Shown here: piece after piece, positions 1-64,000 of the stretch
Layout of the letters: each line of letters begins with the position of its first letter
Numbering within the stretch: the stretch's first letter is position 1
Source of the DNA: Phoronis australis
Taxonomy: Eukaryota > Animalia > Phoronida
Length of the DNA: 64,000 nt
Direction: 5' to 3'
Assembly (NCBI GenBank): GCA_002633005.1
Contig: NMRA01000175.1
Location: 147,432-211,431 of the forward strand
Notes under the pieces: generated by a model
What the model was told of the DNA's origin: nothing
Seen by the model: only the letters and a program-made list of their open reading frames with translations
The model's database searches: none
Translations under genes and position numbers: made by a program

Positions 1-882
1 AAATGGGGAAGATAAAATAGTAAAAGAGTTTGAGCAATGAAGGGAATGCAGAGTTCCTATTTCATTCAACCGGCTATTCTATTGAATCCCCCTAGTCAAT
101 GGCTTTGTCTGTCAATTGCCAGAGAAACCAATGACACGCATATATATGGGGAGGCTATCTATTCTTGATTCTGGATAGGCGTCGAGTGTATTTTCATTAA
201 TTGAATTAGCCTATACAAACTGCAAGGTTAGGACCATCACACAACCGTACTTCCCTAAAAACGACGTTCACGTACGTCTCTCGATCAATGCGACCAATTA
301 CCAACCAAAGAATGGACTGCTTAAATTTTGCAGATTGGATGCAACGGACTTCGCGTTGCTGTCGTAGTACAAAACACTCAAAATGGGGCTAACCAGTATT
401 TCATTCTACACATATAGAGCAAAACAAGCTATAGGCTAATTCAGTAAGGTCATTGACTTTCTTTCCAACCCGCATCGACTTCAGTGTTGAGTTGTTTAGT
501 CGCCCTCAAAAATACCTTTATGAAACTATTTCTGTGATCTCATGTCCTCGGATGACCACACCACTTCCCTCGTTCCACCCAGTTTCCAAAAGTCCTTTAC
601 TGTTAATGCGTTTTCCTGATTGCGGGAACTGTTTACCCAGTCTGGACCCACTGTCCCTCCAAGCCTGTTGCTTCCGTTGACTTGTTTTGGCAACACTTTT
701 CTTACTCATTTTATTGATAACCGAGCCACAAGGAAAAAATTTTTTGCACTGATTCTGCCTACAACTGTGTGCTGTGATTGAAACCCACGTGATCACAGTT
801 CCATTGAAGCACTTCAATGGTTTCTTTGTTAGGTTAACCCAGCTCCACACAGTAGGGGGCCGGTGCTTTCGACACTTCAAAC

Positions 883-1192
883 TAGTCTCCCGTTCAGTAA
901 CGCTAGACCCTCGCTAAAAAGCAAGACTTCGCGAGATCACGCGAGATATTGCCATGTATTTTAAATGAGATCATGTGACTTTGGCTAGATTTTAGCTAGG
1001 TCCTAGCGTAGGTCCTAGCGTTACTGAACGCACGCCAGGCGTGCGTTCAGTAGACGCTAGGACCTACGCTAGGACCTAGCTAAAACCAAGTCAAAGTCAC
1101 GTGTTCTTATTTAAAATACACGGCAACATATCGCGTAATCTCGCGAAGTCTTGCTTTTTAGCGAGGTCCTAGCGTTACTGAACGGGAGGCAG
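883..1192. mobile_element. Palindromic (fold-back) MITE-like element
   Basis: TAGTCTCCCGTTCAGTAACGCTAG...CTAGCGTTACTGAACGGGAGGC. The whole element is an imperfect palindrome centred on CGCACGCC-A-GGCGTGCG (~1037), and the terminal motif repeats internally. Confidence 0.75.
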
Positions 1193-1786
1193 GTTTCATT
1201 GAACTCGCTCCTTTAAAGAAGAACTACGTGGAGCGTTGATTGCACCCACGACTGCAATGCAATTCCAGTAGTGTTTTTAATATCGCAAAATGGCCATTAA
1301 ACGGCACTGAATACATTGAAACTATACAAAACAAAGCGTCGTCTTCTCTCTAAGAACACTGCCCAGCAAAAGTAAATGAAAATCCGCACAGGAACTCTAA
1401 AGATGGAGACAGACGTAACTCTCTTTTTTGAGAAAAAATCCATTCGGAGGCACAACATTGATCTAATTTTTGTCGAGTTTAAAATAGGATTACACACCTC
1501 AAATTGTGACCTTGCAAGAGGTTAAGTAGATATAAAGACAGATGTCAACAAGAGGAACTCGGAGCCTTGAAATGCGCCCACGATACCTCTGAAAACGGTG
1601 TACTTCAATGAGTATTTTGTAAAATTATGAAAATGTCCATTAGATGCCGCATATTGCGTCAAACCCATCCGAATTGAAAAGGTCATCTCTTGCCATCGCA
1701 GTTGCCGTCTATCATGGGATGTATAATAAAGCACTTGGGTGCAAAGAGTTATAGCACAGATATCAGGTCCTCGGTAGCTCAGTCGA

Positions 1787-1939
1787 AGAGTGTGAGAGTG
1801 TGAGAGCGTGAGAGTGGGAAGAGAGTGGGAGGAGAGTGGGAGGAGAGTGGGAGGAGAGTGGAAGGAGAGTGGGAGGAGAATGGGAGGGGAGTGGGAGGAG
1901 AATGGGAGGAGAGTGGGAGGAGAATGGGAGGAGAGTGGG
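1787..1939 (+). repeat. Purine-rich minisatellite (GGGAGGAGAGT-type 11-mers)
   Basis: Directly visible tandem units. Confidence 0.9.
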
Positions 1940-3640
1940 TCCTAGGTAAAACAGGACCGGCAGTCTGGTGAAACGGGTCTGGAACTTCATCGGTATTTTT
2001 GACCCGGGGTTCCACACCGAGCTTCCACAGGACCTTGTCTTCTTGTCCATGTCACCACCTTCAGTTGATTGCTTTGAGACCAAAAAAAATCTTTTTGTAT
2101 TACCTCATGATAGTTTTAGGAGCATTTCAGTTGTAAGTGTACTTCATTGTGTCTGAAAGAGATGACTGTTACATTGCTAGTTATTAATGTTCTGTTTTTA
2201 CATGTACAGTGTACATACCCCATTTGATGTGCTACCTACAGCAAACGTAATGGATTGTGGGAAGTATTACCTGCGCGGATTTCCGTACATAAGATCGGAA
2301 GACAAAAAGTCGGATGTAACAATACTCAAGAACCTATACTCGGCAATGCCGAATACACGAACGCACGTATGAAACTCAAGTTCGCCCTAAATATATCCTA
2401 GTGAGAATAAGTATTTTTAGATTTCAACTAACACTTTTATTCTGAGATATGCTTCCCAGTTATATTTTTGGGAAAATCTAACATACGCAAACTGGGCACA
2501 TATTCTGCTGGTCTTATATACGGAAGTCTACGGTGGGCCTTCTTAAACCTGTACACCATGAAAATTTCATTCGAGACAGTTTTTTAAATAGTAGGTTCAA
2601 CTAATATTCCGTTCATTCATGTCTGTGCGTTCGCGTTTAAGGCGTGATCGGAACAGGTAAGTGTTGTTTTGATTTTTGTTTGCTGTTTCCATATTTCATT
2701 CTGTAATATTTTCCCTCTTCAGATAGTTCTTTCAACGGTGGACAATAGTTTTCTGATAGACTGTTAAACTTTAACAACGTTCCTGTAAACATAACGAGGT
2801 TTGAGTAAACTCGCGCTGTCGATACTTAAAATTTTAGCAGAAGTGTATGACTTCCATCAGCAGAGAACTGTGGTCCATAACTGTAGCGAATATATGACGA
2901 AATGAAATGAAAACAATCAATATAGATGGAATTGTAATTGGTTAAGTATATATTAAGTAACAAGTGTTAAATTAAGAATATAGATAGAAGGGCTCTTGCC
3001 AGTTTCACGCCATTTATGAGTTCACGGCGTCTCAGTGATTTCGTTTTTCTTTTCAGGTCGTCAGTAGTCGATTCTCCGAACAGTCGTGATCTGCCGGGAA
3101 CCTATTGTATCAACGTGTGCAACCACGGTCTCGGGGGGACACCTGGATGACACCCGAAGAATTAGTGGGACTAAATCGACATTGGTGTGCAGCAGGAGGC
3201 CGGGTGAGGGGGGCGGGGTGCGCAAAGTAGTAGTGACTGGGGGAGAACTGCGCGAAATTGGTGGCAACAGTGAGACAGCGATCAAATGAAACGGCATCGT
3301 AATCATCTGTCCAGGTTACAATAGCCCAAGCTACCTGATTGAATGGTTATCAGTTTATATCATCTACAAGCAGATTTCGTGAGAATTTTCGCTGTCAGCA
3401 GCTAAGCTTGAGGTTAAAAACGTAAGCAAACGCAAATCTGTTAGGACATCTCTATTTCATGACGACACGCCAGTGTGTCGCCGGTCTTCACACAATGATA
3501 GACGTTTCAAAGGCTGCCGAACAGAAACGTTTCAATTATGAAAACGAGTGGGTGAATTTGATGTTGTAGGATTTGAAATTGCATTCGCTTTCTAGACCGC
3601 GCCATTTTGTATATAGTAAATTGATCGTGTCTTTAGCTAC

Positions 3641-3865
3641 GCAGTAGGCCTACTGTAGGAATCGACACATCCCGTAGTTTGGATCGTTTGCAGTAGGCCC
3701 ACTGTAGGAATCGACACATCCCGTAGTTTGGATCGTTTGCAGTAGGCCTATTGTAGGAATCGACACATCCCGTAGTTTGGATCGTTTGCAGCAGGCCTAC
3801 TGTTGGAATCGACACATCCCGTAGTTTGGATCGTTTGCAGTAGGCCTACTGAAGGAATCGACACA
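3641..3865 (+). repeat. 49-bp minisatellite, ~4.5 copies
   Basis: GCAGTAGGCCTACTGTAGGAATCGACACATCCCGTAGTTTGGATCGTTT starting at 3641, 3690, 3739, 3788 and 3837 (partial). No spacers. Confidence 0.95.
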
Positions 3866-4871
3866 GAAACTCCTCATTTTGCTAACATGATTGTCTTTGT
3901 AATCTATTCTGGATAATTGTTCATTCGTTTTCATGTTATAACTGTGCTTTCAGTTGAAAGGGAAATAATCGTGTCAGAGTTTATTTGAGTTTCGTTTAGT
4001 ATCTAGCAGACAATGCACGGATACCTTTAACAAATTTAAATATATTCTCTGTTCTCGTCATTGTTTATCAGTTTCATCATGATTGCAGTCGGTCCCACAT
4101 CCATTACGGTTACGTTTAACGCAAAATTCGTTAAAATTGGGAAAGAGAATTTTTTAACCAAACGTACTGTGACAAGTCTTAATAGTCAACAAGAAGCCCT
4201 TTTTGCTTCGGCAACGCTAGTCCGATATTCTTTTTTCAATGTAATTCACAACTCAAGGTTTGAGTGACACGAATGCGCTCAGGAGGCTTGAATTTTTAAG
4301 TGTACAGATTTATGACGCTTTTCTCGTTCGCAACTTACGAAAATATGTATCTATTTCTGGTGGACAAATCGATTCTTTACATCATGCTCATGCCGACTTC
4401 TGAAATTTTTTAAAGGATATAGCTCACCAAATTTTGACAAGAGGAATATGGCACATTTTAGGTCCGCCAAATTCGACAGAAGATTGCGCAACTTTACCGT
4501 ATGTTCTGTAGATTTGCGGATTATTTAGTCTTGTCACCGTAAATAAGTGTACAGCGAGGAAACCTTTTTTGGTACGTGTCTTGCGTCTAGGTAACACCCC
4601 CTTTTGAAGCGAACAGAAATGTGTGAATAGAGCTAGACGTACCAATAGGAAAGCGTAATCTGTGTGCAACACTGCTTCCCAAGGTCCATATTGATTACGC
4701 GGATTCATACGTCAGACTTCACAGCCAGGGATACATGATCACAACCACACTGACTGTGGAGAATTTGTTGCTGTAGTAGGCTGGCAGGCTCGTCATCATA
4801 GGTGGATGACAACGGGGGTCCTGCAATTTTTTAAAAAACCTAATATGTTTTTTCTATAATTAAAAGGTCAT

Positions 4872-4952
4872 CTCTGTCGTGACGTGACTTGAACCCGGGA
4901 TTTTATGGTAATTGTTCAGATGTTCTAGTCCTCTAAGTTACAGAAACCACCG
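4872..4952 (-). repeat. Degenerate tRNA-derived SINE head (paralogs ~24000-24080 and partial ~62140-62180)
   Basis: Minus strand GGTTTCTGTAACTTAGAGGACTAGAACATCTG...CCCGGGTTCAAGTCACG gives A-box-like and B-box-like motifs at tRNA spacing. No intact cloverleaf. Confidence 0.4.
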
Positions 4953-5010
4953 GTCTAATGCAGAAATCCAATCACACTTACATTAGGCATCTTATCCAAG
5001 CTGTAGAGTG

Positions 5011-5028
5011 CACCCACACACACACACG

Positions 5029-5060
<32 letters not shown>

Positions 5061-5085
5061 CACACACACACACACGCAGCACACA
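5011..5085 (+). repeat. (CA)n microsatellite
   Basis: Directly visible. Confidence 0.95.
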
Positions 5086-7984
5086 TATAATTTTGTCCAA
5101 CAGATGGCGTGTAAGAAGAGTATTAACTCTTAATTATAGCAGACCAAGGGTGCAATTTCTTACATTTCAATGACATACATATTATAGCAGATGACACAAT
5201 AATAAAAATTTTTGGAAAGATGAACAATAAAAAGCGTCACATGATCGGACAGAGAAAGAGAATGGGAGGAGATTGAGGCATTGTACAGAGCTACTTACAG
5301 CATGCTGCCACCAGGATAACAAACCCTAACCCCAGGTGGCAAGGTTTGAGGTGCAGACGTTTACCCAAATGCTGGAGCAGCTGCCATATGTTCGCTCACT
5401 AGGACCATAGATAAGGCTTAAAGGTAACACGGAGGCATATGAATAGAGCGAAAGTAGGTAGTAATAGTGAGACAGAGTAAATGGATAAGAATTATGCTGG
5501 GGTAGAATCTTATAAACATCGCTGACTACCAAAAGAGAGAAAAGGAGATAAATTATATTTACAATGTGGATACTTATAAATCAGGGGCCTGTTCCACGAG
5601 AACTGACTTGTCTAAGACAATTTTTTTAATTTCAGTCACTTTTAAGATAAACCTTAAACTTGTCTCAAAACCGTTTCAAGAAACAAATCTTAAGCTTGGC
5701 TTATGTTTTGTCTAAAGTTTGTTTATCTTTTCGGATGTGGAATTTTCAAAGTTGGGATGTTTGGACAAATCTTAGACATCAGTCAAAATGAACTTAAGCC
5801 AGTTTCTTGGAACGGATACCAGAGGTGGAAGCAATAGCGGCACCGTTGAGGATTGTGCAGTAGTTGAGTGAGGGAGGTATAAGAAACATCGAGTGACACC
5901 TGGAGAGGGGAAGTGAGAAAGGGTGACTGATACGGACAACAGATGACAGGGAGTGACAAGCTGGTGGATGATGATCACGGAAGAACAAACCAGCCAATAC
6001 TGACACCAGTGGAGGTGAGACGGGACGGATTGGGAAATGATGAGTTGGTGGTGAAGAACGGTTTTGCAGTGAGGGGAAAATGGACAAACGCATGAAGATT
6101 TTGATTGCATCCGCTGGGCTTCCAGCTGCTCGCGCGTTCCACGACAGTGTCCCGACCTGATTCTAAACAAGACATTAAATATAATAAAAAGACAGATGAC
6201 AAATCATTGAATATCCAGATCTTTGACTTCCCTGTGTCAGTGATGGAAGCGTATGTTTACAAGTTTTCTCTAAGTTGTAACAGAACAACGGGCACAAAAA
6301 CAAAGATGTCCGACTGACTGGTGGACCTTAGCAATCATGGTCCAGATTGCACGTGGACAATCAGCTGAGGTGCCATACTTGACCAACTGGAAATTATGTG
6401 GTATCTTAACTTATCTTGTGGTCTTTCAAACATAATACTCATCAATCGAACCACTTGCGAAATGGGGGGTAGACACGCAATAAAACTAGTCAAAATAAAA
6501 TTTTGAAGAAGGACGACTCGAAGTAAACTGACAAACAGAAAATCGCACCTTTGGCACAAATTTCGACGTTAGGGTAAGATTTATAAAATGTAAGCTGAAA
6601 ACACAGATAAAGTAAATGATTTTTATTATTAACCGTTCAGAGTCTCTATGGCGACAACCGGTTACAGAAATTCGATCTGCCCTACCCGAACTTGTTACCG
6701 CATACACATGATTGGCGTCTAAGAAGACTAATAATTCTTACTTATACCACATCAACGTGCTGATTTATCACAACACAGTTATATAGATCAATTATTATGA
6801 CAGCTAAATAATAGCATTTTTAGAAAAATGAACAATAAAAGGACACCATGATGGCACGGAGAAAGAGTATGGGAGGAGATTGGGGCAGTGTGCAGAGCTA
6901 CTTACTGTATGCTGCCACCAGGATACCAAACCCTAACCCCAGGTGGCAAGCTCAAAGGGGAGGTATCTTTACTCAAATGTTGGAAAAGCTGCCAGGTGTT
7001 CGCTCTCTTTTGTGTCGTGGTGATAATAGCTAGGAGTAACAAAGGCAAGGCTGATCAAAAACTGAAAGTAAATGGTGCAATAACAAGAAAAGTAACAAAA
7101 TTTCTAACAGAGAATATATATAGCTTCGGTAGAAAGCGGCTAACAAAAGAAAGAAAATTGCAGATGATCTAATTGTATATACAATATGTTTATATATAAA
7201 TGAAGAGGAAGAGGTGCAGGCAAGACTGATACCAGTGATGTGTTTGGTAGTTAACTAAGGGGGTGCAGGCAATACTGAAACCTGGAGAGAAGAGGGGATA
7301 AAGTGCAAGCATAGCTGCATGTGAACCATTAGGGAAGGAGAATGTCAATGAATCAATTTCTCAATAAGCAAACATTTTCACACCCTGTCGAACGGAGACG
7401 AAACGAGACAGGTTTCCTAGACATTTATCGTCGATTGGTTCAATATTGTTAGACGACGCATGCAAGATTTCGAAGTAGTCTTCAGTAGCATAAAAAAGTT
7501 CAAATGATAAAATATTTCCTGACGCCACACAAAGGCCAAAAGCCAATCCTGGACGTCAAATCTCACACGAAACAAATATTTCGTGATGACCAGTGTGATA
7601 AGTTGGAAATCTGTCAGATTCTAAAATGTCTTAAAGAATGATTAGGCGTGACAAGAATAAGTGTAATATCCATCAATTTGGGGTGTTACATAATCATTCT
7701 CCACAGTGTATGAGGATGCAGGGGTATTGTCGAACGTGGTTCACCACAATGTCCATATATGCAAATGACACACTTGATTCCTTAATACTAACATTAGAGA
7801 AGCTCAAAACAGAGATGTTTTTAGTAAGTATTGTTACTGTAACACTCCTTATTGAGTTGCCACAACTTTTTACATTTTAGACATTTTACGACCTGTGCTC
7901 AAAGAAAATACTAATTTATATTGGTCTGAAGTGTTTTATTATTTTGGGACAATTTTGTGATTAAGAATCGAGGAATTTCAGCAT

Positions 7985-8780
7985 CAGCCATTTGGCATAA
8001 TAAACAGAACAACAGTCTATTATGAAAGGGGGTATGAAAAAGGAATTATGCATTTTGTTTATGAATCAGTTTGTAATAGGTTTGATTTCTCTCCACCCTT
8101 AACTAATTTTCATGTTCACCTGTGCGTCGGTTTTTATCAAAGATTCCAGAAATACGAAATTCACTATATGGCTTCCAAACTTCCCCAAAGTGTTAGAACG
8201 TTTGAGAACAAAGTGATATTCCCACTTAATGAACTGAAGTGGGAACCGCAGGTCAACGATACTGATGCACCCATATGGTGGAGAGGGGGGCATACCTTTC
8301 CCTTTATTGTGAATCCAGATAAGTTTCTTTCATGCATTTGTAGCCATAAATGCATTTCTCGTCAAAATTGTTGTCAAGCAATCATATTTCTTGACATTTT
8401 GTAACACAAAGGCACAAAAAACATGACCCATCCCTGTTGGGATTGTATTGCGACCATTAATGTATGGTCTGCAGTTAGTCATTGGTTACTTGCTAAAACA
8501 CAATCTTTACTTAATCTTTCGTCTACAGACGTTGTCTTTGGCAAATTACACAAAACTTGCCGGAATACAATTAATTTACTCATCTGTCTGGAAAAATATC
8601 ACATCTACCGCCAAAGGCTCAGAAATGCTTCTCCCTCAATCGCAAATTTCAAGAAGGATGTGTTTAAGTATATTCAACATTCCAAAATATCTCTATTTCA
8701 GAGATTGCAAATATGAAATATTTAACAACCGATGGTCCTCTCTGATTCTTGTTTTCTTGAAAACACACGGGTTATAATTT
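7985..8780 (+). mobile_element. Highly decayed L1/Tx1-like ORF2 C-terminal remnant (paralog at ~37570-38390)
   Basis: Frame-broken PIWHN..VYYERGYEKGI and ATNAFLVKI....TFC.....MTH..WDC.....W (zf-RVT-like). Confidence 0.5.
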
Positions 8781-8869
8781 TGTTGTGAGGTCTCGAAATG
8801 GGCGCGCGTGGGTGCGGTGTCTGTGTGTGGCCTTTGTTTATTGTACATTGCTTTTGTGTTTTCAATAAA

Positions 8870-9480
8870 TGTAAAAAATTCTGTTAATGCTAGTCTGTTA
8901 TGTAACGTCTTTAATAAACTCTTTGACAATGGCCATTTTCCGAGCCGTGCCTATAGGGCACCATCATTCCGTCGTTATAAGAAGGAAATGCAGGCAGGGC
9001 AAAGAACTATAAAAGAACAATTTCGTTGTATAATTTGTAAAATAATGTCAGAACTGTAAACAAAAATAACAAATGATAGACGAAAAAATTGTGAAAAGAG
9101 ATCAACAATCAATCAGAAGCTTAACTGGTTTCAGCCAATAATATTCTTGTTTTCAATACATTTGTGTGGTCACCTCTAACGAAAATGTAAGAAGAATTTA
9201 TGTCTGCATGTTGATTTTAGCAAAACCTTCGACTGCATGAATAGAAATCATTTTCAACAAAACTGACCGCAGGAAATGTGAGTTTAAGTTGTTAAACATG
9301 CTGGGGAATATCGATAAGTGCGTGCCAAGACCATCAATCAAAATGGTCTTAAAATGTTTTTCGTGTAAAGTTGAAAACTGGGGGGACAAGGCTTTAAATG
9401 ATCACCTTGTATAATTTTTGATCAGTGGCTCAGAAGATTTCCTGAAACAGTAACCAAGTGGTGTTTACGCGTTAAACGTC
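8870..9480 (+). mobile_element. Decayed LINE RT N-terminal remnant (paralog at ~38500-39100)
   Basis: LLCNVFNKLFDNGHFP...IIP.YKKG....NY...VDFSKTFD in broken frames. Confidence 0.5.
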
Positions 9481-12369
9481 CAACATGACATACTTAGGAA
9501 TCGTTCTTTATTTCTTCTTGGTCGCGCTAAAATGTCGCACCATCTAAATTAAGGTTATCTCCAACCAAAAAAATGGTCATTTTACAATATTTCACATGTG
9601 TCTAGTAAAATACCTTATCTTCATTCTCGGGGAACTCCGAATACAAAGTATATACGGCGTAGCGAGAAAAAAAAGCACCTTGGAACCGCACAACCGCCTG
9701 GATACTTGTTTACTACTTATCCGAGGTCAAAGGTTAAAGGGCTTTCAATCAGATCCAATTTCCCGCCAGGTACAGAAAAGCTTCGTATACCCTCAGTCCT
9801 TTCATTCTCAAAATCGAAATAACATTGAGTAAACGAAGTGTACTTATGGTAGAATGGTGCCGGGGAAAACAAAACAAAACGTAATTTTCATCCTAAGGGA
9901 GTTGTGCGTCTACATGCACATACGACCGTTGGCGTTGAGAACGAATGCAACGGTCGCCTCACGCCTCAGTGGTCATGAACACAGCAAATTGTGAAAAGAG
10001 ATAAAACCTCACCCTTATTCCTTCATTCAATTAATGAATTGACATTTCAATGTTTCGATTTCATGCTAACGACAATGCTTTAACCACCGATTCGATTTTT
10101 GTTATCCATTTCTTACTTGGTTTCGTATCAGTCTCCCAACACGTGACGTGTACAGGCTAGGTGTATAACAATGAACTGTGACTTGTTTAAATAAAAGTAG
10201 GTCAAAGGTCGCAAACAACGGTAAGAGTTAGCTGGGAAAAAACCACGTTTTAATGATAATTAAGTTAATTACGCACTGCAAAATCAGTTGACATTGCGAG
10301 TGAATGTTGAAATAGCTAACATATTTAAGGTTTGTATAGGTTATGTGTACCGAAAACAAGTTTTCACCGAATAATTAACAGAAGCCTTTGAGATTTTCAC
10401 TTGTCCCAGTTAAATCAGCTTTTTCTCGGCTTTAGCAAATCGACTTTATTTGAACTTAGGAACACGAGTTTTCGAAAACGGCTCGCTGGATTTCGCTGAA
10501 ACTTTCCAAATTTCAAGATCCGAAACGAAATGCAATATCCAGTTAGCTACGCAATAAGAACGGGTTTCACCAGATCACTGCTTTGATTCGTTAATTAGAG
10601 ATGAACGAATTCACAAAACTTATTTGAGTGAGGTATCACTACAACTCGAGTGTGTTGCAACCAAATATATAAGTTGAACTAACGGAAAGAGTGAGTTGAG
10701 TTTTGCGCATGTCAGTTGTGTAATAAAGATAATAGGCCTATCGTCCAAAAGACACCACTTTATCATTGCGTGCGTTAAATTATTGATACCAGCTTTAAAT
10801 ATCCGAGTAGGGTAAGGTATTGACAGCGTAAACTGAAGTCAATAAGTACATTGAAATATCTTATAGAGTCAGGCGTTTTAACACCTCATAAAAATAATGT
10901 GCAACTGAAAATATAATTTCAATTTTCTTAGTTCACTGAATACATTGCAATTGAGAAGAAGATGGTATTTGTCCTCTATACAATTGAGTCAGAGATACAG
11001 CATTAACGCAGACGAGCCTTCTCTTTCAGGTTAAAGTTCGCAGACATAGCGTGCTTCGTGAGTACAAGATTTTTTTTCAGTGGTTTGGTTACCAGAATTG
11101 AAAGCGAAGCAGTCCGTGGAATCTGAAACAGACAACGCGACACGGAAGAAGTCTGTGAAAAAGTGTCGTTCAATACAGAGTTAGGATATCGAACTTCTGC
11201 AAGGAATGAAGTGCAAACTAATCTGCAAACCAACGCTTAAACTGCTTAGGAGATGAATATTTGCTAAGTGTAAACTAGTTTCTACTCGCTTCCCAAGACA
11301 TACATAAATCGAAGTTAGAATAGCCATGAATGATTCGAAACGAAACTGTGGGAGTGCACAGCCACAACCGAAATTTTAGCATGAGCAGTAAAAAGATCAA
11401 TGTTGATGATATTGGCAATAATAAGTGTTGTGTCTCACAATACTACAGCCGAAAAATACTGCACTTGCTTTAATTATCAAAGTTATTTATCATCTTTTAT
11501 TGAGAAAAAATTAATACAAAAGTAATCTGACAAAATTTCGTTTCTATGACGGCTCATTCTGTTAACACCTAAAAGACCGGTACTAACTATTAAGGTGGCG
11601 AAATTTTAATTACGTAATAGGTTAGCCACTGCAATAACTTTCTTGTTAATTTCTCTTCATTCTCGGCCGTGAGGGGGAGGGGGCTGCTATGACTAAGAAT
11701 TGGGCTTCCACCCAGCCAAAAATTCCTGGTCATTTCGTCTAAATACTTTTGGCATGCACTGCGGCTCGTTGTTGAGGAAACAGGAACTGAGCGGACAAAA
11801 ATCGTGAAAACCTATAGTACTCTGCAGAATACCACTGATCGGCTGTAGGTTGGCTGTGTTTGAACAGTTGTCTGAATAACGCCGCGTTTCATCGTTAAAT
11901 ATGTTGCGTAATACCAGGAAGAGATAACCAGGTTTTGTTTATCTCTTCCTGGTAATACCGTAACTAGAGAGCACAACAGCATTATACCGACAACAAAAAC
12001 GACGCTAATGTTGAAAATCACAAATTAGCCTCCATTATATTCAATGACAGAAATAGTTTAATATACTAAGTTGCATTTTAGCCTAAAAAACCGAACTATT
12101 ACCGCTCGGTATAGTCCTAACCAAGCAAAGAAACTGAAGACGTTGACAAGATTGGTAAGAAAGGATACGTTAACTGTTCTCGTCACCTCGGCTGTGGTGC
12201 TTTTGATCGCGCGTCTTCCAGCTCGTATTACTATGTACTTCTATTGTATTTTTTAAATTGATTCTTAGCCACAACATAGAAATGAACGGTTGTCACGTTG
12301 TTGGGATTTGCTTTCCGAGTCTGAGAACGTAGTTAGGTAGTGTCATGTGAAGGGCTCTCTTCGTTTCTA

Positions 12370-12905
12370 TTATGCGGGAAATAACTCAGATAGACCATAG
12401 GCCAAAGTCTTACCAACAACGCTCCAGACTTCAACGTCGTTCCATTGAATCGAAACTCCACAGTTGATAGCAGTATTGTACGAGGAATGTTTGCATGAGC
12501 CGGTCCTTCCATCAGAAAAGAGGGACAAGTCGGGACCCTTTCCAAAGGATGGACCAGATCCCACGTGATCGTACATCGCATATAATGCATTCTCGACGTT
12601 GTACCTGACCGAACTGCATCCTTGCACACACAGTTTAAACAGGAATGCGTTGGTATCTCGTAGGTAACTGCCACTACTTCCCCAGGAGGCCGAGGCATAA
12701 CCACCGTAGACGGTTCCAGTCACCATCTCTTTCCCAAAAGAAATGGTTGGGCCCTTGTTGTCGCATTTCTCGTGAAAATATGCACCAAACATACCGTCAC
12801 GGTTTCCCTTGAACAGGAGCTTGAATGCTTTTCCCGGGAACCATTTTATCAACTGCTCTACCTGATCTGTAGTCAGCAGACTTGAATTCAGAACACTCCT
12901 CGCAT
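12370..12905 (-). CDS. Gene 1, coding exon 2: TLDc domain (spliced protein ~338 aa)
   Basis: Acceptor TTTTAG| at 12906/12905. G+AT gives Asp in frame, reading DARSVLNSSLL...W...FKLLFKGNRDG...FHEKCDNKGPT...GTVYGGYAS.SW...D.NAFLFKL...GPSFG.G.DL...DVEVW. These are canonical TLDc motifs. Stop at 12370-12372. Confidence 0.88.
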
Positions 12906-13353
12906 CTAAAATTCAAACGTATCATACAGTGAAGCTCAACAGTCCAATTGTCTACGCTGGAATTAAAACCAAACTACAGAAAAGCCAGTACAAGTAATGC
13001 TTTATTACAGGAACAGTGACAAGGTATAAAGAGAAATCTGGGTGTAATTTATTCACTAACAACGTGAACTTAACTGAAAATGACTCTATCTGGTAACGAT
13101 GAACAGTTACATGCTCTGATTCGAAGCCTATAATTAAGATATTTAAATCACACGTAATGACACCATCAAATAACAACAACTAACGGTGAACGGTAAGATA
13201 TTTTATGCAACACGTAATCTTTTTAGTAACAAATTAATAGATAAATGAAAAATCACAAATGTTATAAAACATTTGATAGTCATGCATCTTATAGACTCAA
13301 TAATTCAGTTGTTTAAAAATGCTGATGTTTATTTTGCAATAGGCCTGACTTAC

Positions 13354-13834
13354 CAGTAGTCCATATGGTGACGTCATTTTTCAGCGATTCTTGACTCATC
13401 AAAGATTTGAAGCGAAGGGAGTCCAAAGCTACGTGAGAATTTTCTTCCTGGCATTTTCTTTTCGCGCTTTCCCAATTCACTGATACGTTGCTCAGTTTGA
13501 AGCATGAATGTTCTATGTAACGAAATTCGCTTGGACAATACAGTTTACTCAGAATGAGTTCAAGGGAAGACAATGTCTTTTCATTTTGATATCTCCCGTT
13601 CTGAATTAACTTAGAAACATTTAGTGATATGACATCACGTATGTCTTTCAATTCAGTTTGCATGGTGTTAAGAATTGTCGCTTTAAACTCCCGGTTGTTT
13701 CGCTCTTCCTCTTTCAGTAAGGTGATGATTGACTCTTCGAGAACAGATCTCTTCACGGCAGCCGAAGCCACCTGGAGAGACGCTATTTGATTATTCAGCA
13801 CAACGGCAACTAAGAGAATATAAGCGCTGAACAT
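13354..13834 (-). CDS. Gene 1, coding exon 1: signal peptide + predicted coiled coil + N-terminal half of a C-type lectin-like domain
   Basis: ATG at 13834 (an in-frame upstream ATG at 13861 is an alternative). Hydrophobic N-terminus MFSAYILLVAVVLNNQIASLQVASA. CTLD N-terminal pattern YCPSEF..IEHSCFKL....NWESAKRKCQ..NSHVA...TIW. The exon ends at a phase-1 donor G|GTAAGT (13354/13353). A paralog lies at 55533-56034. Confidence 0.85.
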
Positions 13835-13927
13835 TTTTCCTAAGGAATCCAAAATGTTCATAGACACAAAATAAGCCTTTCCGCGAGACCCGACGAACAA
13901 CAGCACAGTTACTAGTTTGTAACGCCG

Positions 13928-13999
13928 CCTTTTAAAGACTCGGGTTTCGCTAAAGAATAGTTCCCACTTGTCAATCAAACTAATTATTCCGGCCAATCA
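13928..13999 (-). promoter_or_regulatory. Putative core promoter of gene 1 (CCAAT box + TATA-like element)
   Basis: GGCCAATCAC (CCAAT 13993-13997) and minus-strand TTTAAAAGG (13928-13936), ~100-160 bp upstream of the ATG. Both are conserved in gene 2. Confidence 0.4.
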
Positions 14000-14289
14000 C
14001 AGCCCAGAACATCGTACACATCAGGATAGGGCGTCACCATTCTCTCTCAAACACTGTTTGCGATCGAAAGAACCAAGAGGGTTTAAGGATGGGCTCGTTG
14101 ATTCGCGCCTACAGTCCGAGGTACAACATCTTGGACTCCATGATGCATCCGAGATTAACATGCATCCACACTAGGACACCGGGACTCTGTGGCACTCTGT
14201 CTACAGCGACTAATAAAACCCTCCATCAATTTCGAAAAGTGACAAGTCAGATGAATCAGATTCGGTAGTGGTTGCTTCTTGGGTCCTAG

Positions 14290-17200
14290 TAGACCGGCAG
14301 TCCAGAGCACTTAGCATAGATGAACGAGGTACCAACATCTGACCACGGGAGCATTTAGAGTCCACCTCAGTATGTTCAAAAATGGACGTCTGCCGTAGTC
14401 TGCACTCTGGGTGTGACCCCTGGGGGTCTTACAAAGGGCCCAAAAATGAGCTAGACTAGATATTCGAGGTACCGGCCAAAACTGATTTAAAATGAACGAT
14501 AGTACCGCACTGAACACCGAATGACCCATGACAGAAAAATTGCACTCTGGAATGGGTCCGGCAGAACCCCCCAAAAATCTCAACCACGGTATGCCAGAGT
14601 TAGACTAGACTTTCGAGATACCAGCCAAAACTGATTTCAAACGAACAACAGTGTCGCACTGAACACCAAATGACCCATGACAGACAAATTGCCCACTGGA
14701 ATGGGTCCGGCAAAAACCAAAAAAGGACCCCCCAAAATGAGCTGGCACATACATTCGAAGTACCACACAAAACAATTCCATGAGATTCAATACATGTCAC
14801 AGGTCACTAAATGCCCTATGACAGACAAATTACACTCTAGATTGTGCCAGGCAGAAACACCCCAAAATCCCCCACCAGGTATGCCATAAAAATTTGAGCC
14901 AGACTAGATTGTCGAGGTACCGGCCAAAACTTATTTAAAACGAACAATAGTACCGCACTGAACACCAAATGACCCATGACAGACAAATTGCACTCTGGCA
15001 TGGGTCCTGCAGAAACCAAAAAACGACCCCTCTAAAAAATGAGCTAGCACATACATTCGAGGTACCACACAAAACCAAATCCATGAAATTCAATACATGT
15101 CACAGGTTACTAAATTCCCTATGACAGACAAAATTCGCTCTGGATTGTGGCTAGCAGAAACCCTAAAAATCTGAGCCACGTATGCCATTTTTTGAGACAG
15201 TTAGATTTTCAAGGTATCGAATTAAACTGATTTAAAAACAACAACCGTGCTGCACTGAAAAACCAATGACCAATGAAAGACAAATTTTACTCTGGACATA
15301 GTCGACCAGAAACCCAGAAAGGACCTTAAAAATGGAGCTACAATTGTCCATGTAGTTTTCCCATGCTAGTTCAAGTACTCGGTTGGGAAACCCAAACAAC
15401 TGGATAATAAGACGTTAAAAAGCGCACCAGGGAAATTGAAGTATTGATATTCTCAATTGGTGACAAAAGTGGTGTATTTAAGTCAACTGCAAAAAGCGGG
15501 ACCGCAGGAAACAAAAACTAATTATATAAAGCTTTCGTTCACTGAAGCCTGTATTTACTCTTAAGATGCTATCACAACAAGCGAAAAGCAGACGGGTGTC
15601 AAGATATAAGACAATTAACTCACATCGTGGTAAGTTTTTGAAGAAACTTTTAAATGATTTCGAAATTCGGTGTAGTGTATATAGTGTTTGCAATGTTTTA
15701 GTTTCGCGGAGTCATTTGTCGANACAATAGTACCGCACTGAATACCAAATGACCCATGACAGACAAATTGCACTCTGGAATGGGTCCGGCAGAAACCAAA
15801 AAAAACCCTCTAAAAATGAGCTAGCACATACTGTACATTCGAGGTACCACACAAAACCAAATCCATGAAATTCAATACATGTCACAGGTTACTAAATTCC
15901 CTATGACAGACAAAATTCGCTCTGGATTGTGGCTAGCAGAAACCCTAAAAATCTCAGCCACGTATGTCATTTTTTGAGACAGTTAGATTTTCAAGGTATC
16001 GAATTAAATTGATTTAAAAACAACAACCGTGCTGCACTGAACACCCAATGACCAATGAAAGACAAATTTTACTCTGGACATAGTCGACCAGAAACCCAGA
16101 AAGGACCTTAAAAATGGAGCTACAATTGTCCATGTAGTTTTCCCATGCTAGTTCAAGTACTCGGTTGGGAAACCCAAACAACTGGATAATAAGACGTTAA
16201 AAAGCGCACCAGGGAAATTGAAGTATTGATATTCTCAATTGGTGACAAAAGTGGTGTATTTAAGTCAACTGCAAAAAGCGGGACCGCAGGAAACAAAAAC
16301 TAATTATATAAAGCTTTCGTTCACTGAAGCCTGTATTTACTCTTAAGATGCTATCACAACAAGCGAAAAGCAGACGGGTGTCAAGATATAAGACAATTAA
16401 CTCACATCGTGGTAAGTTTTTGAAGAAACTTTTAAATGATTTCGAAATTCGGTGTAGTGTATATAGTGTTTGCAATGTTTTAGTTTCGCGGAGTCATTTG
16501 TCGATGGTCGATATAACGTCCTCCGTGACAAAATACAAATCACCCCTAATTTGGTGTGCAGAAACGTACTTGAGTCCCAATGCTATTTAAATAAATATAT
16601 AAACAACGACGTGTTTCGGTAACAAGGGGTGGTAGGTTAGGTGATTAATTCACCACATCTCTTTAGACAGACAAGAAGAGTTCTTGAAAACACACCCGAC
16701 ATTTCAAAGTCACATGGCTGAGTACAATACATTTTTAGACACAGGCGCGTCCGTTAACTTAAAAACCCGGATGTGCGAAGACCGTCTGCCATGACATCAC
16801 GGAATGTGTTCCTTGAATTTGTGATTTTGGCATTCTTTTGGCATTTTTGTCGCCAAATCACCACTCGAAGGCAATTTGAAGAAATCAAATGAAAGAAGGT
16901 ATTCTAAGAGATGTTCGATGCTAGTTTCGTGGAGTCCCATGCACATTTGAGTAGAAAATTTTGAGGAAATAGATTTCGAGTGTCCAACCTTTATGTTTTC
17001 TTATATGTATTATTGAGTGACGTCATTTGCGATCGAGGAACAGATAAACCCAAGCGCCTGTGTTTTTAGAGATGTAGTGTGCGGAAATCTCGGCCCAACT
17101 ACGAAGTTCTGAGACTGTACATATACATGATTAATCCTCTTTCAGGAATCTGATGCTTGCTTTGCGCACAAACAACATTGCGGACTACATAGAAGTACTC

Positions 17201-20147
17201 CCAGGTCTCATCAATTACCCTCGTTAAGGTTGTCTTTTTCTCGACCAGCTCAAAAACGTCGCACCACAAACTCGAATGATTCTGGAATCAGGGGCGTTCT
17301 CGGTTAGAAGAACTAGCAAATTTTTTTCAAGTGCAGCAATAGATTTAATTCTTGAACAGACCGTTAACATAGATGCAGCTTCACCTTTGAAAGGAATTAG
17401 GAATTTTCACAATTCCAACTCTGCCTTGAGAAGATGATGCATTACATTAACTCAGCGAGGTATGTCTGTTACGGAGTTGAGGTATCTGGAAGGACTAGTC
17501 TGAAGAGGAACCAGCAATGCATCTACGAGGAAGTAGAATTGACAAAGATAGCCACGACAAAAAATACCAACTGATGAATGCAATTTCAAATTCCTGTGAT
17601 CCCTTTTCAGAGCCAGCAACAACATCGGATTATTTGCTGAATACTGCTGCTGGTAAAGCAGTCGCACAAGAAACCAAAGAGTATTTAACCGGGTGCTTTG
17701 ATGCTGGACGCAAACTCCGACTGCAATTCCAAGATCAGTGTTCAACTGATAAGCAGAGGTTTTTGAAGCAAATTAGACGACCAAAAGTGCACAATTTTGC
17801 AAAAGAAAGCATAAACAAGAAGCAACCTCTGGGCAAGGACAAGTCAATAGCTGAGAGCCTTCCAGACGTTTTCATTCGTTTACTAGTTATCATTTCGGAA
17901 ATGTCAGCTTTTGACATGAGATATGTGATGACGTCTCCAATTACGCAATACCCACTGTCCATTGCACACTTTGACGGATCCATGATCAAGATAGAAAAAA
18001 GCAAGTTGCTAGGTAAACTTGAGGGTTTCCAAGGAGGCTTCTCAGAAACACCTGTTCCGTTGATTGACGTGACCTTAATAGATGGGGAGTCTTGCTACAT
18101 TCGTTTCTGTCTTCAAGTGGAAACATCGTCTCTTATGGAAATCTGGCCCGAAACCTTCTAGACTACGTCTGCGCAAGCTCAAGTAAGGAGGTCCATGTCT
18201 TATTTGATGTATAAAAAACGCTCTCGCTGAAGAGTAGCGAATGGCAATTGCGTGGAGCAGAAGACTAACCTTTCGTCATCAATGGACAAAAGCAAACACC
18301 CCTTACAGTGTTACCATGGCAGCTGATCATCCACCAGATCTTCAAGGCTCCCACGAAGAAGAAGACAGTCACGCTTCTTGACTTCCACTTAGCCAACTAA
18401 AGTGGCAATACATTGATCAGGGCTTCTCGACACGAATGCTATTGTAACATACTGTCATCGGAATGATCGTACGACAAGTGAAGAGCGGCAGAGAAATACC
18501 TTTCGAGCGTGTAATAATGGACTGTGGATCTAATAATAACCGCAGACGTTTTGACGTCACCGCTATTGTTCACACTTTAGAGTCTATACAATATGGTCTC
18601 GCTGCAGCATTGCCTGGTCTGTATGCAATGACAGGGTGTGACGTCACAGCAGCACTGTATAGGAAAGGGAAAGTGAGGCCTCTGAAAATCCTGATGAAAG
18701 ACTCATCTGGGACACTTATCAGCTTCTTCTCAGAGTTAACAAGCGTAGATGTCCCTGACGAAAGAAAGTTAGAAGAATACATATGCATTCTATTTAGTGA
18801 AGGGCGGAGTCAAAGATGTCAATGAAGCAAGATATCTGAAATTAATCGAGATGACCGGAAAAATAAACAAGGTAATAACTGTAATTGATAAAATATAGTT
18901 CATAAAATCAACGAAAATAATTTAAAATGTTTTCCTAGTATTAAACCAAAAGGCCCAATTTCACGTCATACTTAAAAAACAGTACATGGTGGTGAGGTTT
19001 TATGTTCTTGTTCGTCAGCTGTTAGACAATTGGTCCCTCGTCAATAAAATTTTCTCACTATTTATTTCAGGAAAAGCAGATGCCCAGCATCACGAAGATT
19101 GACTGCGCATTGCTTCCTCCTTGCCGAAATACACTATTGAACTGACTCAAACGAGCCCATTATGTTGCGCTGGGGTCAAGCGGATTCGGTCGATCCGGGA
19201 AACGGTTTTAACTGTCATAGGGTATTTGGTAACCAGTAACATCTATTTTAATCACATGATGACGTAGCTCCTCTTAAGGTGTAATTGAGTTTCTGGCGAA
19301 CGCCTTCCAGGGCACAATTTGTAGTCTGTCATGGGTCATCTGGTGCGGCACGATTATTGGTTTTATCAGTTTTAGCCGGTATCTAGGGTATCTAATGTAC
19401 CTCAAAGTTTTGATAGCATACTGTGGTTGATATTTTTTGAGGGTTTCTGCCAGGCACAATCCAGAGTGTATTTTGTCTGTCATAGGGCATGTATTGAATC
19501 TCATGGAATTGGTTTTGTGTGGTACCTCGAAGTATGTATTAGCTCATTTTAGGGGTCTCCTTTGTGGTTTCTGCCGGACCCATTCCAGAGTGCAGTTTGT
19601 CTGTCATGGGTCATTCAATGTTCAGTGCGGTACTATTGTTCGTTTTAAATCAGTTTTGGCCGGTACCTCGAAAATCTAATCTGGCTCAAATTTTTGATGG
19701 CATACCCTTGTTGAAATTTTTGGGGGTTTCTGCCGGTCACAACCCAGAGAGTATTTTGTCTGTCATAGGGGTTTTAGTGATCTGTGACATCTATTGAATC
19801 ACATGGAGTTGGTTTTTTGTGGTACCTGGAATGTATGTGATAGCTCATTTTGAGGGTGTCCTTTTTGGTTTCTGCCGGACCCATTCCAGAGTGCAATTTG
19901 TCTATCATGGGTCATTCGGTGTTCAGTGCGGTACTATTGTTCGTTTAAAATCAGTTCTGGCCTGTACCTCGAATATCCAGTCTAGCTCAGTTTTTGGGCC
20001 CTTTGTAAGTCCCCCAGGGGTCACATACAGAGTGCAGACAACGGCAGACGTCCATTTCTGTACATACTGAGGTGGACTCTAAATGCTCCCGTGGTCAGAT
20101 GTTGGTACCTTGTTCATCTATGCTAAGTGCTCTGGGCTGCCGGTCTA
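14290..20147 (+). mobile_element. Academ (AcademX-type) DNA transposon with long TIRs and 3-bp TSD
   Basis: Termini TAGACCGGCAG...CTGCCGGTCTA. Inverted arms of several hundred bp with internal subrepeats (14290-~15350 vs ~19210-20147). TSD TAG at 14287-14289 and 20148-20150. The empty site GGGTCCTAG-GTAAAACAGGACC is visible in the paralog at 1937-1958. Internal XPG/FEN1-like coding remnants. Confidence 0.8.
17330..19190 (+). pseudogene. Decayed Academ transposase / XPG-like nuclease coding region
   Basis: Broken ORFs with motifs YPLSIAHFDGSMIK.EKSKLL, LIDG, SHEEED (~18350), LPGLYAMTGCDVTAALYRKGKVRPLKIL (H3TH-like) and LPPCR..L...RAHYVA (~19110). Stops and frameshifts are present. Probable intron ~18872-19070. 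Confidence 0.7.
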
Positions 20148-22198
20148 TAGGGAAAACAGGACCGGCAGTCTGATGCAACGGGACTAGAACCTCACCGGTA
20201 TTTTTGATACGCAGTTCAACACCAAGATTCCAGAGACCTTGTCTTTTTGTCCATGTCACCACTTTCAGTTGATAGTTTTGAGACCAAAAGGAAGCTTTTT
20301 ATATTACCTTATGATAGTTTTAGGAGCATTTCAGTTGTAAGTGTATTTCATTGTGTTTGATTTGAAAGCGTTGACTGTTACATTGGTAATTATTACTGTT
20401 CTATTATTACTATATACTTTTATTCTCAGATATGCTTCCTGGGTATATTTTGGGGAAAAATCTAACATACACAAACTGGGCACATATTCTTCTGGTCTTA
20501 TATACGGAAGTCTACGGTGGGCCTTCTTAAACCTGTAAACCATGAAAATTTTAATCGAGACAGTTTTTTAACTAGTACGTTCAACCAGGAAGTCGGTCAG
20601 TACGTTCGCGTTTAAGGCGTTATCGCAACGGGTAAGTGTTGTTTTAATTTTTGTTTGGTGTTTCCATATTTCATTCTGTAATGTTTTCCCTCTTCAGATA
20701 GTTCTTTCAACGGNATTACATGTACATACCCCAGGTGATGCACATCTACAGCAAAGGTAAATGATTGCGGGAAGTATTACCAGCTATTTCCGTACATATG
20801 TTAGGGAGACAAAATGTCAGATGTAACAATACACAAGAACCTATATTCGGCAATGCCGAATACATGAACGCACGTATGAAACTCTAGCTCGCCCTAAATA
20901 TATCCTAGTGAGAATAATACTATTTTTAGATTTCAACTATACACTTTTATTCTCAGATATGCTTCCTGGGTATATTTTGGGGAAAAATCTAACATACACA
21001 AACTGGGCACATATTCTTCTGGTCTTATATACGGAAGTCTACGGTGGGCCTTCTTAAACCTGTAAACCATGAAAATTTTAATCGAGACAGTTTTTTAACT
21101 AGTACGTTCAACCAGGAAGTCGGTCAGTACGTTCGCGTTTAAGGCGTTATCGCAACGGGTAAGTGTTGTTTTAATTTTTGTTTGGTGTTTCCATATTTCA
21201 TTCTGTAATGTTTTCCCTCTTCAGATAGTTCTTTCAACGGTGGACAATAGTTTTCTGATAGATTGTTATACTTTAACAACGTTTCTGTAAACATAGAGAC
21301 TTGAGTAAACTCGCGGCTCTCCATACTTAAAATTTTAGCAGAAGTGTATGACTTCCATCAGACCTGTAGGAAGAACTATGGTCCGTAACTGTGGGTAATG
21401 TACGACGCAATGAAATGAACACGGACGATAGAGATAGGATTGTAATTGGCTAAGTATATATTAAGTAACAAATGGAAAATTAAGTATAAAAATAAACAGA
21501 AAGGTTCTTGAATTGCCTGTTTTACGTCTTTATGAGTTCAGTGATGTACTGTGATTTCGTTTTTCTTTTCATGTCGTCACCAGTCTATTCTTCGAACAGT
21601 CGTGATCAGCTGGGAACCTATTGTATCAACGTGTGCAATTACGGTCTCGGGGGGGGGGTGCACCTGGATGAAAACACCCGAAGGATTAGTGGGACTAAAT
21701 CGACATTGGTGTGCAGCAGGAGACCAAGGACGCAAAGCAGTAGTGACTGGGGTGTAACTGCGCGAAATTGTTGACGATAGGAGGGACGACGATAAACTGG
21801 TAACGATCGGGTGGAACGGCACTGTTGTCATCCGTCCAGGTTTCAATAGCCCAAGCTACCTGATTGGGTTAAGTGTACACGTTAATGACACTTTTCTCTT
21901 TCGCAATTTAGGAAAATATGTGTTTAAGGACAAATCGATTCTTTATACATACTGCTCATGCCGACTTCTAAAATTTTTGAAAAGATTTAGCTCACCAAAT
22001 TCGAACAACAGCGAAATGGCACATTTTTAGGACCGCCAAATTCGACACCACAAAAATCTTGACCAAGAATGCTTGTTCTTTTGGAATCAATTGTGAGTGT
22101 CTGAAAATGTACGTGCTGTAGATTAGCGAATCATTTAGTCTTGTCACTGTACGTAAGTGTACAACGGGGAAACGTCTACTGGTACGTATGAACGACCC

Positions 22199-22354
22199 CT
22201 AGCGTGCGTTCAGTAGACGTTAGGACCTACGCTAGGACCTAGCTAAAACCTAGTCAAAGTCACGTGTTCTCGTTTAAAATGCACGGCAATACCTCACGTA
22301 ATCTCGCGAAGTCTTGCTTTTTAGCGAGGTCCTAGCGTTACTGAACGGGAGGCT
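22199..22354 (+). mobile_element. Half copy of the 883-1192 palindromic element
   Basis: Matches 1039-1190 (GCGTGCGTTCAGTAGACG...CTGAACGGGAGGC). Confidence 0.7.
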
Positions 22355-22850
22355 GGACTGCGAAACCAGATTAGGCAAATATTCGCGAGATGACACAGGT
22401 CCTTGCATAATAGCAATCTTATCGCGTGATCACACTAGCTACGTGTATACCTGCGTTGCGTCTACGTGGCCTAGCCCATTTCCGTGAAGAGAACAGAAAT
22501 GTGTGAATGGAGCTAGACATATAAATGGGCAGGCGTAATCTGTGAAAAACATTGCTTCCCAAGGTCCATATGGATTACGCAGTTTCATACGTTAGTCTTA
22601 ACAATTCGGGGATACATGATCACAACCACACTGACTGTGGAGAATTTGTTGCTGTAGTAGGCTCGTAATCATAGGTGGAGGACGACAGGATACCACATTT
22701 TTCAAAAAGCAATTAATATGTTTTCCTATAATTAAAAAGTAGTCACCAGATGAAATGCCGAAAAAATAGGGAAAGTTTTAATGAAATGAAAGTGAAGTGC
22801 CTTTTATACTCTTTAAACATTGATTTCTTTATTTAGTGGTCGGTAGTACG

Positions 22851-23786
22851 CGTACGCCTCTTTTAAACAATACAAACCATGGATTTTTGCACATTTCGAA
22901 TTACCGGTGACCACAGACTAAATGTATGACGTAAAATTTAGCCAAATCCATGATTATTTTGTGTCATTAGCTCGAAATTTTGATTTCTCTTTCAATTTTG
23001 CCAATTTTCACATTTCCCGCCATGTGAGATCATGAGTTGAACACAAGAGATCAGCGACTAGCATTGAACAACGGCGGAGACTAGGGAATTTGAAAGCGAC
23101 AACGATTATGAGCAAGAAATGAACAAATACTATGAAGAAACGTACGAGAATGGTGGCCAGGATGACGAAATGGGGTTGCACGAAAGCGAGTACGAGTTTG
23201 ATATGTTTTCAGCTGCGTACTTTTCTACTTTGGATCCTCCCGCGAGAGAAGCGGCCTCGGGCTCAGCCATTCAACCCAGACATCCAACAGACGATCCTGA
23301 ATAAAGAGCCGATGTTTCTGAATAGTAAATATTGTCCTTTATTGAACCAGGCCTTCATCGTGATTGAAGTGGGCAGAACACAGAGTGGCTCCGGACAGAA
23401 TCGCTTGGTCCACGGTGAGGTCCCACACTCTGGTTCGGCGCACGACGCGGTGCCACTACTGCGCAACTTTGGCGTCCTTCGGAACACCGAGACGTTCTCC
23501 GTCTGACTGCTGTTGCTGCAGCCTCCGCAAACACATCTTTTCATCCCTCTACGAACCTTCTCGACGCTAAATATACTTTACTTTCACTTCACTCTATAAA
23601 CTTAGTTGCTGATCCGAACAGTGTGCCGAACGACTTGGGTTCAACCCATGACGTTGTACATAATTATTATTTTTATCAATTTTTACGTGTTTCTTTATGA
23701 GCTGTGCACTAAAGGCACTGAAATCAAGTAAGATATAATAATAAAATTTATTTTGAGGTACTAGAGTCATGTTGCGTACACTTTAA
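22851..23786 (-). mobile_element. THAP-containing Kolobok-like deletion derivative
   Basis: Absent from the paralogous site (~61900-61920). The right end is CGTACAC-T-TTAA. On the minus strand MKRCVCGGCSN..(frameshift)F-KD...W...RRTR.W...LCSAHF matches the THAP C2CH pattern (23360-23544). The left terminus is degenerate. Confidence 0.55.
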
Positions 23787-25722
23787 GTGCTACTGGCTAA
23801 AGTATTCACTCTTTATTATTGAGATATGTAGTGCGGATAAAAATCGTCCCAAGAAGCTAGTGTCCAAAGAAGCAAAAGAGATCACGGAGGCAACTTATTA
23901 TGACAAAATAGTAATACAAAAGTATAGAATTGTCAGTCTTCTTACGTGTCATCGGGTGGTCACATCACGTGACATGTAAATAAGTGAGTGTAGAAACATC
24001 TCTGTTCCTACCGTAAATTGAACTTAGGATTTTATCGTAATCGTTCAGCTGCTCTAGTCCTCTAAACTACAGGAACGACCCGTCCAATGCAGAAATCCAA
24101 TCAGACTTACATTATGCGTTTGACCCAAGCTCGGGTGTGCACACACGCGCGCGCACATTCACAAACACATACACCCTACAAACACGCAGCACAATATAAT
24201 TTTGGCCAACACATGTCGGATAAAAAAAGTATTACCTCATAATTATAGCAGACCAAACGTGCAATTTCTTACATTTCAATTATATACATATTATAGCAGA
24301 TTAAACAATAATAATAATCGTTGGAAAGATGAACAATAAAAAGTACCACATGACTGCACGGAGAAAGAAAATGGGAGGAGATTGCGGCATTGTGCACAAC
24401 TACTTACAGTATGATGCCACCCGGATACCAAACCCTAACCCCAGGTGGCAAGCTCAAAGGGGAGGTATGTTTACTCAAATGAAAAGTTGCCATGTGTTCG
24501 CTCACTAAGATCATAAGTAAGGCATAAGGGTAACACTGGGGTACATGTATATACATAGACCGAGAGTAGGTAGTAATAATGAGACAGAGTAAATGGCTGT
24601 CAATAAAGCTGGGGTAGAATGTACTAAAAATCAATGAAAAATAAGGTGATAAAATGATATTCACAATGTAAATAGATAGAAATCAAGGACCAGTTCCGAA
24701 AAAACTGACTTAGCTACTTTAACTTTCAGTCAATTTTAAGAGAAAACTTAAATTTATCTCAAGAAACATATCTTAAGCTGGACTTAAGTTTTTTACTTAA
24801 GTTTTGTTTCAATTTTGACCATCTTACCGAATGTGGAAGTTTCAAAGATTGGAAGCTGGGAGAAATCTTAGACTTCAGCCAAAATGAACTTACGTCAGTT
24901 TCTTGGAACGGGTTCAGAGATGGAGGCAATAGCAGCACAGTTGAGGATTGTGTTTGATAAACAAGCGTATGAATATGTCTTGTTTTTGAAAGACTGTCTT
25001 CTGATGTGCTTGCTTCTTTTTTAGATTTGAAGCCTCATTATTTCTAATATTAGGAACGGACACGCCATTGGGAATTAAAAGGCTAAAACTAGCACAAACA
25101 AACAAACATGTTAATGACAGGATGCAAGAACACGAGATGACGCTGAAGCAGTAGAAGTAGAAAACAAAGCATATTACTGGAAGAGGCTATCAAGTGCATA
25201 CGTTTAGCGCTCCTTTTTGTTTCAAATCAATGTAGTAACACAGCACGAGATCGAGTGATGACGACGTTCGTGCTTCACAACCGAGCTCGGGCAGGATGAC
25301 AATTTGTCACGACGGAAGACTTTGGACTTTAAAACAGTTTGAAAAACTTGCATTTCAGAATGGGCATGGAAATTAGATTTTTTAATATATGTTTCGTTAA
25401 TCGTGCTATGTTAATTCATCTTTTTTACGAAAGAGAATTCCGATCGGACGAGTGTCAGTACTTCCATTATACAGACGACCTGGCATGTACATCACGGATT
25501 CAATGTACTATCCAGTCAAAAAAGCAGAGATTCGTGAGCTGAATAAAATCGAAAATCTTTTGAAAATGTTTTTGATATGTAGATATCTCCAGTCTTTTTC
25601 AACTCCATGGCGTCATGGAATCTCAAACTTCAGTTCGGTTAGTTAAAAGTAACGGACGTGAAGTTTGGGATTCATGAAGTCAAAGACATTGAAACAGTGC
25701 AAAATTATTATTTATGTGACAC

Positions 25723-25802
25723 GTGTGTGTGTGTTTGTGCGTTTGCGCGCGCGCGCCCGTGTGTGTGTGTGTGTGTGTATGTGTGTGTGTGTGTGTGTGT
25801 GT
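25723..25802 (+). repeat. (TG)n/(CG)n microsatellite
   Basis: Directly visible. Confidence 0.95.
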
Positions 25803-27864
25803 CTGCTATTTCATGTAAACGTTTGTAAACGTGTCGAACGTGCTTGTAACTAATAAAAACATAATGAAGACTCAACTTCCGAGTCAGCTGAATACATGTC
25901 TGAATAAGCAACCACAATCAAAGTAAAAAAGTTCACTCTCATAATGTTTCATCAATGCTTTGTGTTCAATATTTTGTTTGTTAATATCTAACAGGTATTA
26001 ACAATTTATTCGGCAATTAACCTGCCTGCCATAACAAAAGACCCTTTTAGTTTAGACAACTAACGGTAATAAATTTGGTCTCAAATTGTTCTTCAGTCAA
26101 CTGAATTAGAGGTGATTTCAAGGCTTCGAGTGGCAATTCATTATTGCTTCAGACCAGGTTTTACAAGTGTCACGGCGTGTCAAGTTATACTCCGAGCATG
26201 TGATCTCAAAGAATAAATAATTGGAAATCTTTGCAAACCCCTAAATCACTTCCAGTATTAGTATAGAGAAAATTGAGAAGGCAAGTTCACAGCGGTAAGT
26301 GATCTAAATTAAAAGTTCGCTTCTTGGACGCCGGAGGGAGCGCGAGTTTATAGTCGGTTTAAAGATGTGGAACTTTTGAAAGTATTACAGCGGCTTTGAC
26401 TAATAGAAAAGTTGCCTCGACAACACTTTTTAAGCTAGCACTCGACAATCAGCCGACACTAAAAAACTTTCAACTGCAGTCAGCTTGCGCAGAGTTATTT
26501 ATCCTACCACGAGTTGTGTGAAATACATGCTGTAGATTAGCAGATCATTTAGTCTATTCACCTTAAACAAGTGTACAACGGGGAAACTTCTATTGGTACA
26601 TATCGACGACTCCTGCACTGCAAAACGACATCACGCAAATATTCGTGAAGTGTCGCAGAACAAAGCATAATGGCAAGCTATGCACGTGATCACACTCACT
26701 AGCTATACTTGTCAGGGTCCTGGGTCTACATGTACGTTACACAATCCCAGTTTGAAATGAACAAAAATCTGTGAATGAAACTTGACGTGTCAATGCCTGC
26801 AGCATTACTTCCCAAGGTCCGTTATTGATTACACGGTTTTATACAGTTCGGTGATATGTGATCAAACACACTGTAGTACAGAATTTGTTGCTGTAGTAGA
26901 CTTGCAAAGACCTTCAACCATCATAGGTGGAGGAAAACGGGGGCTCTCACATTTTTCAAAAAATCTAATCCTTTAATTAAAAATAGGCAACACAAGAAAT
27001 ACTGAAAAGATATTGAATGTTTTAGCTTATATTTTAAATCTACACTTACCCAGGTGAATGAAATGAAGGCGAAGTATTGTAAGTTCCTATTGATTTCTTA
27101 CTTTATTGGTCGGTAATAGGATTTTGCCAGCCACTGTTAATGATAGAGAAATGTCCCGATTATAAAAGGTCGTCTCCCACAAGGTGTGCAAACATGAAAA
27201 GTAGACCGTGGTTGGCTTAATAAATATATTATAGGTAATATATTACGACAAAATAGTGGTACAAATTCCACAATAATTAAGTCTTTTTTAGAAAGATGAA
27301 CAGTAATAAGGCCCATATGATCGCACGGAGAAAGAGAATGGGAGCAGATTGAGGTATTGTGCAGAGCTACTTACAATATGCTGCCACCAGGATACCAAAC
27401 CCTCACCTCAGGTGATAAGCTCAAAGGGGGGGTTATGTTTCCTCAAATGTTAGAAAAGTTGGCATGCGTTCGCTCTCTTATGTGTCGTGATGATAATAGC
27501 TAGGAGTAAAGGCGAGGCTGATAATTGAAACTGGTGCAGTAATATGGAAAGTAACAAAATTGCTAACAGAGAATAAAGCTGGGGTATAACGTGGCTAACA
27601 AAGGAAAGAACACTGAAGGTGATCTAAATGTATACACAATATGGTTAGATATAAATGAAGGGGGAGAGGTGCAGGCAAGACTGAAACATAGAGAGAAGAG
27701 GAGATAAAGTGCCAACACATACACCTGGTGAGGAGTGACAAAATGGTGGGGGGACCATTACAGTGTGAAAGTATCATCTGGTACTGGCAGCAGTTTGAGA
27801 TGGAGAAATGAGTTGGTTGCGAAGAATAGTGTTGTTAAGTGACGACCTTGTTGGTTCTTTTCAA

Positions 27865-28769
27865 AGGCGAAGACAACCTTTTTCATGTCATTTTTAGCAA
27901 AAATAAGGTTCGTTGATTATCTCAGACATATTTTTCACTTAATTACAGCTGTTTGTAATATAATTAATTATTCGTTCTCTACTGCGGAAGTGACGTTTTG
28001 GGAGGCAAGCATTTCGCGCCAATTTCTCTTCATATAGTCTGACTGTGAGAGCTGTCGAGTCCGTCATTGTTCTACCTCGGTTGTGATAAGTTCGGTCGTC
28101 CTTTGCTGTTGTTTGTGAGTCAGTCAAGATACCACACTGTTGCTGCATACCGGGAAGTACTCATTATCGCCCAGAGCCTGTAGGCAGCCCTGCTGCGATA
28201 TTGAGTAGTGGGAGCGAATACAAGCCCAGTTCGACACCCAGTGAACAGGACAGTTCGTCGTTCAATGAACAGATCGGTGAGCCAAACATTGATAAGATTA
28301 TTGCGGACTTGTCTAAAGTGTTGACTTTATTTAGAAGGTGCCAGTTGTGTGGAGATGGAGATACACGGCGGGATGTGAGCAGTTTATGGGCTCAGGTCAC
28401 TATGCAGTGGGAGTGTGTCGCGGGACACTCGGGCAAGTGGGACAGTTGTTCCTCTGTCTGTGAGACGATAATGAGTACATCCCGGTATGCAGCAACAGTG
28501 TTGCATGTTGAATGACTCGTAAACAAAAGCAAAAGACGACCGAACTTATCCCAACCGAGATAGAACAATGACTAACTCGGCAGCTCTCACAGTCAGACTA
28601 TATGAAAATAAATTGGCGCGAAATTCTTGCCTCCCAAAACGTCACTTCCGGAGTAGAGGGCGAGTAATTGTTTAAATTACCAAAAAGCTGTAATTAACTG
28701 AAAAATATTTCTGAGATAATCATAAACCTTATTTTTGCTCAAATTACATGAAAAAGGTTGCCTTCGCCT
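27865..28769 (+). mobile_element. Non-autonomous Kolobok-like DNA transposon
   Basis: ~270-bp TIRs AGGCGAAG...CTTCGCCT flanked by TCAA (27861-27864) and TTAA (28770-28773). Internal ORF 28201-28515 with L.LFRRCQLCG...WECVAGHSGKWDS resembles the Kolobok transposase zinc-binding region. Confidence 0.7.
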
Positions 28770-29463
28770 TTAAAGTGATAGCGATGAAAACAATTTTCGA
28801 CAGAGCTAATGCTCAAACGAAACACAATTGGGCATAGCTGCATGCGAGCCATTAGAAGCGGAGACTGTCGATGAATCAACTTCTCAATTAATAAACATTT
28901 TACACCATGTTTAACCGAGATGAAACAACGCATGTTTGTTAGACATCTTTTGTCGATTGGTTGAAAATTGTCCAACGACGCGTGCAAGCTTTCGAAGGAC
29001 AGTGTCTTCAGTAGCATGAAAAAGTTCAAATGATAAAAGTTTTCTCGAGGACATACAAAAGGCAAAACGGGAATATTGGGGCGACAAATCTCACAGGAAA
29101 CAAATATTTTGTTCTCAATTATGTGATAAATTGGAACCCTCTGTCGCACATTGTTTTGAAGTATGATTAGCCGTGACAAAAATAAGTGTAATATGCATCA
29201 AGTTGAGGTGTTACATAATCATTCTCCACAGTGCATGAGGATGCAGGGGCATTGTCAACTAATGAAATGGTCAGCGTGGTTCACCACAATACCTACATAC
29301 AAAAGATATACTTTATTCCTCAATACTACCACGAGAATTATTGTTGCAGTAACACTACTTATTGAGTGGACACAACTTTTTACATTTTGGATTTGCATTT
29401 TACGACCAGTGCTCAAAGAAAATTAGTAATTTATATTGGTCTGATGTGTTTGGATATTTATGT

Positions 29464-31560
29464 TACAGGTAATTGTGTGTAAGACTGTCTTTGTAGCGTA
29501 AGCCAATCAACATTGCAATCGCAAACTCGTCTATGGTTGGATAGTGGCCGAGTAGCAGAATTCCATGAAGTGCTCTCAAAATTGCCTATCAGAAAGTATA
29601 GATCCAATAATTGACCAGATTGCTCGTGGAGACATAGAAAGTGCAGCAGATGTTGTCACAAATCTGTATAAACAAACTGCTACATCGATGGCAATGTTTA
29701 TAAAGAAATGTGTTTATGCTATACGGCAGAGCAAACAACCACTTGGTGGAACAAAGAATTACAAATTGCAAAAAACCTAAGAAATCACTCTTTGAAAATT
29801 TTTCAGAGAGATTCCTCCCCTGGAATATTGGCCGTATACAATGAAAATGAGAAGCAATTCCGCATGTTATACAAAGAAAAAGAAAAAGAGCATCAATAGA
29901 AGTTGCTGGAAAATATTTTGGATAGTAGAAATGATCCAAAGCAATTCTGGGCTCTGGTAAAATCAAATTTTAATCTTAGTCCGAAGGAAACTTTGACAAC
30001 TTCAGAACGGTGGTACGTTTATTTTAATTTGTTGCTCACTCTGAACGGATAGAACTGGGCGACAATATGTCAGATGCGGTCGTAAGACAACAAGAAAATC
30101 ACAACATTTATTGTGATGCTTGTGACGAAAATCTACCCGGTGATCTGAACAGTTGTTTCTCATGTGAGGAAATTGATTGCGCTATAATGGACCTTATAAA
30201 CGGTAAAGCAGCCGCATTGATCATGTTAGCCATTGTTCCTGTATTGCAACTGTTTTTCAGTGGAATTTTCGCTACAAGTCATTACCCCCAGGGCTGGTGT
30301 GACGCAATAATTGGTCCCATATTTAAACAGGGTAACATTGAAGATGAGAAGAATTATAGAGGTATCTCATTGTTGTCAGCTATAGGAACACTATTCACCA
30401 AACTTTTGAATAACCGGCTTAGCACATGGGCTGAGGCAAATGGCGAACTTCGTGAATCACAGGCGGGATTCAGCAAGGGTTATTACACTCAAGACCAAAT
30501 GTTTACGCTTCAGGCCATGTGCCAAAAATATATCACTAAGCCGGGGGGGGGCGTTTTTATTGTGCTTTTGTCGACTTCTAGAAGGCTTTTGACAGAGTTT
30601 TTAAATTGCTGCTCTGGTATAGATTACAAAAAATTGGTGTCCGTGGTAACGTACTTTAAGTCCTGAAATCTATGTACATCAAATTACGTTCATGTTTAAG
30701 GATTCGAGAAGGGTTAACCGACTTTTTTGACTTTTCTGTCGGCACCAGAAAAGAGTGTATGACCAGCCTGCTATTGTTTGTCATGTATCGGAACGAATTT
30801 ATCGAAGTCTTAGATAATGCCCAAAACATTAGAGGGATTTATGAAAATGCGCCGGAAATCAACTCGCTATTGTATGCTGTTGACATGGTTCTGTGCTCCA
30901 GCACTCAAATTAATTTGCAAAGGATGTTAAACTGCCTTTACGATTATTGCTCTTCTTGGGGCATGAGTTAGACAATTGCTATCAAAATACGGTTTTTAAG
31001 AAATTTGGTTGAATGAATGTGTCACATGCGAAGTCTTGTTTTTAATTATCTTCAAGCAAAGAGTTAATGACTGCTACGAACAACGTTGGAGATCAGAAAT
31101 TGAACATAATGCAAAACTTAAATACTACTGTAATTTTAAGACCCTTTACTGTTTTGAACCATATCTTAATTTACCGCTACATAATATTCTTATTCAAGCG
31201 TTTACTGGGTTACGTTACTCTAACCATAGACTACAAGTGGAAGTGGGTAGACACGAGAAAGTGGAATATTATAATAGATTATGTTTGATTTGCAATGATG
31301 GTCTTGTAGAGGATGAATGCCACTTCCTGTTGATTTGCAAGGGATATTGTGAACTTAGATCACGTTTTATGAAAGAAGTTCAATGGAAGCACGCAACTCA
31401 AGAATCTTGTATACGCCTGCTAGCTAATGCAGATATATGTTATTAGATATGTGTATTCTGCCCTTAAAAGACGAGAAAAACTCTTAGGTGGGTTGACTGC
31501 GTGTGCAAATGTGCCTGTTTAATTTTTTGTTGATTGTACTTTCGGCCAAAGGCCTTTAAT
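29464..31560 (+). mobile_element. Decayed 5'-truncated non-LTR retrotransposon (RTE-X/CR1-group-like RT)
   Basis: PIFKQG......NYRGISLLSAIGTLFTKLLNNRL, ESQAGF, GTRKEC.TS.LLF, LLYAVDMVL (decayed YADD), and C-terminal LRYSNHRLQVEVGR...RLCLIC....VEDECHFLLIC. Frameshifts present. Followed by a microsatellite tail. Confidence 0.8.
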
Positions 31561-31587
31561 ACACACCCAGATACACAAACACACGCA

Positions 31588-31616
31588 CATATATACATAT
31601 ATATGTGTGTGTGTGT

Positions 31617-31702
<86 letters not shown>
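31588..31702 (+). repeat. (TG)n(TA)n compound microsatellite
   Basis: Directly visible. It resumes at 37466-37527. Confidence 0.95.
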
Positions 31703-31704
<2 letters not shown>

Positions 31705-34700
31705 TAAGAGAACTATACAGATCCGGGGCATTTTTATATATGAGACCTTTACTGTGGGGTTGCAAAAAATTGTGGGGTATATATAATGCCCCACAATTTC
31801 AGACCTATCAGAAACTGTTATTTGGTATGCACAGTGTCTCCACGTGTATTTTCTCAACAACTTGGTTTCATAAGGACATCCTATATATAACTCTGATTAG
31901 GCCCTCCCAAAAGATGTCACTGTTATTATGAGTGCCCTACTCCAGACTGCCATATGTGACCTACATTGGTACAGGGTTATGTAATGCCCATTAACTTAGT
32001 TGACCTTCCACTGTTTCAAGCCTCTGAGGTTTTGATTTTAGTGTTACACATGTAGAAGTGGAGTTGAACATCCGTTTCAGAGTTTGAGTTGAGACAAGTT
32101 TTACTTCGTTTTATCTGAAACGAGTATGTTTGAGTAGAAGATGGTTAATTCAAGATCTAAGTCTATGGTAAGTCTTTCAAATTTCTTAATATTTTGATTA
32201 TTTAACTTATTGCAAATTCATGTATCAGACTGGCATAATCATTATGAGCTGAAGAATCTCTTTTACTATAAGAATTCCAAGGAGTTGTAGATTTCTTTGC
32301 TTTATATTGCTGAGAATAATTGCACTTCGTAAGATTTTCCAGATTCACTGCGATATGGTACCTTTTCTAAGAGAATTCCTTACAATTAAGTGGGTGCCCT
32401 TCCGTGACGATTTTCCTACGAAATTCGTCCATTTTGTGGACTGGAACGCTACAAAAGGCCCTCTAAGAAGGAATCCGTGTATCAAATAAATAAGCAATAA
32501 TTATACATATAACAAATAATAAGAAGCAAATAAGCACTATGTACATGTTAGCATTTACACTAAAGCATATCTTGAGGCATTAAGTCAAATCGCTCATAAA
32601 ACTTTTACATTTTGATCTTGTTCAATCGTAAATGTCAAGCACAAACTTTTCCTTAAACAATATTTTACACTTCAAACAAGCGTGGAAAATTAGCCACCAA
32701 AGGTATTTCTGTGTTGTTTGCCCAGTTCTTTAATGCAGGATGAAACAGTACATGTTTTCACATTGATTCAATGTGAGGGATCTAATATCAACCTTAGATC
32801 TTTTTCGACCCTTAAATGAAGCCTTTGAAATCAGTGACTGAAAACCGAATCTCAAACTTGAAATGGGAAATTCCAGGGTAAAATAATTTCTTGAAGTTAT
32901 TTGTCTGAGTTTCCAAAATATACAGGTTCTCAAATCTTTACTATGTTCCTAGAATGTGTATTCACTAAACATATTTTCTGTTGTCATTAAAAGGACGGCA
33001 CAAAGACCAGACCAGACCATGTGAAAAAATACCTAAAATATCTTTGAATTCTCTGAGTAACTTTGACGTCTGCTTAAAAGACTCAATAAATAAGGGATGG
33101 TTGGTCTAAAGGTTCTGTGGCTCGACTGGTCAATAGTCCGAAGAAGTAAGGGAAATTTTATCTTGCGTTACCAACACGGTAGTTACCAAGAATAATTTGC
33201 AATATTAAACTAAGTGGTCGTAGCATGTTCAGGTTATTGTTCGTTGAATAAACACAATTTCAAGAAAGAGATCTTTGCCTGCTTTACAGAGCTTTACGGA
33301 ATTTTGAAAGATGGAGAATATGATGTAAAATTATCTGAAATCCTGAAGACATTTAATTCTGTAGATTACGGAATGATGTAAAAAAACTATTAACTAGTTT
33401 TCTGTTCCGACTATTGACTTTTCGGACAATTGTTTTCGAACTATAGACCCCTTGGACTATAGACAGCAATTCATTTCTATTGATAATTTTGATTTTTTTC
33501 AGATGAGAATGTTGTCAATCCATTCAGTTCAAGTGACAATGATACAGATGAAGGTAGAATTTGGTGCTTGTTTTCTCAGAGTAGTGAAACATGCAACTTC
33601 ACATGGGTGAGTTATGAAGGTGGTGTGAGTTTCAAATAAATAAAGTATCATGGGAAATATTATACATTTTCGCAGATTCTACAAATTTTCGCAAGGTTTC
33701 TGTAATTTTATTTTTTTAAACTCGTGAGTGCGAGGTCATAATGAATCACTACTTTGATTTATTACTTTCATAAGGTAACTACAGAATCATTTTGATTCTT
33801 GTTCCGCTAGCATACAGCCTGTTTTTCAGACTTAATCAACTAGCATTGTAAAACATTGCACATTTCCTTATTTGCAGCAGTTGGCTTCCCAACATATTTA
33901 TTGTTAACTAGGTGAATCATTTAATGTAGCAGAACAACTTTTAAGTTTTTAAAAAACTTTCAAACTCATGTTAATGGAAATTTAGAAGACAGCTTTAAAT
34001 AAGCCAAACAAATGAATGCAAATGTTAAGGTGCTGGATAGATCACAGCATTTATAATTTGTTTCAGATGAAGAAGTGAGCGGGTGCCGTTTTCGTCAGAA
34101 GGTGTCCAGTTCTGCTAAAATAACAAAGAATTTTCTCTGATAGATCGTCTGAAAGGTATTTCATGCAAATAAAATTACTTGTTTTTCAAATTTTAATATA
34201 CAATTTCTTTTTTAATTCAAACTTTATTTCTTGCCAAGGATATGGTAATACCTTTTCAGCTATTGTTTCTTTATTGTTTTGTGATGTGTTGAGATGGGTT
34301 GGTCGATCATATATTCCGAAGGACCTTTGATAGTGTCTAGTGCAAAGGAACTTTAGTTCAAAGGATTGTTAGTCTGAAAGTGATTAAGGTGATGACATTG
34401 CATCAGAGCTTATAGAAGACTGCACATTTGAGCACAATTAAGAATTATTGTGAATGCAAATGTTAAAGACTTTGTTTTGAAAATGGAAGGTTCTTTCGGT
34501 AATTTTTCTTGCCATCCTAGCCCTGTAACCCACCAATCGTGGTCATGGCGATATAGTTACCTTTCACTTTTTCATGCCTGCTAATCAGATTTATTTCAAA
34601 GTGTAATGCTCAGTGGACCAATCAGACCAATAGCTCATCCAAATAAAGACACTTCAGAAAATCAAAAGGATGCCAAACCCAGTTCTGACTTATTAAAACA

Positions 34701-34752
34701 TACAAAAACGACTTTACTCTCCAGTTTTCTGGAACAAAATAATGGTCTGTAA

Positions 34753-34838
34753 CATGGGCGGCGCACCATAGGGGGCTGGGGGGGGGGGGGCTNGGCGGGG
34801 GCTATACTCCCATTTTTTTCAGTTCTGCGCTGCCCATG
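34753..34838. mobile_element. MITE with CATG termini and 5-bp TSD
   Basis: CATGGGCGGCGCA...TGCGCTGCCCATG flanked by TGTAA on both sides. Contains an n. Confidence 0.7.
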
Positions 34839-36778
34839 TGTAACTCTCGACTACTCTTAAAAGTTCAGAAAAATTTGAAGCTATTTTGAAAGTCTGCTAA
34901 TAGGCTAAGCACGACTTACGCCTTGGAGAATTACACGGCAACTGTGGGAATAGACAACCCACCAAGGAACAAAATGCGAGATAGGGGCATGAGTTCTTAG
35001 TTAATTCCAGCTCTTTCAAGATTGGCGACAATGAGGAATTATCAAATGACAGGACCAGAATTGGTTGAATTCATCAAAACACGGTTTAGTGTCCTTTTTG
35101 TGAAGTCAATTTTTCACAAACAAAAAAAGCACACATTTTTCGGGTTAACACTCTTTAGAATAAAGGTCCTTTGGTTTTGATATCACAAACCTATGAAAAT
35201 GAAAGTAGTAATAAGAAAAACACAACTTAATTCAGAAGCTCAAAAGGCCACTGCTCCTTAAACGTCTTTCCGACTAACTTCCGGTTGGACTATCGACCTG
35301 CAGGAATGCTAAAAGGGGACACACGTAACAGATTTGAACTACAAAGAAATCACAAAAGTATTATTGTTATTATAATTGTTAATGTTATATTATCGTTTGT
35401 GTAAGACAGTATATTTTAGTAAGAATGTAGGATCCATGTCTATGGTCCGAAGCTCAAGTGTTAGCTCCAATCGAGTCCGACAACAAAAATCGGTCGCTCT
35501 AATGTACAAACCTCATAGCTAAATACATACATGTACGCCATGGTGTCAGGTATTTCACCATATTAACGGAAGGTACGCGTAAAGTATAACTAAAGATTCC
35601 ATTACTAAATATATACATCACAGGAATGACAGCTTTTGCAATGTGGGTAAGGACACCTGTCAAAAGATTAAAGTTCTACACCAAGAAAATTGTAAAAAGT
35701 GTAAAAAATCTTGAAACTAAGTAGATACCTCTCCGGCGTAAGTATAGTAAAATATACAAAAAATTCCTGCAAATCCCTAAAATTAACAAAAACTATTTAA
35801 TGACTGCTTTCACAATGCATGTATTATGAAAAACAACATCCTGCCCAATCTTCTAACTTTTATCAAAGCAAAATGTATTGTTTAAAATTTCAATTTTATT
35901 TTCAGGTGATACACTGAATAAATGTCACTAGTATGAAGTCTGGAAACTTCTAGGTTAAAGGAAAATTTGACTTAACTATGCAGTGATGCTGAAAGTGACG
36001 ATGACAATACGACAGTCCCCATGGAGGTGGGAAAAGAATAATCGGGATGTGTTAGTGACGCTAAAAGTGATGATCACAGGACATTTAATAAAGGTGTAGC
36101 AAAGTTAAGAGGATCTGCCTTTGATAATGAGAGTAGCAATGAGTATCATAATTATGTTTTTGTGTCTTAAGCTACATAGTGCCACCTCAGTTCCCGAGTC
36201 TTCATTGTCACCATCATCACTTCAACAACAGCCTTTCAAAGTTTTGTTAATTAGACAATGCAGACAAATGGCACTGCCGTTTTTGCAGTTTAAACATCTT
36301 TAAGAATAACTGCTTTCAGTTATTGAGAATGGTAATCACTATGTATCATCATTTTGTATGTAAAAAGCAAACACGATTTAATCTAAAACTATCACATTTT
36401 CTTTAATTAAATTTGTAGTCACAATTGTCACTAAGATGGTCGGAGTCTGAAATTGTGGTGACTGGAAGCCTGCTAAGATCCGCAGGATGAAACTTTTAGT
36501 AAATGTATATCACAAGCATTGTTTCTATGGATGTATATGTATACTATATTTTTGGTGCCCATTTGATTTTAAAGATAATTTGGATATTTATAGTTCACTG
36601 TGTGCCAGATCAATAAATGATTTTAAAAGTTTTCATCTGTGAGAGTTTTTATTGGCGAATTAAGCAGTAATGTTATTCACGATGGTTTCAACGAGTTTGT
36701 AGTAGAGTATTTTTATCAAAGGTATCAACATACACCGTAGAGCCTGACAGAGATGGCGTCATCTACTCACGTTTCAGA

Positions 36779-36973
36779 ATCAGACAACGGACAATTGCCG
36801 CACATTACTTTCCCTGTATCTCTTACTCTCATTTCACTTCGTGGATATGACTTGAATGGTAATCGACACTTGTTGTCCCTCTGTACATGTCCTGATGATG
36901 TCTTGTTGAATAAGACGAAACGTTGAATTACCACGAGCTTCTTTACTTGTGTGGCAATTGTCCGTTATCTAAT
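36779..36973. mobile_element. Small inverted-repeat element (~26-bp TIRs)
   Basis: ATCAGACAACGGACAATTGCCGCACA vs TGTGTGGCAATTGTCCGTTATCTAAT (3 mismatches). Confidence 0.55.
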
Positions 36974-37465
36974 CGTACTTTGACCAAAAATGATGTGGTT
37001 TCAGAATTTTAACAGATAAAAGGATCATTCATTTTTAAGTTTGAAAGTGGTAAAATCTGTTGTGGACCCATACACGTTATTCCAGTGGTCTTTGGAGGAG
37101 TGTATTTTTAGCACATAAAAACATTAACCGGATGTGACATATAGATAGTTGCAGGGCTTGTATATTAGGTGGAAAACCGGGTTATAAAAATACTGGGGCA
37201 TATATCTAATGGGACATATAAAGTTGCGGGGTATATATTGTATACACCCAATGGGACATATATACTTGCGGGCTATATATTGTACTGAGGCATATACCTA
37301 GCGAGGTATATATAATTGCGGGATATATATTGTTCCGGGACATATGTCCAATGGGGCATATATAGTTGCGGGCTATATATTATATATATACCCCGGAACG
37401 AGGTCTCAAAATTTTACCCCACATCAAGGTTTCAAATAATAACCCCGTATCTGAATACAAACATG

Positions 37466-37504
<39 letters not shown>

Positions 37505-37569
37505 GTGTGTATATGTGTGTATATATAGATATTTTTGTGTCAATTCTGTGATTAGAATAGAGAATTTTA

Positions 37570-39100
37570 ACTATCAGCCAATATGGCATCATAAACAGAA
37601 CGACATTGTATTATGAAAGAGGGTATGAAAAAGGTATTAATGACTTGTTTGACTCAGACGGAAAGTTAATGTCTTATGAGTTTGTAATAGGGTAATAGGT
37701 AAGATTTCTCTCCACCCTTAACTAATTTTAATGGTCTCCTGAGGGCCGTTTTTCAATTTAACAAAGATTCCAGAAATACGAATTACGACAAGGCTTCCAA
37801 ACTTCCCCAAAGTGTTCGAACGAAAATGTATATTCCAACTTAATTGAATGCCTTTACAAAAACAACCCATTGGCTGATGTGGAAATTGCGCGTCAACGTT
37901 ACTGATGCACCCACATGGTGGAGGGAGGGGCATACCTGTTCCCTTACTTTTGGTTCCAGATAAGATTAAGAGTTATGGCCACAAATGTATTTCTTGTCAA
38001 AATTGGCATCAAGCAATCAAATATCTGTACATTTGGTAACCAAGAGGTATAAAATATGACCCATCTCAATTGGGATTGTATTGCGACCAATAATTTCTGG
38101 TCTGCAATCAGTCATTGGTTTTTGCCAAAACACAAGCTTTACTCAATCGTCTATAGACGTTTTCTCTGGCAAATTACACAACTTATCAGAATACAATTAA
38201 GTTACTCATTTTTCTGGGAAAATATCCCATATAGCCCAAAAGACACAGAAATTATTCTCTCTCAAATTCAATTTTCAAGAAGAATGTGTTTACATATAGT
38301 CAATTTGAAAAGTATCTCTAATTTAGAAATTGTGAATATGAAAAACTTAGCAATAGATGGTCTTCTCTGATTCTTTTTTGTTGAGAGTGCACGGGTTCTA
38401 TGTTTGTGGTCAGGTCTCGAAATGCGCACGCGTGAGTGTGGTGTCTGTGTGTGGCCTTTGTTTATTGTACATTGCTTTTGTATTTTCAATAAATGTACGA
38501 AAAATCTGTTATTGCTAGTCTGATATGTAACGTCTTTAAGGGACTCCTTCACTATGGCCAATTCCTTAGCAGTGGCTAGATAGTGCGATCATTCAGTTGT
38601 TCAAAGGAGGGAAATCAGACCATGTAAACAACTACAGAGGAATAACTGCGCAGCATAATTTATCAGAACTGTATACTAGACGCGTAAATCTGTCAACTGA
38701 GATCAACAATCGGTCAGAAACTCAAAGTGGTTTCAGTCAATGCTAATTTCGTTCTCAATACACTTGTGGGATCAACCCTCTCGAAAATGTAATTTATTAC
38801 AATTTTTGTCGACATGTTGATTTTAGCAATGAGCTATGCTCTTGGTATAGCTAATTGATTTTAGCAAAGACTTCGATTGCATGAATAGAAATCAGCCTTC
38901 GACAAAACTGACCGCTGGAAATGTGAGCTTCAAGATGAAACACGTTGAGGAATACATGTATCTACAGATACGTGAGTGTCAAGACAATCAATCAAAAATG
39001 ATCTTCAGATGTTTTTGTGAAAAAAGTGTGTTAGACATGGTTGTAAATTGTCATCTTCTTGTTTAAGTTTTCGTCAGTGACGGAGAAGATTACTTGAAAC
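37570..39100 (+). mobile_element. Paralogous decayed LINE remnants in unit 2
   Basis: Clear nucleotide similarity to 7985-9480 (e.g. MTHLNWDCIATNNFWSAISHW). Confidence 0.5.
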
Positions 39101-41911
39101 GTAAACTAATTCTATTGCTGCTGAAGATGTTGAACACGAAACAACACTTTTACGGCCCTGTCATCCAAAGTCAGTTAAACTTCATGTAAAACGGTCAGAA
39201 ATGCTTTATTGAACAAACTTTCATTCGGCTGTCCAACTGAGCTCAGATAGTACAAACACCAGCACGCCTTACATACGGTAAAGTCGCGTGACTTTCGGAC
39301 GGCCCGCCATTTTCGACCAAGAAAAAATATTACCGAAATGAGTTTTTCATAGTCCACGAAATTCGTACAAGGTCCAAAAACTGTTTTTTAATGATCTTCG
39401 AACTTCGGACAATGTCATAAACGTCGGATTTTTGCCCCGCGACTTTCGGACAAGGAAAATTTTAGAAACGCTAATTTGGGATCGACGCAACTCCCGTGTC
39501 ACTAAAGCGTTCAACGGATGATTACTACTCTATAAGGCTTGAATCTGAGAATTGGTGTAACGGGCTTTGTAATTTTTACCTTGTCTTGACGATGTCATGA
39601 CCGTTACTCGATTGTCTTGCGTTTAGCTTGTGTTTGGCGCTTTAGCTATGGAAAGAGTCACCGAGNTTGCCATTTGTGATCAGATTTCTTTGATAGCGAG
39701 CAATCCGAATTTTCTGATTTCATTGAATGTAACGAAGACAGACGAAGATTGGTTGAATTTTGGATTAAATGAGCAACATAGTAGTCAACTATGCAGGAGC
39801 TTCATATATTAGTGGAAGGAGCAAGTGACGTCGAGAAGATGGGATATAGAACACGAGGATCTACTGAAGTGGGGCGTTCGAGTCTTGTAGAGCCCGGCAA
39901 ACTGGTTAGAATAAGGCATATCCTGTTTATAGCTCACGTCATCAGGCGGCGAGACCGCGTGTAAGCTAAACGAGTACTGTTAAGTAACATGTCGTGGTTT
40001 TTAGTATTAATCTGGCAATTTGCAATGTCAGCCACGATTTCATTAAGTCCACCACATGATCAATATTCACATTATTAGATACCCCTCGATACCAATAAAA
40101 CATAAATCTTCAAAGTATGGTAGTTAAAGTCTTACATCCATCACAGTAAACAAAATATTGCTATCGCCGATCACCCCGGTGTCGGTTGAACTGCGATGCC
40201 GAAATCCGGGGTGTAAATGCTAACGAGCACTAAGTGTATACTTCTGTTTCCAAACATTCACGGACTGGCGACATAACTTATCAAATGCTGTTTTCATAAT
40301 TTTGTCACTTTTGTTAGAGAAATCTAAAGTTTGTTATCGGGTTCCCATTGAATGCAATTTAAAAATCAGCTTGTTTATTCCGCTTAGTTCTACACCATGG
40401 TTATGCGCACACGTGATCAACTCGAAACCGAGGACTCGTAAATACACAATTCAAAATGCTTTGGTTCAATGTGGTGTTAAAAATGCACCCTGCCAGATTT
40501 CTGTTTGTGTCCCAGGCACGGTGACAGAAGATTCTTGTATGAAGTTCACCCCGATGATCGTGGATTTACTTAAATTTCTGAGCCATAACCCGTTACATAA
40601 CGTTGTAGTAGTTTCGCAACTGTAACATTAACAATCTGTGCCGTTTTTAACCGTTGCAATTCACGTGTAATGCCTGGCATGTATCGTCCATGACGTTAAA
40701 AAGCGAAATGGTGCATTTCCGGAAACATCGAATATAAGGCCACTTATGCTTTGGCTGAAATTCTCACGGAGTGCTGCTAGGGCCTGGGATACTTTGTTGG
40801 CTCAGTCGAAAAGACTATCAATGAAATTATAAAGTTTATAAAATGGTATTATACAGTGATTAACCTTTTTCGTCGCTATAATTGTATAGTACCTATTTTT
40901 CAGTTCCGGTTGTTTATAAACCGACAAGACGAACAGCTGTCTAGGGGGCCGCTCTCCGGCTAGCCATTACATCACTGCATTCCCAAAGGTTTTAGTATGG
41001 GCCTAAAAATTCCTTGACCCGACGCCACTGATTTATTCTCGCAAAAAGAATTGAGGCGTGCGTTCCTGTGAAACACTTGAACACAAAGTAGAAATAGAAA
41101 CCCGTGGAAATTGATGAGCATTATGCGTGCATGTAAAGTCGTGTCGTTGTATGCAACAATTGACCAATGGAACTGTACATGTTTGTGTACATGTGCGTAT
41201 TCGGAATTGAGGGCATAAGTCACTTTGAATAAAAGGTGGCAGCAAAATTTTGCAAAACGATAGAGGTATCATAACTGATATGTTAACATTAAGTATTTCA
41301 ATGAAAAAAAGAAGAATACACGACACCAAAAACACACCGTACTGTTTGGTAAGGCACGCACATTTATACATCGGTTACCTGCGTGTGCCTGTGAACACCA
41401 CTGCTTGGGCGGCCGAAGCCGGAGGTCGACGTATGCATTTGCACAGACCCAATTAGTTCCCGAAAGGTGAATGATTGGAATTGTCTACTTAACTTTATAC
41501 CAAGGAGTAATAGTTACATTAATATGCAGACGTTTTTCAAAAAATAAAACGCATTTAAGGGGTGCCGAGGTGTCTCAAGGAAAAGTACTTCAGTGATACG
41601 CTTCTTTCCTTTAACTGTGTAGTATTACCACTTCCTGGTATTACTTGTCCTAGTACCTTATTCATGTTAGCGTGGCGAACTGGTAATTTGTACAGTTTGA
41701 AACGACATGGTCTCACAGTTCAAAATGTTGTGTTATAGCATAGGCGGATTTAGGGGGGGGGCCTAGGGGGCCCGGCCTCCCCCTTGGCTGCCGCAAAAAA
41801 ACTAAAACAGTAAGAGCGTAGGGAAATGGTGAGTTTATTAATTAACCCCGGTAATTAAAATTATACGGATGAAAAAAGATTTAAATGCGTGCAGTTTTAG
41901 TGTTGGGGGGG

Positions 41912-42352
41912 NNNNNNNNNNNNNNNNNNNNNNNNNNNNNNNNNNNNNNNNNNNNNNNNNNNNNNNNNNNNNNNNNNNNNNNNNNNNNNNNNNNNNNNNN
42001 NNNNNNNNNNNNNNNNNNNNNNNNNNNNNNNNNNNNNNNNNNNNNNNNNNNNNNNNNNNNNNNNNNNNNNNNNNNNNNNNNNNNNNNNNNNNNNNNNNNN
42101 NNNNNNNNNNNNNNNNNNNNNNNNNNNNNNNNNNNNNNNNNNNNNNNNNNNNNNNNNNNNNNNNNNNNNNNNNNNNNNNNNNNNNNNNNNNNNNNNNNNN
42201 NNNNNNNNNNNNNNNNNNNNNNNNNNNNNNNNNNNNNNNNNNNNNNNNNNNNNNNNNNNNNNNNNNNNNNNNNNNNNNNNNNNNNNNNNNNNNNNNNNNN
42301 NNNNNNNNNNNNNNNNNNNNNNNNNNNNNNNNNNNNNNNNNNNNNNNNNNNN
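41912..42352. other. Assembly gap
   Basis: Run of N. Confidence 1.
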
Positions 42353-43178
42353 AACTTGACACGCCACGGAACTAGAGTTTGAAAAAGGCGTTCACATTAT
42401 TAATTTTTACCTATGTTAATTTTTACGCCACTCAATGTACCCATTTTATGCGACCATGATGTGGGGAATCGCCGTTTTTTTCTGTCAGTAACAAGCACAC
42501 TTTCATATTATTGGCCATCCAGGACGAGGACAGGCCAAGAAAAATGTTCACGCAGAAACAACACATTGAGATACTATAACCATTTCAAACAATAAAGTTT
42601 TGATTTATTTCAAAATATTCTTATTTCAAAATATCACCATCATGCAGTAAAATCTCACCGTGACAGTAAAAGGGAAATGTCCAGCAGGTACAAAGTTACT
42701 GTTCCGTACTGGTATCAAACATGCACTCCACTTCAGCAAAAGTCAGGTTTCAATCAACTCTAAGTTAATCACTCAATTCAGTTGAATCCGACATTTACTG
42801 GCACACAATTATGTTACTAGCACATTTATATTGACAACACCCCGCCACAAAATAAATAAAATGACAAAACTCAATGGTCGTAAACTCTACCTGCTCTGTC
42901 CTACATACCCAGGCATTTATACACTAAATATCAGAAGACCATAAACAGGACAGAATACAAAAATGATAGTTTTCCTCGAGTAAGACAGTTACAGATTTTA
43001 AAATCTCGCCAGGCTACAGAATATTTGTCCCATCTCTTGAAATCTACAGAAACAACTCATCTACCGTCTCAATATAACATTGTGGGGTGTAGCTGGGGTA
43101 TGCCTTCCTTCGATCCTGTTCTATTCTTAGTAACCTGGCTGTATTAATAAATCTTCGAATGGTGTCCACCCTGTAAAA

Positions 43179-43397
43179 CATGCACGCACCCAGGGGGGGG
43201 GCTCGGGGAGAACCCCCCATTTGGTGTAGTGGGCAAAAAGGTCCGCCCCCGAGAGCAAAAATGTCAGAGAAAATGGGACAAAAGACCATTAAATAAGGGC
43301 AAAGGCGTTTTTTTAGTCCGGCGGCTCTCTTGTTAGCAAAGGGTCCACAACGTCGGGAATTCGAGCCCCCCAATATTGAAAGCTGGGTGCGTGCATG
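43179..43397. mobile_element. MITE with CATG termini and 5-bp TSD
   Basis: CATGCACGCACCCAG...CTGGGTGCGTGCATG flanked by TAAAA on both sides. Confidence 0.8.
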
Positions 43398-44934
43398 TAA
43401 AAATGCACAACTATTAATCTTGTAGTCACTTTTTGTGTTTCTTCGTTGCTAGAAAACAACATATCTCTTGGTCACCAAACCCTTAAAGACATATCGGACT
43501 AAGAAGGAAAGTCGAGTAAAAGACCATGAAACATCGACTTAAGTAGGGGTTCTAGAGACCAAACTAAGTTGAACATTATTATTTCTGCGATGGAATTCAC
43601 ACCCACAAAGTCATTATATTTCAGTTTTAATTGTTAAACCCCGAATCACAAAAAATTATATCATTGATTCTGGGTCTAATCTTTATACTGGAAATCAAAC
43701 TTTATTTTAATTTTTTATGTTTTCTGTTAATAACTAAAGACCCTTTAATCCTGTACTCAAGCATGCAATGATTTTCTTGGATGATTTTCTAAAAATCCTA
43801 GTTTGCACTTGATGATACTAACATAAAAGCTATGAATTTTTACTTGAAATCTCGTGTTGTTACCAATATTGGTTCCTAGATACTACACAGTACACACGCA
43901 TCTCCACTAACATGGTTCATCAGCAAGATGGCGGACAACTCCGCACAACAAAAACCACGTGACTTCAACTCTCCTATATTTATCTCATTGATTCGTCACG
44001 TATCCCAAGAACTGCATTGTTTGATATTTCGCGTGTTATGAACGCATTGCTTACAAAGGAAGAGTTACACTGTACTAGTTCTTGTGCGACAGTTTCGGAC
44101 TTCTAGTCGTTAGATTTTTGATGAGTTGCTGTACCCATGTGTACTAGATAAACTTCGGTATCTGAATGTTTGCTTGTATTTGAAGCAAATCAGTTAATGT
44201 TTGATGAGATTGACAATAAAACACTAGTGCAATGTTTCGTTTTTCTATTTAGAACCGGTATGAACCCGGACTTTGCCCCAGAAGCGACCTTTTGATCTAA
44301 GCCTCTACTCGTTGTAATATTGGGTTGAGAGTGTGCGTGAGGTTACCAACCAAATGAGATCTCGTGAGATTAGGCAAGGGAGCGCGGTTCCCGACAATCT
44401 TCACTACAGTGTTACCTTTGAAGGATGCGAGATGCCTCCGAGATTTTAGGAATTAAATTTTGTAAGAACATGTAGCTAAGCAGAGCAGATTTACTTGGAA
44501 TACACCTCCACACAATATCGAGTTTCTCAATTTAAAACAGGTATGAACCCGGCTTTGTCCACAGGGGCGACCTTTTTGATTAAAACCTCCAATCGCTGTA
44601 ATTTTGGTCTCAAGTTAATTCATACAAGGAGTGATATACGCGTATACAAAGAACTCACAGTTCATAATCGATGCATATAAATGACATTAGTTTGCCGCCT
44701 GGTCTCTGTCAAGTGTTTTTCAAACCCCTGACGATAATCACTTTCGTTTAGAATAAGGAGCAATTTGAGATCAAATTCATAACGGCAAGTGGTCTGAGTC
44801 AGAAGTTGCTTGTGTTGATGGAAGTCGGGTATGTTACCTCTTTCATTTCTTTAAAACTCTTTACAGTGGATATGGAGTAAGTTTGAGTAATTCAACACTG
44901 CTTTGCGGAAAGGCGGCTGTTCACCTTGCGAAGT

Positions 44935-46867
44935 GCAGTATCCAATACACATGCCAACTATTGGCCCATAACTCTACTTAAAACCTTGTCCAAAATTTTA
45001 GAAAAATCATTTCTCAGCACATGTTTAACCACCTCTCTTCACAAAACCTCATATATCGTCGCCAATTTGGGTTCATGCCTGGTAACAGCACTGTGTCGCA
45101 ACTTATAGAAATTGTACACAACATCCACCTCCAGTTTGAGCAAGGGTACAGCGTGAGATCCGTATTTTTAGACATTGCGTCAGCTTTTGATGTCGTTCCC
45201 CAAGACCTGCTTCTACATAAATTACAATCTTACGGTTTCTCAGGCACTCTCCTCTCACTTTTAAAATCATATCTGAAAAATCGAACTTACAAAGTCCGAA
45301 TTGAGGGTGTCTTATCACCTTCATCAACGCCAAGTTTCATAAATGCTGGAGTACCACAGGGTAGCGTACTAGGCCCCTTACTCTTTTTACTGTACATCAA
45401 TGATCTTCCAGGCACGATAGGCTCTAAAACATTCTTATATGCTTATGAAACTGTAATTTTCCACCCATTCTCAAAAGAGCATCCCCATGACTACTTACAA
45501 TTGCAAACTGACCTTAACAAACTCTATGACTGGTCTCACAAATGGAAGATGAAATTTAAACCTGAAAAAAGTGTTGATCTTATATTTTCTAAGTCTTATA
45601 ATACTCATTTCCAAGCAAATCCAACACTGGAATTATCACTCAATGGGGAAGTTATCCTCAATAAGCTCACGCACAAACATCTTGGCTTGCTACTCGACCA
45701 TAAGCTTACATTTACTCCTCATTGTCGCGAACTCGTTCAAAAAGTACAAAAATTAATTAATCCAATTAGAATTATCTCCCGTCATCTCAACTCCTTGCAT
45801 CTTGAAACTCTGTTCAAGTCTTTTGTATTTCCACATCTAGATTACTGTGACACAATCTATCAATCGGCAAACGCTGGCATACTTCTTCAATTAGAAAGAC
45901 TACAATACCAAGCAGCTTTAGCCATAACCGGGGCATACAAAGGGTCCAACACAATCAAGGTTCTAAATAGTCTTCACTAGAGCAAACTAGCAACCCGTCG
46001 TAAACTCCACCTGTCCATTCAAAGTCTTAACCAACATAAACAATTACTCTAACAAAATCCTCTTTGACTCCTACAAAAGACCAAGCACGAGACCAGGACT
46101 CCGGCAAAGCAATATGCATACTATTCCAGCCTCCATCAGCCAAGCCTTCAGAAGATCAATTATATTAACTTGTATTGACAACTGGAATTCCTTACCATTC
46201 AAAATAAAAGAAAGCACTTCAATCGTCACTCTCAAAAATAACTTTAAAATGCATACCACTACTCCAGACTTGCCAGTCCCATTGACATCATTCCAACTTC
46301 CCCGCAACCATGACATAACCCTATACAGATCAAGATGCGGTCTATTCCTAAACAACGAGAAATTTAGACACAATTTTAATAATATTTCGCCTCTGTGTTC
46401 CTGTGGAGATACCCAGACATATCCTCATGTTTTCTTTGCTTGTGAGGTATGCAAGGAGGAGAGGGTACAGCTCTTCCAGGCACTCGAACAATACCCCTAT
46501 GTTTACAAAAAAATATTCTGAAAATCCGCAATTGTACAACAAAATTAATTTCTTTCTATATGGATGTCAAGAACTTAACTCAAACGAAAATAAGGTTTTA
46601 TTTGAAATAGTATCAGAATTTCTTTATAACATTAAATCTCTTTGTGTGAGTGGATAGAATTTTATACATCTGTATGAAAATGAATTATTTTCATTCGTTG
46701 TCATATATCATTGTATTCTTAACATCAGTTTTTTATTTATGTATTTGTATATAATCATTGTATATAGACTTCTTTGTATTTTTTTGCCCAGATCTAATGC
46801 CTCTTGGCGCTTTCTGGGTTATGTATATTCATGGTATTCTGAAGATTTCGTAATAAAAAATAAAAAA
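44935..46867 (+). mobile_element. 5'-truncated CR1/L2-group LINE with A-rich tail
   Basis: NYWPITLL, QFGF, VFLDIASAFDVV, GVPQGSVLGPLLFLLYINDL, LYAYET (YADD mutated), HKHLG.LLD.KL.F, C-terminal LCSCG....PHVFFAC. The 3' end reads AATAAAAAATAAAAAA. Confidence 0.88.
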
Positions 46868-49209
46868 GTGCAATATCTAGTTAGTTACGTAATAATAACG
46901 TGTTTCACCAGATCAGTGATTTGATTCAATTTGAGAAGGACGAATTCAGCAGAGTGTGATCACTAGTCAGAGAGTGGTATCAACAATTTTTAAGTGAATA
47001 GCAACCAATTGTAAATGTTGAACTAAAGGAAAGAGTGAATTGAATTTTACGCATGTTAGCTATGCAAAAATAATCATAGGCCCATCGCCCAAAAGACACA
47101 ATTGCTGAATACTTTGCAATATTTAAAAAGATCGGGCGTTTTAACACCAATTGACATTTGTACAGCTGAATTGAATATATTTTTAGTTTTCTTAGTTCAC
47201 TGAATACATTGCAATTGAGAAGAAAATGGTACTTTAATCTATGCTATTGTGCCAGAGATACACAATTAATGCACATGCGCTTTCGTTTTCTACTTAAAGT
47301 TCACAGACGTAACGTGCTTCGTCACTGCATGATTTGTCCTCCATGGTCTGGCTACCAAAATTGAAAGCGAAGCAGTCCGCAGGACCTGAAACAGATAACG
47401 TGACACGGAAGGAGTGTCTGAAAAAGTGCCGTACAATGACTATTTAGGGTGTTGACGTTCCTCGAGAAATGAAGTATCAACCACTTTGTAATCGCTTCAC
47501 ACACAAATCTAAGTTTCTATAGCACGGAAGATCCGAAGCGAAAATGTGGGGGCTAAGGCTGCAACCGAAATTTCGGAACGTGCACAAAAAAGAACAATTG
47601 TGGTGTTGATGGTGATAATAAAAGTGTAGTTAATTACAATAATAAAACACAAAAATGTAAAACAACAAATGAGAGCACAAAAATGTACAAAACCTCTCAG
47701 TAGTAGTCAGCAGTAGACCAGTGGAGGCTGTAAGTGGGTTCTTAAATTTCTGCTGTGTATGAATAGTAGTCTGAATAACGCCGTGTATAATCGTTGACCA
47801 TTTTGCACAACACCGTAAATAGTTTGTACAACTTCACAACGACAGCAAAAATAATGAAAATGGTGAAAATATGAGATCAACTTCCATCATACTCTCTGAA
47901 AGAACTGGTGTAAACCCCATGCCGTACTTTCACCAGATAACCGAAAAATTACCACGTGATTGAGGCCTAAACAAGCACAGAAGCTATAGATATTAACGAG
48001 CTCAATTAGAAAACGTACTTGGGCTGCCTTCATCAGCTCCTGTGGCGTTTTGATCAAACACCTTCCTAGTGTAGGCCTATGTCACTTGTGTTTCCAAGCT
48101 TTTATGTATTTTCAACCGTATCAGGGAACTACTATCTTATCTTATTCTTAATCGCAGTACAGAAATGAACTTTTATCGCGTACTTCTATTTGGAAACGAG
48201 GCTATTTGGTCCCACATCCTGATATACTTTCCTTTTTGTACTATGGGAGTGAGAGGAATATGAACTTATTATTTTAGTTTATGTTATGGCATGCAATCCT
48301 AACATACTGTGCGTCAGTTTAACCTATAGTGTATATTTGTCTTTGTCAAGACTACACTATTGCTCCTTATTCTACAAATTGAATAACTTCGAGAATTTAC
48401 GGTTTTGGAATGTCAAAACGCAACCAACTAACGTGCATGTACATGTGCACCTCTGAAGGAAAATAGCTACATGTACGTCGATAACTACTCCAGTAGTATA
48501 GTAAGTCATTTAGGCGCCCCGTTTGGGAGGCTCCTCGATCAAATGTCATCCATGTGAAGGAAAGGGTCAAAGGTCACATGGGATAACTGCAATCGGAAGG
48601 GATACCCTCTGACACAGCGCCACCTATACTGCAAAGTGGCCCTGTGGAAACATGATGAACGACACACGGAATTCCGTGTGTGGGCATCAATGCGCATGCC
48701 TTGGTTTTATTTCCGATGTAAACAAAATGGTTCACTGTGTGCGTGAAAAGGTACCGGGTATATTGCTTTGTGTTCTGTTGCACTGGAATAATGATCATTT
48801 TGATGGAGTGCATTTGGACTCATCCTGAATCTAATTTACTGATTTTAGACGTTTTATGTTCACGTTAGTTGTATACAGTTCGAAATTGTGAACTTTCTAA
48901 GTCGTCCGACAGTTGGGTCTGGGACCGGCGCCAAGCCGGCTAGTAAGTCCAAGCGCGAGCGTGTTGGGTAGCCCTGTGTTTAAAAAAATACCGTGGTAAG
49001 CGCCTGTGGTGCCAAGCTGATTAGCCTTGCCTTTTTATTGTCTTCTGTCTTTACAGCCTTCACTACAACTTCGCCAGAGTGTTTTTAGGTTTTTGATGTG
49101 ATCAATTGTTACTTTGTCTAATATCAGGTCACATAGTGTTAGTGAGAGCCAGAGGCTGAAGACTGTGCTTGTGTTTGATAAGTTGTTAAGATACAGTTCA
49201 AACTTTTCA

Positions 49210-50060
49210 GGTGATCAAGGCATGTCAAGTAGGCTAATACACCTGTGAAAACTCAGAGTCGATCTTGCTGTGTCTGCAACTGTCCACTCACCAAGGGGCG
49301 TTTTTCTATTGAAACATTTAGCATTGTATGGTGGTGTCAATATTTTTGAGGGGATTATCTGCATGAATTTTGAAAGACTCTTACAGACGATTCACACCAA
49401 AGTGACTCATTTCAAATCAAAAATTAAACAAACTCAGAAGTTGTGCAGACCCAAGCGTTGTGCAGTGGAGAGCCCAACCAGATCTGAAGTTAGAGGTGAC
49501 CAGCGCAGAGAAACCCGTCTCAAACTTATTGAGCTCCAGCCAGCATCAGCTGTTCAAGAAGTACAGAAACGCGCACCAGCTGATGAGAATATTTGCAGTG
49601 ATTTAGCACTGAACACTTCTCGAAATCTACAAGTGCATCTTCGTCTGAAAAGAAGGTTGTTGAAAGAGCTTCTAGTATTTTGAAGTATGAAGAACTCAAA
49701 TATGCCATTACAGAATAACGTATGAAGGAAAATGATGCTATAGCAGAATCCATAACTGGCTCAAAGCATGGACGTATTTCTCACTTGCAAGTAAAGAACA
49801 AAAACTCTCATGACACATTATTCCAGTTTGACTGAACCATCATTATCAATGAGATAAAACTTAAATTTCCGGTGTTGTTGCCCCTTATTGTAAGGGTTAT
49901 GTTAACTCCTGACAATAGGTCAAGCGGAAAGAAGGTAGATAGCATAATACCAAGAATTTCTGTTATAATGCCCTGTGCATGCAATCTAGAAGTCAGCCTC
50001 TTTGTCTGGTACAGCGAGTGATATCGTATGTCCTGTCAAGTAGCTTACTGGAGGTTAAGG
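49210..50060 (+). pseudogene. Decayed spliced coding remnant inside the Polinton, possibly the N-terminal region of an Academ/DUF6589-type transposase
   Basis: TTTTCAG acceptor at ~49210, ORF 49270-49683, then SIIPRISVI/ALCMQSRSQPLCLVQRVISYVLSSSLLEVK followed by an AAG|GTATGT donor. The family assignment is from recalled similarity only. Confidence 0.3.
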
Positions 50061-51913
50061 TATGTCACGTTTATCTTGGCTTAAAACAACATTATTTTAA
50101 AGTCAGTGTAAATTGTGGCATTTTAGTACAATTTACAATACATGCCCATAGCCAGAATAAGAAAATGTAGAAAATTTCAAACAACAAATACTAATTGATG
50201 CATTTCTGAATAGTTTTCATCAACAACTTGTATTTCAGATAAACATAGCATCTCTTTTGATAAAGTTCTCTCTGTGGTCTATGTTTGTTAAATAGTGAAC
50301 CAATGCATGAGCAGGTAATACATGAATACAATGCTACCTTGAAGGAGAGACATTTAACGTTATTTTTTGTTTTATTTTTTTAAATTGTCACTGCTACTTA
50401 AGGTGTAACCAGCCAAAATTCTACTACAGTCAAACCTTGTTAGAATGAACCCGTTTTTAACGTTTGCTCACTCAAAACATTCTTTTCTGTAAGTCCTAAG
50501 ACAGCTAATACCTCTTGGAAATTACTTTGGTTAAATTTAACTTCAGATACAACGGTTTTTTTCAAAAGTCTTGAGAGCTTTTGTTATAACATGATTTTTC
50601 TGTGTGTAAGTGCTTCACGGTATATTGTTGACCTTTCTCTATATGTAAGGGAATGTACAAGCCAGGTGGTAGGAGTGTGCCTTCTACAGCTTAGTTTTCT
50701 GTTTCCAGTGTCAAGAGGGATGCTAATAACCCTCCTGGTATATCCTGTAATGACTGTGGCCTTTCGAACTTTAATTTACAGATGCTTCTTCTGACTTTCT
50801 ACTTTGAGAGATGCTTAATGTTCTCTAGCTATTTATCCGTCACTGGTGTGAGACTGCGCAAGCATTCTGGGGACTAATTATTGGTGAATGGGCATGCTCA
50901 AAAACTTTGAAAACGAAAAGAAATGAAAAAATATTCAATGCATGGTAAAAATTCTCCAGTTTGGGACAATGAACTTTTAAATTATTTTTGCTCAGTGTCA
51001 GAGGTTGTACCGTACAAAATTTTGAAAGTAGGCAATAAAGGGTATACCATTATGTTGTTGAACAGCTGATTCTACTTTCACTCTATGTTGACACAAAATG
51101 CATTGTGAAATTTAATATAAATATGATGGACAACACCAAAATTAATCATTGTCTCTAACCATGAAAATTCAACTTTGGCTGTTCGTATTTTAGTGGCTGC
51201 CACAAACTGGAGACTAAAAGTGGGTGGACCCTCAAGAAGAGGTCTCATTGCCGCACTTTCACTGCTTGTGATCATTTTTTAGTGCCCGTGCCTGCACACA
51301 TACACACTGGGATTGGAAATCAGCTTTTCCTATAACATTGTTGTCTACAGCATGCACTTTTGTTTGTTCAAATATCAAAATAACTTTTGTGGAAACTGGT
51401 GGTATATACTGTAGTGTACTTAAGTATGCCTGTTTTGATCATACTGCATTCGGATAAAATTCCGGTTCCATGATGAGATGCTGAACAAATACTTGCAGTT
51501 GACATGCTTAAAAAATGACATCTTGCTCTGAGGAATATGCACATTTTTGGAAATTGCCATTTTGTCATGATTATTGCCTGTTATAATTAAATCTGCAGCT
51601 GTTGTTTACAGAGGGTACATTATGTAGTCGTAAAGAAACTGTTATTATTTAAAAAATGAAACTGTTATTATTTAATCCTGATTGAAGTGTGCAAATTTTC
51701 CAGGTATTTGACCGTCTTTCTGCTATTGGTATAATTCTTAATGTATCACTATGCTTAATTTGGTGCCAGGCATTTAACAATAATAAAGTGTTTCTGTTAA
51801 GAATTGTTTCTGCTCAGGCAAGTTGAATTTTAAAATTTTGCAGATCTGATGCTCTATGTTTCTTATCCTTGTCATCCCTGATTTTGTGGATTTTGTTAAA
51901 TGGCTTTCGGATT

Positions 51914-52245
51914 NNNNNNNNNNNNNNNNNNNNNNNNNNNNNNNNNNNNNNNNNNNNNNNNNNNNNNNNNNNNNNNNNNNNNNNNNNNNNNNNNNNNNNN
52001 NNNNNNNNNNNNNNNNNNNNNNNNNNNNNNNNNNNNNNNNNNNNNNNNNNNNNNNNNNNNNNNNNNNNNNNNNNNNNNNNNNNNNNNNNNNNNNNNNNNN
52101 NNNNNNNNNNNNNNNNNNNNNNNNNNNNNNNNNNNNNNNNNNNNNNNNNNNNNNNNNNNNNNNNNNNNNNNNNNNNNNNNNNNNNNNNNNNNNNNNNNNN
52201 NNNNNNNNNNNNNNNNNNNNNNNNNNNNNNNNNNNNNNNNNNNNN
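51914..52245. other. Assembly gap
   Basis: Run of N. Confidence 1.
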
Positions 52246-52326
52246 CGCGTAAAAATCATCATTCGAATATAAAATCATCAAGACGTTCAGAAAAGTAGTC
52301 TATAGCAAATTTATCAAATGTCCGAA

Positions 52327-53277
52327 TTATATGTTCAAAGGTCCAGTGGTGACGCCGTCGTCGAACACTCGTCGTTTGGGATAAAAGTAGGTGAACGCGC
52401 ACCTCTCTTGCAGGTAGGTATACATAATGTTATCACCGCCTAACAGGAATCCCTTGTTGAGGGCCGAGCTACTCTTTGTGGTTTGTAACACTTTGAGATA
52501 CCTCGCTTTGTCGATTGCATTTCTTTGTCTTTGCACTCCTTTACAGCAAAAATGGGATTGACCGTCGTCCGCCCCCAAGTAATATGTTTTAGAGCAAAGG
52601 GCGATGCAGTACTCCAGTTTCAATAAGCCGGGCGTACGCGTGTCGTAAGCTTCGTTTTCTTCCGTGTCCGTTCGCGGAAACCAAAGATGTTTTTCCCTCT
52701 CGAAAGCTGCTCGCATGTCTGGTTTAATTACGTCCTCAAGACAGTTACCGGATATAGCCATGTACGCCGAGTCCGTGTCCATTTCGCAATATTCAAAATC
52801 GGATCTGTCGACGAATCTTAACATGAAGTCGTAGTAAAACTCCAACATGCGCAACTTTGCGTACTGATAAACGAAAAAGCCTATTTGAAGCGGCAGGATG
52901 GTCTTCTTTTTCATCTCCAATTCGTAAGTTCCGTCCTCGATGTAGTTGACGAGTCTAAATTCCGGGAATTGGACTTCCCGTTGAGCCTTAGCCTCTCCGC
53001 AATACTTTACGTCACGATGTCTTTCTTGATTCGTTACCGTCTTACCATACGCGCTGTTCCCTATGAGTTTCATAGTCTGCGCCACGATCGCTTTGTTTTT
53101 ATCTTTTTCCCCTTCCCGCCTAGCGTCGCTGACTTCCTCACCAAAACGCTCGAAGCATTTTACAGGAGCAAATTCGACCCCCTTATAGACGTTTGTTATC
53201 TCCAGGCCGTGTTCCAAGTAAAATTTCAGAAGCGGGGTCGCGAACAGAATTTTTTACCGAAGAAACTTCCTACGTTC
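52327..53277 (-). pseudogene. polB: Family B DNA polymerase C-terminal fragment (Polinton/adintovirus type)
   Basis: GSFFGKKILFATPLLKFYLEHGL, motif B KLIGNSAYGK, LPLQIGFFVYQYAKLRMLEFYYDF, motif C EMDTDS, RTPGLLKLE, ALCSKTY, KGV. The N-terminal (exonuclease/terminal protein) part is missing. Confidence 0.88.
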
Positions 53278-53339
53278 TTTTCTCAGAGGGCGAGAGCACT
53301 TTTCAGAAATGCAGCCTGTATTCAAGAACTTGACATCAC

Positions 53340-53832
53340 AAGATTCGTCGACAGATCCGATTTCGAATATTGCGAAATGGACACAGACTCGGCGTACATG
53401 GCTATATCCGGTAACTGTCTTGAGGACGTAATTAAACCAGACATGCGAGCAGCTTTCGAGAGGGAAAAACATCTTTGGTTTCCGCGAACGGACACGGAAG
53501 AAAACGAAGCTTACGACACGCGTACGCCCGGCTTATTGAAACTGGAGTACTGCATCGCCCTTTGCTCTAAAACATATTACTTGGGGGCGGACGACGGTCA
53601 ATCCCATTTTTGCTGTAAAGGAGTGCAAAGACAAAGAAATGCAATCGACAAAGCGAGGTATCTCAAAGTGTTACAAACCACAAAGAGTAGCTCGGCCCTC
53701 AACAAGGGATTCCTGTTAGGCGGTGATAACATTATGTATACCTACCTGCAAGAGAGGTGCGCGTTCACCTACTTTTATCCCAAACGACGAGTGTTCGACG
53801 ACGGCGTCACCACTGGACCTTTGAACATATAA
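53340..53832 (+). pseudogene. polB: Second, inverted copy of the polB C-terminus
   Basis: From RFVDRSDFEYCEMDTDS to TTGPLNI the peptide is identical to the minus-strand copy. Confidence 0.82.
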
Positions 53833-54318
53833 TTCGGACATTTGATAAATTTGCTATAGACTACTTTTCTGAACGTCTTGATGATTTTATATTCGAATGA
53901 TGATTTTTACGCGACATCTGTTGTTGAGTTGGGTGGTTATCCCCTTTTGTATACGCCTTTGTTTTTGATATATGAGACAATATACAACGACGACACTTGG
54001 CGCACACGAAATAAGTTTTGTTTTTATTCAGCATCCCTCTTTTGTTTCGATTCTCGATACGTTGCTAGGAGCCGCAAAACGTGCATCGAGGTGCCTCTCT
54101 AACGGGTCCAATTAAACCTATTACGTCATGAGGTGTAACGTCATTGACACATCCGTCCAGTAGGAGGATGGTGTCCCTTCCGATTGCAGTTATTCCACGT
54201 GACCTTTGACCTTTTCCTTTCAGATGGATGACCTTTGACCGAGGACCCGCGTAAACGGGGCGCCTAAATGACTTACTACACTACTTACTCCTCTAATTAC
54301 TCAGACAGAACAGAAGGT

Positions 54319-54863
54319 TTAAGTCTTACCATCAGTAACGCTCCACACCTCAACATCAGACCATTTAATATCAAATCCACAGTTGAGCATGCCATCGTAC
54401 GTTACTTTTTGGCAATGGCCATTAGATGGGAAGTTCTTCTCATGCCAGTTATACCAGGTGGTTTGAGAAAAGAACGTCAGGTCCATACCATTCTTTCCAA
54501 AAGATGGGCCACGTCCTGCATTATGGATCACAGCCTCACCTGCATTCATGGGGCTGTATTTTGTTGTCGTACATGCTACTCTACACAGCTGAAACACGAA
54601 AGCGTTACTATCTACAGGCTGATGACCGACGCCTTTTGACCAAGAGACGGAGGCATAACCACCGAAGACGGTTCCAGTCACTGAATCAACCCCAATAGAG
54701 ATGGTTGGGCCCTTATTGTCGCATTTGCTATGAAATTTTGCAGCTGTCATACCGTCACTGGATGCCTTGTACAGGAGCTTGAATGCCTTTCCTGGTAGCC
54801 ATGTTCTCAGCAACTCTACATCATCTGCAGACAGCAGACTTGAATTGAGAACACTCCCCATGT
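54319..54863 (-). CDS. Gene 2, coding exon 2: TLDc domain (spliced protein ~348 aa)
   Basis: Acceptor TTTTAG|AC at 54864/54863, in the same context as gene 1. G+AC gives Asp in frame with ORF 54319-54861: LLYKASSDG..A.KFHSKCDNKGPT...VFGGY...NAFVFQL...GPSFG...DVEVW. Confidence 0.88.
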
Positions 54864-55532
54864 CTAAAATTCAAACGTTTCATACAGTAAAGCTTACCAC
54901 AACAGTTTTCTCCCATGCAATTAAAACAAACCTACGGAAAAGGCGGCACCAGTCATTTTTAGTTCACACGATTTTTATTACAGGAAGAAGGTCATATTGA
55001 AACGAAAAGTTTATTCACTGAAAAGCGAACATTTTTCAAAATGTCACTAGTAGCAACAATAGAATGACCCAAAGTCAAAAAATAAGACAACAATGCATCA
55101 TGTAAGATTCAATTAGAATTTTGAAGCAAGCACAAATATTTTACATTTGTAACAGAGCAAGTCTCCATTGAGCATCAAAAATGTGTATTTCACCTCATCA
55201 GGCATACGAATTCAGTTCAGTTACACATGATAACGATCAATTTCATGTAGGCAAAGGAAGGAAACACCCTTCTCTTAAGCTTGTCGCTAGCGAAGTGCCC
55301 GACACAAAGAGTCGCGCCCGCATGCCCACGTAACAAAGGCGCACTGAGACGCAACAAAAACATTAGCAAAAGAATAACTGAACATTTGCAACTAAATTAG
55401 AATAACAATAAGCGTAAAGTTACATGTACGAACGTCCCGTTACACATTGTTCGGTAGTCATACATCCTACAAATTTCTTCTAAAAATGTTATACTGAATA
55501 AAATAATATTTTTTCGCCATAGGCCTACATAC

Positions 55533-56034
55533 CTTTGCCACTCTCCTTTTTTGAAGTCCATATGGTGACGTCATTTTTCAGCAATTCTTCACCAACCAAA
55601 GATTTGAAGCGATGGGAGTCCACAGAGGCTACGCGACTATTTTCGTCCTGGCATTTTCTTTTCGCGCTTTCCCAATCCACTGTTACGTTGCTGAGTTTGA
55701 AGCACGAATGTTCTATGTAACGAAATTCGCTTGGACAATACAGTTTACTCAGAATAAAGTCAAGGGAAGACAATGTCTTTTCGTTTTGATATCTCCCGTT
55801 CTGAATTAACTTAGAAACATTTAGTGAAATGACATCACGTATGTCTTTCAAATCAGTTTGAATGGTGTTAAGAATTGTTGCTTTAAACTCCCGGTTATTT
55901 TGCTCTTCCTCTTTCAGTAAGGTGATGATTGACTCTTCGAGAACAGATCTCTTCACGGCAGCCGAAGCCACCGGGAGGGTCGCGATTTGATAATTCAGCA
56001 CAACGGCGACTAAGAGAAGATAAGCGCTGAACAT
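55533..56034 (-). CDS. Gene 2, coding exon 1: signal peptide + predicted coiled coil + half C-type lectin-like domain
   Basis: ORF 55525-56034 (MFSAYLLLVAVVLNYQIATLPVASA...YCPSEF...WESAKRKC). Phase-1 donor AAAG|GTATGT at 55533/55532. About 87% aa identical to gene 1 exon 1. Confidence 0.85.
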
Positions 56035-56150
56035 TTTTTGCTAAGGAATCCAAAAAGTTCATAGACCCAAAACAGAAGCCTTTTACGAGACCCGACGAGT
56101 AACAAATATATTCAACACTGTAACAGCACAGTTACTAGAGTTTGTAACGC

Positions 56151-56226
56151 CCCCTTTTAAAGTCTCAGGCTTCGCTAAAGAATAGTTCTTACTTGTCAAT
56201 CAAAATAATAATTCCGGCCAATCACA
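56151..56226 (-). promoter_or_regulatory. Putative core promoter of gene 2 (CCAAT box + TATA-like element)
   Basis: CCAAT at 56218-56222 and minus-strand TTTAAAAGG near 56153-56161, with spacing similar to gene 1. Confidence 0.4.
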
Positions 56227-57333
56227 GCCCAGAGCATGTACACATCAAGATAGGGCGTCACCATTCTCCATCAAACACAGTTTACGATTGAAAGAAACAA
56301 GACGGTTTTAGGATGGGCAGAACAAGGATACATTATAGAAAACGAACGAGGAATAGCGCCTGTAACTACTGAAAGCATGTAGCAGAGTTCAGGATCAACT
56401 GAACACATGCCTGAATAAAAGCACAATCAAAGTAAAAGAAGTTCACACTCATAATGTTTAACAAATAATAAAATTTTAGTATTTTGCGTATCTGACTCTA
56501 ATGTGTATTAATAATTAATGCGGCAATTAACCCGCCTTCCTTCAAAAGAACTTTTGATTTAGACCACATGCCGTTATAAAATTGAAGTAAAATTCTTCAT
56601 CCGAATTGGAGGGGAATTCAGGGTTTTGAAAGAAGTGGCAGTTCGTTATTGCTTGAGACATTGGTCTGCAAGCTGGTCCTTTGGAAACCCCGAACCATTG
56701 CTCATCCGAATAAAAAACAAATTGAGACCACGTTTACAGGGGTAACTGGTCTACATGTACATTAAAGCGTTCCTTCGACAGAGCCGGAGAGTTTATAGCC
56801 GGCTTAAACATGTGGAACTTACGAAACAGTAACAGCGGTTTCGACTTACCGAAAGTTGACCTCGTGACAACCTAAGACACTTTTTAATCTAGCACTAAAA
56901 TCTTTCAAATGCAGTCGGCTTGTGCGAAAGTAGCTAATCCTACCATTAGTTGTGGTATGACCTCAGTGGTTGCAAAGCAAAAATGATAATTAGGTCGCAC
57001 ACCGCGTGAGTCTGCCGAGGCTGCGTCGTGCACGGGTCATTTTATGCTGCTCAGTCTGCAGTCCGATTAACTATCGTCGGACAACAATTTTTGCTGCCAC
57101 TTACCTGACCCTCGTCCAAATTGACTGGAAGCTTCGTGCAGCCGTTTTGGGCTTGCTTAATAATTTTGAATGAGACAGCGAGTAAGAAATGAGTCGCCAC
57201 TTACTTCATACAACATTCAATGCTTCTGACATCGCAATTTTTGTTTTGAAACGAAATCTTTTCCTTAAAAATCTGTAGCAGTTCAAACATCTTTCGGGTT
57301 TCAGTGCATTTGCTAAGCTAATGTCTTCTTAGN

Positions 57334-57599
57334 TTCGCCATAGGCCTACATACCTTTGCCACTCTCCTTTTTTGAAGTCCATATGGTGACGTCATTTTTC
57401 AGCAATTCTTCACCAACCAAAGATTTGAAGCGATGGCAGTCCACAGAGGCTACGCGACTATTTTCTTCCTGGCATTTTCTTTTCGCGCTTTCCCAATCCA
57501 CTGTTACGTTGCTGAGTTTGAAGCACGAGTGTTCTATGTAACGAAATTCGCTTGGACAATACAGTTTACTCAGAATAAGGTCAAGGGAAGACAATGTCT
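57334..57599 (-). pseudogene. Partial copy of gene 2 exon 1 (3' half only; no start codon or signal peptide); likely alternative haplotype
   Basis: Near-identical to 55513-55778 with a few substitutions. It begins right after the single n at 57333, and at 57600 joins sequence matching 56686 onward. Confidence 0.7.
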
Positions 57600-58929
57600 A
57601 ACCCCGAACCATTGCTCATCCGAATAAAAAACAAATTGAGACCACGTTTACAGGGGTAACTGGTCTACATGTACATTAAAGCGCTCCTTCGACAGAGCCG
57701 GAGAGATTATAGCCGGCTTAAACATGTGGAACTTACGAAACAGTAACAGCGGTTTTGACTTACCGGCTTGTGCGAAAGTAGCTAATCCTACCATTAGTTG
57801 TGGTATGAGCTCAGTGGTTGCAAAGCAAAAATGATAGTTAGGTCGCACACCGCGTGAGACTGCCGAGGCTGTGTCGTGCACGGGTCATTTTATGCTGCTC
57901 AGTCTGCAGTCCGATTAACTATCGTCGGACAACAATTTTTGCTGCCACTTACCTGACCCTCGTCCAAATTGACTGGAAGCTTCGTGCAGCCGTTTTGGGC
58001 TTGCTTAATAATTTTGAATGAGACAGTGAGTAAGAAATGAGTCGCCACTTACTTCATACAACATTCAATGCTTCTGACATCGCAATTTTTGTTTTGAAAC
58101 GAAATCTTTTCCTTAAAAATCTGTAGCAGTTCAAACATCTTTCGGGTTTCAGTGCATTTGCTAAGCTAATGTCTTCTTAGGAGTGCTCAATGGCATAGGA
58201 ACGCCGTTGCGTGTTTAGCAGTACAACCCCTCCTCTAATGGTGCGCGCACAGGCCATTGTTATAGAGACGTTGCAACCTTGTGTTATGTTGTGTAAGTGC
58301 CCATTTGCCAAAAAATACTTCGCGCTGTACTACAACACATATCAAAAACTAACGTTTTACACGCACTTAATCACGCTTCACTACACATAACAATTCCTTG
58401 TTGTTCTATGGAAGCTAGCTTGGTCATGTGCTTCTCTTGCAACACCTGACAATATCTCTCGAAGTCTTCAGTTGATATTCTTGCGTACTCGTGAGATTCT
58501 CGCCCGTGCGCCCTTGGACGCAAGCCAAGGTAGAATTCAGTAACTGTCGCGTCTAAAAAATCTATCCAAAATCACTTGTTCTCCTTTAAAATGCACGACA
58601 GCATATCACGTAACCTCCAGAAGTCTTGAGTTACGAAGATTGAACTTGAGGCAACCCAGTTTTGTTTGCATTCAACTCAAGACTGTTATCGCTCATCTAC
58701 TGGTCTGTGTACTTGTGGGCTTGTTGATTTGCGCCCAGTACAGTCCAAAGTACAACATCCTGGACTCCATGATGCATCCGAGATTAACATGTATCCAGAC
58801 AAGGACACCGGGACAATGTGGCATTCTTTGTGCGGCGACTAATTAAATCCCTAACCAATTACGAAAAGTGACGAGTCAGTTGAGTTACTTTCGGTAGTCG
58901 TTGCTTCTGGTGGTTATAGAGTAGCCAGA

Positions 58930-61900
58930 ACAAGAAAACAGGACCTGCAGTTTGATGTAACGGGCCTGGAACTGACCTCATGGGTGTTTTTGACTTGGGG
59001 CTCCATATCGAGCTTCCACAGGACCTTATCTTCTTGTCCATGTCACCACCTTCAGTTGATAGTTTTGAGACAAAACGAAGCTTTTTTGTATTACCTTAAG
59101 ACAGTTTTAGGAGCATTTCAGTTGTACGTGTATTTCATTGTGTTTGATATGAAAGAGATGACTGTTCTATTATGACATGTACATACCCCAGGTGATGCAC
59201 TACCTACAGCATGGGAAAATAATTTTGGGGAGTATTACCAGCGATTTCCGTATATAAGTTCATGAGTTAAAAAGTCAGATGTAACAATACACCCGGACAT
59301 ATCCTCGGCACATATAAAACTGTAGATCGCCCTAAATATATGCTAGTGAGAATAGCACTGTTTTTTTAATTTCTATACAGTTTTACTCTCAGAAATGCAC
59401 CCCGGGTATATCTATGGGAAAAAATGTAACATACGCAAACTGGGCATATACACGGAAATCTATGGTTGGATCTTCCTAAACCTGTACACTATGATCATTT
59501 CATTTGAGATAGTTTCTTTTAAGTGGTATGTTCAACTAACATTCCGTTCATGCAAGTCGGTCAGTACGTTCGCGTTTAAGGCGTTATCACAACAGGTAGG
59601 TGTTGTTTTGATTTTTGTTTGGTGTTTCCATAATTTAATCTGTAATGTTTCCCCTCTTCAGATAGTCATTTCAACGGTGAACACTATTAATATTTTTTTG
59701 ATTGACGGTTATAAATCAACGACGTTTCTGTAAACATAATGAGACTTTAGTAAATTCGAGGCTGTCCATACTTAAAATTTTAGCAGAAGTGTACGACTTC
59801 CATCAGCAGAGAACTATGGTCCGTAACTGTAGCGAACATATGACGCACTGAAATGAAAACGGCCAATATAGATGAGATTGTAATTGATTAAGTATATATT
59901 AAGTGACAAGTGGAAAATTAAGTATCTTAATAGTAGATGGGTTCTTGGATTGCTTGTTTTATGTCCTTGAAGAGTTCACGCTGTCTCAGTGATTTCGTTT
60001 TTCTTTTCAGGTCGTCAGTAGTCGATTCTCTGAACAGTCGTGATCTGCAGGAAACTTATTGTATCAATTTGTGCATCACGCTTTCCTGGGGGGGGGGGGC
60101 TGGATGACACACGAAACATTATTGTGACCAAATTGACATTGGTGTGCCGTAGGAGGCCGGGTGCGCAAAATAGTAGTGACTGGGTGAGAACTGCGCGAAA
60201 CTGGTGACGACAGTGGGACGGCGATAAACTGGTGACGCTCAAATGAAACGGCACTGGTTACAATAGCCCAAGCTACCTGATTGAGTTAATGGTTATTGTT
60301 TTGTTTCATCCACAAACAGATTTCATGAGAGTTTTCACTGTCAGCAGCTAAGCTTGTGGTTAAAAACGTAAGCAAACGCAAATCTGTTAGGACATCTCTA
60401 TTTCATGACGACACGCCAGTGTTTCGCCGGTCTGCACACAATGATGGGCGTCTCAAAGGCTGCCGGACAGAAACGTTTAATTATAAAAACGATTGAGTGA
60501 ATTTGATGTTTGTAGGATTTAAAATTGCATTCGCTTTCCAGACCGCGCCATTCTATACTTCGTAAGTTGATCGCGTCTTCAGCCGCGCAGTAGGCCTACT
60601 GTAGGAATCGAAACATCCCGTAGTTTGGATCGTTCGCAGTAAGCCTAAACATGTAGAGCGATAGTGGTTTATAGTCCGGTGCGCCTCTTCAACAATTCAG
60701 AGGACTACCAGAGCGACGAACCGGCGATCACGAGCGGATCAGAAACTCCTCATTTTGCTAACATGATTGTCTTTGTAATCTATTTTGGATAATTGTTCAT
60801 TCGTGTTCATGTTAAAACTGTGCTTTCAGTTGAAAGGGAAATAAACATGTCAGAGTTAACTTGCGTTTCGTTTAGTAACTAGCAGACAATGCACGGATAC
60901 CTTTAGCATATTTAAATATATTCTCCGTGCTCGTCATTGTTTATCACTTTCATCATTGCAGTCGGTCCCACATCCATTACGGTTACGTTTATCGCAAAAT
61001 TCGTTAAAATTGAGAAAACGCATTTTTTAACCCAAGTGTACTGTGACGAGTTTTAATAGTCAACAATAAACCCTTTCTGCGGCAACGCAAGTCCGATATT
61101 CTTTCTTCAATGTAAATCACACCTCAAGGTTAGAGTGACACGAATGCGCCCAGGAGGCTTGAATTTTTAAGTGTACATATTAATGACGCTTTTCTCTTTT
61201 GCAACTTACGAAAATATGTGTTTACTTCTCGTAGACAACTCGTTTCTTTGCATTACGCTCATGCCGACTTCTAAAACTAAAGATTTAGCTCACCAATTTC
61301 GGACAACAGCAAAATGGCACATTTTAGGTCCGCCAAATTCGACACCACAAAAATCTTGTACAGCGATATTTGACGGTGAATTCTTGCTCTATTAGAATCA
61401 ATTTTGAGTGTCTGAAGATTGCGCGACTTTACCGTATGTGTTGTAGATTTGAGGATCATTTAGTCTTGTCACCATAAATAAGACTACAGCGAGGAAACAT
61501 CTACGGGTACGTGTCTTGCGTCTACGTAACACCCCCTTTTGAAGCGAAAAGAAATGTGTGAATAGAGCTAGACGTACCAATGGGAAGGCGTAATCTGTGT
61601 GCAACACTGCTTCCCAAGGTCCATATTGATTGCGCGGATTCACACGTCAGACTTAAAAGTTGAGGGATATATGATCACAACCACACTGACTGTGGAGAAT
61701 GTGTTGCTGTAGTAGGCTGGCAGGCTCGTCATCATAGGTGGGTGACAACGGGGGTCCCGCATTTAAAAAAAAACAATATGTTTTCCTATAATTAAAAAGT
61801 AGTCACCAGATGGAATACCGGAAAATAGTTTGAATGAAATGAAAGTGAAGAGATGTTTTTCCTCTATAAACATTAATATCTTTATTTAATGGTCGACAGT

Positions 61901-63830
61901 ACGATTTTGCCTCGATTTTGAAGTGCTATTGGCTAAACTATTCACTATTTATGATCGAGATATGTCGTGAGGAAGAAAATCGTCCCAGGAAGCTAGTGTC
62001 CAAACTTGAAAAACAGACCAATAAAGGAAATTTATTGTGACAAAATAATGGTATAAAGTATAGAATTGTTAATATTCTTACATGTCATATGATGGTCACA
62101 TCACGTGACTAGTACGTAAATAAGGGAGTGTGAAAATATCTCTGTCGGGAAGTGGCTTGAACACGGGATTTTATGGTAAATGCATTCACACACACACACA
62201 CACACACNTTGTGGTGTCATACTTCACCCATTTTCTCTCATCCCTAATGTGATTTATCAGACTAAACATGGATCTGAATGGTTGACCCCCCACCTTGCCG
62301 CTTGTTGGCTGTACTGTGGTCGGTGGATCCGTGGACTGATACTTAACTCTTAATTATAGCAGACCAATCGTGCAATTGCTTACATTTCAATAACGTACAT
62401 ATTATAGCAGATGAAACAATAATAATAATTTTTGGAAAGATGAACAATAAAAAGCGTCACATGATCGGACAGAGAAAGAGAATGGGAGGAGATTGAGGCA
62501 TTGTGCAGAGCTACTTACAGTATGCTGCCACCAGGATACCAAACCCTAACCCCAGGTGGCAAGCTCAAAGGGGGGGGGGGTATTTTTACTCAAATGATGG
62601 AAAAACTGCCATGTGTGCACTCACTAGGATCATAGATAAGGCATAAGGCTAACACTGGGGTATATAAATAGATAGAAAGTAGGTAGTAATGATGAGACAG
62701 AGTAAATGAATGAGAATAAAGCTGGGGTAATAAAACGAAATAAAAATTAGTGAGAAATAGGGTGATAAAAAAGATATTCACAATGTAGATATATATATAA
62801 GTCAAGGGCCCGTTTCGAAAAAACTGACTTAGGTACATAACTTTCAATCAATTTTAAGAGAAAACTTTTAAGTTCTTGAGATAAATTTAAAAATTTATCT
62901 CAAGAAGCGGATCTTAGTTGGACTTGAGATTTTGACCTAAGCTTTATCCTAATTTTGACCATCTTACCGAGTGTGGAAGTTTCAAAGGTTGGAAGCTGGG
63001 ACAAATCTTGGATTTCAATCAAAATGAACTTAAGTAAGTTTCTTGGAACGGGTCCAGGAGTGGAGGCAATAGCGGCACCGTTGAGGATTGTGTGGCAGTT
63101 GAGTGAGGGAGGTGTAGGCAACATTAAGTGACACCTGGAGAGGGTATGGGAGAAAGAATGACAGGGAATGACAAACTGGTAGATGACGATCCATGCGCGC
63201 ACCCAGGGGCAGATCCCCCTCCCCCCAATTTGGCGAAGTGGGCAAAAAGGTCCGCATCAGAGAAACAAAAACTCAGAGAAAAACGAGACAACGGCAACTG
63301 AAAAGACGCAGACGCACAGTTTACAGTTTTGAAGGTAGTACACCGTTTTTTTTTAGTCCTACCGATATTTTGTCGGCAAAAGGTCCACATCGACAGAAAT
63401 TTGAGACCTCCCGAAGGCTGGGTGCGCGCATGCGATCCTGGAGGAACAAAGCAGTAAATACTGACTGCAGTGGAGCTGAGGAAGACGGGGAAATGATGAG
63501 TTGATGATGAAGAACTGTGTTGTGGTGAGGGGAAAAAGATTTTGGTTGCATCCAGCGCACTTCCAACTGCTCGCGCGTCCCGACCTGACTCTAAACGGGA
63601 CATTAGATATAATAAAAAGACAGACGACGATTGATTGAATTTTCAGATCTCTGACTTCCCTGTATGATGGAAATGTATGTTTACAAGTTTTCTCTAAGTT
63701 GTGACAGATCAACGGGCACAAAACAAATAAGTCCGCAGGTGGGGCTTAGCGATCATGGTCCAGATTGCACCAGGTCAATCAGCTGAGGTGCCATACTTGA
63801 CCAATTGGCAATTACGTGTTATCATCAATT
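58930..63830 (+). repeat. Segmental repeat block, copy C
   Basis: Collinear with copy A across nearly its full length (compare ORFs 4424-4708 and 61398-61643). Confidence 0.9.
63192..63432. mobile_element. MITE with CATG termini and 5-bp TSD
   Basis: CATGCGCGCACCCAG...CTGGGTGCGCGCATG flanked by CGATC on both sides. The empty site is present in the paralog near 5970. Confidence 0.85.
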
Positions 63831-64000
63831 ATTCTGTGTTCTTTCAAACATAATGCATCTTTTCTATCATTGTATCTTAATTGAGCTCGGGAAACGACAT
63901 TTTCTAAAAAGGTACTTAAAAACTGAGCCTTCATTTTAATTAAAAATTAATAGTGACTTAGTGCTTATTTAGGGGCGTTTGAAGAAAATGCCCCTAATCA

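Follow-up and report, generated by a model that had tools for sequence, protein, structure and literature searches.

A TLDc domain apparently nested within the C-type lectin-like domain of predicted secreted proteins from Phoronis australis

Two complete genes lie on the same strand, 42.2 kb apart, within segmental duplicates detected by self-comparison of the 64-kb window (the whole 64,000-nucleotide stretch of Phoronis australis DNA analysed here), and their predicted products combine a signal peptide, an amphipathic stalk, a C-type lectin-like domain (CTLD), and a TLDc domain. The CTLD is most likely complete in both products, with TLDc nested where the long loop would be. A structure of three coding exons, in which the TLDc exon is spliced to a third exon and TLDc is thereby nested in the CTLD, is very probable, and this nested CTLD/TLDc architecture in a multi-copy family is apparently both real and undescribed. 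A sequence-only reading of the same DNA had placed TLDc, via a phase-1 intron, in a scaffold of signal peptide, stalk, and C-type lectin, and this placement is upheld here. Its proposal that TLDc is C-terminal gives way to a conserved splice donor after TLDc and a CTLD-completing third exon in both genes. The half CTLD that it described holds for the end of exon 1, which is the N-terminal half, but the rest of the domain lies on the third exon in both genes.

Exon–intron structure

All exons and introns of both genes are on the minus strand. In gene 1, coding exon 1 (13354–13834; 481 nt) encodes a predicted signal peptide (aa 1–25), a KR pair (28–29), the stalk (aa 30–99), and the N-terminal half of the CTLD (aa 100–160, with C100, C111, and C128), and it is covered by sense-strand reads from paralogues. 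Intron 1 (12906–13353; 448 nt, GT-AG, phase 1) begins directly after the WIGL-equivalent strand, which here reads VTIWT, and is bridged by paralogue reads. Exon 2 (12414–12905; 492 nt, symmetric phase 1-1) encodes TLDc (Pfam E 1e-20). The predicted intron 2 (11123–12413; 1291 nt, GTAAGA...TTTCAG, phase 1) holds the stop codon at which a two-exon model would end, and the coding part of exon 3 with its stop (11031–11122; 92 nt) supplies the C-terminal part of the CTLD, including C329, C344, and C352 (six-frame CTLD profile E 3.3e-4).

Gene 2 repeats this arrangement. Its coding exon 1 (55533–56034; 502 nt) has the same layout as that of gene 1, and intron 1 (54864–55532; 669 nt) is again GT-AG and phase 1. 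Exon 2 (54330–54863; 534 nt, symmetric phase 1-1) is assigned to TLDc by Pfam and by an AF2 model. The predicted intron 2 (47386–54329) is much longer, at 6944 nt, and includes an N gap and a DNA polymerase B fragment; the coding part of exon 3 with its stop (47294–47385; 92 nt) encodes the C-terminal part of the CTLD with C350, C365, and C373 (six-frame CTLD profile E 4.6e-4). That two open reading frames are joined through a phase-1 GT-AG intron, as the sequence-only reading had it, is borne out: within ±3 nt of the proposed sites, the sole GT..AG introns are 13353–12906 and 55532–54864. The same junction is indeed present in gene 2, but its conservation is not independent as had been claimed: with flanks and introns still 65%–82% alike, the two genes are duplicates, and the exon 1–2 junction that they have in common is inherited.

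The case for a third exon begins at the end of TLDc. Directly after the last TLDc strand, both genes have the donor G/GTAAGA, with the first intron base at 12413 and 54329; GGTAAGA occurs five times on the minus strand of the 64-kb window. The stop codons of the two-exon model (12372–12370 and 54321–54319) lie just 3′ of this conserved donor, and just after the donor the genes are set apart by a one-base indel and reach their stops at different distances. Self-comparison places exon 3 of each gene within a homologous block (10847–11212 and 47110–47475), in which the acceptor TGTTTCAG is present in both genes and is followed, in phase, by 92 coding nt including the stop. In both genes, the length of exon 2 is divisible by three and a phase-1 intron flanks it on either side. 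Frames are open under either model, giving 338 and 348 aa with two exons and 354 aa (gene 1) and 375 aa (gene 2) with three; 11 of 11 cysteines are common to the two three-exon products.

Polyadenylation hexamers do not settle the choice between the two-exon and three-exon models. ATTAAA at 12062 and AATAAA at 54028, the latter in the predicted intron 2 of gene 2, are both downstream of the two-exon stops, and neither AATAAA nor ATTAAA occurs within 530 nt 3′ of gene 1 exon 3. At the other end of the genes, an extra upstream coding exon joined through a TTAG before the ATG was rejected, since this TTAG is 5 nt upstream in gene 1 and 6 nt upstream in gene 2. An upstream in-frame ATG is present in gene 1 only. 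At around 13936 and 56161, TTTAAAA followed by a common GC-rich stretch occurs 102 and 127 nt 5′ of the two ATGs and is a possible candidate core promoter.

The C-type lectin-like domain

The last 60 residues of exon 1 constitute the N-terminal half of a CTLD (best PDB phmmer match E 3.7e-6; custom CTLD profile E 5e-12 and 6e-14). Pfam, proposed with the sequence-only reading as a check on both domains, recognised TLD, but Lectin_C gave no match to exon 1 alone. The custom profile, for which 27 database proteins supplied 155 domains, was searched against all 2117 six-frame stop-to-stop peptides of the window. Five matches had E < 0.3, of which three were the exon-1 copies (profile positions 2–66) and two were the exon-3 peptides (positions 97–126); the next match was at E 0.35. 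Against the PDB, gene 2 exon 3 gave three matches, all to the C-terminal end of CD94 (best E 0.08), and gene 1 exon 3 matched CD94 chains alone, weakly (E 1.9).

Long-form CTLDs have six cysteines joined in a canonical disulfide pairing, and each three-exon protein contains this set of six. The CTLD is taken as most probably whole because the in-phase exon 3 matches profile positions 97–126 and supplies the missing cysteines and because exon 2 is symmetric. What is missing is the long loop (profile positions ~67–96), and a TLDc domain of 164–178 aa stands at that place. The calcium site of a sugar-binding CTLD is marked by EPN or QPD in the long loop and by WND. Neither product has an EPN/QPD motif, and in place of WND gene 2 has MED and gene 1 has TEK; with the EPN/QPD loop missing and WND replaced, canonical calcium-dependent sugar binding by this CTLD is therefore unlikely. 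The position of intron 1 has a counterpart in fish lectins, for which a known CTLD intron position is reported to lie 3′ of the WIGL motif (PMC514892).

The TLDc domain

Both copies of exon 2 match the TLDc family (Pfam PF07534, E 1e-20 and 8e-20; 74.8 and 71.8 bits against a cut-off of 24.5) over profile positions 4–169 of 170. The AF2 model of gene 2 exon 2 (pLDDT 84.6, pTM 0.85) retrieved the TLDc structures of mEAK-7, OXR2, NCOA7, and TBC1D24 as its top Foldseek matches, and 13 of the 13 rows shown with E < 0.01 were TLDc entries. Matches to known TLDc structures, the fold of which has been described (PMC8329711), ranged from E 9e-7 to 1e-4, with TM up to 0.71.

The family's core glycines, cysteine, and glutamate are kept in both domains. 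By motif, spacing, and alignment to mEAK-7, G37, G67, and E171 appear to match Ncoa7 G815, G845, and E938, residues reported to be required for V-ATPase binding (PMC8608904). Beyond this core, the two TLDc domains have in common four extra cysteines that are found in none of the 28 aligned homologues, although at one of the four positions 27 of the 28 have a gap; the alignment comprises 28 of 30 TLDc homologues, with P0057 and P0058 left out. The four added cysteines, along with three N-glycosylation sequons common to the two proteins (N72, N116, and N167/174), fit an adaptation to the secretory pathway.

Two of the TLDc homologues, P0007 and P0008, have hydrophobic N-termini followed by a Cys/His zinc-finger-like motif and may themselves possess a signal peptide. 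Matches to Toxin_4 (Pfam E 0.02–0.06, below the cut-off) were taken as cysteine-pattern noise, and no sign of a toxin role emerged for either gene in this analysis.

Signal peptide and stalk

The only strong hydrophobic stretch is at residues 3–13 (11-residue mean hydropathy 2.7), and after residue 30 no 19-residue window exceeds 1.06. This N-terminal stretch lacks a basic N-region and is followed by A-x-A at 23–25 and KR at 28–29. On hydropathy, the one method used for the call, the N-terminal segment is predicted to be a signal peptide that gives entry to the secretory pathway, which argues against a cytosolic location of TLDc.

Downstream, the amphipathic helix of about 70 aa that had been noted earlier is supported by a hydrophobic period of 3.68 over residues 30–99, matched in 9 of 2000 shuffles. 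A model of exon 1 (mean pLDDT 52.5) shows the stalk as helical at low confidence (pLDDT < 50) and the CTLD half at 70–81. No fixed heptad register extends along the whole stalk (best a/d hydrophobic share 0.43), and a trimer prediction of the 70-aa stalk, run without an alignment and with controls not folded, scored 0.13 against a mark of 0.32 and is given no weight either way.

Transcript evidence

RNA data comprised three raw-read runs (X1–X3, 2026 samples) and one older contig set (X4), all under the same species label; around 18%–19% of each raw run was read, and reads were aligned to gene 1 at 90% and 80% likeness. Reads at least 99% alike to gene 1 numbered 0 of 322, 0 of 293, and 0 of 98 at 90% likeness, and 0 of 1174, 0 of 825, and 0 of 157 at 80%; hence, the RNA signal derives from paralogues or distant alleles. 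Within this signal, seven reads (six from X1, one from X2, none from X3 or X4) pass from 13361 in the CTLD half to 12847 in the TLDc exon, and two X1 reads bridge 13358–12899 with an in-frame linker. A further 274 and 189 loose ends at 13361 run into a linker ending in DM, and DM opens the TLDc exon of gene 2. Exon reads fall almost wholly into one strand class, as is expected of minus-strand transcripts in a standard stranded library. Since the lectin half and the TLDc exon are connected in frame in paralogue reads, the CTLD-half/TLDc fusion is transcribed in the family. The RNA check that had been suggested for the 13354/12905 junction thus yields an in-frame exon 1–2 join in paralogue reads, but none of these reads is at least 99% alike to gene 1.

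Further 3′, the signal thins. No read crosses exons 2–3 in the three runs or the contig set aligned to gene 1, the 3′ half of exon 2 has zero coverage at 80% likeness, and sense-strand depth over exon 3 is 1–2 in X1 and X2 and nil in X3, against up to 248 over exon 1. Divergence of the paralogues from gene 1 could explain the thin coverage of the 3′ half of exon 2 and of exon 3. At least three further TLDc/CTLD family sequence variants are present in the reads.

Divergence between the two copies

Gene 1 and gene 2 are unevenly alike, with an identity of 88% in exon 1, 73% in exon 3, and 56% in the TLDc exon. Amino-acid differences amount to 72 of 164 in TLDc vs 20 of 160 in exon 1 (p 3e-10). 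The dN/dS ratio is 0.71 (0.47–1.09) for TLDc, 0.51 (0.26–1.13) for exon 1, 0.28 (0.07–1.11) for the stalk, and 0.23 (bootstrap 0.06–0.79) for exon 3. By the simpler count, constraint on exon 3 is non-significant, with differences at 5 of 30 second positions vs 2 of 8 fourfold sites (p 0.62). TLDc differs at similar rates at second positions (44 of 164) and fourfold sites (10 of 45), without significant constraint; its ratio of 0.71 shows neither diversifying selection nor clear constraint.

Synonymous divergence also varies along the genes, with a dS of 0.125 in exon 1, 0.53 in exon 2, and 0.70 in exon 3 (fourfold-site contrast, p 0.09). Exon 2 thus has the higher dS as well, and the contrast between exon 1 and TLDc could stem from homogenisation of exon 1. 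The pattern suggests gene conversion over exon 1 or, alternatively, an exchange of TLDc exons. The exon 1 dS of 0.125 is also below the divergence of the aligned introns and flanks (65%–82% identity).

Homologues and known systems

None of the 30 TLDc matches and none of the 29 CTLD matches combines the two domains, in collections of limited reach for spliced animal proteins. The TLDc exon matched 13 of 934 candidates in one search and 30 of 2364 in another; Lectin_C is absent from all of these matches, and the best CTLD-profile value among them is E 0.05. Exon 1 matched 0 of 1059 candidates when compared with longer proteins and gave 29 matches against 1.84 billion representatives. All 15 of the 15 that were Pfam-scanned have Lectin_C and no TLD, and 0 of the 29 also match the TLDc exon. 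A tblastn comparison with phage gave no match. No report of a secreted or lectin-fused TLDc was found in the literature searched, mostly at the level of abstract openings, and the words secreted, extracellular, signal peptide, and lectin are absent from a 2026 TLDc review (PMC13570293). The suggestion of an undescribed family holds to the extent that these searches, with their limited reach, brought no described one to light.

By language-model features, the nearest scaffold is that of the perlucin-like and Acp29AB-like soluble invertebrate lectins (Atlas clusters), with a score of 0.87 that serves as a lead only. These lectins are alike in having a signal peptide, a helical neck or stalk, a C-terminal long-form six-cysteine CTLD, and multiple copies; both genes here, however, have TLDc in place of the long loop and possess neither EPN/QPD nor WND. 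A CTLD core without the long loop is itself known from compact CTLDs of the Link-module type. The present core is alike to these and to the non-sugar-binding natural killer (NK)-type CTLDs such as CD94, to the C-terminus of which exon 3 is closest, but differs from both in that a whole foreign domain fills the loop position.

On the TLDc side, the domain has the same fold as OXR1, NCOA7, TBC1D24, mEAK-7/TLDC1, and TLDC2 (PDB 4acj, 7obp, 6r82, and 7u8o) and IFI44-like proteins, with core residues kept. Known TLDc proteins have been studied as intracellular regulators of the V-ATPase or of oxidative stress, whereas here the domain comes after a predicted signal peptide, is lodged within another domain, and contains four additional cysteines. 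It is nearer to protist and invertebrate TLDc of the BTB, fn3, and IFI44 types (28%–58% identity over partial alignments) than to mEAK-7 (E 3e-6).

Collectins, ficolins, and C1q-domain proteins are secreted proteins consisting of a stalk and a globular head. The comparison with them made in the sequence-only reading is apt for the stalk–head layout, provided that the stalk oligomerises, but it is a loose one: unlike collectins, both translations lack a Gly-X-Y collagen region and a calcium-dependent sugar site, and the head is a composite of CTLD and TLDc.

Alternative explanations

That the protein instead ends after TLDc, leaving half a CTLD and TLDc as the C-terminal head, is very improbable. 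Such a two-exon model can point to open frames that end in stops, to ATTAAA at 12062 and AATAAA at 54028 downstream of those stops, and to the lack of any read across exons 2–3. It leaves unaccounted for, however, the conserved donor at the TLDc boundary, with an indel and tails of unequal length right after it, and the in-phase third exon that holds the three missing CTLD cysteines in both genes, and C128 would be left without its usual partner. Somewhat less improbable, and compatible with the nested structure, is that the TLDc exon is an optional cassette, such that skipping would yield a loop-less CTLD protein (190/197 aa) beside the nested form. Exon 2 is symmetric, the skipped frames are open, and the skipped form of gene 2 scores 51.8 bits against the CTLD profile vs 44.0 for the full form; nevertheless, the joints listed in the RNA data are all exon 1–2, none among those listed being exon 1–3, and, of the loose ends where exon 1 stops, the strongest continues into the start of TLDc, and this possibility is considered unlikely. 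Both copies could also be silent or decaying duplicates, with the working family members elsewhere, a reading with which the lack of reads at least 99% alike to gene 1 in ~18%–19% of three runs and the similar second-position and fourfold differences in TLDc (44/164 vs 10/45) would agree. All six exons nonetheless have open frames, the splice sites are preserved along with 11 of 11 cysteines, the stalk has a dN/dS of 0.28 (0.07–1.11), and the RNA sampling amounts to three 2026 samples and one older contig set only; hardly more weight is given to silent duplicates than to the two-exon model.

Two further alternatives concern location and activity, and both are improbable. The N-terminal segment might be an uncleaved signal anchor, rendering the product a type II membrane receptor like the NK-cell lectins, with stalk, CTLD, and TLDc extracellular. 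The 19-residue hydropathy peaks of 1.66 and 1.81 are in keeping with this, as are the likeness of exon 3 to CD94 and the alignment of exon 1 with type II neck-CTLD proteins. The hydrophobic core of ~11 residues followed by polar ones, A-x-A at 23–25 and KR at 28–29, and the lack of a cytoplasmic tail tell against it, as do the perlucin-like and Acp29AB-like Atlas clusters nearest to the scaffold (0.87, a lead only); it is judged about as improbable as silent duplicates. Alternatively, and with a barely greater probability, TLDc may retain a known activity—protection from oxidative stress within a secretion, or V-ATPase binding after uptake—given that G37, G67, and E171 are kept in apparent correspondence with Ncoa7 G815, G845, and E938. 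These same residues, however, are kept in 25–28 of 28 unrelated protist and animal TLDc homologues and thus mark the fold. Moreover, V1, the part of the V-ATPase bound by TLDc proteins, is cytosolic, and no translocation domain is present.

Proposed product, origin, and significance

We lean, on balance, towards a secreted protein in which a stalk and a CTLD present TLDc, in place of the sugar-binding loop, as a variable protein-binding head. Splicing of exon 2 to exon 3 would give a complete CTLD around TLDc, the two parts of which would fold together with the three usual disulfides into a compact pedestal without canonical calcium-site sugar binding. Guided by its signal peptide, the protein would enter the secretory pathway, in which the four cysteines added to TLDc would form disulfides and the KR site may allow N-terminal trimming. 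Were the stalk to bundle several chains, the heads would bind with avidity, with TLDc as the outward-facing binding head. As to origin, a TLDc exon flanked by phase-1 introns may have entered a signal peptide–stalk–CTLD gene at the intron after the WIGL strand, with subsequent loss of the loop-coding sequence; the gene would then have been multiplied through segmental duplication, its TLDc exon diverging fastest.

A conserved scaffold with differing heads is a pattern typical of recognition proteins, and a role in recognising non-self or cell surfaces is given close to an even chance, tending towards the lower side. The immune, toxin, or gamete-recognition roles raised in the sequence-only reading are conjectural. 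More doubtful is the broader proposal that grafting into the ligand-binding loop of a C-type lectin has remade TLDc as a disulfide-stabilised extracellular recognition domain. On this view, the expressed multigene family would owe the variety of its heads to diversification or to the swapping of cassette exons, and its members would form a new class of variable proteins for innate recognition.

We know of no agreed biochemical activity for TLDc. If a naturally secreted, fast-diverging TLDc is encoded here, it would show that the fold is able to act as a binding surface in a general way, and a secreted form would be a simple soluble system in which to seek TLDc ligands. The architecture would also illustrate cleanly how a symmetric exon can nest one domain at the long loop of a CTLD. 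Such nesting is mistaken for a truncated lectin by gene callers and domain scans, and similar genes may therefore hide in other invertebrate genomes; equally, the family, the function of which is inferred, may be restricted to one lineage.

Duplicated units and neighbouring elements

Gene 1 is contained in a duplicated unit at 1945–14279 that has collinear homology with 20148–58908 and 58935–63854. The second unit (20148–58908) holds gene 2 and is enlarged via insertions, and the start of a third, consisting of the downstream flank only, occupies 58935–64000 and extends past the window end, where any gene belonging to it would lie. A partial exon-1 copy on the minus strand (57334–57599) adjoins a single-N gap and is 98.5% identical to gene 2, and it is probably an allelic or assembly overlap rather than a third gene. 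The tandem array described earlier is accordingly upheld for two complete same-strand genes in segmental duplicates, but not for this third, partial copy. Single-N gaps at 15723, 20714, and 57333 each sit between duplicated stretches that are 98%–99.7% identical, which is typical of allelic overlaps in scaffolds.

At the junction of two duplicated units, an element at 14285–20147 has 157-nt inverted ends that are 95% complementary and many subterminal repeats; it contains a 220-aa open reading frame (17499–18161) with no Pfam match and is probably a DNA transposon. In intron 2 of gene 2, a DNA polymerase B fragment (52246–53913; PF03175, E 3e-5, below the cut-off) falls inside a perfect inverted repeat of 574 nt that borders the N gap at 51914–52245, and may be either a Polinton-like relic or an assembly artefact. 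Broken fragments of LINE-type reverse transcriptase occur on the plus strand at 44982–46521 and 30028–31446 (RVT_1 E 9e-24 and 0.006). A 318-nt palindromic MITE-like element is located at 879–1196, and a partial second copy of it lies at 22189–22356.
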